Shown here: positions 1 through 64,000 of the stretch, piece after piece
Layout: each line of letters opens with the position of its first letter
Numbering within the stretch: the stretch's first letter is position 1
Source of the DNA: an uncultured Gammaproteobacteria bacterium
Lineage (GTDB): Bacteria > Patescibacteriota > Microgenomatia > CAYXHB01 > CAZYTL01
Reading direction: 5' to 3'
Assembly (NCBI GenBank): GCA_964650355.1
Contig: CAZYTL010000004.1
Coordinates: 67,912 to 131,911 of the forward strand
Length of the DNA stretch: 64,000 nt
The notes under the pieces: model-generated
The model's input: only the letters and a program-made list of their open reading frames with translations
Database searches by the model: none
What the model was told of the DNA's origin: nothing
Position numbers and translations under genes: made by a program

Positions 1-3000
1 GTAACCTCCGCTTATAAGTCACCCCATCAGCCATTTTTTGCCTGGTACGCGGAATCCACACTTTCCAGTGCGCCGGCTTTCCTGAAATCAGTTTCTCATT
101 CTCAACTATCCCTCGACCATTAATATTTACCGGCACCAGTTTCTGGATGTCTCCCTCTTCAGGCCAATACAAGGGCACAAAAACCCTTCCACCCAATACC
201 GGGCTCTCATATTTATCCGGAGTGATCACTCCTTTATCTTTCAATAAATTTAAATTTCGCCAGCTTAACTTCCCCAATATCTGACGCTGTTCTCTCACTG
301 GCAAAAACTCTAATGACCTAAACACTTGACTTAACAATTCCAAACTCTCTTCCCCCAACCCGTATTCCATCAAATACTCGAGCGTCTTTTTCCCATCAAC
401 TTTCCTTCCTTTCATCTCCTTCCAAAACACCTTCCCTTCATCTCCTGTCAGACTGGCTAAACTCTTTCCCAATTCCAACGGAATAGAACCTAACCCCACC
501 CACTCTTCATCCGGATTTAAACCCCTACGCCTCAAATAATCCCTGGCTAACTGGTCGTGTTTCAAACATAACCTTCCAACATCCATAATCGCTCTCATGG
601 CCGCAATCCGATTAGAAGTGGGCGTTGCATACTCATTTACTTCAGCCCCTCTGGCTAACGGCACCTTGATCCTCTCCCTCAATCCAGCAGGTAACATAAT
701 CCACACGTCACAACGTCCTCGACACTTTATTCCTGCTGATTCAGGATAAAAGGTTGCCGCCTCCGTATCTCGATTATCATGGTTAGGAAGAGGACAATAC
801 ACATTTCCCTGGACATTACCTTCTTTAATTAAATCCATTAATTCTGCCAAATGCCAAGTGTCTAACTCTCCTTCATCAATTGCTTGCGCCGCTTCTCTCA
901 ACCAATCTTCTTTTAATACCCACCAACCGTTCAACACATCAGGTTCACAGACCACCGGCTTGCCAGGGACCCTCTTCACTTCTCTTCCGTCCGGATCTAC
1001 TAAATAATCCATGTCATTAATCCTTTCGACCCGTCTCAACTCCACATCAGCATCTCTAACCCTTGACCAGATATTTTCTTCATATGCCTCTCTCACCCGC
1101 TCCGGATCTGCTGCCACCCCTACCATCGTCCTATCAGTAGCCACGCGTCCCGTAACAAAAATCTCATCTCCTTTCAGAGTAAACTTTCCTCTTCTATCTA
1201 CTGCTAGCCTCAGGGAACCACCTTTCAAGCCGTCCAACCACACCACCTTCACTTCTTCTTGCACAAACTCGACTGCATCACTTACTTTCACCTCTCCTTT
1301 TGCCAATTGTTCGGCTAACACATCTAACTTTAAATAATCTCTATCTAAACTTCTTTCACACCAACCGGCACCTATCTCTGGTAACGCCTCTTTCACTTCT
1401 TCTAAAATCTTCACATGTTGTTCAGCTACTTGCGTTAACAACCGTAATGCCTTCAACACCGCTCTTTCATTCTCCGTCTGCATCACTTTTAACCGTCGCT
1501 CAATTATCTCTTGTCCCCACTTAATTAATCTTTCTCTTTCGCAAGGAATCTTTACTTCATGATCTACCCTTCCATCCGGGAATCGATACCAAATTACCCC
1601 CTTAAGCCTGCTTTGATCCTCTTCTCCAGCCTCAGGCCTTACAAAACCATGATCCAAAGCAAAATCGGCCACTTGTTCCACGGTCACCGGAAACTTTTCA
1701 TCTTTATTCCAATCAGCGTTTTTGGACCACTCATCCACTCTACATAACTGTACCAACATCCAAAACATATACTCTTCCACCTGTTTAATATGCTTATCAA
1801 CCGGCACACTCTCCCGACTCAACACCGCTTCAAGAGGTCCATCCCCTACAGCGAACTTATGATCTCCGATTCTAATTTCCATCTCGTCAGACACCGGCTT
1901 TCCCAGCCTCCGCGATTCTCTTAAAAATGAACCAGCAGTCTTAGGTAACCGGGTTTTCGTTTCTTTAGACTTTCCCTCCTCATCTACTTCTGATCTTCTA
2001 TATCTGACCATTTGCGATCCAAATAACCCCGAAATATGTTTCATAACTGTTTGCAAGTCCAATCCATAATGATCTCCTTGGGGAAACCCTACCTCAATTG
2101 CGTCCATCACTCCCCCCGTAAAAGCCACCTCTACCGATTCGCCATTTAAATTCACTGTCATCCAAATCTGATCCCCCAACTTCAACTCTGTCAAAACCCC
2201 CTTGTTACTATCTCTCACTCTCTCTCCGCTTCTGCAGATTTCTTCTGCCACACATAACCAATTTATAGCCGCCAATCCGTTTAATCCCTCAGGATCAATT
2301 TTCGCGTCAAATCCTTCCCGAGTGGTCTCCTCTATCAAGCTCATTGCTCCTCCCGGGCCTGCAATTATATGCCCTAGTTCAACTATCTGCGTCAAAATAC
2401 TCTGTCCATCATTATCGGCTATCACCTTTCCCATCTCGTAAGGTTTCTCTGGCAACCTCTCTAATCCTAAATCTCTACATCTTAATCCCAATCTTCCCAT
2501 CCTTTCCTTCAATTGTCGGTTTGCCCAAGTCTCAATTTCTTCTCCTTTCTCTGGTCCGAAAATGGGCGCTCCTAACTCTACTCTCAGACTAGGCCGGTGG
2601 TTATCTTCTTTCACCACCACCTCTTCTCTCCATTCCTCGCCCAGTCCCAATTGTCTGACTTCACCCCCATTTCCTCCGTTGATCCGATCTTGAAATACCG
2701 CTCCAACTACCAGACCAGACTGATCTTTTACTAATTCCACGCTATAATCAGACATCGGCTCACCTTCTAACCACCGACTCACTATCTCGTGTCCAGCCTT
2801 ACCCATCGCCAACACTGTTGGCTGGTTATCATTACGCTTCACTCGTTCTCCCCTCTGCCTAGCTTTTAATTCCCTTATCAGTCGACTAACTCCAGATTTT
2901 TTCGGTAAACGGGTCTGCTCCATCCTCAACAACTGGGCTAACTCTATTATTCCGTGCCTCAGAACCGCCTCCTGCTCTTGGCTTGGAACGGTCTGCATTC

Positions 3001-3211
3001 TGCCGACTAAATCTTCCAAAATTTCAGCTTTTCTTCCTCTCACCCCAGACCAAGGATCATCCTCCCCATCTTCTAACGCCCGCATTACCTGCCCTCCTAC
3101 CCATTCCAGTACATCCTGCTGGCCACCTCTAGCCAACACCGCCAATTGCTTATCCAGTACCGGCATCAAATCCCCAAACGGTTCCATTTCCCCACTCACC
3201 ATATTCACCAT
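1..3211 (-). CDS. Large hypothetical protein, partial: N-terminal >1060 aa in window, C-terminus beyond the window start
   Basis: Manual reverse-complement translation from the ATG at 3211 gives an uninterrupted open frame to position 1; a stop lies immediately upstream of that ATG. It is absent from the ORF track because no stop codon falls inside the window. The C-rich plus strand matches minus-strand coding. No catalytic motif recognised. Confidence 0.7.
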   Translation of the reverse strand, partial: MVNMVSGEMEPFGDLMPVLDKQLAVLARGGQQDVLEWVGGQVMRALEDGEDDPWSGVRGRKAEILEDLVGRMQTVPSQEQEAVLRHGIIELAQLLRMEQTRLPKKSGVSRLIRELKARQRGERVKRNDNQPTVLAMGKAGHEIVSRWLEGEPMSDYSVELVKDQSGLVVGAVFQDRINGGNGGEVRQLGLGEEWREEVVVKEDNHRPSLRVELGAPIFGPEKGEEIETWANRQLKERMGRLGLRCRDLGLERLPEKPYEMGKVIADNDGQSILTQIVELGHIIAGPGGAMSLIEETTREGFDAKIDPEGLNGLAAINWLCVAEEICRSGERVRDSNKGVLTELKLGDQIWMTVNLNGESVEVAFTGGVMDAIEVGFPQGDHYGLDLQTVMKHISGLFGSQMVRYRRSEVDEEGKSKETKTRLPKTAGSFLRESRRLGKPVSDEMEIRIGDHKFAVGDGPLEAVLSRESVPVDKHIKQVEEYMFWMLVQLCRVDEWSKNADWNKDEKFPVTVEQVADFALDHGFVRPEAGEEDQSRLKGVIWYRFPDGRVDHEVKIPCERERLIKWGQEIIERRLKVMQTENERAVLKALRLLTQVAEQHVKILEEVKEALPEIGAGWCERSLDRDYLKLDVLAEQLAKGEVKVSDAVEFVQEEVKVVWLDGLKGGSLRLAVDRRGKFTLKGDEIFVTGRVATDRTMVGVAADPERVREAYEENIWSRVRDADVELRRVERINDMDYLVDPDGREVKRVPGKPVVCEPDVLNGWWVLKEDWLREAAQAIDEGELDTWHLAELMDLIKEGNVQGNVYCPLPNHDNRDTEAATFYPESAGIKCRGRCDVWIMLPAGLRERIKVPLARGAEVNEYATPTSNRIAAMRAIMDVGRLCLKHDQLARDYLRRRGLNPDEEWVGLGSIPLELGKSLASLTGDEGKVFWKEMKGRKVDGKKTLEYLMEYGLGEESLELLSQVFRSLEFLPVREQRQILGKLSWRNLNLLKDKGVITPDKYESPVLGGRVFVPLYWPEEGDIQKLVPVNINGRGIVENEKLISGKPAHWKVWIPRTRQKMADGVTYKRRL

Positions 3212-3388
3212 TCATGTCAGGGGCAGCATCTCCAAGAGACTCAACGAGATAAAAAGTTACTCCATCATACCTTAAAGCCTATAGGGGAAAAAGAGGTAAA
3301 ATATCTTGAATTTATGCCCATAACTGACCATCCCTCCTCAAATTATCATCCCCCTCACCATCGCTTTCCTTAAACCCCCACCCACTCT

Positions 3389-3415
3389 CCATAGCACACT
3401 AGTCTTGTGCTATGG
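3389..3415. promoter_or_regulatory. Perfect inverted repeat CCATAGCACA-N7-TGTGCTATGG, a candidate operator in a divergent promoter region
   Basis: Read directly: a 10-bp perfect palindromic arm with a 7-nt spacer, between the start of the large minus-strand gene (3211) and the plus-strand gene at 3518. Confidence 0.45.
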
Positions 3416-3517
3416 TAAAAATAGATTTACCAAAACCTTACCTTTTAACAGATTCCTAAACATTATTAATAACTAAATTTCAAATTCACTAATTAACTCC
3501 ATCTCCCCATTTCCCTT

Positions 3518-5302
3518 ATGCCTAAAAATTCACCAGAATTTCCGTTGAGCACGATCACTCGAGGGTGGAAGGCAAAAACCGAAACCACGTACTTCAACGG
3601 AGAATTACGGCCTGAACTGGCTCATCAAGTTTTCCCAGTAAGAAATATTATCGGTCCGCCCGGCAAACCTCGTATATTTACCCTCGATCTTCCTCCCAGC
3701 TTTGAACGCGGTCCCCTCGCCAACTTCCAACCGGCAGATATTAAAGCCTGGATTCCACCAGATCATTCCGATCAAGAACGTTTTCCCCATGCTCCCTATT
3801 ATCCCAATATAGTGTACGAACATCATGCTGCCTCAGTCGAATTTGCTGTAGAAAGATGCGAATTTGTTCACCCCATCAGATTCTCATCAGTCTATCCCAA
3901 CGGTTTTGAAGCCCTAGATCCAGCCCAAGCAACTTTTGCCCACCAAATTACTCAGTCACTTATAGAAGGAGGTCATACTCAAGACGAGCAACCCAATCCC
4001 GATACCGACCTGATTTTCTATTTTGATCAAATTCCTCAAACCGGTGGAGATCTTTTAGCGAGAATGCCCGAAACTCCCAAGGCCATTCTCCGTCAAATTA
4101 GTAATCAATATATGAGAGAAGAAGGCAATCATCAATCTAAATATATTGGTAGTACTGTTGGTGTTATTACTGTACCAGAAGACCTAAGCCAATACACCCA
4201 TGAAAAAATGCAAGACATTATTTGGGGCACCATGGCCAAACGCGGAGCTTTAAAATTCATTTTCATCTCTACTGACGCCCAGGGCAACGCTAAGAATTAT
4301 ACCTATGCCACCATGGAACCTGGACATCCGCTATTTGATCCTCGTTATCCCCAAGCAATCACCGCCCTCCGTAACGCTATGGTTGTTCACGCTTGTACCA
4401 CCCAGAGCGAACGAGCTCTAGTTACCAGAAACCACCTCACTCAAGAACAATTTCTCAACTGTCCCACCATCGACCACCTGATTAACTTCGGCCGCCAATG
4501 GGGGGAACGAAAAACAATGGACTTACCCATTGGAATTGGTAAATACCAAGTATCTACACGACGAGAAAACGAATCACAAGCCATCCTTGGTTGGACAGGT
4601 CAATCTCCAGGTGCTATGGCTGCGAGAGCTCCGCTGCTTGACGAATTTCTTCCCGGAGGGCGAGCTTACATAATTACCGCCACAGGCCGTGACGAAACTG
4701 ATAAAACCAACATGGCTGCAATGAAGGGCGACCTAATTACAGTCAACTTAGTTGAAGGCAAGACTCATGCCTATGGTGTTGAAGGTATCCCTTTAAAAGA
4801 AACTTCAGTTGAAGCAACAGAACTAGTTGCCGTCATGGAGAATTCCCCTGATGTCACTCTTACGCAAACACCAGACGGACTAAAATTAGATCCCCAAGGA
4901 AAAATAAAATCCAAATTCATTCGTGCGGTACTCCACATCCATTTTGCCGTTGAAGAAATTCTCCCCTATATTATAAATGGTCAAGCATTTCAAGTTATCG
5001 AGCACATCCCCACCAATTGGGAAGAGTTTCAATTTCCCTTAGGTTGCGGCAAGCATGAAATGGAAGCGTTTACCACAGACCTCGCCAGCCGCGCAGGTAG
5101 GATAGCAACCGCTGCATATGGAATCGCTTATTTACCCAACCACGGCTTGCATATTTTCTGTTATAACCGACCACTACCTGGCACTGACATTATTCCCGAA
5201 GACCCGACAGAAGCATTACAATGGCTCGAACAACAAGGCTTTATTAAACTTACCAAAGAGATACCTCAAATACCCAACAAATCAACTCACTTCAAATCAT
5301 AA
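3518..5302 (+). CDS. Hypothetical protein, 594 aa
   Basis: Long ORF in an intergenic-bounded position; no recognised motif. Confidence 0.6.
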   Translation: MPKNSPEFPLSTITRGWKAKTETTYFNGELRPELAHQVFPVRNIIGPPGKPRIFTLDLPPSFERGPLANFQPADIKAWIPPDHSDQERFPHAPYYPNIVYEHHAASVEFAVERCEFVHPIRFSSVYPNGFEALDPAQATFAHQITQSLIEGGHTQDEQPNPDTDLIFYFDQIPQTGGDLLARMPETPKAILRQISNQYMREEGNHQSKYIGSTVGVITVPEDLSQYTHEKMQDIIWGTMAKRGALKFIFISTDAQGNAKNYTYATMEPGHPLFDPRYPQAITALRNAMVVHACTTQSERALVTRNHLTQEQFLNCPTIDHLINFGRQWGERKTMDLPIGIGKYQVSTRRENESQAILGWTGQSPGAMAARAPLLDEFLPGGRAYIITATGRDETDKTNMAAMKGDLITVNLVEGKTHAYGVEGIPLKETSVEATELVAVMENSPDVTLTQTPDGLKLDPQGKIKSKFIRAVLHIHFAVEEILPYIINGQAFQVIEHIPTNWEEFQFPLGCGKHEMEAFTTDLASRAGRIATAAYGIAYLPNHGLHIFCYNRPLPGTDIIPEDPTEALQWLEQQGFIKLTKEIPQIPNKSTHFKS

Positions 5303-5508
5303 CCCTTCACCCTTTCGACCGTCTTCTCTACCTGACCTCTTAAAAAGCTATACACTGCGACACTACTCTCTCCCTTGTTCTCCCGTGAAATCCTTCAAAA
5401 TCTCCTCATTCAGTTGCCCATGGCTAATCAATTTAGCCACTGAAACAGCGCACCACCATTTTCTCACCAAGAGTATAATAACTCCCTATAAAATTTTCCC
5501 TTTTTCCG

Positions 5509-6489
5509 ATGAACCGTCTACCCGAATTCCTCTTATTCCACCCCGGTGCCGGCAACGGCCAAGCAGAACAGATTGCCCGACAAGCTTCCGAACAAATGGG
5601 CGCTCCCGCCCAAAATCTCCAACATATCATCTCTGCACCTGAAAATTTTTTTGACAACACCCCGCCAGATGCTATCTTCTATGTGCTTTCCGGAGACGGA
5701 GGAGTCAGATTCACTCTTGAGAATATCACTCCCTGTCAAAAAATTGTCCCCATGCCATTTTCCGGCAGCGTTCGCGTTTTTAGTCGCACATCCGAATGGC
5801 TGCCTTCTCACCTCTCCCCCCTTGAGATTGTCAGCGCTGTCAGAAATGGCCAGTGTGAAACTCGGATTCTTCATCCCCTCCAGATAACCTCTCCTCGCTC
5901 CACCGATCAACCTTCTCTCGACCACCCAACTTATGCCTGGTGGTTAGCCGGCAGTTGTTATAGTGCATCTTTACTTAATGGCATCGAAAAATATCGCGAA
6001 TACCTTCCTCGTCCCCCCTTACTTCATCAGGCTCTTGCGGCCCTTAAAACCACTGCGGAAATTCTCCACAATAATCAGGCTTGGGTCACCGCCATTTTCA
6101 ATGGACACGAGGTTACAGCCAAGGGCTTTGATGTCAACCGCAGAGAAGTTCCTTACCTTGCCCACATCCGACTCCCATCTGACTCCGATTATCTGATAGT
6201 CACCGGATCACAGGACCAAATCTCCCAGGACGGCCTCTACCGCTATTGTTGTCGGCTCCTCCTTGACTACGTTTCCGCTCAAGTTGGTGCTCCTCCTTCC
6301 GCAGGCTCCTTCCAATTCCACCCCTTACCTGAAGGCCAGACAGTTATGATCGCCAACCCTCTGGAACTTCCCTATCATCTCGACTCTGTTCCTCAGCCAG
6401 GCGGGCCATTCCTTCACATCAACAACCAACCGCGCGATCCCCTCTCTCCTCATATCCGACGCCTGTTAATCTATCAACCCTCGGCTTAA
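5509..6489 (+). CDS. DAG-kinase catalytic / ATP-NAD-kinase-fold protein (putative), 326 aa
   Basis: N-terminal LLFHPGAGNG and SGDGG resemble the NPxAGxG and GGDGT motifs of the DAGK_cat/NAD-kinase fold, but are non-canonical. Confidence 0.45.
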   Translation: MNRLPEFLLFHPGAGNGQAEQIARQASEQMGAPAQNLQHIISAPENFFDNTPPDAIFYVLSGDGGVRFTLENITPCQKIVPMPFSGSVRVFSRTSEWLPSHLSPLEIVSAVRNGQCETRILHPLQITSPRSTDQPSLDHPTYAWWLAGSCYSASLLNGIEKYREYLPRPPLLHQALAALKTTAEILHNNQAWVTAIFNGHEVTAKGFDVNRREVPYLAHIRLPSDSDYLIVTGSQDQISQDGLYRYCCRLLLDYVSAQVGAPPSAGSFQFHPLPEGQTVMIANPLELPYHLDSVPQPGGPFLHINNQPRDPLSPHIRRLLIYQPSA

Positions 6490-6496
6490 GCATCAC

Positions 6497-7006
6497 TCAC
6501 CCGTCTCTCTCTTCCGGCCAGGTTCCCATCACCTGTCGCAAGATCCCCAATTCCCCGGTATGATATGCCGTATGATCTGCCACAATCAATACTTCCCTCA
6601 CCAGAGTATGCTGCTTATTTGGATCATTCATCACCGGTGCCCACAAATCCGTTTGCTCGTCCTCCACCAGCTTGATTAAGACCGCCAAATCATCTTCATA
6701 ACCCTGCAACGTCTCTTTCCACATTTGCTCATCCGCTTCCATATCTTGGGCGGGCCAATAATCATCCGGCCATTTCATTTCCTCATAATTCTCATCCACC
6801 ACATAATCCAAAATATCTTTCTGAGTTCTGCGGATATGCTCTACCAAATGCCAACAGGAATAAGACACCTGGGGCGGCTCTTCATTAATCCTGTCCATGG
6901 GAAAATCCTTTACCGCTGCTTCCAAAGGCATATGCGCTCCTCTACCTTTCAACAACTCCACCAATCGGTTCCTTAATAGTCGATCACCAGTTTGTTTCTT
7001 CGCCAT
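6497..7006 (-). CDS. DinB/YfiT-like (DinB_2) metal-dependent hydrolase-like protein
   Basis: About 170 aa with His-containing helices (HxxxH...HTAYHTGE) typical of the DinB_2 four-helix bundle family. Confidence 0.6.
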   Translation of the reverse strand: MAKKQTGDRLLRNRLVELLKGRGAHMPLEAAVKDFPMDRINEEPPQVSYSCWHLVEHIRRTQKDILDYVVDENYEEMKWPDDYWPAQDMEADEQMWKETLQGYEDDLAVLIKLVEDEQTDLWAPVMNDPNKQHTLVREVLIVADHTAYHTGELGILRQVMGTWPEERDG

Positions 7007-7069
7007 ACTTATTTTATTTTAACAGCATAAAAATGAAAAAACCCTGAACCTTGAATGAATCCAATTCTC

Positions 7070-7324
7070 CTAACTTTTCCATCCCACCAGCATCTCTTTT
7101 GCTTCCTGATCATTCAATTTTTTCACCACGATTCCCATTTGTACCATCACCCAATCACCCACCTTCACTCCTTCTTCTCCCACCATTGCCCCTCGAGCCT
7201 CAACATTCTCCTTATCTTTCTCATCCGAACTCCTGACTCTTGACTCTTGAATCTTGAATCTATACTCGATCATTGCCTTCCGTCCTTCAATTTTTTTAAT
7301 CTTGCCGGGAATTGCTAAACACAT
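7070..7324 (-). CDS. hypC: [NiFe] hydrogenase assembly chaperone HypC/HybG
   Basis: N-terminal MCLAIPGKI, the HypC hallmark (Cys2). About 84 aa, longer than usual because of an internal low-complexity insertion FKIQESRVRSSDEKDK encoded by heptamer repeats. Confidence 0.85.
   Translation of the reverse strand: MCLAIPGKIKKIEGRKAMIEYRFKIQESRVRSSDEKDKENVEARGAMVGEEGVKVGDWVMVQMGIVVKKLNDQEAKEMLVGWKS
7234..7261. repeat. Heptanucleotide tandem repeat (TGACTCT x2, TGAATCT x2) inside hypC
   Basis: Read directly. Confidence 0.8.
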
Positions 7325-7330
7325 AAAATA

Positions 7331-7384
7331 GTTTCAAGTTTCCCCCCAGGGGGCTTCTTCAGGGTAAATTCCAGTTTCGAGTTT
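7331..7384. promoter_or_regulatory. Two 14-bp direct repeats, AGTTTCAAGTTTCC and AGTTTCGAGTTTCC, in the divergent hypC / hydrogenase-subunit promoter region
   Basis: Read directly; 13 of 14 positions identical, about 40 bp apart. Confidence 0.35.
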
Positions 7385-7493
7385 CCTATTTATTTGATAG
7401 TATAAATATATCCTAATTAATTTTCATCCGTAACCGCTAACCGAAACGCCTGTCTGCCTTTGGCGGAGGCGTCGTCATCGTCATAATCTAACT

Positions 7494-7982
7494 ATGACCG
7501 AACAAAAAAAACTCGTCATCGGCTGGTTCTCTTTCACCTGCTGCGAAGACAGTACCATCGTCTTTTCCGAACTCCTTAACCAGCACCTGGACGAATGGAA
7601 AAACCTGGTCGAATTCCGTCACGCCAAAGTCCTCAAAACCCATAACGAGCTTAAAGACCTGGACGTAGCCTTTATCGAAGGCGCCATTTCTTCCGATTCC
7701 CAAGCTGAAGAAGTTAAGAGAATCAGAGATAACTCCAAGTACGTGGTAGCCATCGGTGCCTGCGCCTGTACCGGTCGTCCCTCAGCCAGCCGCAATGACT
7801 TCACGGACCAGGATATCACTGAAAAAATTCAGTGGTATTTCGATCACTTCGACTATTCCCAAAAAGTTCGCAAATTGGATGAAGTCATCAAAGTCGACGA
7901 TCAAGTCGACGGCTGCCCCATGAATGTCAATAAATTCCTTGAAATAGTGAATAAATACCTAAAGGAATTTAAAATAACTTAA
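7494..7982 (+). CDS. [NiFe] hydrogenase small (delta-like) subunit, NuoB-fold
   Basis: 162 aa immediately upstream of the large subunit. GACACTG and DGCP motifs typical of the group-3 small subunit C-terminal cluster. The N-terminal motif is atypical (FTCCED instead of CxGC). Confidence 0.65.
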   Translation: MTEQKKLVIGWFSFTCCEDSTIVFSELLNQHLDEWKNLVEFRHAKVLKTHNELKDLDVAFIEGAISSDSQAEEVKRIRDNSKYVVAIGACACTGRPSASRNDFTDQDITEKIQWYFDHFDYSQKVRKLDEVIKVDDQVDGCPMNVNKFLEIVNKYLKEFKIT

Positions 7983-8014
7983 AGAAAAATCTCCTACTAA
8001 AGATTTACAATCTT

Positions 8015-9319
8015 ATGCACCAAGAACCAATCACTCTCGACTCCATCACCAAAATCGAAGGCAACGCCAAACTCGAAGTCCAAATCCAAGACCACCAACT
8101 GGTAGATCTGAAATTCATCATCAACGACTACCGCCGCTTCTATACCCAAGCCATCAAAGGCAAACCCATGCTCACCGCTCCCTCATTTCTTTCCCGCATC
8201 TGCGGCACTTGCTCCGTCGCCCATCTCTTCTGTTCCATAGAAGCCGTGGAAAAATCCCAAAACATTAAAATTACCGACCAAACCAAACTCCTACGCCGCC
8301 TGGCGTATAACTCTCTCATGATCCGCGATCATGCCCTCCACCTTTATTTCTTTGTCCTGCCCGACGTCTTGGGCCTTGACTCCATCCTGGACATTCCCGA
8401 CGATCCTAACGACCTCGGCCACACTTTATTGCATGACTCTTTTGCCATCAAACAACTGGGCACCGATCTGTCTACCGCCATTATTGGCGCTGCCGTCCAT
8501 GCCCCCTTACCCACCGTGGGCGGCTTTTTCAAACTCCCTGACCCTTCCCAATTTCCCGCCTTTATCGATCGTCTACAAGCCATCCGTCCACAGGTTCTCC
8601 GCTGCATCAAACTCTTCTATGACTGGAAAGAAGAATTCAAACGCAACACCGATTACCTTTGCTTAAGAAACTCAGATCATTGGGATTTCCTCGAAGGCCA
8701 GGTCATCAACTCCAATGGCTTAAAAGTCCCCGAGGAACAATTCCACGACTTTCTCACCCAAGTAGTCATCCCCTATTCCCAGGCAGAAGGCTACAAATTC
8801 ACTGACACCCACGAAGACTATTTCGTCGGTGCCCTAGCCAGAATCAACCTCAATCAGGACCTTCTTCACCCCCGGACCCAAAAAGATATCGAACCCTACC
8901 TCAACTTTTTCCCTTCAGACAACATTCATGACAACGATCTCGCTCAGGCTATCGAAATCCTTCACGCTGTCGACGACTCCATTGACATCCTTCAAAACTT
9001 ACACCTCAACTCCGACGAAAAACCCATTCGCCAGCCTCCTCAAGCCGGCACTGGAGTAGGTGTTGTCGAGGCTCCCCGCGGCATTCTCTATCATCTAGCC
9101 CAAGTTAATGACAAAGGCATCATCACCGACTACGACGTCATCGTCCCCACGGCCCAAAACCAAATCAACATCGAAAACGACCTTAAAAAATACTTTTCCG
9201 CACACCACTCAGAAGACAAAAACACCGTCCAACTCCAGGCTGAAAAAATCATTCGTGCTTACGACCCTTGCATGTCCTGCGCCACCAACTTCCTCAAAAT
9301 TGAATGGATCAAAAAATAA
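8015..9319 (+). CDS. [NiFe] hydrogenase large (alpha) subunit, group 3-like
   Basis: N-terminal RICGTCSVAH (L1 Ni-binding motif) and C-terminal DPCMSCATN (L5 motif) followed by a short extension of the kind cleaved by the maturation protease. Confidence 0.9.
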   Translation: MHQEPITLDSITKIEGNAKLEVQIQDHQLVDLKFIINDYRRFYTQAIKGKPMLTAPSFLSRICGTCSVAHLFCSIEAVEKSQNIKITDQTKLLRRLAYNSLMIRDHALHLYFFVLPDVLGLDSILDIPDDPNDLGHTLLHDSFAIKQLGTDLSTAIIGAAVHAPLPTVGGFFKLPDPSQFPAFIDRLQAIRPQVLRCIKLFYDWKEEFKRNTDYLCLRNSDHWDFLEGQVINSNGLKVPEEQFHDFLTQVVIPYSQAEGYKFTDTHEDYFVGALARINLNQDLLHPRTQKDIEPYLNFFPSDNIHDNDLAQAIEILHAVDDSIDILQNLHLNSDEKPIRQPPQAGTGVGVVEAPRGILYHLAQVNDKGIITDYDVIVPTAQNQINIENDLKKYFSAHHSEDKNTVQLQAEKIIRAYDPCMSCATNFLKIEWIKK

Positions 9320-9582
9320 ACCCAAAAAGTTTGACTCACTCAATCTCTCTTTGACCAGGCCTTATATCAATCACAGGAATTCTCTTGATTCCTTGTCGTC
9401 CATTTACTACCCTTCTTCTTTGATCCGAGTCTTCGGCATCTATCTTCTGTCCAATTTTTTCAGCCAAAAGCACAAATACCCTTACTGTCGTAGGGTCTTC
9501 AAACCAAGGTGTTTCTAAACGAACAGTCATAAAACTCCACCTCCGTCCACTTTTTAGAATAAACACTATTATAGGCTATAAA

Positions 9583-9978
9583 TTAATCTCTGTCAAGATT
9601 CTTTCCACTTAATAAGTCAGCAATTCGCTCAGCGAAATTTGTCTCCCACCCCATCGGTATCCCGACAATCTTCACCTTCCCCAACTTGCCCAACTTCCGC
9701 AAATACCGAATCTGAAATCCTAAATCATAATCATGCACCGTACTCCTCTGAGACAAAACCAACTTATCCACATCTCTTTCGCTAAATAAAATCACCTTAT
9801 CAATTCCTTCCACCACATCCATCACCACCACCTCATCCTCCTCAGCAAACGGCAAATCCTCATTGGGATTCACAAACACTAACTCCATATTCTTAACCTT
9901 TCCTTCCAACTCCTTCGCCACTTTTATGGCCGCATTATCCATCTCCACATCCGGATTCCCAAACACATAAACTTTCAT
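9583..9978 (-). CDS. Hydrogenase maturation endopeptidase (HycI/HoxW family)
   Basis: 131 aa; N-terminal MKVYVFGNPDVEMDNAAIKVA resembles the VLGIGNxxxxDDGxG start of hydrogenase maturation proteases. Adjacent to the large subunit. Confidence 0.7.
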   Translation of the reverse strand: MKVYVFGNPDVEMDNAAIKVAKELEGKVKNMELVFVNPNEDLPFAEEDEVVVMDVVEGIDKVILFSERDVDKLVLSQRSTVHDYDLGFQIRYLRKLGKLGKVKIVGIPMGWETNFAERIADLLSGKNLDRD

Positions 9979-9996
9979 CTCCTCATTTTATATCCA

Positions 9997-10038
9997 AATA
10001 CTTGATACTTGATACCCAATGCTTAATCCATGATACTA
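9997..10038. repeat. Heptanucleotide tandem repeat (ATACTTG x2, then degenerate units)
   Basis: Read directly; lies in the divergent region between the protease gene and the next ORF. Confidence 0.8.
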
Positions 10039-10766
10039 GCCCCATGGATATTAAGGCCCTTCAACTCGTTTCCCGCTTCGCTTATTCACCCAACAAATTA
10101 GGTTACTGTGGCTTAAACTCAGCCAACGCCGCCTTTTCCAAATGTCTCGTTAACGGTGACTGTGATCAGGTACCCCAAGAAATAACTCATTTCCAGGGCC
10201 TCCACCCCTATCTCAAAACCATCGCCCAGGTATCAAACAAACATTTTCTTGACTACCAGGTTGTCGAAGCCTATTGGTTGGGTAACGATCAACTAAAAAA
10301 ATTCCAACCCCAACACTACCAAATCCTGATCGACAACCTTCAGGCCCAGGGTTTGCCTGACTTCTTTATTAAAGACGTCAAAAGCCATCCACCCAAAGTC
10401 TTCATTCCTCTCCACATCTTCAACGTCCTCCATATTGGCGTCGGCCGCATTACCGGCTCCGTACCGTTTAACCTCGACTCCATCAATCACTGTATGATCC
10501 GCTGGGGCAAAGTCACCCAAATCAATCCTTCAAAAGCTCAAGCCACCATCAAACTCAAACAATTAAAATACAAGTCAAAAACTAATCATTATCAACTAAT
10601 AACTAATAACGATAGCGAAACCGTCTCCTATGAACCACTCTTCCTTCCCGATTTGAAAATTAACCAGACCGTGGCCGTTCACTGGAAACAAATCACTAAA
10701 ATTCTTACCGCTCGAGAAACCCGTAACCTCTCTCACTGGACCAAAACCATTCTAGATTCTCTCTAA
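10002..10766 (+). CDS. Hypothetical protein, about 240-254 aa
   Basis: Long ORF. The 5' end overlaps the heptamer repeats; the true start may be the internal ATG near 10044 (MDIKALQ). Confidence 0.5.
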   Translation: MILDTQCLIHDTSPMDIKALQLVSRFAYSPNKLGYCGLNSANAAFSKCLVNGDCDQVPQEITHFQGLHPYLKTIAQVSNKHFLDYQVVEAYWLGNDQLKKFQPQHYQILIDNLQAQGLPDFFIKDVKSHPPKVFIPLHIFNVLHIGVGRITGSVPFNLDSINHCMIRWGKVTQINPSKAQATIKLKQLKYKSKTNHYQLITNNDSETVSYEPLFLPDLKINQTVAVHWKQITKILTARETRNLSHWTKTILDSL

Positions 10767-11696
10767 ATTTCGACTCCTTAACCGCAAAGACCTACCTTCT
10801 GCCACAGCCACAAACAATCCCACTCCCGAGATAATCAATCCCGCCTGTAACCCCATCTCCCATGTCCACTGATGGGTCACAAAAATAGCTGATAACACAT
10901 TCGTTACCAAAGTCGCCCCCACCAAAATAGTCGCTACCAATATAACCGGCGCCATCTTTAACGCCCGATACCAAGCCATCAATGTCGATACTAAGGTAAT
11001 CATAGTCACGAGCATCCATAAAAACTGATCCACAGACAAACTCAAAACTTGCCCTATAAACCCAGGATACATCCAAAATGACATGCTTAATAGAATTATC
11101 GATCCTATTCCTAATCTGAAAGCAATAATCAAATCCGGATCCACCTCCTTCACTACTAGTTTAATAATCATCTGTTCCACTGCCCATAAAACAGTTGCCC
11201 CCAGCACCATCAACTCCCCTGTAGAATATTTGAAACCTTCAAATCCTCCCACCACCAAATTACTCCCAAACAAAATTACTATTGCCAGTATCTGCAGCCC
11301 GGACAACCTTTCCTTTAATAAGGGCCATGTTAACAATGCTACCCACAACACCAAACTCTTATGAATCAAAGCCGCATTTATTGCCGGGATCTGCGCCAAT
11401 CCGGTAAAAAACAAATAAAAAGGTACCGCCCCCCCAACTACTCCAATCAGCACCAAACCAATAATATTCTGCTTTGCAGAACCTAATTTCTTTAGATCTC
11501 TCCATTTACCACTCATCACTATCCAGCTAATCACCAATAGCGCCACCCCTGTATTCTTAGTCGCTGTAAACACCAAAGGCGGCTGAATCGCCCCCACCGC
11601 AAACTTATTCACAAAAATCGCCACCCCTGAAATCAGTGCCGCTAACAATGCCCAATAAACACCTTTCTTTAACCTCATACCTTCTTTATATAACAC
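10752..11696 (-). CDS. DMT-superfamily (EamA-like) transporter
   Basis: About ten predicted TM helices with a two-fold repeat typical of EamA domains. Confidence 0.7.
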   Translation of the reverse strand: MLYKEGMRLKKGVYWALLAALISGVAIFVNKFAVGAIQPPLVFTATKNTGVALLVISWIVMSGKWRDLKKLGSAKQNIIGLVLIGVVGGAVPFYLFFTGLAQIPAINAALIHKSLVLWVALLTWPLLKERLSGLQILAIVILFGSNLVVGGFEGFKYSTGELMVLGATVLWAVEQMIIKLVVKEVDPDLIIAFRLGIGSIILLSMSFWMYPGFIGQVLSLSVDQFLWMLVTMITLVSTLMAWYRALKMAPVILVATILVGATLVTNVLSAIFVTHQWTWEMGLQAGLIISGVGLFVAVAEGRSLRLRSRNLERI

Positions 11697-11785
11697 ACGA
11701 CACCAAATTAACCTTCTTCAATTATTCAGTCTTCAATCTATATCCTATCTCTCTAATTTCTACTCTCTACTTCCTAATTCCTAAT

Positions 11786-12082
11786 CTATTCTTCCGGCCA
11801 CACTTGTTTCCCTGTCTCTGTGTCCACAATCACAATCGCCTTTGTTGGGCACGACTGTGCAGCCATCGCAATATTCTCCGGAGTGTCTGTACTTTCTTCC
11901 TTCACCACCGCTTTTTGAAACTCATCCAATTCAAACGTCAACGGAGAAATCGCAATACATGAAGCCGCCGCAATACACTTATCCCGAATCACCTTTACCT
12001 TATATTTTCCCACCTGCACAAATTTATCCCCATTCTCATCCGTCTGCACTTGCGGTTGTTGATTACCTTGATCATCAGCCAT
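11786..12082 (-). CDS. Small ferredoxin-like iron-sulfur protein
   Basis: 98 aa with Cys motifs CIAAASC...SCP, resembling single-cluster ferredoxins. Confidence 0.6.
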   Translation of the reverse strand: MADDQGNQQPQVQTDENGDKFVQVGKYKVKVIRDKCIAAASCIAISPLTFELDEFQKAVVKEESTDTPENIAMAAQSCPTKAIVIVDTETGKQVWPEE

Positions 12083-12164
12083 AATACTAATGTAAGCAAT
12101 CCCTCATCATTCGTCAAGCCCTGTTTATAATCATCTGCTTCTCTTCCGGATCCTCTTAATCATA

Positions 12165-12863
12165 TCACCCAAACGCTTCATGATAAATCCTGTTCTCCGG
12201 TACCCCGATCTGTTTGGCCAACTCCACACTTTCCTCAATCATCTTCGGATTCCCGCAAATGTAAACGGCCAACTTTGATCCGTCCTGATAATCCCCCTTC
12301 ACCAACTCCGTGATGTGCCCACAATCTCTTCTCCATGAATCATCCGGCTTTGATAAACACGGCACAAAAGTAAAATTGCTGAACCGAATTGCCATGTCGT
12401 CAAAATACTCATGCAAAAAAATGTCCCCGCAAAATCTTAGTCCGAAATACAACTTAATTGGTCTTTGCTCGTGTATTCGAAATAGCAACTGCTCAACCAT
12501 CGACTTCAATGGAGCAATTCCCGAACCTGTTCCTAAAAACACCATCTCTTCCGCCCCGTCATCCATTTTCAATTTAAAATTACCCATCGGCCCCATAAAC
12601 TCCAACACATCACCCTCCTGCAAATTATGGACAAAATACGATCCCTCGTGTCCGGGCTTAATATCCACAATCAACTCCATCCTATTTCCGTCAGGCAAAG
12701 AAGCAATCGAATAGTCCCGAATGTCCCTGTCATCTACCTTAATAGCAATAAATTGCCCTGGTTCAAACTGGAACTCATGCTCTTCTGTTTCCAAAGTAAT
12801 CACATGGAATGTGCTCGCCGGATTCTCAACCTTCACCACTTTCGCTTTCTTAAACTCTGGCAT
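12165..12863 (-). CDS. Ferredoxin-NADP reductase-family FAD/NAD(P)-binding oxidoreductase, possibly the hydrogenase/sulfhydrogenase gamma-like partner
   Basis: RDYSIAS (RxYS FAD motif) and GTGSGIAP (NAD(P)-binding GTGxAP). The link to the hydrogenase is inferred only from proximity. Confidence 0.7.
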   Translation of the reverse strand: MPEFKKAKVVKVENPASTFHVITLETEEHEFQFEPGQFIAIKVDDRDIRDYSIASLPDGNRMELIVDIKPGHEGSYFVHNLQEGDVLEFMGPMGNFKLKMDDGAEEMVFLGTGSGIAPLKSMVEQLLFRIHEQRPIKLYFGLRFCGDIFLHEYFDDMAIRFSNFTFVPCLSKPDDSWRRDCGHITELVKGDYQDGSKLAVYICGNPKMIEESVELAKQIGVPENRIYHEAFG

Positions 12864-12958
12864 ATAATCCTAGCTTACCGTAAAATTAGCTATTTGCAAC
12901 TACTACCTCCTTCCTCCTCCTATCAATGAGCTAACAGCTATAAGCTAAAAGTTGATTC

Positions 12959-13772
12959 TCATCCTCTCCACTCTCTAATCGCCTTTTCATAATTTCTAGG
13001 CGTCGACACTTCATACCAGTCACCCTCAAAAGTAAACCCCGCTAACTTGCCATCCTTTACTAATTTAGGGAACACATCATTGTCCAAATCAGCCTTTCCT
13101 CGTACCGGAATATAGTCAAACACCTCCGGACTAAACACATAAAAACCTGCGTTAATCAAATTTGCCGTCTTCTCAGACGATTTTTTCAAAAATTTCACAA
13201 TTCGCTCTCCTCTCAACAGCACCATTCCGTACCCCTCAGTTTCCGCCTTCGCCGACAAAGCCATCGTCGCCACATATCTTTCTTCTTGGTGATAATTCAT
13301 CAGCTCTCTGAGGTCGATCTTTGCCAGCACGTCCCCATTCACCACCAAAAACGGCTGCTGTTTAATTAATTGAAGTGCATTTCTAATCGCTCCCGCACTT
13401 CCCAATTCCTGCTTTTCCTCGCTATATCTGATCCGCATTCCCCACTTCCTCCTTAATCTTATCTCCCAAATGACCGATAGCCAAAATCACCTCTCTGATT
13501 CCCGCTTCCTGCAGCATTTCCAGTGTGTATTCGATTACCGGTTTCCCTCCCACAGGAATCAAAGCCTTCGGCACTTCATAAGTCAACGGCCGCATCTTCA
13601 CCCCTTGCCCCCCTGCCAGCACCACAGCCTGAGTCACCTTAGGATTCAATACCTGCGACAGCAAATACTCGATCGCGTGTGACCGGTTACGGATCTTCAC
13701 GCCGTCAATCACCTCATCCAATCTCTGCAGCACATCCCCCCGCAAAGTAATAGTCAATCTTTCCCTATCCAT
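12959..13772 (-). pseudogene. Sugar-phosphate nucleotidyltransferase with N-terminal ribbon-helix-helix (CopG/NikR-like) domain, split by a +1 frameshift in a C4 run near 13440 (pseudogene or sequencing artefact)
   Basis: The upstream ORF (13422..13772) carries an RHH-like RLTITLRGDVLQRLDEV...NRSHAIEYLL plus AVVLAGGQGVKMRPLT (the GxGxR NTP-transferase motif). The downstream ORF (12959..13438) continues with EEKQELGSAGAI. Removing one G from GGGG on the coding strand restores ...EEVG-MRIRYSEEKQELGSAGA. Confidence 0.6.
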
Positions 13773-13879
13773 AGCCTATATTATATCATCAATCAAATTC
13801 TTTTACTTTCGAGGGTATCTTTTAATAGTGATTCAATCCCCACAATCAACCACCCCAGGTAATCCTAATTTAACCAAAA

Positions 13880-14311
13880 TTAAACAAGATGTCTCTCTAA
13901 TGGGACGAACACTCCCCAGATAAATAAACATAACAAAAACGCCAATCCCAAAAACATCGAAAACAAAAGTAAAATTAACGATCTCTTAAAAATCCTTGAC
14001 CATAGTAACGCATCATAAAACCACAACATCAGCCAGCCTATTCCTGGCAATACTTCTCCCATACATGACCATGACCAGGGTTGATGACTGTAACAAGGAA
14101 TATACATCCCGAAAAACATCCTGAACATCTCATAAAAAGCATAAACCACTACCCCAAACAATATCATCAACACCGCCTGTATCTTACTTGGAACTAAAGA
14201 GACCCTTCTTTTCTTGGCAAAAAACCACCCGCTTAATAACCCTCCTATAAAATAAACTCTTACAAACCAGCCCATCAGTTCCCCCACACTAGTAACTTTA
14301 ATAATTCCCAT
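13880..14311 (-). CDS. Small hypothetical integral membrane protein
   Basis: 143 aa, hydrophobic, about 4 TM helices. Confidence 0.45.
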   Translation of the reverse strand: MGIIKVTSVGELMGWFVRVYFIGGLLSGWFFAKKRRVSLVPSKIQAVLMILFGVVVYAFYEMFRMFFGMYIPCYSHQPWSWSCMGEVLPGIGWLMLWFYDALLWSRIFKRSLILLLFSMFLGLAFLLCLFIWGVFVPLERHLV

Positions 14312-14340
14312 TATTCCCTACTTGTTTTCAGGATATAAAT

Positions 14341-15219
14341 CTACATGTACCCCTTCATCAATTCTCCCACATCTCGCTTAGTTGGCAACTGTTCCACCAA
14401 GGGCTTGTCTTTAATCGTCGGAAAATACGATTCCTGAGTCGGCTGTTCCACTTGGTAAAAGATCCCTAACGGAATCTGCTTATCGCCCGGCTTGGCATCC
14501 GGACTCGCCCACTCCAAAGCCTTCGTAAATGCCTTTCCTTTATCCGTCCGGTCATAATCATCCCCCAACCGGTAAATATGTTGTTGAAAAAACAAATGCG
14601 TATACAATTTATTAAACGTCACACACGGCTGCAACACATCCACAACCGCAAACCCCTTATGCTCGGCTGCTTTAACCATTAATTCAGATAAAGAAGGAAT
14701 ATCTCCGGCATATCCTCTGGCCACAAACGTAGCTCCGGCAGCAATCGCCAACGCCAAAGGATGAATCGGCTCATCAGGATTCCCGGCCGGCGTTGATTTC
14801 GACTTAAAATCCTTGGGTGAAGCCGGCGACGTCTGTCCTGTGGTTAGTCCGTAAATCGCATTATCATGAATCACCACCATCAAGTCCTGATTTCGTCTGG
14901 CCGCATGCACAAAATGATTACCCCCCTCAGCCAGACAATCTCCGTCGCCGGTAAACACCACCACATTCAACCGGTGATTAGCAAACTTAATCCCTGAAGC
15001 CACCGGAATCGGCCTGCCGTGCAATCCCTCCACCGCTGAAATCTTCACAAAATTCACAATATGACCGTGACATCCAATCCCGGCCACAATACAAGTATTC
15101 GTATCGTCCCATCCCTGGGCCACACAAGCCTGTTTAAACGCTGCCCAGATCCCAAAGTCCCCGCACCCAGGGCACCAATTCGGTATATTCGGAGTTTGTA
15201 AATTTTGTAGTTCAGTCAT
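14341..15219 (-). CDS. 2-oxoacid:ferredoxin oxidoreductase, beta (TPP-binding) subunit
   Basis: N-terminal WCPGCGDFG and GDGD TPP-binding motifs. Confidence 0.9.
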   Translation of the reverse strand: MTELQNLQTPNIPNWCPGCGDFGIWAAFKQACVAQGWDDTNTCIVAGIGCHGHIVNFVKISAVEGLHGRPIPVASGIKFANHRLNVVVFTGDGDCLAEGGNHFVHAARRNQDLMVVIHDNAIYGLTTGQTSPASPKDFKSKSTPAGNPDEPIHPLALAIAAGATFVARGYAGDIPSLSELMVKAAEHKGFAVVDVLQPCVTFNKLYTHLFFQQHIYRLGDDYDRTDKGKAFTKALEWASPDAKPGDKQIPLGIFYQVEQPTQESYFPTIKDKPLVEQLPTKRDVGELMKGYM

Positions 15220-15224
15220 AATCT

Positions 15225-16997
15225 TTATAAAACGCTTTTAACTTTTTTCACAATTTCTCCGGGATAAATCGGCCTCCCATCATACTTCAGCAAATCATCC
15301 AAAATATCAACTCCCGTATGTTGCTTGATCCACCCTCCCATCTGTCCACTAAAGTTACACTCCACATCAATTAAATATTTCGCCCTCAACAACTGCTGCA
15401 TTACCTCTTGAACAGGAAACGGATTGATCCAAGTCAAATGCAAGTAGTTCACCACGTCTTCGCTTTCATGATTTAAGACTTTCATCGCCTGTAAAATAGC
15501 TCCTTTATTACTACCCCAAGACACAATCGTCACCCGAGCATCTTTGTGCCCATACAACTTAGGTGCTTCCATGTCCTGCTCCCTGCACGTCTCTAACTTT
15601 CTCATCCGTTTAGTCATCTGCTGCATCCGATTTTCCGCATCTTCATCCGAATATCCGGAAGGACTATGTTCGTCCGAATTAACCGTCACGTGGTTACCCA
15701 CTCCCGGAATACTTCGTTCAGAAATCCCGTCTTCGGCCAAAGCGAATCGCCCATAACCTTCAACCTTTTCCATTACCAGCTTCCCTCGGTCCACCTCGTA
15801 GCCGTCGGAGTTAAACGGTGCAAAACTCTGATGGCTCTCACACATCATCTTGTCAATCAACACCACTACCGGAGTCTGATATTTCTCAGCTAAATTAAAT
15901 GCTTTCATCGTCAAATGAAAAGCCTCTTCCGCATCTCCCGGCGCTAACACAATCCTGGGAAACTCCCCCTGATGAGCATGCAACACAAACCGCAAATCCC
16001 CCTGTTCAGTCCAAGTCGGCAACCCTGTTGCCGGCGCCCCCCTCATTCCCATCACAATCACCACCGGCGTTTCCGTCATCCCTGCCAACCCATAACCTTC
16101 AGTCATCAAGCAGAATCCCCCGCCTGATGTGGCCACCATCGACCTCACTCCGGCATACCCTGCCCCAACCGCCATATTTATTCCCGACAACTCGTCTTCA
16201 GGTTGCTTATACACAAATCCGTACTTCTCCTGCCAAGGTGCCAACGCGTGCAAAATATTCGAAATCGGCGTCATTGGATAAATCGCCGCAAACTGCATTC
16301 CTCCCGCCACCGCCCCCAAAGCCACCGACTCATTCGCCGTCACCACCATTCTTTCTCTTGACTCTTGTTTCTCGCTTCTTGAATCTGGTATCACCACTCT
16401 AATTCCCTCATTAAAATGTTCCAATACATAATCATACCCCGCCTTAGCCACTTTTTGATTCTCATCAATAATCTCCTGCTTCTTATCGCTGAACTCCTCC
16501 GCAATCATCTCATTCAAATGCTGCAAGTTTCCTCCCAATAGCGCCATCGTCGCTCCCAAAGCCACCGTATTCCGCATCACTTCCAACCCGCCTAAATCCT
16601 TGGCAATCTTCACTAATGGCACCGGAAACAAATCCGCCTTATCGCTCAATTTACTCACATCTATATTCTGCTCCGAGTTATACAAAATCCCTGGCTTCAC
16701 CTGCTTACCTCCCGCCTCGTACGAGGCTAGTTCATCTTTATGCAGTTCAATCGTCTCGGCATTCAACGCCACCAAAAAATTAGTGTCTTTTACTGGAGCC
16801 GTCACCGGCTCTTTACCTACCACCACTTGCATCACGTTATGTCCCCCCCGCACAATCGAGGGATACTCAGTATAATCATAAATCTCATATCCCGACCTGG
16901 TGGCAATCTTTGAAAACGTCAACCCTGCAGACATGATCCCGAACCCCGCCGGACCCCCTATCTTAAACGAAAACAAACCCTTCATATCTTTCACCAT
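15225..16997 (-). CDS. 2-oxoacid:ferredoxin oxidoreductase, alpha subunit with fused N-terminal gamma domain
   Basis: 590 aa; N-terminal FKIGGPAGFGIMSAG (gamma domain) followed by the alpha domain. Adjacent to the beta subunit with a 6-nt gap. Confidence 0.9.
   Translation of the reverse strand: MVKDMKGLFSFKIGGPAGFGIMSAGLTFSKIATRSGYEIYDYTEYPSIVRGGHNVMQVVVGKEPVTAPVKDTNFLVALNAETIELHKDELASYEAGGKQVKPGILYNSEQNIDVSKLSDKADLFPVPLVKIAKDLGGLEVMRNTVALGATMALLGGNLQHLNEMIAEEFSDKKQEIIDENQKVAKAGYDYVLEHFNEGIRVVIPDSRSEKQESRERMVVTANESVALGAVAGGMQFAAIYPMTPISNILHALAPWQEKYGFVYKQPEDELSGINMAVGAGYAGVRSMVATSGGGFCLMTEGYGLAGMTETPVVIVMGMRGAPATGLPTWTEQGDLRFVLHAHQGEFPRIVLAPGDAEEAFHLTMKAFNLAEKYQTPVVVLIDKMMCESHQSFAPFNSDGYEVDRGKLVMEKVEGYGRFALAEDGISERSIPGVGNHVTVNSDEHSPSGYSDEDAENRMQQMTKRMRKLETCREQDMEAPKLYGHKDARVTIVSWGSNKGAILQAMKVLNHESEDVVNYLHLTWINPFPVQEVMQQLLRAKYLIDVECNFSGQMGGWIKQHTGVDILDDLLKYDGRPIYPGEIVKKVKSVL
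16354..16388. repeat. Heptanucleotide tandem repeat inside the OFOR-alpha coding sequence (encodes DSRSEKQESRER)
   Basis: Read directly: TCTCTTG ACTCTTG TTTCTCG CTTCTTG AATCTGG. Confidence 0.7.
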
Positions 16998-17040
16998 ATC
17001 AAATTACCACCAGCCCTACAACCACCAGCACCACAAAAAC

Positions 17041-17901
17041 TTAACCCCCATTTCCCGTGGGACCTCTCTTACTCATTACCGCCAGCCTTCTCTTCTTCAT
17101 CACCGACACCTGCAATACCAACCTCAGCACCAACACTCCCAACCCGAATATCACTACAGGTAAACTTAGCGGCGGCAGACCTTTATTCCAGTGAACCAGC
17201 CAATCCTGCCACACCACCACCCGTTTGATTCCGAAATGAATGATGGTGAGAAAATAAGCCGCATAACCCACCCGCAACAATCTCCGCCACCACAGTCCTA
17301 ATCTTCTTATCGACCAATTATTGGAAATCGCCGCCATCATAGTAAAAATCACCAAAGCTACCAAGCCACTCACGAAGGCCCAAATATTCGATAAAGTAAA
17401 ACTGCCCACCATCGGCCAATTAAAATACAAATCAAAAATTCCGCTGTCTCCCAACCTCAGCCAGTCTCTTATCATCAGTAAATTAAAATAATTTACCAGC
17501 CCAAATAAGCTATGTAACAACGCATACGCAAATCCTACTACTCCCAAATATCGGCGATAAATAATATATCCGTCAGCAAAATCCCAAAAATAAGCCAATC
17601 CGCTCAAAGCCATCGATAACCCCATTACCAGGAACCCGGCAAACCCGGCAGCCTGATTAAACAACACCAGCGACTCTTCCGATACTGACATATACAAATA
17701 CCCACTGCACAAACAGAATACCAACCCCGAAAACAAAAACGCCTTGGCCCATAATTTCAAAGTCGGGTGCTTATGAGGCCGGGTATCCACGTGATGCTCT
17801 TCTGGCTGTCCGCTGGTATTTGACGGGTTCTGCAAAACTGACAACTTAACAACCTTCTCCGCAATCTGCTGTCCTGTTTGAGTCTGACTCGGTTCGTCCA
17901 T
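17041..17901 (-). CDS. Integral membrane protein, possibly with a ferric-reductase-like transmembrane domain
   Basis: 286 aa, multiple TM helices; His-containing helix GFAYALLHSLFG. Weak. Confidence 0.45.
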   Translation of the reverse strand: MDEPSQTQTGQQIAEKVVKLSVLQNPSNTSGQPEEHHVDTRPHKHPTLKLWAKAFLFSGLVFCLCSGYLYMSVSEESLVLFNQAAGFAGFLVMGLSMALSGLAYFWDFADGYIIYRRYLGVVGFAYALLHSLFGLVNYFNLLMIRDWLRLGDSGIFDLYFNWPMVGSFTLSNIWAFVSGLVALVIFTMMAAISNNWSIRRLGLWWRRLLRVGYAAYFLTIIHFGIKRVVVWQDWLVHWNKGLPPLSLPVVIFGLGVLVLRLVLQVSVMKKRRLAVMSKRGPTGNGG

Positions 17902-18032
17902 AACTCCAATTTAACCTACCAGGTATCTCATCGCAATCTCCTAGCCCTTACTCTTTAGAGTAACATCCTTCTTATAAAATTCCGAAATCCTCAAACTTTA
18001 GTATACAATGAATTCAATCCCCAACTCTCTTC

Positions 18033-20696
18033 ATGAAAAACTGCCCCCTTCCTCAACCATTCAGACTCACCAACCGTCTCCGCCTCTTCCTCTTCCTTGG
18101 AGGTTTTTTCCTCCTCACCACTCAACCCGCCCTGGCGCAGACCACTGTTTCATCTGCTACGAACATTAGCCAAAATGTCAATCAAATTCCCCTCTATGAC
18201 AAATTTGAACTTACATTCGATATTCCCAATACTCACGCCACCAACCCCCAATGGCCTTATGACACTAACCCGCCTCCTGGCTTGCAGGGAGGAATCGGCA
18301 TCACCGTCAACGGTCTTTTCCTCCCCCCCAACCAAACCGACTGGTCCCAAGCTTACGTCCAACCCGCCTTCTGGTTTCAGGAAATGGATCGCCAAGAAAA
18401 AGGCACCATGGAATGGCTCTATCCTACTTCAAATTTTAATTGGAAAATCCGTTTTGCCCCTAACCAAACCGGCCAGTGGCATTACAAAATCACCACCCAA
18501 GATTCATCTGGTGTCTGGAAATCCTCAGTCTATACTTTTGAAGCCTTACCGGCTCGCCCAGGTATCCATGGTTTCATCAGAGCTTCCCAGACCGACGGCC
18601 GTTTCTTTGAATATTCAGACGGTACTCTATTCTGGGGTCTAGGACACCAACACGACTCCAATGTTGACAGTTATAAAACTATTAGAGACATCGAAAGTTT
18701 CCATCAACAAGGACAAAATCTCGTCCGTATCTGGATGAGTGCTGACAATGTTAATGGCGGTGCCTGGCAACCCTGGGCTTCCCGAACCATGAGCACCCAA
18801 AACCAATGGAACCGGGCCGCCCAGGTCGCCAGCTATTCCATCCCCGGCGGCACCTACCAAAACCACCGCTGGGCTCTCCGCCTCAGCTCCAGTGAAGATC
18901 CCCAAGCCAAGGATAACCCCTGCATGTTCCAGGGCTGGAGCGGCAAATACGCCGCTGTCAAGCCCTCCACTTGGTATGAAGTCACTGCTATTGTCAAAAC
19001 CGCCAATATTGACATTGACGATCCTATTGATTCTCGATCTGACTATGGCTTTACCATCAGCTATGCCGGTTGGGTGAATGACTGTAAACTTCCTGATCCC
19101 GGCCATTCCATTCTCAAAAACGATAATAACCGGCCCATCTACGTCAAAAGCACCTCCGGTAACTGGCAAACTGTCACCGGCAAATTCCAAACCACTTCAA
19201 CTCAAAAAAGTCTACTCTATACCTATCTAAAGCTGGAAAATACCAAAAACGGGCAAGTTTACTTGGACAAAGTCACCATCAAAGAAATCCTTCCCAATAA
19301 CCAAAGAGGAGAAAACATCCTCATCAGAAGTGACTTTAATGTTCAAAATTACTATGACCAGTTCTACTCTTACTCTTGGGATAAAATCATCGAAGCCGCC
19401 GAACAAAATGACTTTTATCTCAAGCTGGTCATTTTAGAAAAACAGGACCCCATCTATACCTCAGTTGACGAAAATGGCGTCTCCATCGATGATTCGATCA
19501 GTGGCGAATCGCACACCCAAAATTTTTACTCTCATGACCAAACCTATGTTCGCCGCCTTCACGAATACTGGTGGCGTTACCTCAAAGCCCGATGGGGATA
19601 TTCCCGCGCCATCCATTCCTGGGAATTGCTCAACGAAGGCGACCCCGCCAACACCGCCCATTTTGACCAGGCCGAAAAAATGGCTGAAATTATGGATCTC
19701 TACGGCTCAGAAAAACAGATGACCACCACCTCCTTTTGGCATAGCTATCCCCTCAGCCAGTTCTGGGGTAACCCTCAATACCAACAAACCGACTACTATG
19801 ACATTCACGGCACTGGTTGCTTTCTCTGGGTAGATCCCCAAACCGGCGAAGAAGTCGCTTATGACGCCGCCCTTTATCACTATTCCCATGCCCATTGCAT
19901 GTACCAGGGTTGCGGCAGTTGCCCCAGCCTCAACCAGTATCTGGCTTCCCATCCCCAAATTCAAAGAAAACCGCAGGTCAAAGGCGAAGCCTACCTCCAG
20001 TGCCAAACTAACCCTTCGGCTTTAAGTTGTCCCGGTATCGAACTGGACACTCAGGGCGTTTGGCTCCACAACTTTGTCTGGGCGCAAGTCCAGCCCTACA
20101 CTCTCACGGATATCATCTGGAAACAATCCTTTCTTAATCAATTCGACCTTCGCGGTGAATACGGCCGCTTCCGCAACTTCCTTAATCAACTTCCTCTCAA
20201 CAATGGCAGTTTTCAAGATGCTCAAGCCCAGGTTACCAACTCCAACCTCCGGGTTTGGGGCCAGAAAGATCTTCCTCACCAGGGTTTGGTTCTCTGGATC
20301 CAAAACAAACAACACACTTGGAAAAACGTAGTCGACAACCAAAACATTTCTCCCCAATCAGGCGCCATCACTGTCTCCGGATTCCAGCCCGGGCAATCTC
20401 TGACTGTCGAGTGGTGGGACACCTGGCAGGGCAACATCAATCGCACCACCACTCAAACTCCTGATTCCCAGGGCCGACTGACCTTTAATATCTCCAACCT
20501 CACCGCCGACCTGGCTATCCGCATTTTGCCTTCATCGCTACCTCCCGCCTCTGCCGACCTTGATCACAACGGCACTATCGACTTTCGTGACGCCCGCCTG
20601 CTCCTCTCTCGCTGGCTTACCCACCTCGCCGACCTCAACCATGACCTCCTCACCAACAGCTTGGACTTCACCCACCTTATCCTTCAGTGGAAATAA
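18033..20696 (+). CDS. Secreted glycoside hydrolase (clan GH-A / GH5-like) with C-terminal dockerin-like module
   Basis: N-terminal signal-like hydrophobic segment; HSWELLNEGDP (the NEP catalytic acid motif of clan GH-A); C-terminal ADLDHNGTIDFRDARLL matches the dockerin/EF-hand Ca-loop DxDxNGxIDxxD. Confidence 0.6.
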   Translation: MKNCPLPQPFRLTNRLRLFLFLGGFFLLTTQPALAQTTVSSATNISQNVNQIPLYDKFELTFDIPNTHATNPQWPYDTNPPPGLQGGIGITVNGLFLPPNQTDWSQAYVQPAFWFQEMDRQEKGTMEWLYPTSNFNWKIRFAPNQTGQWHYKITTQDSSGVWKSSVYTFEALPARPGIHGFIRASQTDGRFFEYSDGTLFWGLGHQHDSNVDSYKTIRDIESFHQQGQNLVRIWMSADNVNGGAWQPWASRTMSTQNQWNRAAQVASYSIPGGTYQNHRWALRLSSSEDPQAKDNPCMFQGWSGKYAAVKPSTWYEVTAIVKTANIDIDDPIDSRSDYGFTISYAGWVNDCKLPDPGHSILKNDNNRPIYVKSTSGNWQTVTGKFQTTSTQKSLLYTYLKLENTKNGQVYLDKVTIKEILPNNQRGENILIRSDFNVQNYYDQFYSYSWDKIIEAAEQNDFYLKLVILEKQDPIYTSVDENGVSIDDSISGESHTQNFYSHDQTYVRRLHEYWWRYLKARWGYSRAIHSWELLNEGDPANTAHFDQAEKMAEIMDLYGSEKQMTTTSFWHSYPLSQFWGNPQYQQTDYYDIHGTGCFLWVDPQTGEEVAYDAALYHYSHAHCMYQGCGSCPSLNQYLASHPQIQRKPQVKGEAYLQCQTNPSALSCPGIELDTQGVWLHNFVWAQVQPYTLTDIIWKQSFLNQFDLRGEYGRFRNFLNQLPLNNGSFQDAQAQVTNSNLRVWGQKDLPHQGLVLWIQNKQHTWKNVVDNQNISPQSGAITVSGFQPGQSLTVEWWDTWQGNINRTTTQTPDSQGRLTFNISNLTADLAIRILPSSLPPASADLDHNGTIDFRDARLLLSRWLTHLADLNHDLLTNSLDFTHLILQWK

Positions 20697-20733
20697 ACAT
20701 CCGGTCACAACCCTCTTCATTTTTCAACCATTG

Positions 20734-22737
20734 TTAACGGCCAGCCAACCACCCGAAATCCAATCCGTTCACCTTCCCGTCAACCATCAAATCATCAACC
20801 CAATTATTCGTAGACCAGTTAACCAGTATCTCCTTAAAAGTCACCGGCACCGGAGTTGGTGTCGGCACACCGTGTCCCAATCGTCTTTGCACTTGGTCTA
20901 CATACAGCGATTGCGGCTCTAGAGTGGTTCCCTGTCCGTCTCCAGAATTAGGATTGGCTGCCAACGTCGCCGGTTCCACCCAGTCAGGTCGGTGCGCATC
21001 TCCCGGATTTGCCGACCCGTAAACCGTTAATAAATTCGACTTCTGCGGCCCCCGCATCCCGATCACATAACCCCATCCCCATTGGTCAGACACCAGTGCT
21101 GTATCACCCCCCCTAATATGCGACCGGATCACATTCGTATTCCAAAACACATTTCCTGAAGAAGTAATCGTCTGATTACCAAATGCCCTATATTGGGCCA
21201 AAAAACTATCACCATCAAAAATCATATTATCAATTAAATTCGCGTGCGAAAACCACATATGAAAATCCGACTGCAGCGTCTTTCCGAAAATCTGCGTGTC
21301 CGAACTAGGATAATTCGGACTGAACCGGGCCGTCGAATTATAAATTACATTTCCATTTGCCTCCATACCTTTAAAATCAAAGTTGTGCCGCGCATTAGTC
21401 GCACTTGAATCCTTGAGTAAATTATCATTCCCATAGAGAATAAACATATATCCCATTCCTCCTTCCCCGTGGGACTCAGGATTTTTTAAGTGTACATTCT
21501 CAAGCGTCACATTCCGCACATCCCTCATCACTATCCCGTAACTATGAATGTTATACTTTAGCTCATCCGGTGCATTAGATGTATACCCGTAACCCTCGTG
21601 ATTTTGCCAAGGCGAATATGACTTCACGTTCCTGATCCAGCTATTCAAAGCATTGCGTACAAAAATTATCTGACTATTCCACAGATCGGAATCATCAGTC
21701 ATGTTAACAATTTCCCGCATCGCAAAAGCCATGCACTCTATGCCCACCTCTTGTACCGGCGTCCAAATCTTAAACACCACCGGTGAGTAAGTCAGCTTAA
21801 TCGGAAACCGAGTCGGAATATCAACAGTAATCGTCTTCGTTTGGGAATTAACCGCCATCACCTCCCGCTGGTACATTAACCCTCTAATCTGACTGTCATT
21901 AAATCTGTCAGCCTGCAAGTCTGCCTTTAACGCATCATTATTTCTCGCCTTCACTATCACCTGGTCTCCTACCTTAAACCCGCTAGTATCCGCCACCGGA
22001 ATCACCTTTGTCGGATATAATAAATTATTAGTGATCGCCACGATACTCCCTCTGGCATTTTCCTCTTCCCAGTCTCCTTTTTTCAAATCAAAAGCCGCCG
22101 GGGGCCAATAGTTCCTGTCCGCATTCGGATCCGGATCAATCCTGACAATCCCTCCTTTGCTCGAGTAAGTACTATCATAAAAAATCTTCGTCTTATCCGG
22201 TCCGTCACCCCTCATCACCACTCCGCTCTTCGTAATCAGCAACGCCCAGGGATAACCATTAGGGTCTCCGCTCCAGGCAGCATAATACCTTGGTTTCACA
22301 TAATAGGTCCCCTCCGGCAAATACACCACCCCGCCCCCGTTGCTTTCTGCCGCATCTATCGCCTTCTGAATCGCGACCGTATCATCGCCTGTATCATTTA
22401 CGCTACCATTAGCCCCGTAACTAGTCACATTATAAATCGGCCCGCTAATGTCAGGAATCGGCTGTTCTCCTCTGTGATACCCAGCATAAGAAAAATCCGG
22501 TAGCATTCTACCCGCACCCATATCCACCCCAGGTTGCCAATTAGTTGGGTAAAGTTGTGACCTCCACGCCCAAACCTGAGTCACATCTCTTCCATACCCT
22601 CCCAACCACCCCATCATCAATGCGATCAATAAAAACACCCTCATCCATCCTGCAACCGTAAACACTTCCTGCAAATTATATTTAATCTTGATGTTCATCC
22701 CTTTTACCACACCTCTCTCCCAATCTAGTTCATCCAT
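20734..22737 (-). CDS. Secreted right-handed beta-helix (pectate-lyase-fold) glycoside hydrolase-like protein
   Basis: N-terminal TM/signal, then YGANGSVNDTGDDTVAIQKAIDAAESNGGGVVYLPEGTYYV, matching the Pectate_lyase_3/GH28-55-like N-terminal signature. Confidence 0.65.
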   Translation of the reverse strand: MDELDWERGVVKGMNIKIKYNLQEVFTVAGWMRVFLLIALMMGWLGGYGRDVTQVWAWRSQLYPTNWQPGVDMGAGRMLPDFSYAGYHRGEQPIPDISGPIYNVTSYGANGSVNDTGDDTVAIQKAIDAAESNGGGVVYLPEGTYYVKPRYYAAWSGDPNGYPWALLITKSGVVMRGDGPDKTKIFYDSTYSSKGGIVRIDPDPNADRNYWPPAAFDLKKGDWEEENARGSIVAITNNLLYPTKVIPVADTSGFKVGDQVIVKARNNDALKADLQADRFNDSQIRGLMYQREVMAVNSQTKTITVDIPTRFPIKLTYSPVVFKIWTPVQEVGIECMAFAMREIVNMTDDSDLWNSQIIFVRNALNSWIRNVKSYSPWQNHEGYGYTSNAPDELKYNIHSYGIVMRDVRNVTLENVHLKNPESHGEGGMGYMFILYGNDNLLKDSSATNARHNFDFKGMEANGNVIYNSTARFSPNYPSSDTQIFGKTLQSDFHMWFSHANLIDNMIFDGDSFLAQYRAFGNQTITSSGNVFWNTNVIRSHIRGGDTALVSDQWGWGYVIGMRGPQKSNLLTVYGSANPGDAHRPDWVEPATLAANPNSGDGQGTTLEPQSLYVDQVQRRLGHGVPTPTPVPVTFKEILVNWSTNNWVDDLMVDGKVNGLDFGWLAGR

Positions 22738-22793
22738 ATTTCAACCTTACCTTAACGCTCACCACCCTACAAGCACTCATCTATATCCGCCGA

Positions 22794-24644
22794 TTAATAT
22801 TCTTGTAGCGTCGAAGTATCCCCAATCGGCAACCCCAACTCCCGGGCTTTAAGCAGCCTCCGCATAATCTTCCCCGACCTTGTCTTGGGCAACTTCTCCA
22901 CAAATTCAATTTCTCTGGGATACGCATGACCTGCCAAATGGTGCTTAATAAACTTCTGAATTCTCTCTTTTAAGGCTTCCGATCCTTCCACTCCTGGTCG
23001 CAACTTCACAAACGCTTTAATAATCTCGCCTCTCATCGGATCCGGTTTGCCAATCACCCCAGCCTCAATCACATCCGGATGCTCCACCAAAGCCGACTCC
23101 ACTTCAAACGGACCCACCCGTTCGCCCGAAGTCTTAATCACATCATCAGCCCGGCCAATAAACCAGAAATAACCGTCCTTATCCTTAAACGCTCTGTCCC
23201 CGGAAATATACCACCCCTTCATGAAATACTTCTTATACTTATTCGGTCTCCTCCAAATCTTCTTCATCATTGACGGCCATCCCGGCTTAATCGCCAAATT
23301 TCCTTCTTTGTTCGGACCCAGCACTTCCCCTTCATCACTCACAATCCCGGCCGTGATTCCTGGCAAAGGCTTGCCCATTGATCCCGGTTTGATATCCATT
23401 GATCTGTAATTGGCAATCAAAATTCCCCCCGTTTCCGTCTGCCACCAATTATCATGGAACGGTAACTTAAACACCTTCAAACCCCACCTAATCGGCTCCG
23501 GATTCAACGGCTCCCCCACACTCGCCAGATATCTTAGCGAACTCAAATCGTGCTTCTTTACCAACGCATCTCCCGCCGCCTGCAACATCCGGATCGCCGT
23601 TGGCGCCGTATACCACACATTCACCTTATACTTCTCAATAATCTTATACCAGGTTTCCGGATCAAACCTCCCGTTATACACCACTGTTGACGATCCATTG
23701 CTCCACGAACCCAAAATCTCATAAGCAATCCCTGTCACCCAGCCCGGATCAGCCGTACACCAATACACATCATCATCCCGCAAATCCAGCACAAACTTGG
23801 CACTCATGTGCTCGTGCAAAATCGCTTTGTGACAATGAATCACCCCTTTGGGCTTTCCTGTTGTTCCTGATGTGTAAAGCATAAACGCCGGGTCATCCGC
23901 ATTCATAAACCGGGTTTCATATTCGTTTGATTGCTTTTCCAGTAATTCCTGCAAACTCAAGATCTTTTTACCTCGTACCTTTAACTTCTTCACTTCTTTG
24001 GGATCACCCACCACCAAAATCGTTTCCAAATTTTCCAGATCCGGCGCTACCTTGGCAATCCGATCAAAAAATTGCAACTCTGTTATGACCACTTTGGCAT
24101 CACTGTTTCCCAATCGGTCAGCAATTGCCGACGGTCCGAAAGCCGAAAACATCGTCCCCGCAATCGCCCCTCTTTTCAAAGTTCCCAAAAACCCGAAATA
24201 CAACTCCGGCACCCGGGACAAAAAGAAAAACACCCGATCCCCGATATCCACATCTAAAGTATGCAACCCATTGGCAAACTTGTTCGCCCACTCATCTAAC
24301 TCCATAAAGGTATATTTCTTCTCCTCCATTTCCGGTTTACCTCGATTATTTGTAGTCTTCGACAAATCAGCGGGTCCTACCCAATACAAAGCAATCTTAT
24401 TCTTGCGCCAATTCTTGGCATTCCGCTCCACTGCATTATAAGCGGCATTCAACTTCCCACCCACAAATTCAATCTCCTTCTCAGCCTCCTTATACGAAAA
24501 ACTCTTATACACTTTCTCGTAATCCTCCAGATTCGGCTTCACCGTAAAGCTCTTGGGATCCTTCTTAATCACTTCATCCAGTTTCATAATAACCAAATTA
24601 ACACACCTTTCATCATCCACGCAACCCCCGATTTTCAACTCCAA
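22794..24644 (-). CDS. acs: Acetyl-CoA synthetase (AMP-forming)
   Basis: YTSGTTGKPKGV AMP-binding motif and WWQTETGG, the ACS hallmark; 616 aa. Confidence 0.9.
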   Translation of the reverse strand: MELKIGGCVDDERCVNLVIMKLDEVIKKDPKSFTVKPNLEDYEKVYKSFSYKEAEKEIEFVGGKLNAAYNAVERNAKNWRKNKIALYWVGPADLSKTTNNRGKPEMEEKKYTFMELDEWANKFANGLHTLDVDIGDRVFFFLSRVPELYFGFLGTLKRGAIAGTMFSAFGPSAIADRLGNSDAKVVITELQFFDRIAKVAPDLENLETILVVGDPKEVKKLKVRGKKILSLQELLEKQSNEYETRFMNADDPAFMLYTSGTTGKPKGVIHCHKAILHEHMSAKFVLDLRDDDVYWCTADPGWVTGIAYEILGSWSNGSSTVVYNGRFDPETWYKIIEKYKVNVWYTAPTAIRMLQAAGDALVKKHDLSSLRYLASVGEPLNPEPIRWGLKVFKLPFHDNWWQTETGGILIANYRSMDIKPGSMGKPLPGITAGIVSDEGEVLGPNKEGNLAIKPGWPSMMKKIWRRPNKYKKYFMKGWYISGDRAFKDKDGYFWFIGRADDVIKTSGERVGPFEVESALVEHPDVIEAGVIGKPDPMRGEIIKAFVKLRPGVEGSEALKERIQKFIKHHLAGHAYPREIEFVEKLPKTRSGKIMRRLLKARELGLPIGDTSTLQEY

Positions 24645-24699
24645 CCCCCAATCATGTTATAATATACTCACTTTCATCAACAAAAGACTTCAATTCAAA

Positions 24700-25005
24700 C
24701 CTATGCCTACACCACCCTCACACCGCCACGAGCAAGGCCCTGAAACAGAAGGCATCATCACGTTCAAAGACGGCAGAGTTGTCTTAGAGGGAGATCATCC
24801 CAACCCTTTCTCTGCCGAAGTTGCGATTCCCCAAAACGAGCTTCCACTTGCTCTCCTCTCTCTTCGCGAAATTATTAGAGATAATGTATATCACCAGAGA
24901 CTCACTCCAAATGGCATAGAGCAGTCCTTTGATGCTGCCGTCCTTATCGGCGTCATCACCTTTTATCAAGAAGGTTTTTCCGACCTCTTTAGAGGTCTCT
25001 CTTAA
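24700..25005 (+). CDS. Hypothetical small protein, about 101 aa
   Basis: Internal ATG of ORF 24553..25005, chosen to avoid overlap with the acs start. No motif. Confidence 0.3.
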   Translation, partial: PMPTPPSHRHEQGPETEGIITFKDGRVVLEGDHPNPFSAEVAIPQNELPLALLSLREIIRDNVYHQRLTPNGIEQSFDAAVLIGVITFYQEGFSDLFRGLS

Positions 25006-25297
25006 CACCATTCCCCCCCGATCCAATTCAGAGGCAACTTAGTCATTAACTCAATCCGCCAGCCGTCAATCCATAAACTAGAAATACTTCGTCTGCTTTT
25101 CAGAAGCACCCAGCAGCATATTCCTCACTATAAACCTGACATCATTTACCTTCAAATTTAGCAACCTTCTTTCAATATAATCATGAACTAATCTTTGCTC
25201 ATCACTCATCAATCTCCTTTGCAATTCAGGCAACAAATTAGTTTCATTTCGAAAAACCAAACAACATAATTCACAACCAGTAGTAAAATAAGCATGA

Positions 25298-26290
25298 ATG
25301 CAGGAACATCACCATCCCACTGCTGTCTTAGTCGACAACCGACGTGAACATCATCTTCCTTTCCCGCTTGGCTATCAACAACTTATCCAGAAGTTTAATA
25401 TCACCCGGGAATTTATCGGCCCTGAGCAACTAGTCGCTCTTACACCTCAGGATCTCCATGATGCCCAAGTTGTCATCGGAGCGTTCGGAGATGGTAGTTT
25501 GGGGCATTTACTTAGTCTTGAACCTCAAAGACCCATCATTTTACTCAACCTGGGTACGGCTAACACGACCTACCAAGGACTTGCCGGCCTAGCCGAATCC
25601 CCTCAGCCCGAATTTCTCCGCTCTCTTTCACAAAAACACCGACTTAAAGCCTATCAGTATCACCCGTTACACCTCGAATCCGCAAGCCAATCCTGGCAAC
25701 AAGCCTATCTAGGAGGGTTTTCCCATCTCACAATTAAAACCACCCGAAACAAAGAAAACCTGCAAGCTCATCCCCGACTGACACCATGGGTAAAAAGCAA
25801 CATCGGTCTGACATACAGTCTAGCTGGTTTAGCCTCCGCTTTTACTCTTCATCATCGGATTCAACCTCGTGATATTTGTTTTACAACTCCAGATGAACAA
25901 CCGCATCAAATTAATCCTGGTCAGCTCATTGCCGCCTGTGCTGTCAATACAATACCTATCCTCGGTACTTTTAAATTTCAACCATCCTCACCCGATCAAC
26001 AACTCAGCCTCCTCACCCTTACTGCAGACCGTACCGTAGAATTATATAGCAAATACGCTCTCACTCTCATGATCGGCGGACTGTTAAAAAATGGACCGGA
26101 CCTCTGTCGGCAAATTGGATTGATTGATGTCAGGCCGATTGATAATGTAAATCTACTGCCCGACCCCCAAGCAGCCGACTCCGGGCACTCAAATGTCTGT
26201 CTGGACGGACAATTGCTCACCCATCGAAATCCAATCACTCTTTCTCTTTCTGACTCACCCGTCACTATCTTACGTCCTTCCGATCCATAA
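25298..26290 (+). CDS. Hypothetical protein, possible divergent ATP-NAD-kinase/DAGK-fold paralog
   Basis: VVIGAFGDGSLGHLL and ILLNLGTANT resemble the GGDGT and GxNxG regions of the NAD-kinase fold. Weak. Confidence 0.45.
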   Translation: MQEHHHPTAVLVDNRREHHLPFPLGYQQLIQKFNITREFIGPEQLVALTPQDLHDAQVVIGAFGDGSLGHLLSLEPQRPIILLNLGTANTTYQGLAGLAESPQPEFLRSLSQKHRLKAYQYHPLHLESASQSWQQAYLGGFSHLTIKTTRNKENLQAHPRLTPWVKSNIGLTYSLAGLASAFTLHHRIQPRDICFTTPDEQPHQINPGQLIAACAVNTIPILGTFKFQPSSPDQQLSLLTLTADRTVELYSKYALTLMIGGLLKNGPDLCRQIGLIDVRPIDNVNLLPDPQAADSGHSNVCLDGQLLTHRNPITLSLSDSPVTILRPSDP

Positions 26291-26434
26291 TTAACCTTAA
26301 ACCCCCAACTATCAACTCCTAATCCCTAATGCCTTAAATACTTAGTATCACTTAAAGTAATACTAGTGATTCGTAACCCACATTAGTCACCAGTCATAAA
26401 TTATCCCCTATCAGGAATTCTTTATTCCCACTTC

Positions 26435-27175
26435 TTACTTCACCACCACCTTAATCCTCCCACTTTCGAAAAACGCCTCGTAGCCAGTATTACTCTTCAC
26501 CTGCACCACATAAGTATTCTGTCCAGACCACATTGCCAATTGACCGCTCACCAAATGCACCGAAGTCTCTGATCCCGTTTCCAATTCACTATTCGGTACC
26601 GCTATCCCGTTAGTTTTGTCATATAATCGCAGACTCACCTTGCCATTCCCTTGGTAAATCTTGGCGTAAGCATCCCAAGTCACCGTCCGCGCTTCACCGT
26701 ATTCCGACCAGTCGATCACCGTTTCCGTAGTTACAATATTCGTCCAATCCAGATTCTTTGTCGAACCCGTCCCGCTCAAAGGAATATAATACGTTCCCGC
26801 CTTGGACACTGTCACTGTAGCTCCTCCCCCGCTACTGGCCGGGGTCGGGGTTCTCGAAACTGCCGGAGTCAAACTGCCTATTGCCAACGCCACCTGCTGC
26901 TCAATCACTCGTTGGCAGATCGGACCGCAAGTATCCGACCTCACCGTTCCACTATCCTCATCTACCGGCATCAGTAAATCAGACGATCCATCCGTCATTC
27001 CCTCAATTATTCCTCCCAGACTGGTAAACGCCTGAGTTAACTGATTCAGCCTCTCTGTTGACTGATTAATCCTGTCCCTATCCCGCAACCAAATATAATC
27101 AATAAACAACAAATTCCCGATCGCAATCACGATCATCACTCCCACAAATATCCTCCATAAATGAATGGTACGCAT
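26435..27175 (-). CDS. Membrane-anchored exported hypothetical protein
   Basis: N-terminal TM helix, then a Ser/Thr/Gly-rich extracytoplasmic region. Confidence 0.55.
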   Translation of the reverse strand: MRTIHLWRIFVGVMIVIAIGNLLFIDYIWLRDRDRINQSTERLNQLTQAFTSLGGIIEGMTDGSSDLLMPVDEDSGTVRSDTCGPICQRVIEQQVALAIGSLTPAVSRTPTPASSGGGATVTVSKAGTYYIPLSGTGSTKNLDWTNIVTTETVIDWSEYGEARTVTWDAYAKIYQGNGKVSLRLYDKTNGIAVPNSELETGSETSVHLVSGQLAMWSGQNTYVVQVKSNTGYEAFFESGRIKVVVK

Positions 27176-27429
27176 AGGGCAGACTCCTTAATTCCACCCT
27201 AGCATAAAAACCCCTTTCCAAGAAGAACAAATTTCTTCCCTCTCCAACATCAGAAATCACCCCATCTTATCTACCTTCTCGCCACCGCTTGACAACCAAT
27301 ATATAATCTCCTTAGTTATTTTCCCAAAAACAGCCGACTTTATGTCCTCAACCGTCAAAGAAGCCCTTCTGGCAGATAATTGCAGAAAGTGTCCCCAGTT
27401 TACTGGAAAATTAAAAGTTCCAGAACTAG

Positions 27430-27670
27430 GCCAACCAATTACCACTTGTAGGATTGTTCCCCCCATTATTCACGGTATGAATATGAATACGGATAAACAA
27501 CCCACTACACCAGATGGACCACTAACCAACAGTCTCCGTACTTTTCAGGCTGCTATCGAACGAGTTACCACTTGGAGAATTGTTCCCCCCGTTATTCGCC
27601 ATTTGACCAAACAACTCATTATCCCAAATGGGCCAGTAGCCGCCGACCTCCGTACTTTTCAGATCGTCGT
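27430..27670. repeat. Two imperfect tandem ~100-bp repeat units in the intergenic region upstream of the ABC exporter gene
   Basis: Shared blocks ACCACTTGNAGNATTGTTCCCCCCNTTATTC and CTCCGTACTTTTCAG (15 nt identical) about 110 bp apart. They overlap the doubtful ORF 27342..27728. Confidence 0.7.
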
Positions 27671-27875
27671 CGAAGGTGCCCGTCCTGAATTCGCTGGCAT
27701 TGGTCCACATGAGCGCAACTGCAAATAGGAAGCTTTCACCCGGATATCATCTTCTTAACTCCTCTTCGCTTTCCTCCTCCCCAAACTTCTCTTCCTGTGC
27801 TAAAATACAGCCGGTTTCCTGTCCAAATTCCAAAAATCAAATTAACCATCAGTATAAAGCTTATGACCCATATCC

Positions 27876-29627
27876 ATGCTCAAAACTTACAAAACCTTTT
27901 ACCACTTCCTGCTCAAGTACCGCTGGCAGTTTGTCCTGTTCAGCCTTGCCCTCGTGGCCTTAAGCATCTCCGTCAGCATTCAACCCTACTTCTACAAGCT
28001 CTTCGTTGACCAATTAACCCAAACCGAAGGCCCTCTCCTTGCCGACAACTATCAATCCCTGCTCAACATCCTTCTCCTCTACATCGGCGTCCGCCTCCTG
28101 CACGTCATCTTTGACCTCCTCACCTATTTCCTGGGCGACACCATTCTCATCGCCGCCTCTCGAGACGCTCGTTTGGCCGTGTTCCGCCAACTCCAGAACC
28201 TGGACTTTGCCTTCCATCTTTCCAAAAGCACCGGATCTTTAATCAGCGCCATCAAACGCGGCGACAATGCCTTCTTTAACCTCTTTCATCGCCTCAACAT
28301 CGAAATTCCCCGCATCATTATCAACTTCTTTGTCATTCTTATCTTCTTTTCTACCATCCGCTGGGAAATCACTGCTCTGATGATCCTTTCTTTCGCCGTC
28401 AACCTTTTCGCCGCCAAGTTCCTCATCACCTACAATATCCGCACCCGGGCCCAATTTAACCAAGCCGAAGACCATATCTCCGACCTCATAGTTGATAACC
28501 TCATCAACTACGAAACCGTCAAACTCTTTGCTAAAGAAAACTGGGAATTCAACCGTCTCAAAAAAGACTTTAAAGATTGGGTAACCAAATTCTGGGCCTT
28601 TGCCAACTCCTTCCGCCTCATCGACATTACCATTGGTACCCTTGGTAACCTGGGTCTTTTTCTCGTCCTTCTTTTCAGCCTCCAACTAACCCATCGCCGC
28701 CAGTTCACTCCCGGGGAATTTATCCTCGTACTGGGATTTGTCAGCTCCTTCTATCCCCGATTCTTCGAATTAATTTTCAAACTTCGGGACCTAGTCAAAA
28801 ACCTCACCGACGTAGAAAAATACTTCGACATCCTCGACCAGAAAACCTTAATCAAGGACCCAGCCCATCCCGTATCCAACACCTCAGTCGCTGGGGAAAT
28901 CGAATTCCGCAACGTCACCTTCACGTATCCTGAAGCGAAAAAACCCGCTCTCCAAAATTTCGACCTCAGAATCCGCCAAGGCCAGTCAATCGCCTTTGTC
29001 GGCTCCTCAGGAGTAGGTAAAACCACCGTGGTCAAACTTCTCATGCGCTTCTTTGACGTTGACCGGGGAGAAATCTTAATCGACGGCATCAATATTAAAC
29101 ATTTCACTAAAAGCCAGCTCCGTTCCTTCATGGGCATCGTGCCCCAGGAACCCATCCTCTTCAACAACACCATCGGCTTCAACATCGCCTATGGAGCCAG
29201 CCGACCATCCCGTAAACAAATCATGGCCGCCATCAAAATGGCCAACCTGGATCAATTCATCTGGTCCCTACCTCAAAAACTCCGCACTCAAGTCGGCGAA
29301 CGCGGCATCAAACTTTCCGGCGGCCAAAAACAGCGTCTGGCCATTGCCCGGATGATCCTGGCCAACCCCGACATCATCATCTTTGACGAGGCCACTTCCC
29401 AGCTCGATTCCCATTCCGAAAAAATTATCCAGGACGCTTTTTGGAAAGCCGCCCAAAACAAAACCACCATCATCATCGCCCACCGTCTGTCTACCATTAC
29501 CCGCGCTGATCAAATCGTGGTCATGAAACACGGACGGGTTGTGGAAAAAGGCTCTCACCAAGACCTCATCCACCGCCAAAAATCCCTCTATAAAAAATTC
29601 TGGCGCCTCCAAACCCAAAAAACTTAA
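27876..29627 (+). CDS. ABC transporter, fused permease/ATP-binding (type I exporter, MsbA-like)
   Basis: Six N-terminal TM helices; Walker A GSSGVGKTT; signature LSGGQKQRLAIAR; Walker B IIIFDEATS. Confidence 0.9.
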   Translation: MLKTYKTFYHFLLKYRWQFVLFSLALVALSISVSIQPYFYKLFVDQLTQTEGPLLADNYQSLLNILLLYIGVRLLHVIFDLLTYFLGDTILIAASRDARLAVFRQLQNLDFAFHLSKSTGSLISAIKRGDNAFFNLFHRLNIEIPRIIINFFVILIFFSTIRWEITALMILSFAVNLFAAKFLITYNIRTRAQFNQAEDHISDLIVDNLINYETVKLFAKENWEFNRLKKDFKDWVTKFWAFANSFRLIDITIGTLGNLGLFLVLLFSLQLTHRRQFTPGEFILVLGFVSSFYPRFFELIFKLRDLVKNLTDVEKYFDILDQKTLIKDPAHPVSNTSVAGEIEFRNVTFTYPEAKKPALQNFDLRIRQGQSIAFVGSSGVGKTTVVKLLMRFFDVDRGEILIDGINIKHFTKSQLRSFMGIVPQEPILFNNTIGFNIAYGASRPSRKQIMAAIKMANLDQFIWSLPQKLRTQVGERGIKLSGGQKQRLAIARMILANPDIIIFDEATSQLDSHSEKIIQDAFWKAAQNKTTIIIAHRLSTITRADQIVVMKHGRVVEKGSHQDLIHRQKSLYKKFWRLQTQKT

Positions 29628-29644
29628 CCGATACCTTCCTTTAT

Positions 29645-32600
29645 CTACAAACCGTTATACTGGGTCGCCCCGTCACCGTTCACTTGGCTACCCGACTGAG
29701 CAGCAATCACCATCAACGGTACTCCATTGGTTGATTCCACCACCACTGACCCTGCCCAACCATCCGGAATATCTAATCCATCCGGTTGCTTATCCGTAGT
29801 GCTTCCCAACCATCTACTCAGTGACCGATATTGAGGTAAAGCATCGCCGCTAGAGTTAGAATAACTCACCGTCTTCATCGGACTCGCCTGTCCCGAAGAG
29901 TAATACTTTACCAACAGATTAGCTGCTGCCCCACTCCCCACATTCATGATCTGAAAACTCGACAAATACTGTCCCCCGCCCACATTCTTATTCACCGACG
30001 GTAGGAACAGTTTAGTATTTCCCGCGCCCTCTCCGTTATACGAAGACGCTCCTAAACCCCCTGCATAGTTAGCCTGATTTACAATTAAAATTACCTTTTT
30101 GTTTGCAGTCACCACCAATGACCCAAACCAGGAACTACCTAAGTCTGTATCCGGTCCTCCGTCTCCTTGGAAACGACTCACACTTTGATATTGGTTAAAA
30201 GGTGGTCCGTTTGTCCCGTCATATCTAACCGTCTTCACCAAACCGTTGTCTCCGTAATACCTAATAGTCACATTAGTTGTCCCTGCATCCACTGCCATCA
30301 CCTGATAACTGGTCGTCCATCTTCCGCTCCCCACATACCGCAAAATACTTGGAGCATAAACGATTGAAGATCCATCCTTTACCCCGTTATATGAAGTCAA
30401 CCTTCCTTCGCTATTATAACCATTTACCACTACTGCTATTTGATCTGTTCCGCTACCCGTACTCACCATTGCTCCGCCAAAAAATCCGTCAGGCAGTTGG
30501 CTATTATTAATCTGCTTCAAACTCACCACTCCATGACCCGCAATCGCTCTCGTCTCACTCGCTCCGGTTAATTCCCCTCCGTTGCTCCCTTGATAATACC
30601 TCACTGTCACATTAACTGTCGTTGATTTGGTATTCTGAATTATCATCTCGCTGCTGTATTGCCCTCCGCCAAACCGTTTTGTCACCGTCGGTAGATAAAA
30701 TCTATTTCCCAAATTGGCATTGTCCACTCCTGAGTACTGAGCAGCTCCGCTACCTCCACCGCTCCAGTTAAACACCTCGCCCACCACCGCCCCGATCGGC
30801 TGGCCGGCGTCCACCACCACGCTTCCCAGAAATCCATTCGGCAAATTAGCTACTGTTGGTTGATACACGCTCACTGACGAGCCTGCTGCTACATCAAAAG
30901 TGTGACTGGGTTGCCAAGCCACTTGATTCCCACTCTGTCCATAATATCGCGCGGTTACTTGCGTGCTCTGACTCCCTTGATTCTGCACCTGAAAACTTGT
31001 TGTCCCGTGATCAGCAGTAGCATTATTCAAAATATAGGGTAAATAAACCTTATAAGCGCCTGGAATCGGTGTAGGCTGTGGAGTCGGGGTCGGCGTTGGA
31101 GTCATTGTCGGTGTCGCAGTAGGGTTAGGATATTTCACATAAGTCACCCCATCCACTCCCACATAGTTATCATTCCCGTGAGCTTCAAAAGCCAGAAACA
31201 GCTTGCTCCCCCCATGATAGTCATTAATATTCACCGTCCGAAATACCCATCCGATAACGTCAGTACTAAAATTGATAGTCTTCAACGGCTCCCAGTGAGG
31301 CGGACTTTCTATGTAAATCTTCACCACTAAGCTCCCCGCCACATTTGTCACATTCTTGGACCAAAAACCTATCCCCCCCGGACCATACAGCGGCTCCGTA
31401 TGCACGATTGTTCCTGTATCTCCGCTAGTCTTACCCACCAGTATCACATAGGGATCATTCTCCCCCAAATGGCCATTAATCGTGCTCTTAGCACTAATTT
31501 GTGCATTCCAACATGTTGATAAGTCTTGTGTAAACTCACCGTTACATAACAACTGCGGAGCAGGTGTTGGCCCCCCAGTTGGCGTAGGCGTCGGTGTGTT
31601 AGTCGGTACCATCTCCAAACCACACATCTTTATATCCCCTGCTGTAGGCCATTGACTGTACTCAAAATATGATACCATCGGTTTTCCCGCCGAACTAACT
31701 CGGGGATCTTCAAAAGATTCATATGCAAATCCCCCGCTATTGTCAAACAACACCGGTTCCGTCCACGGACCGGTCGGACTGCCACCTCTGGCAATCTTAA
31801 TCCCCCCACCAGGTGAACTATTCGGCGAGTGATTATAAACCAACCACCAATAATCACCATACTTAAAAACGATTGAACTCTCAGGAATATCTTGTCCCGG
31901 TAGCACCAACTTCTGTCCATTCTCTTTATACATCGCCCCGTGGTCAACATAATTTCCTTGCAACAAAGACTGCACATCATTAAAAGTCACATATCCCACT
32001 ATGCCTCCGTCCGTATCTCTCCCCGTATAAAACAAATAACCCTGAGTTCCGTCATCTAACAAATAAGGATCCCGGCAATCCGACCATAAACCTCCGCCTG
32101 GGTAATCGGCTCCTGCATGCGTCGGTGTAAATACCACCGGCTTAACCTGCCAAGCGCTGGAATTAAAAGGATCAGCACTATTATTAATTGCCAATCGAAT
32201 TCTTTGTTCTCCAAGAAAAGTCGTTCCCCCTGAAATAATTCCGTTAACCTCTGTAAAAGCCATCAAATAGCTAATTTGACTCATAGGTTTGCTTTGCAGT
32301 TCAGCCACCTTTAGGAACCTTCCTGTTTGCAAATCATAAGGAGCCACATGCGGTACCCAAATATTAATAATATCCGTAGGATTAGGCTCTACCACCGGTG
32401 ACCCCGGAGGCGTATTCCCAGATAAGGTGTGTGATCCCAAAATCGTTCCCTTGTAAACCCAGCTGCTCAAATTATCAGATGACCCCGTTCCAAACCTGTC
32501 TTCGCATCCGGCTGACCCTCTCTGACAACTCGCTGTTGTCCGGTAAATGCTGATTACTGCTTCATGCAACCCGGATGAATTCTTGTAAGTAAAAGTGGTA

Positions 32601-32953
32601 TGGTCTTTAGGCAAAAACGGAGGTGAAAACCAACCCAATCCCGTACACTTCCTGACCGGATAACCCTCTATTAGTTGGACTCCAATCCCTCCAGAAGTCG
32701 GCCACATACATCTCAACCAATCAAGTAGATTAACTTTCCCGTCTGCATTTTGCTCGTCTGTATTGGGCAAACCATACACACCCAATATTGATCCACAAGT
32801 CACAGCTTCTTGAGCCATTACCACTTTCCATCCACCCCACAATACGGCCACCATCATCAACCCCAGCACCCACCATCTTCTCATTATATTTACTCTATCA
32901 GTATCCAAAATCATCGCACAAGTGGAAATTAAATTGCTCGGCATCTGCAACAC
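29645..32953 (-). CDS. Large secreted multidomain protein: beta-propeller glycosidase-like N-terminal region, PT-rich linkers, five tandem ~95-aa beta-rich repeats
   Basis: N-terminal TM/signal (likely true start MRRWWVLGLMMVAV); RDPYLLDDGTQGYLFYTG resembles GH43/GH32 propeller blades; linkers TPTPTPTGGPTPAPQ and TPTMTPTPTPTPQPTPIP; repeated units with a conserved LFLPxV...GGGQYSS...IxN...VxVxYY pattern. Confidence 0.75.
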   Translation of the reverse strand: MLQMPSNLISTCAMILDTDRVNIMRRWWVLGLMMVAVLWGGWKVVMAQEAVTCGSILGVYGLPNTDEQNADGKVNLLDWLRCMWPTSGGIGVQLIEGYPVRKCTGLGWFSPPFLPKDHTTFTYKNSSGLHEAVISIYRTTASCQRGSAGCEDRFGTGSSDNLSSWVYKGTILGSHTLSGNTPPGSPVVEPNPTDIINIWVPHVAPYDLQTGRFLKVAELQSKPMSQISYLMAFTEVNGIISGGTTFLGEQRIRLAINNSADPFNSSAWQVKPVVFTPTHAGADYPGGGLWSDCRDPYLLDDGTQGYLFYTGRDTDGGIVGYVTFNDVQSLLQGNYVDHGAMYKENGQKLVLPGQDIPESSIVFKYGDYWWLVYNHSPNSSPGGGIKIARGGSPTGPWTEPVLFDNSGGFAYESFEDPRVSSAGKPMVSYFEYSQWPTAGDIKMCGLEMVPTNTPTPTPTGGPTPAPQLLCNGEFTQDLSTCWNAQISAKSTINGHLGENDPYVILVGKTSGDTGTIVHTEPLYGPGGIGFWSKNVTNVAGSLVVKIYIESPPHWEPLKTINFSTDVIGWVFRTVNINDYHGGSKLFLAFEAHGNDNYVGVDGVTYVKYPNPTATPTMTPTPTPTPQPTPIPGAYKVYLPYILNNATADHGTTSFQVQNQGSQSTQVTARYYGQSGNQVAWQPSHTFDVAAGSSVSVYQPTVANLPNGFLGSVVVDAGQPIGAVVGEVFNWSGGGSGAAQYSGVDNANLGNRFYLPTVTKRFGGGQYSSEMIIQNTKSTTVNVTVRYYQGSNGGELTGASETRAIAGHGVVSLKQINNSQLPDGFFGGAMVSTGSGTDQIAVVVNGYNSEGRLTSYNGVKDGSSIVYAPSILRYVGSGRWTTSYQVMAVDAGTTNVTIRYYGDNGLVKTVRYDGTNGPPFNQYQSVSRFQGDGGPDTDLGSSWFGSLVVTANKKVILIVNQANYAGGLGASSYNGEGAGNTKLFLPSVNKNVGGGQYLSSFQIMNVGSGAAANLLVKYYSSGQASPMKTVSYSNSSGDALPQYRSLSRWLGSTTDKQPDGLDIPDGWAGSVVVESTNGVPLMVIAAQSGSQVNGDGATQYNGL

Positions 32954-33014
32954 TTTCTCATCGTTTTAAAACAGACTATTCCTTTCCCCCTCCCCGTATG
33001 CTATCATTCCCCTA

Positions 33015-33659
33015 ATGAAAAAGTTTCTCCTCCCCGCCCTCTTCAGTCTTCTCCTCTCCGGTTGTACCCTTAACCAAGCCGCCCAGACAACTCCTCCCTC
33101 TACCACTCAACCCAACACCCAATCAGACCAATCAATGGCCAATAACATTACTGGTTCACTTGAAGATCTTATCAACCAATCTAAATCCCTCAAATGCACC
33201 TGGCAATACACTGATCCTCAAAACCAAAGCCAGGGACAGGGAGAAATCTTCGTCTCAGGCAAAAAATTTAGCGGCTCTACTACCATCCAAGTCCCCGGCC
33301 AAAACCCTATTACTTCCGAAATGATCAGCGACGGTCAATGGCTATACCAATGGGGCGGTCCTCTGGCTCAGGGAGTCAAAATGAACATCAGTGAACTTCA
33401 AGACATGGGTTCTGACCAAACCAACGATCAGGCCCAGTCCGCTTACAAAACTCTTAACCAGCAGTATCAATATCACTGCCAAGCCTGGACTCCCGACCAA
33501 TCTAAATTCCAACTCCCCTCAGGGGTTAAGTTTACCGATTTGACTCAGCTAATGCAAAATGCTGTCGAAAATTCCCAAGATATGCAACAAAACGCCTGCG
33601 CCATGTGCGACCTCCTTCCTGCTGACGCCAAAACCGAGTGCCTCAAATCCTGCCAATAA
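33015..33659 (+). CDS. Lipoprotein, Q/N/S-rich, C-terminal Cys pairs
   Basis: MKKFLLPALFSLLLSGCT gives a lipobox LSGC; the C-terminus carries CAMC...CLKSC. Confidence 0.6.
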   Translation: MKKFLLPALFSLLLSGCTLNQAAQTTPPSTTQPNTQSDQSMANNITGSLEDLINQSKSLKCTWQYTDPQNQSQGQGEIFVSGKKFSGSTTIQVPGQNPITSEMISDGQWLYQWGGPLAQGVKMNISELQDMGSDQTNDQAQSAYKTLNQQYQYHCQAWTPDQSKFQLPSGVKFTDLTQLMQNAVENSQDMQQNACAMCDLLPADAKTECLKSCQ

Positions 33660-33763
33660 ACTCCTCTCTATCTTCTTCATTTGTCTTCTTTTCACAAAGG
33701 TGTTAGTCTGAAATTAAGAGCGATATTCGAGGATCTCTTATTATTAAAAATAATTAAGGTACT

Positions 33764-33772
33764 AGGAAAGGA
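33764..33772 (+). promoter_or_regulatory. Shine-Dalgarno AAGGAGGTG for the ORF at 33782
   Basis: Read directly; 9-nt spacing to the ATG. Confidence 0.7.
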
Positions 33773-33781
33773 GGTGAACAC

Positions 33782-34420
33782 ATGGCCAAAACCAAAACTC
33801 CCAACCACTTACACGTTTCCATCTTATTTCTGGCGGCAATCGCTTTAGTCGCCGTTATTTTTGCCTATTCGACCAGCATGTCCCTGGCTGGACCTCAATT
33901 CGGATGGTCTCAACAAGTAGGACCTAAAGAATGTGACCAGACAGGCGCCCCTGTCATCAACGTCACTCAAAAAATCGTCCACACCGTTGATTCCGGAGAA
34001 GCTGGCAATAACTGGGCTTATGATGATCTCAATCGCCAAATACAAGTCTGGCAACAATCGGACAACACCTACTGTGCTTTAATCGACAATCAAGGTAAAT
34101 TCGATTCCCAACCAGGTCAAGCCAGCCCAGGCAACACGGGCACCTTAACCGGCAAAGAAGATGGTACGTTTAAGGGTGGATACCGAGCCGTAATCGTTGG
34201 CAGTCTCAAAGCTAGCCCAGCTTACAAAACTCACGGCTCCATCGGCACTTTTGATTTCCAGTGCGACCTTTCAGGTAACTGTCCGGGTTACGTCAACTGG
34301 GTTGATAGCTACTTCAGCCCAGGTTACCAATTCAGCTATCAGTGGTGGGGTTGGCAATACCAGTACAAAAACAAAGTCTGGACCAACTCTTCCGACGGCA
34401 ACACTGGCGACATCCTCTAA
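33782..34420 (+). CDS. Membrane-anchored or secreted hypothetical protein
   Basis: Strong RBS; N-terminal TM helix; Gly/Trp/Tyr-rich C-terminus. Confidence 0.65.
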   Translation: MAKTKTPNHLHVSILFLAAIALVAVIFAYSTSMSLAGPQFGWSQQVGPKECDQTGAPVINVTQKIVHTVDSGEAGNNWAYDDLNRQIQVWQQSDNTYCALIDNQGKFDSQPGQASPGNTGTLTGKEDGTFKGGYRAVIVGSLKASPAYKTHGSIGTFDFQCDLSGNCPGYVNWVDSYFSPGYQFSYQWWGWQYQYKNKVWTNSSDGNTGDIL

Positions 34421-34591
34421 TCCTGAAACCTGACATTGTTATTTCGGAATTAAGAGTCTTAGCTGCATGAACCCCAATTTATTTCTTGGGAAGATGTAGC
34501 TATTCTTTGGCTTCCAACTTTCAACCGAACACCCCGCCGGAGCTTACCCATATTCTTTCCACCACTGACCGATTCCACCCAACAAATCCTT

Positions 34592-35308
34592 TCAATCTTC
34601 TTCTAACTCCATCCCTGAACCTGCCACTCTATGCGCTACCAACTTTACCCCTACTCCCACAGTCTTGAAATACGCATCCCGAACCGGAGGTAAAAACGTC
34701 AACCCAATCAACCTTCCTCCCTTTTCTGGCCTTAACAGTTCCATCGGGATCTCCAAATCTGCAATTCTTAAAAACGGCTCGGCAAAACCTTCGCAACTTA
34801 TTCCCTCCTTTTGCCATTCATTAAGCGCGTCTGACATAATCCTTTCAATCTCCGGATAATGTCTTCTCGGATCAACCGCTTTTTTCTTCTCGCCTAAAAC
34901 ATGCAATAACTTCTTTACCCGCTCACCCATCTTCAACGGCCGATTCATCTCTCGCTTCATTTCATCAGATACTGCCTCCTCACTATACTTCCACTCTTCA
35001 AATACCAGTCTCCTGTCACCGGCTGACACAGAATTCACCGCCCGGTTCCAACCTTCGCGGAAAGCAGCTCTTACTTCATCACCCTCCGCTCCATAAAAGT
35101 CCCCTGCCTTCATCAGAGTTACCAATGTGGCCGCATCATAACCCAACGACCAAGCACCGAAGCCTTCCCTCGATTGCCAACCCAATAAAACATTCCCGGT
35201 TTCCTGGGCCAATTCTTTCAACAAAAACCCTTTCTTTTCCTCATCCCATCTCTCACCACCTATCCCCTCAACGGTTTCTAGAGGAACAATCTCCGTTTCT
35301 TCTGCCAT
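34592..35308 (-). CDS. Hypothetical protein, 238 aa
   Basis: Long ORF; no motif. Confidence 0.5.
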   Translation of the reverse strand: MAEETEIVPLETVEGIGGERWDEEKKGFLLKELAQETGNVLLGWQSREGFGAWSLGYDAATLVTLMKAGDFYGAEGDEVRAAFREGWNRAVNSVSAGDRRLVFEEWKYSEEAVSDEMKREMNRPLKMGERVKKLLHVLGEKKKAVDPRRHYPEIERIMSDALNEWQKEGISCEGFAEPFLRIADLEIPMELLRPEKGGRLIGLTFLPPVRDAYFKTVGVGVKLVAHRVAGSGMELEED

Positions 35309-35370
35309 TATCTCATTTTACCCCAACGCTACCGGATCCGTCATCATCTCTAATCCTCCACCTCTTCATC

Positions 35371-35559
35371 CTACCCCGCATCCCAATCCGGCCGAGTAAT
35401 CGCCACATACTCCAAACCTTGGGTTTCAATATGATGCTTCACCTTCGGCTCCACAATCACCAAATCCTTCCCTTTAACCTTATATGCCTGATCACCTATA
35501 CACAAAAGCGCATCACCTAAGTAACAATTTACAAGTACCCTATAATAATATATACTCAT
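35371..35559 (-). pseudogene. Displaced 3' fragment of a cupin gene, paralogous to the C-terminal half of 36124..36462
   Basis: KVKGKDLVIVEPKVKHHIETQGLEYVAITRPDW closely matches EVKAKDLVIVEPKVKHHIETRGLEYVAVTRPDW of the intact cupin. Nucleotide identity is about 85% over roughly 150 bp (35345..35495 against 36125..36275). Confidence 0.6.
35528..35556 (+). promoter_or_regulatory. Putative sigma70-type promoter TTTACA-N17-TATACT, with the ATG 6 nt downstream (possible leaderless transcript)
   Basis: Read directly upstream of 35563. Confidence 0.4.
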
Positions 35560-35562
35560 AAT

Positions 35563-36120
35563 ATGAGTGGATATATGGACTGGTATTTTGACGATCGTGA
35601 AACTAAAGTCTATACAGTACGAGAATACTGGCGATATCTGTGTCTTGCTAATTCAACAATCGACGCTTTAAAAGCTACCGGCAACCAATTATCCCCACGC
35701 GAGGAACTAGACATCAGATTCTACCGCGCTCAGCAACTCGAGGAAAAGGGCATCCAAAACTGGGATCATCATAACGACCACAGTTTTATCACCTCTGCGG
35801 TGTCTTCATATGGACTAAAAGTTGAAAGGCATACTGCCACAGATTATCAAGAATTAGTCCGCAACACTAATGCTGACCAAAGATTTATTCTCTATCTTAC
35901 TCGAAGCGTTCGTCCCAAAAACTTCAGACACCCGCACACTATACATTTGGCTCGAGAAGTTACTTCTTCTTTCCGCAGCGGAGTCTTAGGGAATGATGGT
36001 AGAATATACTCAGAACCCAGAATCAACTTGGCATTAGAAACAAACCTAGACCACTTTAGGCAGTTTGGCATGGACTTCAATATCTGGCGCATCTTTCGGC
36101 CAGGTTCCTCCCCTACCTAG
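35563..36120 (+). CDS. Hypothetical protein, 185 aa, single gene of an inserted cassette flanked by cupin 3'-end direct repeats
   Basis: ORF bounded precisely by the two cupin-homologous segments; own promoter-like sequence. Confidence 0.55.
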   Translation: MSGYMDWYFDDRETKVYTVREYWRYLCLANSTIDALKATGNQLSPREELDIRFYRAQQLEEKGIQNWDHHNDHSFITSAVSSYGLKVERHTATDYQELVRNTNADQRFILYLTRSVRPKNFRHPHTIHLAREVTSSFRSGVLGNDGRIYSEPRINLALETNLDHFRQFGMDFNIWRIFRPGSSPT

Positions 36121-36123
36121 CAA

Positions 36124-36462
36124 TTAGTCCACCTCTTCATACTGCTCCGCGTACCAATCCGGACGAGTAACCGCCACATACTCCAAACCTCTAGTCTCAA
36201 TATGGTGTTTTACCTTCGGCTCCACGATTACCAAATCCTTTGCTTTTACTTCATAAACTTCGTCCCCCACATAAAAAGTCCCCGAACCTTTGACAATAAA
36301 GAACATCTCATGGCAAACCCGATTCAAACACCGCCCCTTCTCCGGCACCCTAGACTTCACCCGCTGATAAGAAATCCCCACTTTATCATCCGGCATCGGA
36401 TAATCCCACACCACCCAATCCTTTACAGGAAACTTTGTCGTGTCTGAAAATTTAATAAGCAT
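36124..36462 (-). CDS. Cupin-domain protein, 112 aa
   Basis: Small beta-barrel cupin-like sequence with a His-containing motif VKHHIE. Confidence 0.65.
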   Translation of the reverse strand: MLIKFSDTTKFPVKDWVVWDYPMPDDKVGISYQRVKSRVPEKGRCLNRVCHEMFFIVKGSGTFYVGDEVYEVKAKDLVIVEPKVKHHIETRGLEYVAVTRPDWYAEQYEEVD

Positions 36463-36513
36463 AATCTAAGCAAAAAATTTCAATCACTTTAAATTTTTTT
36501 TAAATCAAACCCG

Positions 36514-37065
36514 CTAATCAGAATTTCTTAAATCGCTTTTAACATGGTCAGGTAAATTATCAAATGAAAACATCCCTTGTTCACAATATCTCTTAAGTCT
36601 TTCATTCAACTCTAATTTATCAAACATTTGGTTTGTAACAGGCAGAATCGAAGCCTCACAAATTTTAGGACACACGATTCTAACAAACTTTAACAACTTA
36701 TTAAGCTTTATATCTACAATACTCCAATGAAGATGTTTATGAGAAAAACCCACTAAGTCATCATCAATTTGTTTCAATTTGAAGTTTTTTCCCAACTCTT
36801 GGGGTTCCAACAGCACATACCCTTTGGATTTTATCCCATCTTTAGTTATTGCCATTCTGGTAACAACCAGATCAATTTGACTTTCATTTGTTACTCTCCA
36901 TAGAGATAATTCACCATTCACGACCTTAAAATCTTTAAATTCTTCATCATCAAGCACGTCCCCGGGCAAATTATCAGGCTTGTATGTTCTGATCTTCCCA
37001 ATATTAACTTTCTCTGGAATCTTTCCCCACTTTTTTGGATTAAACGTCCTCAAATACCATACCAT
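36514..37065 (-). CDS. Hypothetical protein, 183 aa (third gene of the AT-rich operon)
   Basis: Tight spacing with upstream genes; AT-rich codon usage distinct from neighbours. Confidence 0.55.
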   Translation of the reverse strand: MVWYLRTFNPKKWGKIPEKVNIGKIRTYKPDNLPGDVLDDEEFKDFKVVNGELSLWRVTNESQIDLVVTRMAITKDGIKSKGYVLLEPQELGKNFKLKQIDDDLVGFSHKHLHWSIVDIKLNKLLKFVRIVCPKICEASILPVTNQMFDKLELNERLKRYCEQGMFSFDNLPDHVKSDLRNSD

Positions 37066-37076
37066 GCTTGTTAAAC

Positions 37077-37709
37077 TTAAGTTTCTGCCCTACTTAATCG
37101 AGTTAATAGTTTGTGAATCATTCCTTTTAGCAATGGGTTACTCTCTTCTCCTTCTCTCTCCCTTAACTCGTCAATCAAAGCTTGTGCATCCATTTTTGAA
37201 ATGTACATCACGACACCATACCTCAAATCATAGAAACTACTTCTCAACACTCTTTTAAGTAAGGATCTTCTTTCCAGATCATCGGTATATTTGGTTAACT
37301 TAGCAATTATGGAAATTAATTCGCCTAAAAACTCTTGCCTACTTTCATCTTCCACGTCCACCTTAGCTATTTCGCTCTCAATATAATTTAGTATTTCTCC
37401 CGAATTCAATCTAACTAAATCGTACAATTTATCGTATGTTTTGCTAACAAATGCTTCATTCTGGCCTGCATTAGAAGAAACCAAAAACTCCTTATAAACC
37501 TCTTCTAGCTTTTCTGGCATTGTTTCCTCATACAGAGGTTGATATTCATCAGAGGTACTTGAATTTTCTACAACAACAGCGACACCAGGCCTTCCTATTT
37601 GTGTCGTTGTGCCCATTAATCTATTTATCTCAAACAACTGATTAAGGTCATATTTTGGTTTATCAAAGGGATCTGTCCGGCTAGTTCGTGTTAAGTTATT
37701 ATCAGGCAT
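37077..37709 (-). CDS. Hypothetical protein, 210 aa (second gene of the AT-rich operon)
   Basis: Same as above; 11-nt gap to the next gene. Confidence 0.55.
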   Translation of the reverse strand: MPDNNLTRTSRTDPFDKPKYDLNQLFEINRLMGTTTQIGRPGVAVVVENSSTSDEYQPLYEETMPEKLEEVYKEFLVSSNAGQNEAFVSKTYDKLYDLVRLNSGEILNYIESEIAKVDVEDESRQEFLGELISIIAKLTKYTDDLERRSLLKRVLRSSFYDLRYGVVMYISKMDAQALIDELREREGEESNPLLKGMIHKLLTRLSRAET

Positions 37710-37713
37710 ATTT

Positions 37714-38472
37714 TTATATTCCTTTCTTGCTTATGCTTTGTCCAATAGAAACCAACTCTCTAAATAGGTCCGTTAAAGAGACCTTAGTTAACTCACTGCT
37801 TGATTCCGGTTTGGTATTTATATCCAGTTCTAAATTACTTAAAAAAATGTCCTTTGTAGCAGATTTTGTAACATTATCCGACGTTTGAGGGCTTACTCTA
37901 AGAACAGCCCATTTTGTTAATCTATTTATTTTTATCCCCTGATTAGTCTTTGCTTCAATAGGTTTATTGATCTGAAACATAAAATTCTCTGTTTCTCCTG
38001 GTTCAATATCAAGTTTTAAATAAGAATTAATATCTTTGTAACCAACTTCCCTATTTGGAACCTGATTTACCAAAATCGCACCAAAGGCGAGTCTAGATGC
38101 CTTTATGTCTGAACACTTTTCAATAAATTTTTGCGTAACATTCAACCACCCTTCTTTGAGATTCTCAAGACTACCTAAATTAGTAAATTCCAAAGAGCCG
38201 TCTTCTTCAAAAAGGATATCTTGTTTTGTACGATATACGAAATCAATACGCACAGGAGTTTTGATTAACTCCAAAATACCTTTCTCATAATCACCCACTA
38301 ATCTAAATTCTCCACTATTTGGAGAGAAGTTTCTTGAATCTGGCTTCGAGTCCAATAATTTTTCCCATATTTCATCTACTTTCAGATCAAAGTTTAGTTT
38401 GGGAAATAAAGTTAGACGAAACAACTTAACACCCCAATTAACATTTTTTTCGTACTTTCTTTTCTTTACCAT
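37714..38472 (-). CDS. Hypothetical protein, 252 aa (first gene of the AT-rich operon)
   Basis: Same as above; 4-nt gap to the downstream gene. Confidence 0.55.
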   Translation of the reverse strand: MVKKRKYEKNVNWGVKLFRLTLFPKLNFDLKVDEIWEKLLDSKPDSRNFSPNSGEFRLVGDYEKGILELIKTPVRIDFVYRTKQDILFEEDGSLEFTNLGSLENLKEGWLNVTQKFIEKCSDIKASRLAFGAILVNQVPNREVGYKDINSYLKLDIEPGETENFMFQINKPIEAKTNQGIKINRLTKWAVLRVSPQTSDNVTKSATKDIFLSNLELDINTKPESSSELTKVSLTDLFRELVSIGQSISKKGI

Positions 38473-38735
38473 ATATCTATCAAGAATTATACCTCAAATT
38501 AAAATATCCTCCAATTCGCATTTATATTTCCTCCTCACTAAGCTTCTGGAGTAATTCACCTCTTATATTTAACCAACCAACCCTCCGTATTCCTCAGACT
38601 GCAGAACCTACTTCGACCCCCTTAAACAAACACCCCAGGCAGGACCCGAGGCAGACGAGTTAAATTATCTATTCGCAGTCTAACAGTTAAAGCGCTAATT
38701 ATCAACTCCAACCCACCTCTCACACCCACTCAAAA

Positions 38736-41012
38736 TCACCCCACGGTCTGCTCTCCCAGCATCCCCTTTGGTCTGGGTCGTCTCACCGGACCCGACCTCC
38801 GGATATCAGTCCCCACACACCATGTAAACTTAGTACCTTCAGGGAAGCGCTTTCTTTTATGAACTAAATCCCGTTCCAGCCTTTCACTCATCTTCCACAC
38901 CGTTTCCACCTCAGCATCAGCTGGCAACTTCATCTTCCTCCTTAACCAAGCCTGATATGCTCTATTCGCATCCCCGGACGGCTGTCCAAAACTCACATAA
39001 CCAGTGGTCGCAACTCTTTTAGGCGTCCTCTTCACATGAGGTCTTACCGCATGAGTCGGCGGGCCCATTGGCTCTGCAGGGTTCTTCTCCTGTTGCACTC
39101 CAATATTATCCGCATTACAACACGATTCCCGAATCAAAGGGTTCACCACCGCATATTCCATCCACCATTTGATATTATGAGGCAAAGGAGGATCAAAATC
39201 CTCAAATTTAGGGCCAAAGTCCCCGTAACCTACATGACAAACCAGATCCCGATTAGTTTCAAAATAAGGTTTTTGTGGCTTTAACCTAATAATCACATCC
39301 CAACCACCTTGTTCATCATTTTCTTTAATTTCTACATTCCTGATTAACTTTGACAACCCGTGACCCTTAAAATCATACCTATCCCATTGGGTATCTTGAT
39401 AAAAATCCCGCATTTTTTGCTGTTGTTCCAAACTTCTTTGCAACGCTAAAATTGAATTTCTTTTCACATCTTCAGGCAACCATCTCTCCAATGCTAATGC
39501 CACCTCGTTAGTCGGCACCACATTTTCGACTAAACAATATATCGAGTCCTCCTTCGGTAAATTTCTCGCCGTTGCAAAACCAGACTTATAAATTTGACTC
39601 TCGGTTAATTCACTCATGACCTCAATTAATTCCTCCCTATCTCGATTCAATCTTTCTTGAAGTAACTCATTGATTCTTACATAATCCCACCTTCCTTCGG
39701 CTTCAAACATTGCGTAACCAGACGCCCCTTCAATTACAAACCAGGTACCAACGACCTCCTTACCTTCTCCTTTGTAACTCGCACCAAACCTATTCTTCAC
39801 ATCTTCTATCACCGCTAACACCAAGTCCGCACCCACCTCTTCATAAGTTCTGGATCTCATCGGCAACCCCCTATACAGAATATTCTGCGGATAAGGCAAC
39901 TGACTAACATCCAGCCCAAAGTCAACTGGCTGATCAAGATATAGATTGTATAAATCACGACTATCACCCATCAGCCTCTCGTCATACTCTAATAATTGCC
40001 TCACCCTCTCCGAATTTCTTATATCCGACCGAGCCGCTTCCATCAACTGCGCTGAAACCGGATAATTGGCTATCGCCCACCATTGATCATCACGCAACTC
40101 AGTTCCCATTGCCTGCCCAATCAAAACTCTTTCTTGCTCAGGAATCCCTTTCAACAATTCAAACAATAAGTGCGGATATGATCTTTGACTACGCAAATAC
40201 TCAGCCGCTGCTTCTATCCTCGCTGCTACCAACAACTGGGATCCCTCTTGCGCTTCAAACTTGGGCTCCCATCCAATTCTCTGATTTAGCAAATGCGAAC
40301 TCTGTAAAATGTCCTCTGACTTCGTGTGCATATCATCCCATTCCGGATCCATCATCGAATTTGTCACCTGAATCGCTTCCCAGGCGGGAGATCCGCTTGA
40401 ATCACCCAACGACGGTAGTCGCAAAATTTTAGGAAATCCGCCCCCTACTAACCTATCAAATGTGTGGGCTGACACCAAAAAGTCACTTCCCGTAGGCTCC
40501 CTTGAAGCCATTCCTAATGCATGTAGCGTATTCACCACTCCCCTAGTATTAAAACCGGTTCCGGTATATTGATCTTCGATCACCCCGGTCAATACCCTTT
40601 CGGTTAACCTTCGTTCAAAAAATAACCTGTCACTCACTCCTTCCACTTCCTCTCTACTTAACACCATCGTACTTGCATCCCATAATCGGACTGCCTTTCT
40701 CTCATCTAGCCGTACCTCTGCATCCTGCCAATAAACAAAATCTCCAAAGATATTAACCATCCGACCCAAGGTTGCATCCAAATTCGCTATTCCCTGTCTT
40801 GAATTTCTTCCCAATAAACCCAAATCGTCTCTTCTCAAAGAAGCTAACATCAGAAACTCACCCAATCTCCATGGTTCATGTTTTAATACAGCAGCATTAT
40901 GTTGTCCGAAATGGCCACTATCTGTATCCTGTACTCTTTGAGGTAAATAAAACTCACCCTGTTCAATCGAGACTCTCTTTGACATACCTTTAAATGCAAC
41001 TTCACAAACCAA
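38736..41012 (-). CDS. Hypothetical protein, 758 aa
   Basis: Long ORF with normal GC; no recognised motif. Confidence 0.6.
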   Translation of the reverse strand: MVCEVAFKGMSKRVSIEQGEFYLPQRVQDTDSGHFGQHNAAVLKHEPWRLGEFLMLASLRRDDLGLLGRNSRQGIANLDATLGRMVNIFGDFVYWQDAEVRLDERKAVRLWDASTMVLSREEVEGVSDRLFFERRLTERVLTGVIEDQYTGTGFNTRGVVNTLHALGMASREPTGSDFLVSAHTFDRLVGGGFPKILRLPSLGDSSGSPAWEAIQVTNSMMDPEWDDMHTKSEDILQSSHLLNQRIGWEPKFEAQEGSQLLVAARIEAAAEYLRSQRSYPHLLFELLKGIPEQERVLIGQAMGTELRDDQWWAIANYPVSAQLMEAARSDIRNSERVRQLLEYDERLMGDSRDLYNLYLDQPVDFGLDVSQLPYPQNILYRGLPMRSRTYEEVGADLVLAVIEDVKNRFGASYKGEGKEVVGTWFVIEGASGYAMFEAEGRWDYVRINELLQERLNRDREELIEVMSELTESQIYKSGFATARNLPKEDSIYCLVENVVPTNEVALALERWLPEDVKRNSILALQRSLEQQQKMRDFYQDTQWDRYDFKGHGLSKLIRNVEIKENDEQGGWDVIIRLKPQKPYFETNRDLVCHVGYGDFGPKFEDFDPPLPHNIKWWMEYAVVNPLIRESCCNADNIGVQQEKNPAEPMGPPTHAVRPHVKRTPKRVATTGYVSFGQPSGDANRAYQAWLRRKMKLPADAEVETVWKMSERLERDLVHKRKRFPEGTKFTWCVGTDIRRSGPVRRPRPKGMLGEQTVG

Positions 41013-41233
41013 ATATTTGATATATTATACTATGAGACAAAACAACTATCAATAAACCGACTGAATCAAACCGTCCCTATCCTCGACTGATAAAACCAGA
41101 CTTTCATATCCACTCAAAATCCGGACGCACTCCAAAAGGCTCTTCCAGCCCCACAACCAACCCAACTCACCTCAAAATTTCCTCCGTCGCCACGAATTAG
41201 CTATAATATAGCCAATTCATAGCACCCTCTTTC

Positions 41234-41938
41234 ATGACAGAACTCGATCCGGCCACTCGAAAGGCTGCCCTCCGACTCTTGGAATCAGACTCCCGAACCA
41301 AAGGTCCCGATTACTGGAATAGTCGCACAAAATGGCTGATGGATAAATATCTTAGCGCCTCATTAACCATTCCCGCCCTCGGCATTTGCTTCGCCACCGG
41401 GTTACAGATCTTTTCTCTGGATAGACACTTTCCTTTTGTCAGTCTACCCAGATATCACCCACTTTACGGCACCCTTTACCAATGGAAACTCAGAACCATG
41501 CCCCCCGGAACAGACAAACAACCTCAGCCCAACTGCGCTGCAGAATTCCGACACCTTAAAATGTCCGGTGACCCTCGGGTTATTCCCCAAGCCATGATTT
41601 GGCGCAGAACCAGTTTCGACGAAATGCCTCAGATTTTTAATGTCATCATCAATGACGATCTCCGTCTGGTTGGTCCCCGGCCTTTATCACAACCTGAATG
41701 GATTAACGATATCGAGCCTCGTTCCCACCTAGAACCTTATCAAACATTTGTCCACAACCTAAATGCAGGCTTGGGATATGGGACCACTTGTCTTGCCAGT
41801 ATCTTAGGCAGACATCAACTTCAATTCGAACAAAGATTACAACTAGACAATCTCTACGCCTCACACGCCTCTGCCGCAGCAGACTGGCGCATCTTTCTTC
41901 ATACATTACTAGTCCCCCTTAAGCTCACCGGCGCTTGA
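41234..41938 (+). CDS. Bacterial sugar transferase (polyprenyl-phosphate glycosyl-1-phosphate transferase family, WbaP C-terminal-like), possibly degenerate
   Basis: One TM helix followed by DEMPQIFNVIINDDLRLVGPRP, matching the DELPQLxNVLxGxMSxVGPRP motif. Confidence 0.65.
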   Translation: MTELDPATRKAALRLLESDSRTKGPDYWNSRTKWLMDKYLSASLTIPALGICFATGLQIFSLDRHFPFVSLPRYHPLYGTLYQWKLRTMPPGTDKQPQPNCAAEFRHLKMSGDPRVIPQAMIWRRTSFDEMPQIFNVIINDDLRLVGPRPLSQPEWINDIEPRSHLEPYQTFVHNLNAGLGYGTTCLASILGRHQLQFEQRLQLDNLYASHASAAADWRIFLHTLLVPLKLTGA

Positions 41939-41955
41939 ACCAACCCACTCTCCAA

Positions 41956-42327
41956 CTATCCAATCCGTCCTGTACCCCATTCTCTCGGGCCCATGTCAAA
42001 CCATCTTCCTATCTCTCGCCACCCTTTCGCCACTTCGTAATCTTGCTCGCTCGGCTGATCTCCAATTCCCTTAGGTGCCATCGCCATCCCCACCATCCGA
42101 TCACACAATTCCCTAGTAATCTTTACTCCCTCAAGTAACGGCCGCACAAAAGCCCCTACCACCTGCCCGCCTTCCCGCATCAAAATTCCGCACCGCACCG
42201 CCACAGGAGAAGCTTTAATATGCGCCCATTCATGCGCAATCACTCTTTCTGCATATTGAGGAATCTTCTCCCATAGAACTTGGCCCATCCGAACAGGTGA
42301 GCCCTGCTCAACTGCTCTTAATTTCAT
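41956..42327 (-). CDS. Small HExxH-motif protein, putative metallopeptidase (ImmA/IrrE- or SprT-like)
   Basis: HEWAH motif. Weak. Confidence 0.4.
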   Translation of the reverse strand: MKLRAVEQGSPVRMGQVLWEKIPQYAERVIAHEWAHIKASPVAVRCGILMREGGQVVGAFVRPLLEGVKITRELCDRMVGMAMAPKGIGDQPSEQDYEVAKGWREIGRWFDMGPREWGTGRIG

Positions 42328-42386
42328 TAAGTATATTATACCTTATTAGAGAGCCTCCCTATCAAATCTTTCCACGACTCATTGCT

Positions 42387-43674
42387 TTACTGTTCAATAT
42401 AATCCCTTAAAGTTCTGGCCTTTTGGGGAAGTCTTAATTTTCGTAATGCTTTAGCCTCAATCTGTCTGATCCGCTCCCTGGTCACCCCAAATTCCTGACC
42501 CACCTCCTCCAAAGTCCGCGATTGGCCATCAACTAAACCAAATCTCATCTCCAAAACTTTTCTTTCTCTATCAGATAATTCGTCTAATAAATCTCCAATT
42601 TTTTCTTTTAATAACGCCTCCACGGCTGCATCTTCTGGTCGAATCGTTCTTTCATCTTCAATAAAATCTCCTAACGTGCTGTCTTCCCCTTCCCCCACCG
42701 CCTCTTGTAGAGAATCTGGTTGCTGAGTCAATCGGCGAATTCCCTTTATTTTTCTCACCGCCTTATCCCACTTCTTTCTAACCGTCGCATCAAGTTTGGG
42801 TGTTTCTCCCTCCATCCATTCCCTGATTGCTCTTATATCCTCCTCACCCAAAAGTCCTATTTCCAATTCCAATGCTAATTCTTCTTCAGTTGGCTCTCGC
42901 CCCTTTTCCCCGAGCAACCTTCTTTGCCCGCGATTCAGACGACTAGCAGTCTCAAGCATGTGCACCGGCAGTCTGATTGTTCTTCCTTTATCGGCCAGCG
43001 CCCGTGTTATAGCCTGACGGATCCACCAACTAGCGTACGTAGAAAACTTATATCCTCTCCGATAGTCAAATTTTTCCACCGCCCTTATTAGCCCCCACAT
43101 TACCCTCCTGAATTAAATCTAGGAAATGTAAACCACGACCCTGATATTTTTTGGCCACACTGACTACTAACCGTAAATTAGCCTCAATCAAATGCTCTCT
43201 GGCTCGCTCGCCTTCCTCTACTTTTCTTTCCAATTTTTTTCTTTTCCCTTCATCTAATTCACTCGCTTCTAATTTCTTCGCTGCTTTCCGGCCCCGTTCA
43301 ATTTTTTTAGCCAGACTCACCTCTTCTTCTTGAGTTAACAAGGGTCTTCTAGCAGCTTCCCTCAGATAAAAACCCACTGGATTATCCCTCGGATTTAATC
43401 CCCCATCGTCTCCCTCATCTTCAATGGTTAGCAATTCTTGTTCACGTTCAATTTGCACCTCTAAATCCTTTAATTGCTCCTCTGTAGGCTCCTTATCGCT
43501 ACTCTCATCCCTTCCCACATCTCTAGCCAGACCCCCTCCTCCTCTTCTCTCATCAGCTGTCTTCCGCGCATAAAATTCCCTTCCTGAAAACAAACCTGGT
43601 CTACCTCCCTCATCCGCCCGAATCCCCTCCGGCAATATCTCGGGACTAAAGGCAAATTCAGGACTCAACACCAT
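42387..43674 (-). pseudogene. rpoD: RNA polymerase sigma-70 (RpoD-like), interrupted by a +1 frameshift in a C5 run at 43094..43098 (pseudogene or sequencing artefact)
   Basis: The upstream ORF ends [41 protein letters not shown]; the downstream ORF begins [34 protein letters not shown] (region 2.3/2.4) through regions 3 and 4. Deleting one G restores the canonical [15 protein letters not shown]. Confidence 0.8.
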
Positions 43675-43783
43675 CTTGCCCCTATTTTATATCTTACTTC
43701 CCCCACCCTCAACCTCATCACCACCATACGAATCTGCTGGTCGCCAACAGCTAATAAATCCAGTATTATAACCAAAAGTCACC

Positions 43784-44197
43784 ATGGATTTCCCTCTACT
43801 TCTCACTGAATTAAAGGATCTTAACCTCCCTCCTGAAGAATTCGTAATCATCAACTCAGGGTCTTTGGCCGTTCGTGGCATCCGGGAAGCTCAGGACCTC
43901 GACATCGTCCCCAGCCATCAACTCTGGGAGAGACTAGCCAAGAAATATCCCATTAGCAACACCCCTTATCGCCAGATGATCACCCCTTCTCCCCACATTG
44001 AAATCCTCGGTCCCAGTCATCAACCCGATTTTGATCTTTTTTCCAACGAACAACTCATCGCGCAGGCCGATATCATTGATGGCATCAGATACGCTAATCT
44101 GGAAACCATTAAAACCATGAAGCGCAAAATGAACCGCCCCAAAGATATCAAAGACCTCCAACTCATTGACCGCTACCTGTTCAAACAAAACCAATAA
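43784..44197 (+). CDS. Minimal nucleotidyltransferase-fold (Pol-beta superfamily, MNT-like) protein
   Basis: GSLAVRG...DLDIV matches GSxxxG...DxD. Weak. Confidence 0.45.
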   Translation: MDFPLLLTELKDLNLPPEEFVIINSGSLAVRGIREAQDLDIVPSHQLWERLAKKYPISNTPYRQMITPSPHIEILGPSHQPDFDLFSNEQLIAQADIIDGIRYANLETIKTMKRKMNRPKDIKDLQLIDRYLFKQNQ

Positions 44198-45637
44198 TCA
44201 CCTGACATTCCTCTTCACTTTCGCCCCCTCTTCCGTATCCTCCACCGTATACCCCAGATCCTCAATCTGCTTCCTCAATTCATCCGCTTCCTCCCACTTC
44301 TTCTCCCTTCGTAAAGTCTCTCTCTTATCAACCAAATCTAATACCTCTTTCGATACTTGATACTTAATACTTGATACCTGATACAAATTTAGTCCCAGCA
44401 CCTGGTCCCAATCCAGCAGCAAATCCACCTTGTCATAACCAGGAATATTATCTTTCAGCATCTCCCACACAATGGCCAAAGCCCCTGGCATATCCAAATC
44501 ATCTTCAATCCGTTCTCTAAACCTCGCCTGCCACATCTGCACCTTCTGCAACTTCTCTTCCGACAACTTAGTTCGTGACTCTTCCTTTCCTTCAACCCTA
44601 GATCTCATCTCCGCCAACCGATCTCTTAACTTATTCAAAGCAATTTGCGCCCCCTTCAGCGCCTCCCATGTAAAATTCAATTCCGTACTATGATGGGCTG
44701 TTAAAAACAAATATCTCAAGGCTATCACATCGAATCCCTTCTCTTCCACATCTTCGACTTTGACCAAGTTTCCTAAACTCTTACTCATCTTCTGTCCTTC
44801 GACCTTTAAAAAATTATGGTGTATCCAGTACTTTACCCAGGGAGACTTTCCGGTAGCTGCTTCCGACTGGGCAATCTCATTGGGATGGTGCACAGAGAGA
44901 TGGTCTTTTCCGCCGGTATGAATATCAAACTGCTCTCCCAAATATTTCATACTCATCGCCGAACACTCTACATGCCACCCTGGGAATCCCTCTCCCCAAG
45001 GGCTGTCCCAATGCATCACATGGTCGGCAAACCGGCCAACCCGCTTAAACCACAAAGAAAAATCGGCCGGGTGTTTTTTATGTTCACCAGTCTTAACTTC
45101 TTCGCGAACAGCAACCTTTTTATCTTCGAGCTTTTGTCCAAACATCTTCCCATAATCTTTAAATTTAGTTACATCAAAATACACCGCTTCTTCAGTCTCA
45201 TACCCATATCCTTTCTCAACTAATTTCCTTACCAATTCGATCTGCTCCGGAATATGTTCAGTAGCTTTGCATATGACATTAGGTCTCAATATATTTAATT
45301 TATCCATCGTCTGATAAAAATAATCCGTAAAATACTCTGCCACCTCCCACACAGTCTTCCCGAACTTCTTCGCACCTTTTTCCAGCTTGTCTTCACCTTC
45401 GTCAGCATCTGAAACCAAGTGACCTACGTCAGTCACATTTTGTACATGTTTTACCTCATATCCCAAATATTCCAAAGTTCTCCGCAGCACATCATCATGA
45501 ACATATTTAAATCCGTGCCCGATATGCGCATAGTCATATACTGTCATTCCACACGTATACATTCCCACTTTTTTCCCTGCAGGATCAATTGGTACAAACT
45601 CCTCTTTCTGGCGAGATAAAGAATTATACAATCTCAT
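44198..45637 (-). CDS. cysS: Cysteine--tRNA ligase
   Basis: CGMTVYDYAHIGHG (the HIGH motif) and KMSKSLGN (the KMSKS motif). The C-terminal region carries a YQVSSIKYQVS insertion encoded by heptamer repeats. Confidence 0.95.
   Translation of the reverse strand: MRLYNSLSRQKEEFVPIDPAGKKVGMYTCGMTVYDYAHIGHGFKYVHDDVLRRTLEYLGYEVKHVQNVTDVGHLVSDADEGEDKLEKGAKKFGKTVWEVAEYFTDYFYQTMDKLNILRPNVICKATEHIPEQIELVRKLVEKGYGYETEEAVYFDVTKFKDYGKMFGQKLEDKKVAVREEVKTGEHKKHPADFSLWFKRVGRFADHVMHWDSPWGEGFPGWHVECSAMSMKYLGEQFDIHTGGKDHLSVHHPNEIAQSEAATGKSPWVKYWIHHNFLKVEGQKMSKSLGNLVKVEDVEEKGFDVIALRYLFLTAHHSTELNFTWEALKGAQIALNKLRDRLAEMRSRVEGKEESRTKLSEEKLQKVQMWQARFRERIEDDLDMPGALAIVWEMLKDNIPGYDKVDLLLDWDQVLGLNLYQVSSIKYQVSKEVLDLVDKRETLRREKKWEEADELRKQIEDLGYTVEDTEEGAKVKRNVR
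44342..44376. repeat. Heptanucleotide tandem repeat (GATACTT x2, AATACTT, GATACCT, GATACAA) inside the cysS 3' coding region
   Basis: Read directly. Confidence 0.8.
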
Positions 45638-45722
45638 TTACCTTTATTTTAAACTTTAATTTAGTTTCTAGCCATTCTATCTAACCTTACAGCAGCTAGC
45701 ATTAATTACTCAACTGAAACTT

Positions 45723-46562
45723 TTAACTATCCTTATCCCATTCTCCGTCATACTCTAAAATTCTAAATCCTTCCGCATACTTCAAACCAACCATTTCTCC
45801 TACTCTTTCTGCGGTTCTGGTTAGCATCCTTTCCACCTTTTTCCATTGTACTTCCCGATCAAACTGAGACACAAACCCCTCCACCGTTTGCAATCTCTCC
45901 TGCCATACAGATTCCACATCCACCACCACATTGGCTTCCGCCGGAGCAAACAACCACACCTGTGACTTGGGAGACAAAAACCGATCACCCAAACCGTTTT
46001 TTTTCACCCACTTCGGCAGAGTAGCCATCATCACTCCCACATTCACCGCCCATGCCAAAGCCCGATGGTCCGGATGCACATACGCATCATACCTACCCCA
46101 CGGATCAAATGAAAACACCAAGTCGGGTTGCTCATTAAAAAGAACCTTAACTACTCTTTTGAGTAACTGTTTTTTCCTATTCTGCAAATCCAGGTCAGCA
46201 TAACCCCAAAACTTAATCTCTTTAGCCTCAAACTTCTTAGCGGCTATCTTCGCCTCTGTCATCCGCATACTCACTAACTCTGACCTGTCCTGATCATGAT
46301 CATGAGTGCCCATGTTTCCGTCAGTGGCTACCACCACCTTCAAACTATTATTCTGCTTTGCAGAACCTAACTGTATCAGAGTCCCCGCCGCCAAAAACTC
46401 CGCGTCATCACTGTGCGCCCCAAACACCAAAATGCGCTTTTTCTTAATCTTGCTAATATCTATTAAATCTGGTTTCAAAATCTTATAACCACCCATAATA
46501 AAAGTGTTTAGTATTTGGTATTTTGTATAACGTATTAAGCATTGTGGTACAAAAATCACCAC
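45723..46562 (-). CDS. PIG-L/LmbE-family N-acetylglucosaminyl deacetylase
   Basis: ILVFGAHSDDAEFLAAGT matches the PIG-L motif (H-x-DD). Confidence 0.75.
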   Translation of the reverse strand: MVIFVPQCLIRYTKYQILNTFIMGGYKILKPDLIDISKIKKKRILVFGAHSDDAEFLAAGTLIQLGSAKQNNSLKVVVATDGNMGTHDHDQDRSELVSMRMTEAKIAAKKFEAKEIKFWGYADLDLQNRKKQLLKRVVKVLFNEQPDLVFSFDPWGRYDAYVHPDHRALAWAVNVGVMMATLPKWVKKNGLGDRFLSPKSQVWLFAPAEANVVVDVESVWQERLQTVEGFVSQFDREVQWKKVERMLTRTAERVGEMVGLKYAEGFRILEYDGEWDKDS

Positions 46563-46583
46563 TGCTAAAATCCGACCTTTGCT

Positions 46584-46618
46584 ATACCTAATACCTGATA
46601 CCTCATACCAAATACCAA
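46584..46618. repeat. Heptanucleotide tandem repeat (ATACCTN x3, ATACCAA x2), intergenic
   Basis: Read directly. Confidence 0.8.
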
Positions 46619-46643
46619 TAAAAAACCTCCCTGGTCAGGAGGC
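46615..46643 (-). terminator. Rho-independent terminator-like hairpin (CCTCC-N7-GGAGG followed by a T-run on the minus strand)
   Basis: Read directly; lies downstream of the minus-strand NUDIX gene. Confidence 0.5.
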
Positions 46644-46678
46644 TAACATAAATCTTAAAAACTGTTTGTGATCTAAAC

Positions 46679-46710
46679 CACAAAACCGCCTCCCAACCTA
46701 AGAGGAGGCG
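46679..46710 (-). terminator. Second terminator-like hairpin (CGCCTCC-N10-GGAGGCG, then TTTTG on the minus strand)
   Basis: Read directly. Confidence 0.4.
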
Positions 46711-46814
46711 CAACAACAAGCTAAATTTTTACCTACAATTCGCATAAAATACCTATTAAAATTCTTAACTTACCCGAATCTTATTCTACACTATCCTAAA
46801 TGTCAACCACCCTT

Positions 46815-47276
46815 TTACTCCTCCAAACCCAAATCCTCCTTTTTCGGCAATTCTTTACCCAATAAACCTCTGGCGAAAAAATGATCTAAATCCTCCACAT
46901 AATCCTTCAAGGCTGGACACAAAACAATCCCCTTCAACTCAACCGGAGAAAACCACTCCATCCTTTGACCCTCATCTCCCAGTTTAAACTTCTCTACCTC
47001 ATGATCTTCAGCTTCGCACCAATACAAGCAATCTTTCAAGTCTTCCTCTGGCCACTCTCTTGTCCCCAGGTAAACCAATCGTTTGGGCACATAACTTATC
47101 TCTTCTTGCAACTCCCGTTTAATCGTCTCTTGATGGGTTTCACCTTTTTCAATTACCCCGCCGGGCAAATCCCAAGTACTGGGATAAGGAATATCATCGA
47201 AATCATCTCTGAGAATTAATAAAATTTTCCCTTGATGTACTATGAACACCGCACTAGCCATGCCGCCATTATACAC
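46815..47276 (-). CDS. NUDIX hydrolase
   Basis: GGVIEKGETHQETIKRELQEE matches the Nudix box Gx5Ex7REUxEExGU. Confidence 0.8.
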   Translation of the reverse strand: MYNGGMASAVFIVHQGKILLILRDDFDDIPYPSTWDLPGGVIEKGETHQETIKRELQEEISYVPKRLVYLGTREWPEEDLKDCLYWCEAEDHEVEKFKLGDEGQRMEWFSPVELKGIVLCPALKDYVEDLDHFFARGLLGKELPKKEDLGLEE

Positions 47277-47397
47277 CCAACATCTACTACGCGGGCTCCG
47301 ATATCCCTCGGGACCCGCCCACTATTCGCTCCAAATTCTGAGTGAATCCAAAGTCGAATCAACAATCTTCTATTTATCAGTAAATGATCTTTACTGT

Positions 47398-47432
47398 TTA
47401 CTGATTACTGATAACCGATTACCGACGGCCTA
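47398..47432. repeat. Heptanucleotide tandem repeat (TTTACTG x2, ATTACTG, ATAACCG, ATTACCG), intergenic
   Basis: Read directly. Confidence 0.75.
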
Positions 47433-47852
47433 TTTTTTCTTTGCTTTGACAGCAATCTTTTTCGGCTTCACCTCTTCCGCCTTAGGCAACACCAACTTTA
47501 ACACTCCGTTTTCCACTGTAGCGTCTGCTTTATCAGCCTTTACCGGACAAGGCAGTGATGTCGTATACAAATACTTGGCTTGCCGGGCTTGGCGGTAAAC
47601 CACTTTGCGCTTCTTCTTTTCCTCTTCATTAGTTTCATATTCCGCCTTAACCGTCACTGTACCCCCTTCCACCGACACCTCAACCTTATCTTCCGGCACT
47701 CCAGCCACATTGGCTTCTACCACCACATCATTGTCGGTTTCATACACAGTCAATCCTTGTTCAACATCACTCCACCAGTCTTCGTCAAACATGCTCGGCA
47801 TGCGCCAAAAGTCTCTTGACAAAGCCATCGGATCCCATCTGACAATCGCCAT
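47430..47852 (-). CDS. Small heat shock protein, Hsp20/alpha-crystallin family
   Basis: Start set at the internal ATG (MAIVRWDP...), which is preceded by a perfect SD AAAGGAGGTGA with 9-nt spacing. The ORF track's longer form begins inside the upstream hairpin. Alpha-crystallin-domain-like sequence, C-terminal IAVKA. Confidence 0.8.
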   Translation of the reverse strand: MAIVRWDPMALSRDFWRMPSMFDEDWWSDVEQGLTVYETDNDVVVEANVAGVPEDKVEVSVEGGTVTVKAEYETNEEEKKKRKVVYRQARQAKYLYTTSLPCPVKADKADATVENGVLKLVLPKAEEVKPKKIAVKAKKK

Positions 47853-47900
47853 AATTATCTCACCTCCTTTCGCATACCGCTTAAAATACAATAATATGCG

Positions 47901-48060
47901 ATCCTCCAAAGTCGCTCTTCGAGCCGCCCTTACTAATGAAGAAAGGCTCGAAGGAAGACTCGGAGGATACGTTCATTTTCAATGATAGCACGCAGTCCAC
48001 CGATTTCGCTCTTGAATCCGCCCCTACTAATGAGGAAAGGATTCAAGGAAGATAAGGTGG
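47901..48060 (-). ncRNA. Structured 5' leader of hsp20: two tandem ~65-nt hairpin modules with compensatory substitutions (candidate thermosensor or cis-regulatory RNA)
   Basis: Copy 1 (47901..47968) is TCCTCC...CTCTTCGAGCC-[GCCCTTACTAATGAAGAAAG]-GCTCGAAGGAAG...GGAGGA. Copy 2 (47996..48060) is TCCACC...CTCTTGAATCC-[GCCCCTACTAATGAGGAAAG]-GATTCAAGGAAG...GGTGGA. Both the inner and outer stems covary while the loop is conserved. Confidence 0.5.
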
Positions 48061-48091
48061 ACAAACTGCCTTTATTAAACTTCAAAACATT

Positions 48092-48112
48092 TAGAATTCT
48101 CCGAATTCTAAC
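48092..48112. promoter_or_regulatory. Perfect inverted repeat TTAGAATTC-N3-GAATTCTAA
   Basis: Read directly; lies between the hairpin modules and the CIRCE element. Confidence 0.4.
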
Positions 48113-48157
48113 TAACTTCCAATTTTCAATCTCTTCAATCTCTAATTTTAGACGCCC

Positions 48158-48184
48158 TTAGCACTCTTGTATCATAAGTGCTAA
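48158..48184. promoter_or_regulatory. CIRCE element (HrcA operator) TTAGCACTC-N9-AAGTGCTAA
   Basis: Matches the CIRCE consensus TTAGCACTC-N9-GAGTGCTAA at 17 of 18 arm positions; upstream of hsp20. Confidence 0.7.
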
Positions 48185-48344
48185 CTACTTGTCAAGACCT
48201 TTTCCTTAATTTTTGAACTTACATTAACAGCCTATAGAAGAAAAATGATAACTCCATGAGAAAAATCTCGTTTATATCAACCTCTCTAAATCCACTCAAC
48301 CCATTCCTTACTCTCACTAAAACCTCTGTCACAAATCAATCAAA

Positions 48345-49601
48345 TCAATTCTCTCCACCTCTCCTCCATTCGTAAAACCATCTCCAGACCTTCTCCCACC
48401 AACTATAACTCTCCTTTAATAACTTCACTTCATACTCATCCTTAAACGCGTCAAGCTGCACCGTCTGACTTAAATACCCGTCTGCCGTCACCCCAAACTC
48501 CTGCTCACTGCTCAGCACCGCCAACTTAAACTCCCCGTTACCATCTGTCGTCCCTTGCTTTAACTCCGTAACCACCTGCGCCCCCCCGACCCCCTGCCCC
48601 CACTCATTCACCACCCTGCCACTAATCACCCGCGGCTCATAAAACGACTTCAATACCTGCACTGCCAACTTCGCCTGCCCGTCATCTCTCCACAAAGCCG
48701 TGGATCCGCCCCTGTTCACCCAATAATTCATGCCCATGAATCCGTCTACTCCTGACAAACCCCTCAACGCTTCATTTAACCACCGCCCTTGACTCTCTTC
48801 ACTCAAGTCCCCATGAATATCCTTCACCGGCACCCCGGTTTCCCCTAACAACACCTGGCCCTGGCTGTTCCCGATCAAATCTTCCACATCACTTACCAAC
48901 TTCTCCGGCGTGGCCACATAATGGTCCACCGTCACTACTCCCCCCAACTTTTTCGTCGTTTCTGCGTTCATTATTAACCTGGCCACGTCCCCGTTCATCG
49001 AATACACACTTCTCACCTGCTTGCCTATCTGCTTAAAAGCCAACTGCTCCAGACCATACTCCTCAATCAAAAACGCTCGATGTTCTTTCACGTCTCCGTT
49101 CCACCTGGGGTCACCCGGACCTCCGTTCTCGCATTCCGGACAGCCGTCAAAAATATCCCCGTCCGCAAACAACTCCCCATGCTGCAAAATAAAATCTTTT
49201 GTCTTGCTCAAATGCTCATCCCTATTAATCTTGTCATACCCAAACCAACCCTCCCAGCCTGACCAATTACCCCTAAACCAAACGTTCAGTCCGTAACCTC
49301 GTGCCGTTTGTACCCACAACCGCAAAAACGGCAAAAACTCCTCATCATAAGGCGTGCCAATCGCCACATGAGTGGCTCCCAAATCCGCAATCTCCTTCAC
49401 CTGATCATCAATCACCTGCGCAAATTCTTCGTCATTCAGCTTCTCCCGCGCCACATCCCGCGAATACTTCATCGTGTCCACCGCCTGCACTGGCCACCAC
49501 TGAACCCTCTTCTCTTCCGCCCGCACCTTCATACCACTACCCCACTCCCATCCCATCAAAGCCAAAAACACCGCCGAAATAACCAATATATTCACTTTCA
49601 T
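48345..49601 (-). CDS. Secreted TIM-barrel glycosyl-hydrolase-like protein with C-terminal beta-sandwich (CarboxypepD_reg-like) domain
   Basis: Signal peptide; the C-terminal GRVVNEWGQGVGGAQVVT...DGNGEFKL resembles a carboxypeptidase-regulatory-like domain. The catalytic assignment is weak. Confidence 0.45.
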   Translation of the reverse strand: MKVNILVISAVFLALMGWEWGSGMKVRAEEKRVQWWPVQAVDTMKYSRDVAREKLNDEEFAQVIDDQVKEIADLGATHVAIGTPYDEEFLPFLRLWVQTARGYGLNVWFRGNWSGWEGWFGYDKINRDEHLSKTKDFILQHGELFADGDIFDGCPECENGGPGDPRWNGDVKEHRAFLIEEYGLEQLAFKQIGKQVRSVYSMNGDVARLIMNAETTKKLGGVVTVDHYVATPEKLVSDVEDLIGNSQGQVLLGETGVPVKDIHGDLSEESQGRWLNEALRGLSGVDGFMGMNYWVNRGGSTALWRDDGQAKLAVQVLKSFYEPRVISGRVVNEWGQGVGGAQVVTELKQGTTDGNGEFKLAVLSSEQEFGVTADGYLSQTVQLDAFKDEYEVKLLKESYSWWEKVWRWFYEWRRGGEN

Positions 49602-49726
49602 AAATCGTTTGAACTTTAATTACCGTCATATTTTACTATACTTTAGGCAAAATTGCCCCAAAACAATACTTTTCGCTTCCCAAATTTTAATTAGCACCCC
49701 CAAGAGATAACACAAATAAAATTTAG

Positions 49727-51421
49727 TTACGTCTCCGTCCTCCTGAAAATCAAAATCTCCTTCGAGGTGTAGACCTTCTCAAAATGAGCATATAACCGCC
49801 CCCGCTTATCCTCAGGCGCATACAACTGATCCCACACCTCATCATCCTTCTGAATAATAATCCACCGTGCATACTTTTCCGGCTCTTCCAAAGATTCCTC
49901 CCAATAAGGCCTAGTACCAACGTAAATCACATTTTGCATCGGAATTCCGCTTCTTATAATACTTAACAATCTTGAATAATCGTCAATCAACACCAGCCCG
50001 TTATCATAATGCTGCGCCAGCCAAACTTCGGCATCCAATCGGTACGCAGTTGATAAGCCTCTTACCCCGTCTTCCATTGCCAAATTTCTGCTATACCCGA
50101 TTAAAAACAAACCGGATTGTAACACCAGGCTCGCAATTATTACCAGTTTGCCTACTGATTTACTTTTGGCAAACAGCATCCCCACGAATACCGCTACCGT
50201 CGGCACCATCATCAATCCGTATCTCACGTTAAACAAAGTCCACTCAAAACTCGTCGGCGTCAAATGAGGAATAAAAATAATCGATTGGCCCATATACAAA
50301 GTCACCACATAAAACACAAACGGCACCATCAACAACCCCACAATCAACCCTCTCCTGTATAAACCACTACTGATTAATTGGCGGACATTAGCCTTCACTT
50401 CAGACCACCATCTTCCCATCTTCAGCACTGGCTTTAAATATCCCGTCAGACCAATCACGAACATCACCAGAGTTACCGGCCCCACAGCATTCATGGTAGT
50501 CACCAGATAATAAAGAAACGATAACCCCATATTTTGATAAGCCGGCAGTTGTCCTTTAGCCAACCACCCCTGTTGCTGCGACTTGGCTGAAAATTGACTG
50601 TTAGTAAAATACAGCGGATCACCCAATATCAGCCACGCCCATAACAGCCACAACCCTATTCCTAAAAAGGCCATCGTGGAATATAAAATCACCTTACCTT
50701 CCATTTCTCGCCAGTATTTCCTTCCCCTCACTAAATAAAAAACAGTTAATATCGCTGCTTCCGCCAACACCAACAGCCAACCATCATACCTGGATAACGT
50801 GGCACAAAATCCGAAAAAAGCCGCAAACAGCAAATTCATCAACCGTGAGTACTCTCCATCCGATTTAGCCCCACTGCCAAAATCGCCTCTTTGACCGTCC
50901 GTCAATAAATACTTAATGAAAAAATAACTAGAAAGCGTAAAAAATCCAATCAATGGCAACTCAGTCATCGGCGTGCTTTGCATGTACAAGATCCCTGGAT
51001 TCAAACTAAAAACCAGCCAAGCCAACACCCCTGCCCATCTCTGCTGAGTTAACAACTTGGTCAGCTTATAAATAAACACAGAGCTAATCACATAAAAAGC
51101 TCCTGAAATAATTGCCCCTGCCAAACCAGTCCGCCACATCCAGTCACTCCATATCAACGGCAACATCAATACATGAGGCAGTGGTAACCAAATACCACCC
51201 AATTGCGCCATCCCGGGCGTTAAACTATCCACTACCCGCTTACTAATATTCAAATGACTCTCTGCATCACCGTACACCACAATCACGTCATTGTGTAACG
51301 CCAGCCCGATTCTCATCATGCTTAACACCGTAGACACCAGTAACACGATTTTCTCCCACGACCATCCCGCGGCCTTTTGTCGGATTTGATCTATCTGGTG
51401 TCTATCAAAAGCAATTGTCAT
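49727..51421 (-). CDS. Polytopic membrane protein, GT-C-fold glycosyltransferase-like (ArnT/PMT family-like)
   Basis: 564 aa, more than 10 TM helices, large loop regions. Family assignment by architecture only. Confidence 0.5.
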   Translation of the reverse strand: MTIAFDRHQIDQIRQKAAGWSWEKIVLLVSTVLSMMRIGLALHNDVIVVYGDAESHLNISKRVVDSLTPGMAQLGGIWLPLPHVLMLPLIWSDWMWRTGLAGAIISGAFYVISSVFIYKLTKLLTQQRWAGVLAWLVFSLNPGILYMQSTPMTELPLIGFFTLSSYFFIKYLLTDGQRGDFGSGAKSDGEYSRLMNLLFAAFFGFCATLSRYDGWLLVLAEAAILTVFYLVRGRKYWREMEGKVILYSTMAFLGIGLWLLWAWLILGDPLYFTNSQFSAKSQQQGWLAKGQLPAYQNMGLSFLYYLVTTMNAVGPVTLVMFVIGLTGYLKPVLKMGRWWSEVKANVRQLISSGLYRRGLIVGLLMVPFVFYVVTLYMGQSIIFIPHLTPTSFEWTLFNVRYGLMMVPTVAVFVGMLFAKSKSVGKLVIIASLVLQSGLFLIGYSRNLAMEDGVRGLSTAYRLDAEVWLAQHYDNGLVLIDDYSRLLSIIRSGIPMQNVIYVGTRPYWEESLEEPEKYARWIIIQKDDEVWDQLYAPEDKRGRLYAHFEKVYTSKEILIFRRTET

Positions 51422-51436
51422 AATCTTTCTTTAAGC

Positions 51437-52990
51437 TCACTTTCCCCTATTCTTGAGCGTCTTTGGCCGTTGCTCAAACATCGGCCCTATAAATAAAACC
51501 ACTCCCATCACTAACAAAACCAAGCTTAAAATTACCGCATAATATTCGCCCAAAGAATATCTGCCCCTTAACCATTGGTTAAACACGAAATTTCCGGTTA
51601 TCGACTGACTAAAAAATACCCGACTGGCTTCCAATCCGTATTTCACTTTCCAATAATCTGCTTCTACCTTGGGAGGCACTGCATTAGTGGTCAACACCCC
51701 CAATAAAGCCACCACACAAGAGTAAAATAACAGCAAAAAGGCTGCCAGCAAATAATAAATTTTTCTCCTGTATTCTGCTATCCATTTGGCTGAAAATAAT
51801 GCCAAAATCGCCATTGAAGGAATCAAATACCTTGGTCCGAATGCCCATCCTCCCCAGGGATCGCCAAAACTCGCGTACACAAATAAGTTAATTCCTGCCA
51901 GACCCATTAAAGTTCCGGCCGCTAAACCCATCCCTCCATTAATCACCAACCACATTCCCCAAATGGCCAAAATAAATATCGGGGCATAAACAAACAGGCC
52001 CTTGTCAGGCGCAAACAATAATACATATAAACCGTGTGGCAACCTTTCTTCCTTAAATAGACTGCTCACCCCTTCTTTATGAGCCATAATCTCCGATTGC
52101 TCTTCCTTGGTGGTTTCCAACACCGCTGCTGACTTTGCCGCCCCCTCATACCTCACTAACGTATTACTCAACGTTCTCCAGCTACCATAATTCACATAAT
52201 TATAATAAGCATGCACTCCGGAAAGCACCATAAACACCAAGGCTGTCACCACCACGCTGGCCCGGAAATTTAGTTTAATTTTTTCCTTCGTAGCATGAAC
52301 ATTTCCTGCCACTAACATTAAATAAACTATATTAGGGACCAATAAAATCACATTTGGATAATCAACAAAGATCGCCAAGGCATAACCTAACCATACCGAT
52401 GCCGCCCACATCCAACTGAACCTTCCCTGCTGGCTGTACTTATACACCGACCAAAACCCCGCCAACATCAAAAACACCGAGATCGCGTGCTGGTAAATGG
52501 TTACCGAGTAACTCCAAGCTGGACTCGCAAAAGCATAAATCAATGCTGCCAATAGAGCTGCCCAATTCGGCAACTTTAATATCTGTCTCGCGATTAAAAA
52601 CAACAACACCATACCTCCAATATTAAATATCGGAATCGTGGCATAAGCAGCCAACTGGCCCCAGCCATATTTACTCCCCAACAAATACAACGGCTCAATC
52701 AACAGCGGTACCCCAGGTGGAAAAAAACTATAAAACTTGCCGTCCAAATACCCCACATCTGGCGCTGCCACCTCCGCCCAACCGGGAGACAAAGCAAACG
52801 AATGATCATCCACCAACGACATCAACAGCGCATATGGAGATCGCTCATGAGAAGATTCAAAGGGCGAACCTGTCCTGGTCAACTTCTGCACGGCTCTCAT
52901 ATCAGGATTGCCAGGCACTCCCCGCAAAGTCAACGCATGGAAGAATATCCCGACTACGACGATAATTAAAATGTATAAAAGATTCTTCAT
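51437..52990 (-). CDS. Polytopic membrane protein, GT-C-fold glycosyltransferase-like (ArnT/PMT family-like)
   Basis: 517 aa, more than 10 TM helices; paralogous architecture to the preceding gene. Confidence 0.5.
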   Translation of the reverse strand: MKNLLYILIIVVVGIFFHALTLRGVPGNPDMRAVQKLTRTGSPFESSHERSPYALLMSLVDDHSFALSPGWAEVAAPDVGYLDGKFYSFFPPGVPLLIEPLYLLGSKYGWGQLAAYATIPIFNIGGMVLLFLIARQILKLPNWAALLAALIYAFASPAWSYSVTIYQHAISVFLMLAGFWSVYKYSQQGRFSWMWAASVWLGYALAIFVDYPNVILLVPNIVYLMLVAGNVHATKEKIKLNFRASVVVTALVFMVLSGVHAYYNYVNYGSWRTLSNTLVRYEGAAKSAAVLETTKEEQSEIMAHKEGVSSLFKEERLPHGLYVLLFAPDKGLFVYAPIFILAIWGMWLVINGGMGLAAGTLMGLAGINLFVYASFGDPWGGWAFGPRYLIPSMAILALFSAKWIAEYRRKIYYLLAAFLLLFYSCVVALLGVLTTNAVPPKVEADYWKVKYGLEASRVFFSQSITGNFVFNQWLRGRYSLGEYYAVILSLVLLVMGVVLFIGPMFEQRPKTLKNRGK

Positions 52991-53007
52991 ATCTTTCTGC
53001 TTACCCT

Positions 53008-55200
53008 CTAAGAGCTTTGAGTTAACATCTCTGGACCTTCCACCGTCATTGGTGTCCAGTCGCCTACTATTAACTTTTGATGTTTGATCTTAGATATTAG
53101 ATCTCTGTACCACTCATCCATCCTTCCCGCCACTTCCCTCCAGGAATTCTGTAGCCCTTCCTCCCGATTCCTCTCTTCGATTTGCTTTACCTTCCTGCTC
53201 TGCTTATTTGCCAACACATAATTGATCTTCTCGGCCAAGGTTTTATCATCTCGGGTTTGAACACAAAACCCATTTACTTCGTGTTTGATTAACAACGGCA
53301 GGGCCGTATTATTGGCTACAATGCACACCAGCCCCTGACTCATCCCCTCATGCACCACATTACAAAAACTCTCCCACAACGCCATATGCACCATCATCTG
53401 ACTGTGTTTAAGAGCGTAATATTTATCAATCCCTCGGATCACTCCCGGAAATACCACCCGATTTTCTACCCCCAATTCCTTAGCCAGTTTCTTTAAATAA
53501 TCAAAGTATCCGGCGTGCTGGTTCTTTTCCACCGGACCGATCGCCACATACTTAACCTCTTTTGGCACATCAACTAAGGCCTTAATCACCGTCTCCAAGT
53601 TCTTAATCGGATAAATCCTTCCTATCTGAATCAGATACTTTCCCCAATCTTTAACCTGACTTTTAATCTCCTTGCTGGCCAGTTTATCAGCCTCCATGTA
53701 AGCTTCGTCATCCAAACCATTGGCAATCACCTCAATCAAATCCTCTCTGACCCCGTGCTTCAACATCTCCTGCTTTTCCCATTCCGATACTGCTCGTACT
53801 CCGTCAACTACTGCATTTATCATCCAGGTGCCCAAGGAATAATGATAAACCTGTTTTCCCCATCTCTGCCACCAGGGAAATACCGCCCATTCAGGATTAA
53901 ATCCTCCATGCGGAGTCAATATTACCGCATACCCCTTCCTTCCTAATAACTTATCCACCCCTGCCTTTAACAAGATATGCAAATGTGGGAATACATTAAA
54001 ATTATGCAACGCCACCACCGCAGTCCTCTGCCAATCAATTTGAGGGAAAAACCCATATCCGGGATGATATCCGTACCGTTTTACATTCATCCCCGAAATC
54101 GTCTCCTCATCCCCTAACGCCTGCTTTTCAGTCAACGTATCTTTTGATGTATGTATCTGAACATCCCACCCCTTCTCAGCCTGCCTCGCCTGACGGCTGT
54201 CAAAGCGGGCTAACACTTTATAAGTCTGCAAAATGTTTACCTCAATCCCAGCCGTCACCGGATAAAAGTACTTGGTGACGAGGTCGACGCGCATACCAGA
54301 ATGTTCATCGCTCACATCTTTCACAGGTTTTCGCAAACTAGACCAAACAGGCAGAACTAACAAAGAGATGCGTTTCCAAATCTTCTTAAATGACCTTAAT
54401 AACTTCTTAATTAATCCTCTTACTTGCACCACCGACGGACTCACCATTGCCCTTACTTCAGCCAAACTATGCGTTCCGTTAACCCCGATTCTGGATACCC
54501 GTAACCTGTCTGTCAGCGGTTTAATCAACTCATCATCCATACTCAACCCCAGATCAAAACCGGCGTTCTTCACCATCTCCCAAACTTTTCCATCGTACGC
54601 CCCCTTGGGATAAGCAAAATACCTAATCTTTATACCTAAATCCTGCTCTAACTTCTTTTTCGCTTCGACTATTTCTTTCTCTATCTGGGTTGCATCCAGC
54701 TTCTCAAAATCCGCATGCGTCATACTGTGGCACCCCACTTCCCAACCCACCTTTACCAACTGCTTAATTTCCCGTTTGCTCAGTAGTTGATTATTATTGG
54801 CTAATTCTTCCCGGTTAGCTTTTGAAGGATCAGCCAACAAGTTAATACAAGGTTTGATCCCTTTCTTCTTCAACCAGTCCTTCACCTCTAACACACTGGC
54901 ATAGCCGTCATCAAAAGTGACCGCGGCCACCGGCTTGTTAAATGTCCTCTTCCCTTTAATAAACTCCTCAATCTCCTTCAACCTCACAAATTCACAATCT
55001 CGGCTTAACAGTTTCATTTGCTGCTTAAAAGCCTTCTCGTTCACATTCAGCCACCAGTCATTCCCGATCCCGTGATAGACCAACACCACCACCTGATTCT
55101 TCCTTCCCAGCATTTGATCCGCTGACCACAGGATCACATAAACCAGCCTCCTCAACCAGGAAAATAATTTGAATGGTAATCGTGAAATAAAATTCTTCAT
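53008..55200 (-). CDS. Fusion protein: polysaccharide deacetylase (NodB homology) domain plus GT4 (group 1) glycosyltransferase domain
   Basis: N-terminal VVLVYHGIG...FDDGY...HSMTHADF (NodB motifs); C-terminal GT-B region with EGMSQGLVCIVANN (an E-x7-E-like motif). Confidence 0.7.
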   Translation of the reverse strand: MKNFISRLPFKLFSWLRRLVYVILWSADQMLGRKNQVVVLVYHGIGNDWWLNVNEKAFKQQMKLLSRDCEFVRLKEIEEFIKGKRTFNKPVAAVTFDDGYASVLEVKDWLKKKGIKPCINLLADPSKANREELANNNQLLSKREIKQLVKVGWEVGCHSMTHADFEKLDATQIEKEIVEAKKKLEQDLGIKIRYFAYPKGAYDGKVWEMVKNAGFDLGLSMDDELIKPLTDRLRVSRIGVNGTHSLAEVRAMVSPSVVQVRGLIKKLLRSFKKIWKRISLLVLPVWSSLRKPVKDVSDEHSGMRVDLVTKYFYPVTAGIEVNILQTYKVLARFDSRQARQAEKGWDVQIHTSKDTLTEKQALGDEETISGMNVKRYGYHPGYGFFPQIDWQRTAVVALHNFNVFPHLHILLKAGVDKLLGRKGYAVILTPHGGFNPEWAVFPWWQRWGKQVYHYSLGTWMINAVVDGVRAVSEWEKQEMLKHGVREDLIEVIANGLDDEAYMEADKLASKEIKSQVKDWGKYLIQIGRIYPIKNLETVIKALVDVPKEVKYVAIGPVEKNQHAGYFDYLKKLAKELGVENRVVFPGVIRGIDKYYALKHSQMMVHMALWESFCNVVHEGMSQGLVCIVANNTALPLLIKHEVNGFCVQTRDDKTLAEKINYVLANKQSRKVKQIEERNREEGLQNSWREVAGRMDEWYRDLISKIKHQKLIVGDWTPMTVEGPEMLTQSS
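53076..53103. repeat. Heptanucleotide tandem repeat (TTTGATG, TTTGATC, TTAGATA, TTAGATC) in the 3' coding region of the deacetylase-GT4 fusion
   Basis: Read directly; encodes DLISKIKHQK. Confidence 0.7.
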
Positions 55201-55210
55201 ATTCTACAAA

Positions 55211-56128
55211 CTAAGTTTTTATTAACCTTGTAGTGCTCATCGACCTTTCCCAGGGACCGTTAATCGGTTTAGCCCACAACGATCGTACCGAGGTCAGCAA
55301 GTTCAAACCCAAATAAACCACCATATAAAAAGGAGTTCTCAACATAAATATCAAACCTCTTAACATACTCATCGGCCAAATTATCGGCAACCAATATTCT
55401 TTAATCACCCTCCCTGCTCCGAACTCGCTTTTGTATAAGTATTTAGACCGATGGTAACGGTTACTCTGTTTTTGATGATCACTCATCGTCTCCGGCAGCT
55501 TGATCTTTAATACTGCCCTTGGCGCGTATTCGTATTTAAATCCCTTAGACACGGTAAATAAGTACGAGTAGGCATCCTCCCCCTCCTTATCCGGAAACCG
55601 CAACCCAGAATACAACCTTCTGGAAAGCGCTCTTGCTGCCCCGTGGACCGTATAAACATTCCTCCCCTGTCTAAATTGTTCAAACACAAAATTCTTCAAA
55701 ATCAAACTCTCCACCAGCACTTTCTCCAAAAAGGTTCTTGGTTCCACCCCTACCATCCGTCCAGATGTTAAGTCAACTCTTCTGTTAACAATCGACTCCA
55801 CCAGCTTGCTGATAAACCTATCATCCTCTATCAAAATATCCGCATTCAGCAATACCAAAATATCCGTCTCCGTCAAACTGATCATCTGATTCTGTCTGAA
55901 AGACAAACCCTTATTTACTCGATCATCGATCACCTCAATCTTTTTACTTCTCACTTTCCTGGCCACCTCCACAGTCCGGTCCTCGCTCCCGTCGGAAACC
56001 ACCAGAATTTTTTCCACCACGAATCCCTCGGCTCTTTGCTTTAATAAACTCTCGAGCAAGTATCCGATATTGGCCTCTTCGTTAAAGGCCGAAATCCCGA
56101 TGGTGACAGTTGGTTTATTTTTAGACAT
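55211..56128 (-). CDS. Family 2 glycosyltransferase
   Basis: TIGISAFNEEANIGYLLESL; a D-rich VVSDGSED motif typical of GT2. Confidence 0.8.
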   Translation of the reverse strand: MSKNKPTVTIGISAFNEEANIGYLLESLLKQRAEGFVVEKILVVSDGSEDRTVEVARKVRSKKIEVIDDRVNKGLSFRQNQMISLTETDILVLLNADILIEDDRFISKLVESIVNRRVDLTSGRMVGVEPRTFLEKVLVESLILKNFVFEQFRQGRNVYTVHGAARALSRRLYSGLRFPDKEGEDAYSYLFTVSKGFKYEYAPRAVLKIKLPETMSDHQKQSNRYHRSKYLYKSEFGAGRVIKEYWLPIIWPMSMLRGLIFMLRTPFYMVVYLGLNLLTSVRSLWAKPINGPWERSMSTTRLIKT

Positions 56129-56162
56129 AGTTATACTTTTATTCGAGGCATAATGATCCTAA

Positions 56163-57941
56163 TTATTTAAACTTTTCGCTTCTTAATACATAAAAATGGA
56201 AAAACGTAAACTCCGGCATTCGATAATCATTCACAATCTCAAAACCTGCCTTCTTAATCGACTCCCGCCATCTTTTTTCAGGAAAACCGGCCGCTTCCAA
56301 CTCCCAGTAATGATTACCCGGCCGTAGATGCTTTCTGGGGCTCGGAAAAGTAAATCCCCACTTCCAGGTAGGCAAAAACCACAATTTCACCCTTACCAAA
56401 AAATTTATTCCTTTATGTGGTACCGAAATCACTGCGTATTTGGCTCTTCTGGCCATCTCTGCCAGAGCTTTCTCCGAATCACCATATTCAATATGCTCCA
56501 AAGTCTGACAGCACAAAATACAATCGAACTTCTTCGGCTTATCCACCGGAATCTCCGGTAATGCCCCCACATAGTCCGGATTCAACTCCGGGTCAATATC
56601 CATGGTCACCACTTTCATCCCTTGACTCTGTAGCACACTCGCCACGCTCTTGTCCGCTGGCCCAATCTCCAACACCGAAATCGCCTTCTTTCCTAGTCTT
56701 TGAGCCACCTCTTGGACCAACTGTATCTGGTGGTAATAGGCAGTCCACCTCTCCTCATGTACATACCGGTCAAACCCAAAATAATCCTTATTCTCCTGCT
56801 TCTGATATTTGGCTTTGCTCTCTTCGTCGTCTTCACTTGACACGACTGATAAACTTTTCAAATCCGTCGTGTCATCCCGCACAGACTTGAAACCAGGTGA
56901 GGTTTCAACCTGTTGCGGGATCTTCCCCTCACCTTCAGACCCTCCTGCTGATCTCGCCGCTACTTCCTCTGAGTTAAGCCCTCCTACCTCCTCCTTATTA
57001 GAAATCTTAATCTTCTCTTTATCATCATCTGCCAACACCTTTGACGATTCGGCCATCTCCCACTTCGCCGTCATCTTACTTTCGTTTTTACGAGCCTTCC
57101 AGGCGCAATACTGATTCACCGCAAAAATATAACTACAGGCAATCGGGTCTTTAATAAATTGAACAACTAAGTTCTTCACAAACAAACCTCGGGGAATAGC
57201 TCTCTCCTTCTCCACCAATTCTTTAGGAAAATATTTGCTCATCCTCACCGGTGAAGCCTTAAACCTGCTCATCTGTCTGATGTGATCCCTTAAAGTCTGG
57301 GGAGACCTGAACCAGACTATCGCGCTGGGTACGTGCTTAAATTTATAACCCTTTTCCAAACAAACAAAATAGGTATAAGTATCATTACAAATCATGTCCT
57401 CGGGTACATGAATCTTCTTTGTCAACTCCCTCCGATAAGCCAAAATCCTCCCATCAGCCGCCATCACATTGTTTCCTCCTTTAACTTTGGCTCTGAAATC
57501 TAAATATGCCTCTACAGTTCTATTCACTGCCCGTTCAGTAAAAGTAGTAGCCGCCAATGGCCTGGGATTACCTCCGCACATCCCCACTTTCGGATCCTTT
57601 ATCAGAGGTTGAATCATATCCCTGACCACATACTCATGACTGAAAATTACGTCCGCATCAGTCTGTACCAAAAAATCCGTATCTAACTTCTGATAAATTT
57701 GATTTAACCGACTTGACTTACCCAAGCGCTTCCGGTCATCAAACACTTTCACCTTACGTGATTTAAAAGCCTTCACCACCTTCACTGTCTCATCGTCAGA
57801 TCCGTCATTAAACACCCAAATTTGCTTCAACTTAAACCCTTCCTCTTTCTGGTCCAACACAGACTCCAGCCACTTACCAATGTTCTTTTCTTCATTGTAA
57901 GCGCTCACTGCAATGGTCACGGTTGGTAGTCGTTTCTTCAT
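56163..57941 (-). CDS. Fusion protein: GT2 glycosyltransferase plus class I SAM-dependent methyltransferase
   Basis: N-terminal TIAVSAYNEEKNIGKWLESV, VFNDGSDD (GT2); C-terminal VLEIGPADKS...VVTMDIDPE...ILCCQTLEHI (methyltransferase motifs I and post-I). Confidence 0.7.
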   Translation of the reverse strand: MKKRLPTVTIAVSAYNEEKNIGKWLESVLDQKEEGFKLKQIWVFNDGSDDETVKVVKAFKSRKVKVFDDRKRLGKSSRLNQIYQKLDTDFLVQTDADVIFSHEYVVRDMIQPLIKDPKVGMCGGNPRPLAATTFTERAVNRTVEAYLDFRAKVKGGNNVMAADGRILAYRRELTKKIHVPEDMICNDTYTYFVCLEKGYKFKHVPSAIVWFRSPQTLRDHIRQMSRFKASPVRMSKYFPKELVEKERAIPRGLFVKNLVVQFIKDPIACSYIFAVNQYCAWKARKNESKMTAKWEMAESSKVLADDDKEKIKISNKEEVGGLNSEEVAARSAGGSEGEGKIPQQVETSPGFKSVRDDTTDLKSLSVVSSEDDEESKAKYQKQENKDYFGFDRYVHEERWTAYYHQIQLVQEVAQRLGKKAISVLEIGPADKSVASVLQSQGMKVVTMDIDPELNPDYVGALPEIPVDKPKKFDCILCCQTLEHIEYGDSEKALAEMARRAKYAVISVPHKGINFLVRVKLWFLPTWKWGFTFPSPRKHLRPGNHYWELEAAGFPEKRWRESIKKAGFEIVNDYRMPEFTFFHFYVLRSEKFK

Positions 57942-57945
57942 AAAT

Positions 57946-58866
57946 TTATTTATGGGATAACACTTTTGAACTCACAGACGAATTCCACAACGGATTATAG
58001 AACTCGGTGGTCCATTGACTCTCCACTCTGCACTTAATCAATATCAGTCCGTAAGCAATAGTTCTTATCGGATCGACCAATAACGCCTTCGCTCCCGATT
58101 CAACCATCAGCTTCGTAGGCACCCTATATTCCTGCTCCACATCCAGGTCAGGAAACAATTCCGCCATCTTCTTCTGACTCAGCATCGCCCTCACACTCTG
58201 CCTGCTATGGCCCGCCAAGTTATCCGGCGAACGATACCATACCACCGCCTTAGGCTGATAAACAAATTTCCACCCCTTTGATTTGCAACTCAAATAACTG
58301 AAAGCATCTTCCCCCACCACCGGCAAAAATCTTAACTGCCGGTAAAAATCCTTCTTAAAAGCCCTGGCCCTCCCATGACACAAATGGATCGTGTCTCCTT
58401 TTCTAATCTTTTCCGCCATTTCAATCTTCACTACATGACTAAAATTAATCACTGACTCAAACCAGTTTCTGGCAGGCATAGGCACCACTTTCGCTCCCAC
58501 CAAACCGACCTGATCGTTCCGTCTCATCGGCTCAACTAATCTGGTTAAAAACCCACCGCCTGCAGGCAACACATCTGCATTCATCAACACCAACACATCC
58601 GACATACAGGCTTTAATTATCCGATTCTGACTTTTAGCCTGGCCGCTCCTTTGCCTATTCCGCAATAATTCCACTCTTTTGTCCTTAATTCCTTTGACTA
58701 TCTCATCCGTCCTGTCCCGACTCGCATCCGATACTACCACGATCTTATCCAGCTTAAATCCTTCCTTCTTTTGCTTCAATAACTCCTTCAGCAACCGGCC
58801 AATATTCCCCTCCTCATTGTAAGCCGGAATTCCGATGGTAATAGTCAAATTCTTATTTATTTTCAT
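57946..58866 (-). CDS. Family 2 glycosyltransferase
   Basis: TITIGIPAYNEEGNIGRLLKEL, VVSDASRD. Confidence 0.8.
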   Translation of the reverse strand: MKINKNLTITIGIPAYNEEGNIGRLLKELLKQKKEGFKLDKIVVVSDASRDRTDEIVKGIKDKRVELLRNRQRSGQAKSQNRIIKACMSDVLVLMNADVLPAGGGFLTRLVEPMRRNDQVGLVGAKVVPMPARNWFESVINFSHVVKIEMAEKIRKGDTIHLCHGRARAFKKDFYRQLRFLPVVGEDAFSYLSCKSKGWKFVYQPKAVVWYRSPDNLAGHSRQSVRAMLSQKKMAELFPDLDVEQEYRVPTKLMVESGAKALLVDPIRTIAYGLILIKCRVESQWTTEFYNPLWNSSVSSKVLSHK

Positions 58867-58932
58867 ATTCAGTAAATTAAGTTCTCCTTATTCGTATCAT
58901 TCGGATGTTTATTTGTAGATTAGGATCGCATT

Positions 58933-61900
58933 TTATTCTCTTTGATAAATAACATTTGGCACTAATCGAGGACGCTTAATCTCCTCCGGAACCGCTCTCA
59001 CTTCTGCAGCATCTTCAATTAACTGCAAAAACTTCTCCGCTGCCTTGTCCCAAGTAAACTGTTGCACAAATACATAGGCATTGCTACCCATCCTGCTCCT
59101 TAAACTCTCATGAGTAATTGCCACTTCCATTGTCTTAGCCCAGGCGTCTACGTCCTTTAAGGCCACCAGCCAGCCCGTTTTCCCGTCCACCACCGAATCG
59201 CACAATCCGTGCACTTTAGCTGCAATCGTCGGAGTTCCGCACGCATTCGCCTCCAACACCACCAGGCTCCAACCTTCTATTGACGACGGCTGCAGCAGCA
59301 CCCAGCTGCTCGATAACAACTTAACTTTTACCTTCTCGCTCACCTTACCCCAGAACTTCACCGACTTTTCGACTCTCAAATTTTTGACCAACTTCATCAA
59401 ATCCCGGGTCTTTTCCCCTTCCCCCGCGATTTCCAACCTGGCATCCGGGAACTTCTTTACCACCTGGCTGAAAGCCTTAATTCCCACATCCACGTTCTTA
59501 TACGCCTGATGTCTGCCCACATACACAAAAGACGGATACTTAGTCTTGGCACCTCGATAATAATCTTTCAAATTCACCCCGCAATACGCAAACTCGATCT
59601 GCTCCGGCTTAAACCGACCCAAACTTACAATATCCTTCTTAGACGATTCTGAAATCGTCACCACCTGCTCGTTTCTATACAACCACGGCATCACCACTCC
59701 TTCCATCAACTTAGCTATCACCGCAAACGATTTTAAGTACCATCTTAATTGCAAATGCTTCAAATACACTCCCTGATGCACATGATAAACCACTAAAAAC
59801 TTAGGTTTCCTCACATACAAAGGCGTAAAAAATGGAATCCCGTTCTCACAATCCACCACCACGTCAAACTTCCCCCTGAACCTGGTCACGTAACACCAAA
59901 ACGCCCAGAAATAAACCGTATAAAAGCCTCCCTTACGTACTATCCGCACCCCGTCGATTACTTCTTCTTCTTTATTCTTCTTGTCATTGCCACAAAACAA
60001 CGTCACCTCATGCCCTTCTTTTACCCAACGCTTGGCCATTTCGTGAGCATAAACTTCTGCTCCTCCTGCCCACACGTGCTTAATATCCCGCCAGTTATAA
60101 ATCAGAATCCGTAATCCTTTCCCTTCTTCCTCCTCCAGCTCCTTATGCCCGTTACCGCTCCCGTTTCCCCAAACAATCCTCACCCTCCCGAACACCTTCT
60201 CCATCACCTTTTCTATCTGCTTGGCAAACACATGCATCACCAGCATTCCTTCCATGAACACCACTCCTGACAACAACATCATCATCGCCATCATCTCCAC
60301 TGATTGATGCCAAACCGCCAACCCTGCCACCTGCATGATCGATAACCCCAATCCCACCACCGGAAACACATTCTTCTTCTTCAACTGGTAATAAGACATG
60401 AAATTGTTGGCAATCGCAAACAACACACTCGCCCCCGCATAGATCGGCAATAATCCCAAAATCACTCTTGATTTCTCCCCCAACAACAACGGCACGGTCA
60501 ACCTCCCCAACCATCCCACCGCCACAAACCCGGCTAAATTAACTACTGTGGCCAACCCTAACAATTTGTAAAATACTGACTTAGAATCCCTGCCTGCTCC
60601 TTCTTCCCTACTCACCAACGGAGGAATAAATTGGGCAAACAGTGATCCGCCGAAAAACACCATCTTTCCTACCAAAGACAACAACGCATATTCACCTGCT
60701 TCCACCGGTGACAAAAAGTACTTTGCCGCCACCACGTCCAAATTCATGAATCCCAAAGTGGCCAGTTTCGTCATCAAGGAAGTACCTACAAACTTATAAG
60801 ACAACTGCCGAATTTGCTTCTTACTCGCTTCTACCATATCCACCGGCAACCTGATGGCCACACTCCAACCGATAAACAATCCCATCCCCATCGACACCGG
60901 AATCGCCGCATATACCCAGGCATTCAATCCCAGTTTCACCAACACCACCGAAATCACCAACTTGGCCAAAGCCTCTGTCAGAATCACCACCCCCATGGCT
61001 GCAAACTTCATACTTCCCCGCAAAAATCCGCTATCAATCGCATACAATGTTCCGATTATCCACACCGGAGTAAACAAATAAAACGGCAACATGTCGCTGC
61101 TCTGGAACACTCTGGCCCAAATCGGCACCGTCATCAACCACATTCCCGTGATCGCAATCGCCACCTTCATTGCCTGCCACCTGGTGTATCGCCAAAACCT
61201 CTTCGCCACTTCCCCATGTTCACCTAACCAATACCCGCTTTTGTACATCACCGTTCTGGAAACTGCCTGCAGCGGGATCTGGGCCAAATACACCAAACTT
61301 CCCATTAAACTTACCAACCCGAACTGCTCCACACTTACCGCTCTTCCCAGATAAGCATTATATAAAAAGTTCAAAAAATTACTCGCTACCGACGCCCCCA
61401 CCAACACTCCACCCATAGAAGTTGCCGACTTTAACTGGTCAATCAACCAACCAGTCTGCTCTTTATCTACTCTCCGCGTCTTCCGCGCTCCCGCTTTACC
61501 ATCCGTCTGTCCGGACTGACTCTCAGCTTGATCAGTTTTCCCGTTTAGCCAACTCAAAGGCCAAAAATCACCTAATGAAATCAACCCTCTCCTCTTGCCA
61601 TTTGCTAATCCTGGTAAACTTCCCATCTCTGCATTAATTGGAACCTCCATCCGTCCCCCCCTAACCGCCGAAGCAGTCGCATACACCGGCGCCGGCTGCG
61701 GCAAAACCTCCGGTCCCCACGCCGGCTCTTCCACCACTTCTTCTTCCGCCTGTTCTAGGTGGAAACCGTGTTTGGTTTTCGCCCAATAATAAGGATTCAC
61801 TATCACCTCATAACCCGCCCGCCAGGCAGCCACGCTCATCCCCAGCCAATAAAAGGGCACTAAAAACACATACTTAATCAACTCCCACTGTCCCCGCTTG

Positions 61901-63969
61901 GCACATCCCACCATGTAAGCGTACAAATAACAAAAATTACCAAATACCATTGAAAACACCCCCAAATATAAAATCGGAGTCAAATATAAAGATTCGATCA
62001 CTTCCCCTACTATTGGCCTGAAAGCAAAATAACTTGCCGTCAACAACCATAAAAACGGATTCACCATCATCGACAACACCTTTCCTCCCACCGTCAACTG
62101 AAAGTACAAATTCTTCACCCACGTCCAACCATCATCATCTGATTTGACAACATCTGAATTCTGAATTCTAACTCCTAACTCCTGTATTCCTGATCCCTGA
62201 TTACTGCTTACTGATTGCTTGTTTCTTCTCATATGAACAAGGTACGTCTGTACATACCCCTTCACCCATCTGGTTCTTTGCCTATACCAGTTAAATATCC
62301 TGCTATTAGCTTCTTCCCAGGTCGTGGAATCCACAATCGCCGTCTGATAACCATGCTTCACCAGCCGCATTCCCAAATCGCAATCCTCTGTCACATTAAA
62401 CGCATCCCATTTATGCAATCTCAGCAAATCCTCAGTCCTAAAATGATTCGAAGTCCCGCCCAAAGGAATCGGCGCCTGAATCGACTGTAAACCTGGCAGG
62501 ATCAAATCAAACCACAGCGAATATTCAGCCGTAAACAACCTAGTGAGTAAATTTTGTTCCTGATTATAATAATTTAACTTAGCTTGAATACAAATCGTCT
62601 GCGGCCCTGCTTTTCTAAAAGCTAATACGGCTTTTTTCAACTGTAACGCATCTGGCCAGTCTTCCGCATCATAAACCACTACATACTCACCCTTGGCCAT
62701 CGATAAACCATAATTACACGCCTTTGGCTTCGTCTTAGGCAATCCGTGCGGCACCACCACCACCTGAAAATAATCAGGCAAATCAAACTCTCCCACCTTA
62801 TTAATTGTCTGTCTGTCATCCTCTTCCAATAACAGCAACACTTGCAACCTATCTTTGGGATAATCCAACTGCTGAATTCCCTGCACGAACTGGGGCACCA
62901 CCTGCCACTCCTTATATAACGGACACAAAATCGTATAACTCGGCCACTTATCCCCAAAGTCATTCATCTCCTCCTCTGTTACCTTAAACTCCACATCTTT
63001 CGCCAGACTCCTGTACACCAGCCATAAACTGAACACCAAATCAGCCAAATAATATAAAGTCAACCCGCTAATCACCCCAATCAGCGTCCCCCTCCAGTTC
63101 ACTGCCAAACCCAAGACCAGCAGCGCTGTTAACAATCCGATCACCAACTTTTGCCGACCGGTCGCCTGTTCGAACGCGCTTTCCGTCTTAGGTAAATCAG
63201 TTCGCGGCTCATACCTTTGCCCCTTATGCACCCACTTTTCTTCCTCTTCTGATTTTTGCTCTGTCATCGTCCCTTTCCTCCTTCTCATTTTTAACTTCAG
63301 AGCCGACCACCCAATCTCCAGACTCGTTTTCAAGATATTTACTTTTGCTTGACCTACAGTTCTCTCTGCAAAATCAATCTCCACTCCTCCAATTCTATAA
63401 CCCGCCTCCCTGGCATTCAGTAAAAATTCCAAATCAAACGTCCATCCTGTGGGATCCAATTCCATCCCCTCCAGCACCTGTTTGCGCCATACCTTCAATC
63501 CGGACTGCACGTCACAGTTCAAACCATGTAATCCCTTACCAAACACCCATCTAAACGCCTTACTTACCACCCTCCGTTTCCACCCGGTCCCCTGATAATT
63601 CCGATTCGCCACCACCACATCCGCCTCACCACTGGCAATTCTTTCCACCATTTCTGCGAGCGCTTCCGGCGGATACTGCAAATCCGCATCCATCATCCCC
63701 ACCACATCATACTTAGCCTGGGCAAATCCCTCTAACAACGAAAAAGCCTTACCTTGCGGACCTTGTTTTTCTACTAATCTGACCGGATAATCCTTACTCA
63801 GCGTCAAAGTCTCCTCTCGTGTTCCGTCAGTTGATCGGTCATTCACCACCAATACCTCATAGCCAATCCCAGCTGACCGCAAATTCGCGTCAATTCTTTT
63901 CACCAACGGGGTTAGATTTCCTTCCTCGTTAAACGCTGGAACAACAATTGAGATATATACCTGGGACAT
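58933..63969 (-). CDS. 1678-aa multidomain glycan-assembly fusion: GT2 (DPM/GtrB-like), then a processive GT2 synthase (cellulose/chitin/PNAG-synthase-like, with TM), then a Wzx/MOP-family flippase-like polytopic domain, then a C-terminal GT4 glycosyltransferase
   Basis: Approximate residue ranges follow. Residues 1-230: VVPAFNEEGNL, VVNDRSTDGT, MDADLQ (GT2). Residues 330-600: DAEDWPD (DxD), TEDCDLG (the TED motif), QRTRW (QxxRW of processive GT2), followed by TM helices. Residues 790-1290: 12-14 TM helices resembling polysaccharide biosynthesis/Wzx proteins. Residues 1300-1678: GT-B with EGWSLVVLEANACGTPTIA...VVDGKTGWLV, the GT4 E-x7-E region. Confidence 0.8.
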   Translation of the reverse strand: MSQVYISIVVPAFNEEGNLTPLVKRIDANLRSAGIGYEVLVVNDRSTDGTREETLTLSKDYPVRLVEKQGPQGKAFSLLEGFAQAKYDVVGMMDADLQYPPEALAEMVERIASGEADVVVANRNYQGTGWKRRVVSKAFRWVFGKGLHGLNCDVQSGLKVWRKQVLEGMELDPTGWTFDLEFLLNAREAGYRIGGVEIDFAERTVGQAKVNILKTSLEIGWSALKLKMRRRKGTMTEQKSEEEEKWVHKGQRYEPRTDLPKTESAFEQATGRQKLVIGLLTALLVLGLAVNWRGTLIGVISGLTLYYLADLVFSLWLVYRSLAKDVEFKVTEEEMNDFGDKWPSYTILCPLYKEWQVVPQFVQGIQQLDYPKDRLQVLLLLEEDDRQTINKVGEFDLPDYFQVVVVPHGLPKTKPKACNYGLSMAKGEYVVVYDAEDWPDALQLKKAVLAFRKAGPQTICIQAKLNYYNQEQNLLTRLFTAEYSLWFDLILPGLQSIQAPIPLGGTSNHFRTEDLLRLHKWDAFNVTEDCDLGMRLVKHGYQTAIVDSTTWEEANSRIFNWYRQRTRWVKGYVQTYLVHMRRNKQSVSSNQGSGIQELGVRIQNSDVVKSDDDGWTWVKNLYFQLTVGGKVLSMMVNPFLWLLTASYFAFRPIVGEVIESLYLTPILYLGVFSMVFGNFCYLYAYMVGCAKRGQWELIKYVFLVPFYWLGMSVAAWRAGYEVIVNPYYWAKTKHGFHLEQAEEEVVEEPAWGPEVLPQPAPVYATASAVRGGRMEVPINAEMGSLPGLANGKRRGLISLGDFWPLSWLNGKTDQAESQSGQTDGKAGARKTRRVDKEQTGWLIDQLKSATSMGGVLVGASVASNFLNFLYNAYLGRAVSVEQFGLVSLMGSLVYLAQIPLQAVSRTVMYKSGYWLGEHGEVAKRFWRYTRWQAMKVAIAITGMWLMTVPIWARVFQSSDMLPFYLFTPVWIIGTLYAIDSGFLRGSMKFAAMGVVILTEALAKLVISVVLVKLGLNAWVYAAIPVSMGMGLFIGWSVAIRLPVDMVEASKKQIRQLSYKFVGTSLMTKLATLGFMNLDVVAAKYFLSPVEAGEYALLSLVGKMVFFGGSLFAQFIPPLVSREEGAGRDSKSVFYKLLGLATVVNLAGFVAVGWLGRLTVPLLLGEKSRVILGLLPIYAGASVLFAIANNFMSYYQLKKKNVFPVVGLGLSIMQVAGLAVWHQSVEMMAMMMLLSGVVFMEGMLVMHVFAKQIEKVMEKVFGRVRIVWGNGSGNGHKELEEEEGKGLRILIYNWRDIKHVWAGGAEVYAHEMAKRWVKEGHEVTLFCGNDKKNKEEEVIDGVRIVRKGGFYTVYFWAFWCYVTRFRGKFDVVVDCENGIPFFTPLYVRKPKFLVVYHVHQGVYLKHLQLRWYLKSFAVIAKLMEGVVMPWLYRNEQVVTISESSKKDIVSLGRFKPEQIEFAYCGVNLKDYYRGAKTKYPSFVYVGRHQAYKNVDVGIKAFSQVVKKFPDARLEIAGEGEKTRDLMKLVKNLRVEKSVKFWGKVSEKVKVKLLSSSWVLLQPSSIEGWSLVVLEANACGTPTIAAKVHGLCDSVVDGKTGWLVALKDVDAWAKTMEVAITHESLRSRMGSNAYVFVQQFTWDKAAEKFLQLIEDAAEVRAVPEEIKRPRLVPNVIYQRE
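62153..62222. repeat. Heptanucleotide tandem repeat array (about 10 units: CTGAATT x2, CTAACTC x2, CTGTATT, CCTGATC, CCTGATT, ACTGCTT, ACTGATT...) inside the fusion glycosyltransferase
   Basis: Read directly; encodes the low-complexity linker KQSVSSNQGSGIQELGVRIQNSD. Confidence 0.8.
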
Positions 63970-64000
63970 AACTTAAAATTCCCCCATCCCAATTTACCGC

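Follow-up and report, generated by a model that had tools for sequence, protein, structure and literature searches.

A single polypeptide combining predicted polyprenyl-phosphate sugar synthase, synthase-type GT2, Wzx-like transporter and GT4 modules in the Microgenomates

Three-component extracytoplasmic glycosylation systems start with a GT2 enzyme of the DPMS/GtrB type, which joins a sugar to polyprenyl phosphate; a flippase then carries the product across the membrane, where a GT-C enzyme uses it. These systems include GtrB/GtrA/GtrC, ArnC/ArnEF/ArnT, CsbB/GtcA/YfhO, and the streptococcal GacI/GacK/GacL, in which GacK is a Wzx-family flippase. At the locus described here, the modules that we call D1 and D3 would fill the synthase and flippase roles, and two GT-C-type proteins, GTC1 and GTC2, would fill the third. 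The locus differs from the three-component systems in having the synthase and flippase in one chain, together with a BcsA-like GT2 (D2) and a GT4 (D4), in having two GT-C enzymes, and in having no component at a curated family cut-off; all components missed the NCBIfam equivalog cut-offs by wide margins.

Other parts of the locus recall other systems. D2 resembles the synthases BcsA, hyaluronan synthase (HAS), PgaC and NfrB in its GT-A domain, which carries the D, DxD, TED and QxxRW motifs, and probably in its flanking membrane helices, but it has fewer helices than these enzymes and neither a PilZ domain nor a partner of the BcsB or PgaD type. It is constantly accompanied by a GT-C protein, and we know of no characterized synthase with such a partner. 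In the Pel system, PelF is a GT4 and PelG a MOP-like exporter, and the pathway contains a CE4 deacetylase. The combination of a GT4 with a MOP-family membrane protein is reminiscent of our D3-D4 unit, although D3 orthologues match Polysacc_synt and not the PelG family. The covalent joining of a lipid-modifying enzyme to the translocator of its own product has a parallel in the MprF/PplT fusions, and among PplT-domain proteins, flippase domains fused to glycosyltransferases have been documented (bioRxiv 10.1101/2022.03.11.483950). The present fusion differs from these in its predicted flippase fold, which is MOP rather than PplT, and in its probable substrates, which would be polyprenyl-linked sugars rather than phospholipids.

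A search of the literature on Microgenomates, Patescibacteria and CPR envelope glycosyltransferases, flippases and Wzx-glycosyltransferase fusions found no published description or experimental study of the four-module architecture. Bacteria of the candidate phyla radiation (CPR) have tiny genomes, and there is nearly no experimental envelope biology for them. The gene and its parts lie as follows in the window, by which we mean the whole 64,000-nucleotide stretch of DNA that was analyzed.

58933..63969, minus strand: four-module ORF (D1-D2-D3-D4), gene 1 of the operon (ORF list; full-length homologues)
63265..63969, minus strand: D1, aa 1-235, DPMS/GtrB/ArnC-type GT2 with DxD residues D94/D96 (Pfam, PDB, Foldseek, NCBIfam)
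63001..63159, minus strand: hydrophobic helical segment, aa 271-323, lying after D1 and before the D2 catalytic domain, with two peaks in hydropathy (hydropathy; AF2 helix 271-323)
62230..62943, minus strand: D2 catalytic GT-A domain, aa 343-580, with DAED 434-437, TED 527-529 and QRTRW 564-568 (Pfam, invariant residues, Foldseek, NCBIfam)
62119..62214, minus strand: query-specific low-complexity insertion, aa 586-617, with a 7-nt periodic tract (TRF, sequence, occupancy, pLDDT)
61735..62133, minus strand: D2 C-terminal membrane helices, aa 613-745, with many invariant aromatics, ending in a conserved W-x-K-T-x-H-G motif (alignment, hydropathy, AF2)
61423..61734, minus strand: disordered D2-D3 linker, approximately aa 746-849, with query-specific insertions at 764-775 and 789-832 (alignment, AF2)
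60184..61422, minus strand: D3, aa 850-1262, predicted 12-helix MOP-superfamily module (Wzx-like, PST family) (AF2, Foldseek, orthologue Pfam)
58990..60117, minus strand: D4, aa 1285-1660, GT4 (GT-B) with E-x7-E motif E1565, E1573 (Pfam, PDB, NCBIfam, invariant residues)

The ORF list of the window gives one uninterrupted frame from ATG to stop; the gene is real and intact and encodes a single 1678-residue membrane protein. The product is polytopic, with roughly 16-19 predicted membrane helices. Pfam identified Glycos_transf_2 at aa 7-139, Glyco_tranf_2_3 / Glyco_trans_2_3 at aa 343-661, and Glyco_transf_4 with Glycos_transf_1 at aa 1302-1632. An earlier note on this DNA had described four normally separate activities encoded in one ORF, and this description was borne out, with the assignments of D1, D2, D3 and D4 each surviving testing. 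The domain searches and structure prediction proposed in that note gave Pfam matches for D1, D2 and D4, and for D3 through its orthologues only, while AF2 modeling (run with 48 sequences) and Foldseek matched the folds of D1, D2 and D3 to PDB entries. Taken singly, the modules all fall into known classes of enzyme or transporter; it is their joining that is unusual.

The Microgenomates/Patescibacteria yielded at least 120 clusters of full-length four-module homologues, with lengths of 1514-1607 aa and identities of 39-56%. They come from independent NCBI, JGI, ENA and Logan assemblies, including some contigs of more than 500 kb, and also from many GTDB species genomes. Near-invariance and occupancy were measured over an alignment of 120 homologues, in which 230 near-invariant residues are spread across all modules. 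As judged from these sequences, the layout is conserved over many Microgenomates genomes. The architecture, which the earlier note called uncommon, is so across bacteria generally and is typical inside the Microgenomates. The same note's suggestion of a recent fusion does not agree with this degree of divergence among clusters from independent assemblies, nor with near-invariant positions in every module. A related concern was that four neighboring genes had been joined artificially, either through a chimera in the assembly or through the loss of stop codons. The sigma-70 gene in the window looks frameshifted, so assembly indel errors may exist, and split versions of the modules do occur in other genomes, but the continuous architecture recurs across these varied assemblies and GTDB genomes and the linkers can be aligned across homologues, which leaves an artifact hardly credible.

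D1 is predicted to make polyprenyl-phosphate sugars, as synthases of the DPMS/GtrB/ArnC type do. A PDB sequence search matched it to the DPMS structure 5mlz with E=2.7e-28 and also to GtrB and ArnC, and Foldseek aligned it with 5mlz over 234 columns at 30% identity and an rmsd of 2.5 Å. The "lipid-linked GT2" named in the earlier note fits this module. D94 and D96 are invariant among the 120 homologues, and hydropathy and AF2 place membrane-anchor helices after the catalytic domain (amphipathic helix 212-228, hydrophobic helices 271-323). Stand-alone D1 genes in split loci encode proteins of 273-337 aa, the size of GtrB. The top NCBIfam matches were AglJ, ArnC, PgfS and PpgS, and none of these named equivalogs was reached; AglJ, the best of them, scored 76 bits (cut-off 325). 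By sequence, D1 belongs to the broad polyprenyl-phosphate glycosyltransferase class and to no named orthologue group.

The sequence and model of D2 identify it as a probable BcsA/hyaluronan-synthase-like membrane GT2 with all catalytic motifs invariant. The DAED, TED and QRTRW motifs were present without exception in the 120 homologues, and the fold matches were to BcsA (5.7e-16) and HAS (1.7e-15), with 479-535 aligned columns and modest TM-scores. The earlier assignment of a synthase with DxD, TED and QxxRW motifs held. The AF2 model has about 2 + 3-4 helices around the GT domain. The best NCBIfam matches were CelA, with 61 bits (cut-off 699), and PgaC, with 47 bits (cut-off 422, E 1.8e-12), neither of which was reached. 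Identity to E. coli NfrB is only 22% over 293 aa. Some D2 homologues match PF13506, and one is automatically labeled "beta-monoglucosyldiacylglycerol synthase". Glucosylceramide synthase, MGlcDAG synthase and other lipid glycosyltransferases that are not processive share the motif set of D2. Some homologues carry the automatic KO label "XagB".

The segment from about aa 850 to 1285 is hydrophobic, with about 12 helices. D3 was assigned by fold search because a profile search of the PDB gave chance-level matches only; the query D3 itself had no Pfam match, even at E<=10. Its AF2 model (pLDDT 88.6, pTM 0.87) gave 49 PDB matches by Foldseek at E<=1e-3, all of them MOP proteins, the first being WzxE (9g95_A), followed by MurJ and MATE. 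The TM-score with WzxE was 0.71-0.77, and the identity to solved members was 12-15%. Among 26 orthologue segments, 29-39% identical to the query, nine matched PF01943 (best 1.7e-8) and four matched PF13440 (best 4.2e-15). Together, the orthologue Pfam matches and the AF2 model indicate a predicted 12-helix MOP/Wzx-like transporter with the fold of WzxE and MurJ, in support of the translocase domain proposed earlier. Proteins of the D3-type MOP family often carry a C-terminal glycosyltransferase fusion (D3-D4, D3-GT2-like, or longer). This distinguishes the D3 subfamily from classical Wzx proteins, of which such a fusion is, to our knowledge, not a feature, as does the lack of a Pfam match in the query.

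D4 is clearly a GT4 glycosyltransferase by sequence, as the earlier note had it, scoring above the Pfam gathering thresholds for both Glyco_transf_4 (64.7 bits) and Glycos_transf_1 (130.2 bits). E1565 and E1573 are invariant among the 120 homologues, and PimA and PimB were among the solved relatives in a PDB search. We also considered a Pel-like system for D3-D4 and rejected it; D4 scored 41 bits against the PelF cut-off of 100, and PelG matched 0/26 of the D3 segments.

The four-module gene leads an eight-gene operon that runs from 63969 down to 48345. For the context upstream, beyond the edge of the window, homologues were used. The remaining seven genes are as follows.

57946..58866, minus strand: GT2 gene, 306 aa, variable part (Pfam)
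56163..57941, minus strand: GT2-methyltransferase fusion, 592 aa, variable part (Pfam)
55211..56128, minus strand: GT2 gene, 305 aa, variable part (Pfam)
53008..55200, minus strand: NodB-type deacetylase-GT4 fusion, 730 aa, no signal peptide, variable part (Pfam; NCBIfam Agl16-like; sequence)
51437..52990, minus strand: GTC1, GT-C-type membrane glycosyltransferase, 517 aa, presence tracks D4 (PMT_2; LA_3751/LA_3752 family; co-occurrence)
49727..51421, minus strand: GTC2, GT-C-type membrane protein, 564 aa, near-universal D2 partner (BLASTP; orthologue PMT_2; co-occurrence)
48345..49601, minus strand: secreted protein, 418 aa, last operon gene (Pfam, orthologue searches; conserved position)

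The gene order in the window agrees with that of loci from Amesbacteria and Gottesmanbacteria. The genes between the head and the tail differ from genome to genome and include GT2s, GT4s, deacetylase, methyltransferase and dTDP-sugar genes, while the conserved tail consists of the two GT-C transferases and the secreted putative glycoside hydrolase. A scan for promoter and terminator signals across the operon gave results no different from shuffled sequence. In Amesbacteria, the cluster is followed by a sortase and an fn3 protein.

The earlier note described a NodB deacetylase-GT4 fusion as adjacent to the four-module gene; the fusion exists, and three GT2 genes lie between the two. One of its options for the locus was a PNAG-like system; this would be a poly-beta-1,6-GlcNAc synthase whose exported polymer is deacetylated by NodB. 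That a NodB-family deacetylase occurs in the operon and that D2 is weakly similar to PgaC/IcaA agree with this idea, but D2 falls far short of the PgaC cut-off and scores higher with CelA. The NodB domain lacks a signal peptide, and the GT4 to which it is joined is cytoplasmic. Nor is it conserved, with sister clusters having a PIG-L-GT2 fusion instead or nothing. The operon has no PgaD/IcaD-like partner and no extracytoplasmic PgaB/IcaB deacetylase, and the conserved partners of D2 are GT-C enzymes. A PNAG-like role was therefore not borne out and is very improbable.

GTC1 matches PMT_2 with 27.7 bits (cut-off 26.1). The query copy of GTC2 has no PMT_2 match, but 8/22 of its orthologues do (best 4.6e-8). 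Asp52 in the first loop of GTC2 is invariant, and BLASTP found 35% identity over 518 aa with the L059 fusion. Profile searches of the PDB gave only chance-level matches for GTC2, and for the secreted protein either its C-terminal Ig-like domain or chance-level matches. The secreted protein consists of a signal peptide, a domain of about 300 aa, and a C-terminal CarboxypepD_reg Ig-like domain; four of its 22 orthologues show weak glycoside-hydrolase similarity in the 300-aa domain (best E=8e-4). A secreted glycoside hydrolase is typical of synthase-dependent exopolysaccharide systems.

Among 80 genome loci, the modules occur in a Rosetta-stone pattern, and the split versions sought in related genomes were found, either as neighboring genes or fused in a different order. 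We observed D1-D2-D3-D4 as a single gene, D1-D2 beside D3-D4, D1 beside D2-D3-D4, D2-D3-D4 without D1, D1-D2-D4 without D3, D2 beside D3, and D2 beside D3-D4. The coupling is not obligatory, since some clusters lack D3 (D1-D2-D4) and others lack D1. In counts that ignore kinship, GTC2 accompanied D2 in 48/54 loci, and D4 and GTC1 were both present in 30 of the 54, both absent in 20, and discordant in 4. D2-GTC2 fusions occur in the Ktedonobacterales and Chloroflexia, a D1-like domain is fused to GTC2 at locus L082, both kinds of fusion lying in other phyla, and minimal operons consist of two genes, D1-D2 and GTC2. The Chloroflexota and Actinomycetota also have the D2 and GTC2 pairing, and fusion of D2 to MshEN domains, which bind c-di-GMP, is common in them. 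Such fusions are a feature of D2 relatives outside the CPR and recall the exopolysaccharide synthase NfrB, which is under c-di-GMP/MshEN control. No characterized member was found among the relatives of the actinobacterial MshEN-D2 protein, whose names are generic or automatic. From this distribution, D2 with GTC2 appears to be an older core than the four-module fusion.

The best reading of the locus, which we hold with about even confidence from sequence and models, is an assembly line for a lipid-linked glycan to which a synthase-type GT2 is coupled; a lipid-linked glycan assembly line was also among the options of the earlier note. D1 would load a sugar onto polyprenyl phosphate at the cytoplasmic face, D4 and the variable soluble enzymes would extend and modify the lipid-linked glycan, and D3 would flip the lipid-linked sugar or oligosaccharide. 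Outside the membrane, the flipped donors would serve GTC1 and GTC2 in decorating or extending a glycan, most likely a polymer made by D2 and threaded through the membrane, and the secreted hydrolase would trim the product.

The same modules could be arranged as a lipoglycan route of the lipomannan/LAM or LTA-anchor type, in which D2 (and D4) primes diacylglycerol or another lipid inside, D3 flips it, and the two GT-C enzymes polymerize outside with the polyprenyl-phosphate sugar from D1. The resemblance of D1 to the Ppm1/DPMS type would fit such a route, as would PimA and PimB as relatives of D4, the pair of GT-C enzymes in the operon, the few membrane helices of D2, and the D2 homologues that match the ceramide glucosyltransferase family PF13506 or bear the MGlcDAG synthase name. 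The best fold and profile matches of D2 are nevertheless the polymer synthases BcsA, HAS, CelA and PgaC, the MshEN fusions in its relatives are typical of exopolysaccharide control, and the putative hydrolase is conserved in the operon. We know of no lipid-anchor chemistry for these organisms, and we consider a lipoglycan product unlikely.

In haloarchaea, AglJ starts a lipid-linked oligosaccharide on polyprenyl monophosphate. By analogy, D1 could start an oligosaccharide that D4 and the variable glycosyltransferases extend and D3 flips, with an oligosaccharyl- or O-mannosyl-type GT-C enzyme transferring it to surface proteins, for instance pili or the S-layer. The best NCBIfam matches, AglJ for D1 and Agl16 for NodB-GT4, point in this direction, as do the matches of the GT-C proteins to the protein O-mannosyltransferase family PMT_2, the resemblance of the variable glycosyltransferase set to that for a strain-specific glycan, and the sortase and fn3 protein of Amesbacteria. 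Protein glycosylation would, however, leave D2 without a role, despite its being the most conserved module and the universal partner of GTC2, and every family score is far under its cut-off; we regard it as distinctly improbable.

For the preferred assembly line coupled to a synthase, the ancestral core would have been D2 and GTC2, with or without D1. D3, D4, GTC1 and the variable glycosyltransferases would form a lipid-linked-oligosaccharide branch added later, and in the Microgenomates the four cytoplasm-facing or membrane modules would have become one polypeptide. A bolder version, which we offer tentatively and as somewhat doubtful, is that D2, GTC2 and D1 represent an undescribed type of envelope-glycan machine in the Patescibacteria, Chloroflexota, Dormibacterota and Actinomycetota, controlled by c-di-GMP in the latter groups, and merged in the Microgenomates with a Wzx/GT4 lipid-linked-oligosaccharide branch as one polypeptide. 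If this is true, the system is a hybrid of synthase-dependent and Wzx-dependent pathways, and the covalent link of D1 to a MOP protein would suggest that MOP proteins flip polyprenyl-monophosphate sugars. The fusion and the constant GT-C pairing are genomic evidence for steps that act as one machine, and the large gene at the head of this glycan operon, being widespread in the Microgenomates, is a strong candidate for the synthesis of a major surface polymer. The natural fusion may be a handy structural target for the coupling of lipid-linked sugar synthesis to flipping. The distribution also points to an uncharacterized, c-di-GMP-linked GT2 and GT-C system in the Chloroflexota and Actinomycetota; Paraconexibacter and Conexibacter are examples of members that can be cultivated.

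A low-complexity linker of heptanucleotide repeats between the modules had been reported in the earlier note. The repeats are real but weak; TRF reports three adjoining arrays at 62153-62216, scoring 32-34. The tract corresponds to aa 585-606, after the QxxRW helix and before the C-terminal membrane helices, and is not an inter-module linker because it is located within the synthase module D2. The insertion containing it (25 aa) is private to the query, with an occupancy of less than 0.2 in the 120 homologues and an AF2 pLDDT below 50. TRF found no repeats in the true D2/D3 linker (nt ~61423-61734). Over the whole window there are 13 period-7 arrays, compared with 2.2 +/- 1.5 in shuffles.

The reading frame at 58933..63969 on the minus strand runs uninterrupted from ATG to stop and encodes a single protein of 1678 aa. 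An earlier note had read four activities from it, and domain and fold searches back each module. We refer to these as D1 (aa 1-235), D2 (aa ~260-745), D3 (aa ~850-1262) and D4 (aa ~1285-1660). The Pfam matches, and the features of D2 seen by hydropathy and in the AF2 model, were:

aa 7-139, GT2 domain (D1; Pfam)
aa 271-323, hydrophobic helical segment (D2; hydropathy, AF2)
aa 343-661, second GT2 of the Glyco_tranf_2_3 / Glyco_trans_2_3 type (D2; Pfam)
aa 558-579, QxxRW helix, following the GT-A domain (D2; hydropathy, AF2)
aa 613-724, three to four further helices (D2; hydropathy, AF2)
aa 1302-1632, GT4, comprising Glyco_transf_4 and Glycos_transf_1 (D4; Pfam)

The synthase motifs named in the note were found as DAED (434-437), TED (527-529) and QRTRW (564-568). 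The region at aa ~850-1285 is strongly hydrophobic and had no Pfam match even at E<=10.

A search of 5.8 billion proteins recovered at least 120 full-length relatives (1514-1607 aa, 39-56% identity) from independent NCBI, JGI, ENA and Logan assemblies. All of the named ones belong to Microgenomates/Patescibacteria (Gottesman-, Levy-, Curtiss-, Ames- and Beckwithbacteria). The MAFFT alignment of the full set has 230 residues conserved at 97% or more, distributed across all four modules. Independent recovery together with conservation throughout the chain rules out an assembly artefact, and the divergence of so many four-module relatives is at odds with the recent fusion that had been proposed. 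Three low-complexity insertions private to the query (aa 593-617, 764-775 and 789-832) account for its extra length of about 100 aa over these relatives.

The solved structures closest to D1 in sequence are the Pyrococcus dolichyl-phosphate mannose synthase (5mlz, E=2.7e-28), GtrB and ArnC. AF2 modelling of aa 1-760 (pLDDT 87.4) gave a D1 fold that Foldseek aligned to 5mlz with 30% identity and an rmsd of 2.5 A. Its top NCBIfam matches (AglJ, ArnC, PgfS, Dol-P hexose transferase and PpgS) are all polyprenyl-phosphate glycosyltransferases, with every score far under the equivalog cut-off. These relatives, fold and scores place D1 as a predicted member of the polyprenyl-phosphate GT2 class, outside every named orthologue group.

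D2 matched the folds of BcsA (9b8v_E, 5.7e-16; also 4p00) and of the Chlorella virus and Xenopus hyaluronan synthases (Foldseek). The best profile families were CelA (61 bits, cut-off 699) and PgaC (47 bits, cut-off 422). With all profile matches under cut-off, D2 is a predicted membrane-embedded, synthase-type GT2 in no curated family. In the 120-relative alignment its C-terminal helices have many invariant aromatics and terminate in a conserved W-x-K-T-x-H-G motif, which we presume, as a lead only, to recall the gating-loop motifs of BcsA and HAS.

Heptanucleotide repeats had been taken for a linker between modules. The three adjoining weak period-7 arrays at 62153-62216 (TRF scores 32-34) instead encode aa 585-606, inside D2 and past the QxxRW helix. 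The tract coincides with a private 25-aa insertion in the alignment and with a segment of pLDDT <50 in the model. It is therefore a local expansion in the lineage of the query and is uninformative on the age of the fusion.

For the "Wzx-like flippase" reading of D3, 26 orthologous segments, 29-39% identical to the query, were each scanned singly against Pfam. PF01943 (Polysacc_synt) was matched in nine (best 1.7e-8), PF13440 in four (best 4.2e-15) and MatE in one. An AF2 model built with 47 homologues (pLDDT 88.6, pTM 0.87) has 12 long helices, and its 49 PDB matches at E<=1e-3 were MOP-superfamily proteins exclusively (Foldseek). The lipid III flippase WzxE was first (9g95_A, 6.3e-7; 9g9m TM-scores 0.73/0.77), ahead of MurJ and MATE transporters. 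The orthologue matches and the predicted fold support assignment of D3 as a PST/Wzx-like flippase at the fold and family level.

A D3 profile gave 1059 matches at E<=1e-30 among 1.84 billion representative proteins. The best 150 of these comprised 60 stand-alone proteins, about 38 D3-D4, about 20 in which a GT2-like domain comes after D3, about 10 D2-D3-D4 and about nine four-module proteins. By this breakdown of sequence matches, fusion to a glycosyltransferase is habitual in the MOP subfamily of D3. In well over one third of the best 150 representatives (proteins P0121-P0270) the fusion partner is a C-terminal GT4 or GT2-like domain, which hints at coupling of flippase and glycosyltransferase as a general trait of the clade.

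Pfam, PDB search, alignment and NCBIfam show D4 to be an ordinary GT4 carrying the E-x7-E motif. Downstream of the four-module gene, seven more genes follow on its strand, spaced 4-125 nt apart:

gene 2, minus strand, GT2
gene 3, minus strand, GT2-methyltransferase fusion
gene 4, minus strand, GT2
gene 5, 53008-55200, minus strand, NodB-GT4 fusion
gene 6, minus strand, GTC1, a PMT_2-type GT-C protein of 517 aa
gene 7, minus strand, GTC2, a membrane protein of 564 aa
gene 8, minus strand, secreted protein of 418 aa with a C-terminal CarboxypepD_reg domain

In four of 22 orthologues the secreted protein weakly resembles the catalytic core of a glycoside hydrolase (best 8e-4). This gene order matches Amesbacteria and Gottesmanbacteria loci, in which the four-module gene is also first. 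Variable genes follow there (GT2, GT4, a PIG-L-GT2 fusion, methyltransferase and dTDP-sugar genes), and then two membrane proteins of ~505-540 aa. In Amesbacteria the secreted protein, there of ~410 aa, comes next; the Gottesmanbacteria locus stops short of that position. Non-homologous deacetylase fusions occupy equivalent clusters, NodB-GT4 in the window (53008-55200) and PIG-L-GT2 in Amesbacteria (L001, 15683-17299), suggesting that some lineages de-N-acetylate a lipid-linked intermediate in the cytoplasm. Two more genes lie within a range of 2-17 kb from the operon: one for a small monotopic phosphoglycosyl transferase (Bac_transf, 234 aa, 41234-41938, plus strand) and one for a stand-alone PIG-L deacetylase (45723-46562, minus strand).

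The note had called for a search of related genomes for split versions. We scanned a single genome from each GTDB species and searched the ORFs of the resulting 80 loci with HMMs of the four modules. Besides the one-gene D1-D2-D3-D4 arrangement, we found the modules as adjacent genes in varied fusions: D1-D2 beside D3-D4, D1 beside D2-D3-D4, D2 beside D3, and D2 beside D3-D4. Incomplete fusions were D2-D3-D4 without D1, D1-D2-D4 without the flippase, D2-D4, and D1-D2 alone. To judge from these gene arrangements, the four modules have repeatedly been kept together in evolution and joined in differing orders. One 26-kb locus labelled Saccharimonadales (L012) has D1-D2 in three paralogous genes, one of which extends to D1-D2-(partial D3)-D4, along with a separate D3 and two GTC2 genes, which points to local amplification of the system. 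The four-module CPR-type gene is also present on many contigs titled 'uncultured Gammaproteobacteria/Bdellovibrionales/Pseudomonadales' (TPA assemblies; L005, L006, L011, L014-L016 and others). These titles are probably unreliable as taxonomy; the alternative is that the gene ranges beyond CPR.

Taken by itself, D2 has relatives at 43-56% identity in Chloroflexota, Ktedonobacteria, Dormibacterota, Actinomycetota and Bacillota; the chromosome of Paraconexibacter sp. AEG42_29 (Actinomycetota) has two copies. These non-CPR relatives (L059-L064, L068, L072, L078, L079, L082 and L083) are MshEN- or GT-C-fused. They carry one to six N-terminal MshEN domains, a type of c-di-GMP receptor that the E. 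coli exopolysaccharide synthase NfrB has as well; L059 has a C-terminal PMT_2-type domain instead. A GTC2 homologue is usually the next gene. The GTC2 of the window is 35% identical over 518 aa to the C-terminal half of the L059 protein (E=6e-82) and 29-30% identical to those of Chloroflexia D2 fusions, and eight of 22 GTC2 orthologues match PMT_2. In 48 of the 54 loci whose flanks are long enough, a GTC2 homologue adjoins or is fused to D2. Of these 54 loci, 30 have both D4 and GTC1 and 20 have neither (four discordant). Several Patescibacteria have a two-gene operon of D1-D2 and GTC2, and in L082 a D1-like GT2 fused to GTC2 directly follows D2. D1, D2 and GTC2 are thus each found fused to the other two. 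Outside CPR, the putative GT2 and GT-C pair is linked to c-di-GMP and is apparently uncharacterised.

From the module identities, their conservation and their demonstrated genomic coupling to two GT-C enzymes, a pathway can be drawn. D1 would make a polyprenyl-phosphate sugar, D4 and the variable soluble enzymes would extend a lipid-linked glycan, and D3 would flip it. The GT-C enzymes would use the flipped donors on the outer side of the membrane, most likely with a polymer made and exported by D2 as the acceptor, and the secreted putative hydrolase would trim the product. The ancestral core may have been D2 and GTC2, with or without D1, to which D3, D4, GTC1 and the variable glycosyltransferases would have been added as an oligosaccharide branch. 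The scheme resembles the three-component Gtr/Arn/CsbB-GtcA-YfhO/GacIKL systems, here joined to a synthase-type GT2. MprF and the PplT proteins are precedents for an enzyme fused to the flippase of its own product (bioRxiv 10.1101/2022.03.11.483950).

The same parts could also give another product. A lipoglycan whose glycolipid base came from D2 and D4 would fit the match of D2 homologues to the ceramide glucosyltransferase family and the automatic label of one of them as MGlcDAG synthase, and the AglJ-like and Agl16-like best matches would fit a protein-glycosylation pathway. The "PNAG-like" product suggested in the note is disfavoured because the PgaC score of D2 is far under cut-off and the NodB domain lacks a signal peptide, is fused to a GT4, and is replaced or absent in sister clusters.

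Literature searches found no published description of the four-module architecture or of the D2-GT-C pairing, and homologues in protein databases have only generic or automatic names. The architecture is widespread in public data, with every component of known kind. The protein is a good target for structural and biochemical study, and the operon is likely a major envelope-glycan locus of Microgenomates.

The window has 13 period-7 arrays, about six times the 2.2 +/- 1.5 of 40 shuffles (TRF), at these positions:

7229-7261, 9998-10015, 10594-10610, 11752-11795, 12929-12951, 44352-44384, 46503-46528, 46584-46620, 47391-47425 and 62153-62216

They are mostly intergenic or close to gene ends, with one within cysS and three within the four-module gene, and could be slippage-prone or contingency sequences. 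GC skew on the plus strand is extreme and uniform across 1-64000 (-0.23 to -0.50 in all 2-kb bins), independent of gene orientation; this asymmetry far exceeds the bacterial norm. ARAGORN found no tRNA or tmRNA genes in the whole 64 kb. A sigma-70 family gene (42387-43674, minus strand) looks divided between two ORFs that overlap in different frames:

43066..43674, minus strand, region 1.2 and the start of region 2
42387..43100, minus strand, the remainder of region 2 and regions 3 and 4

The split may be genuine, or it may come from a frameshift or an assembly indel.
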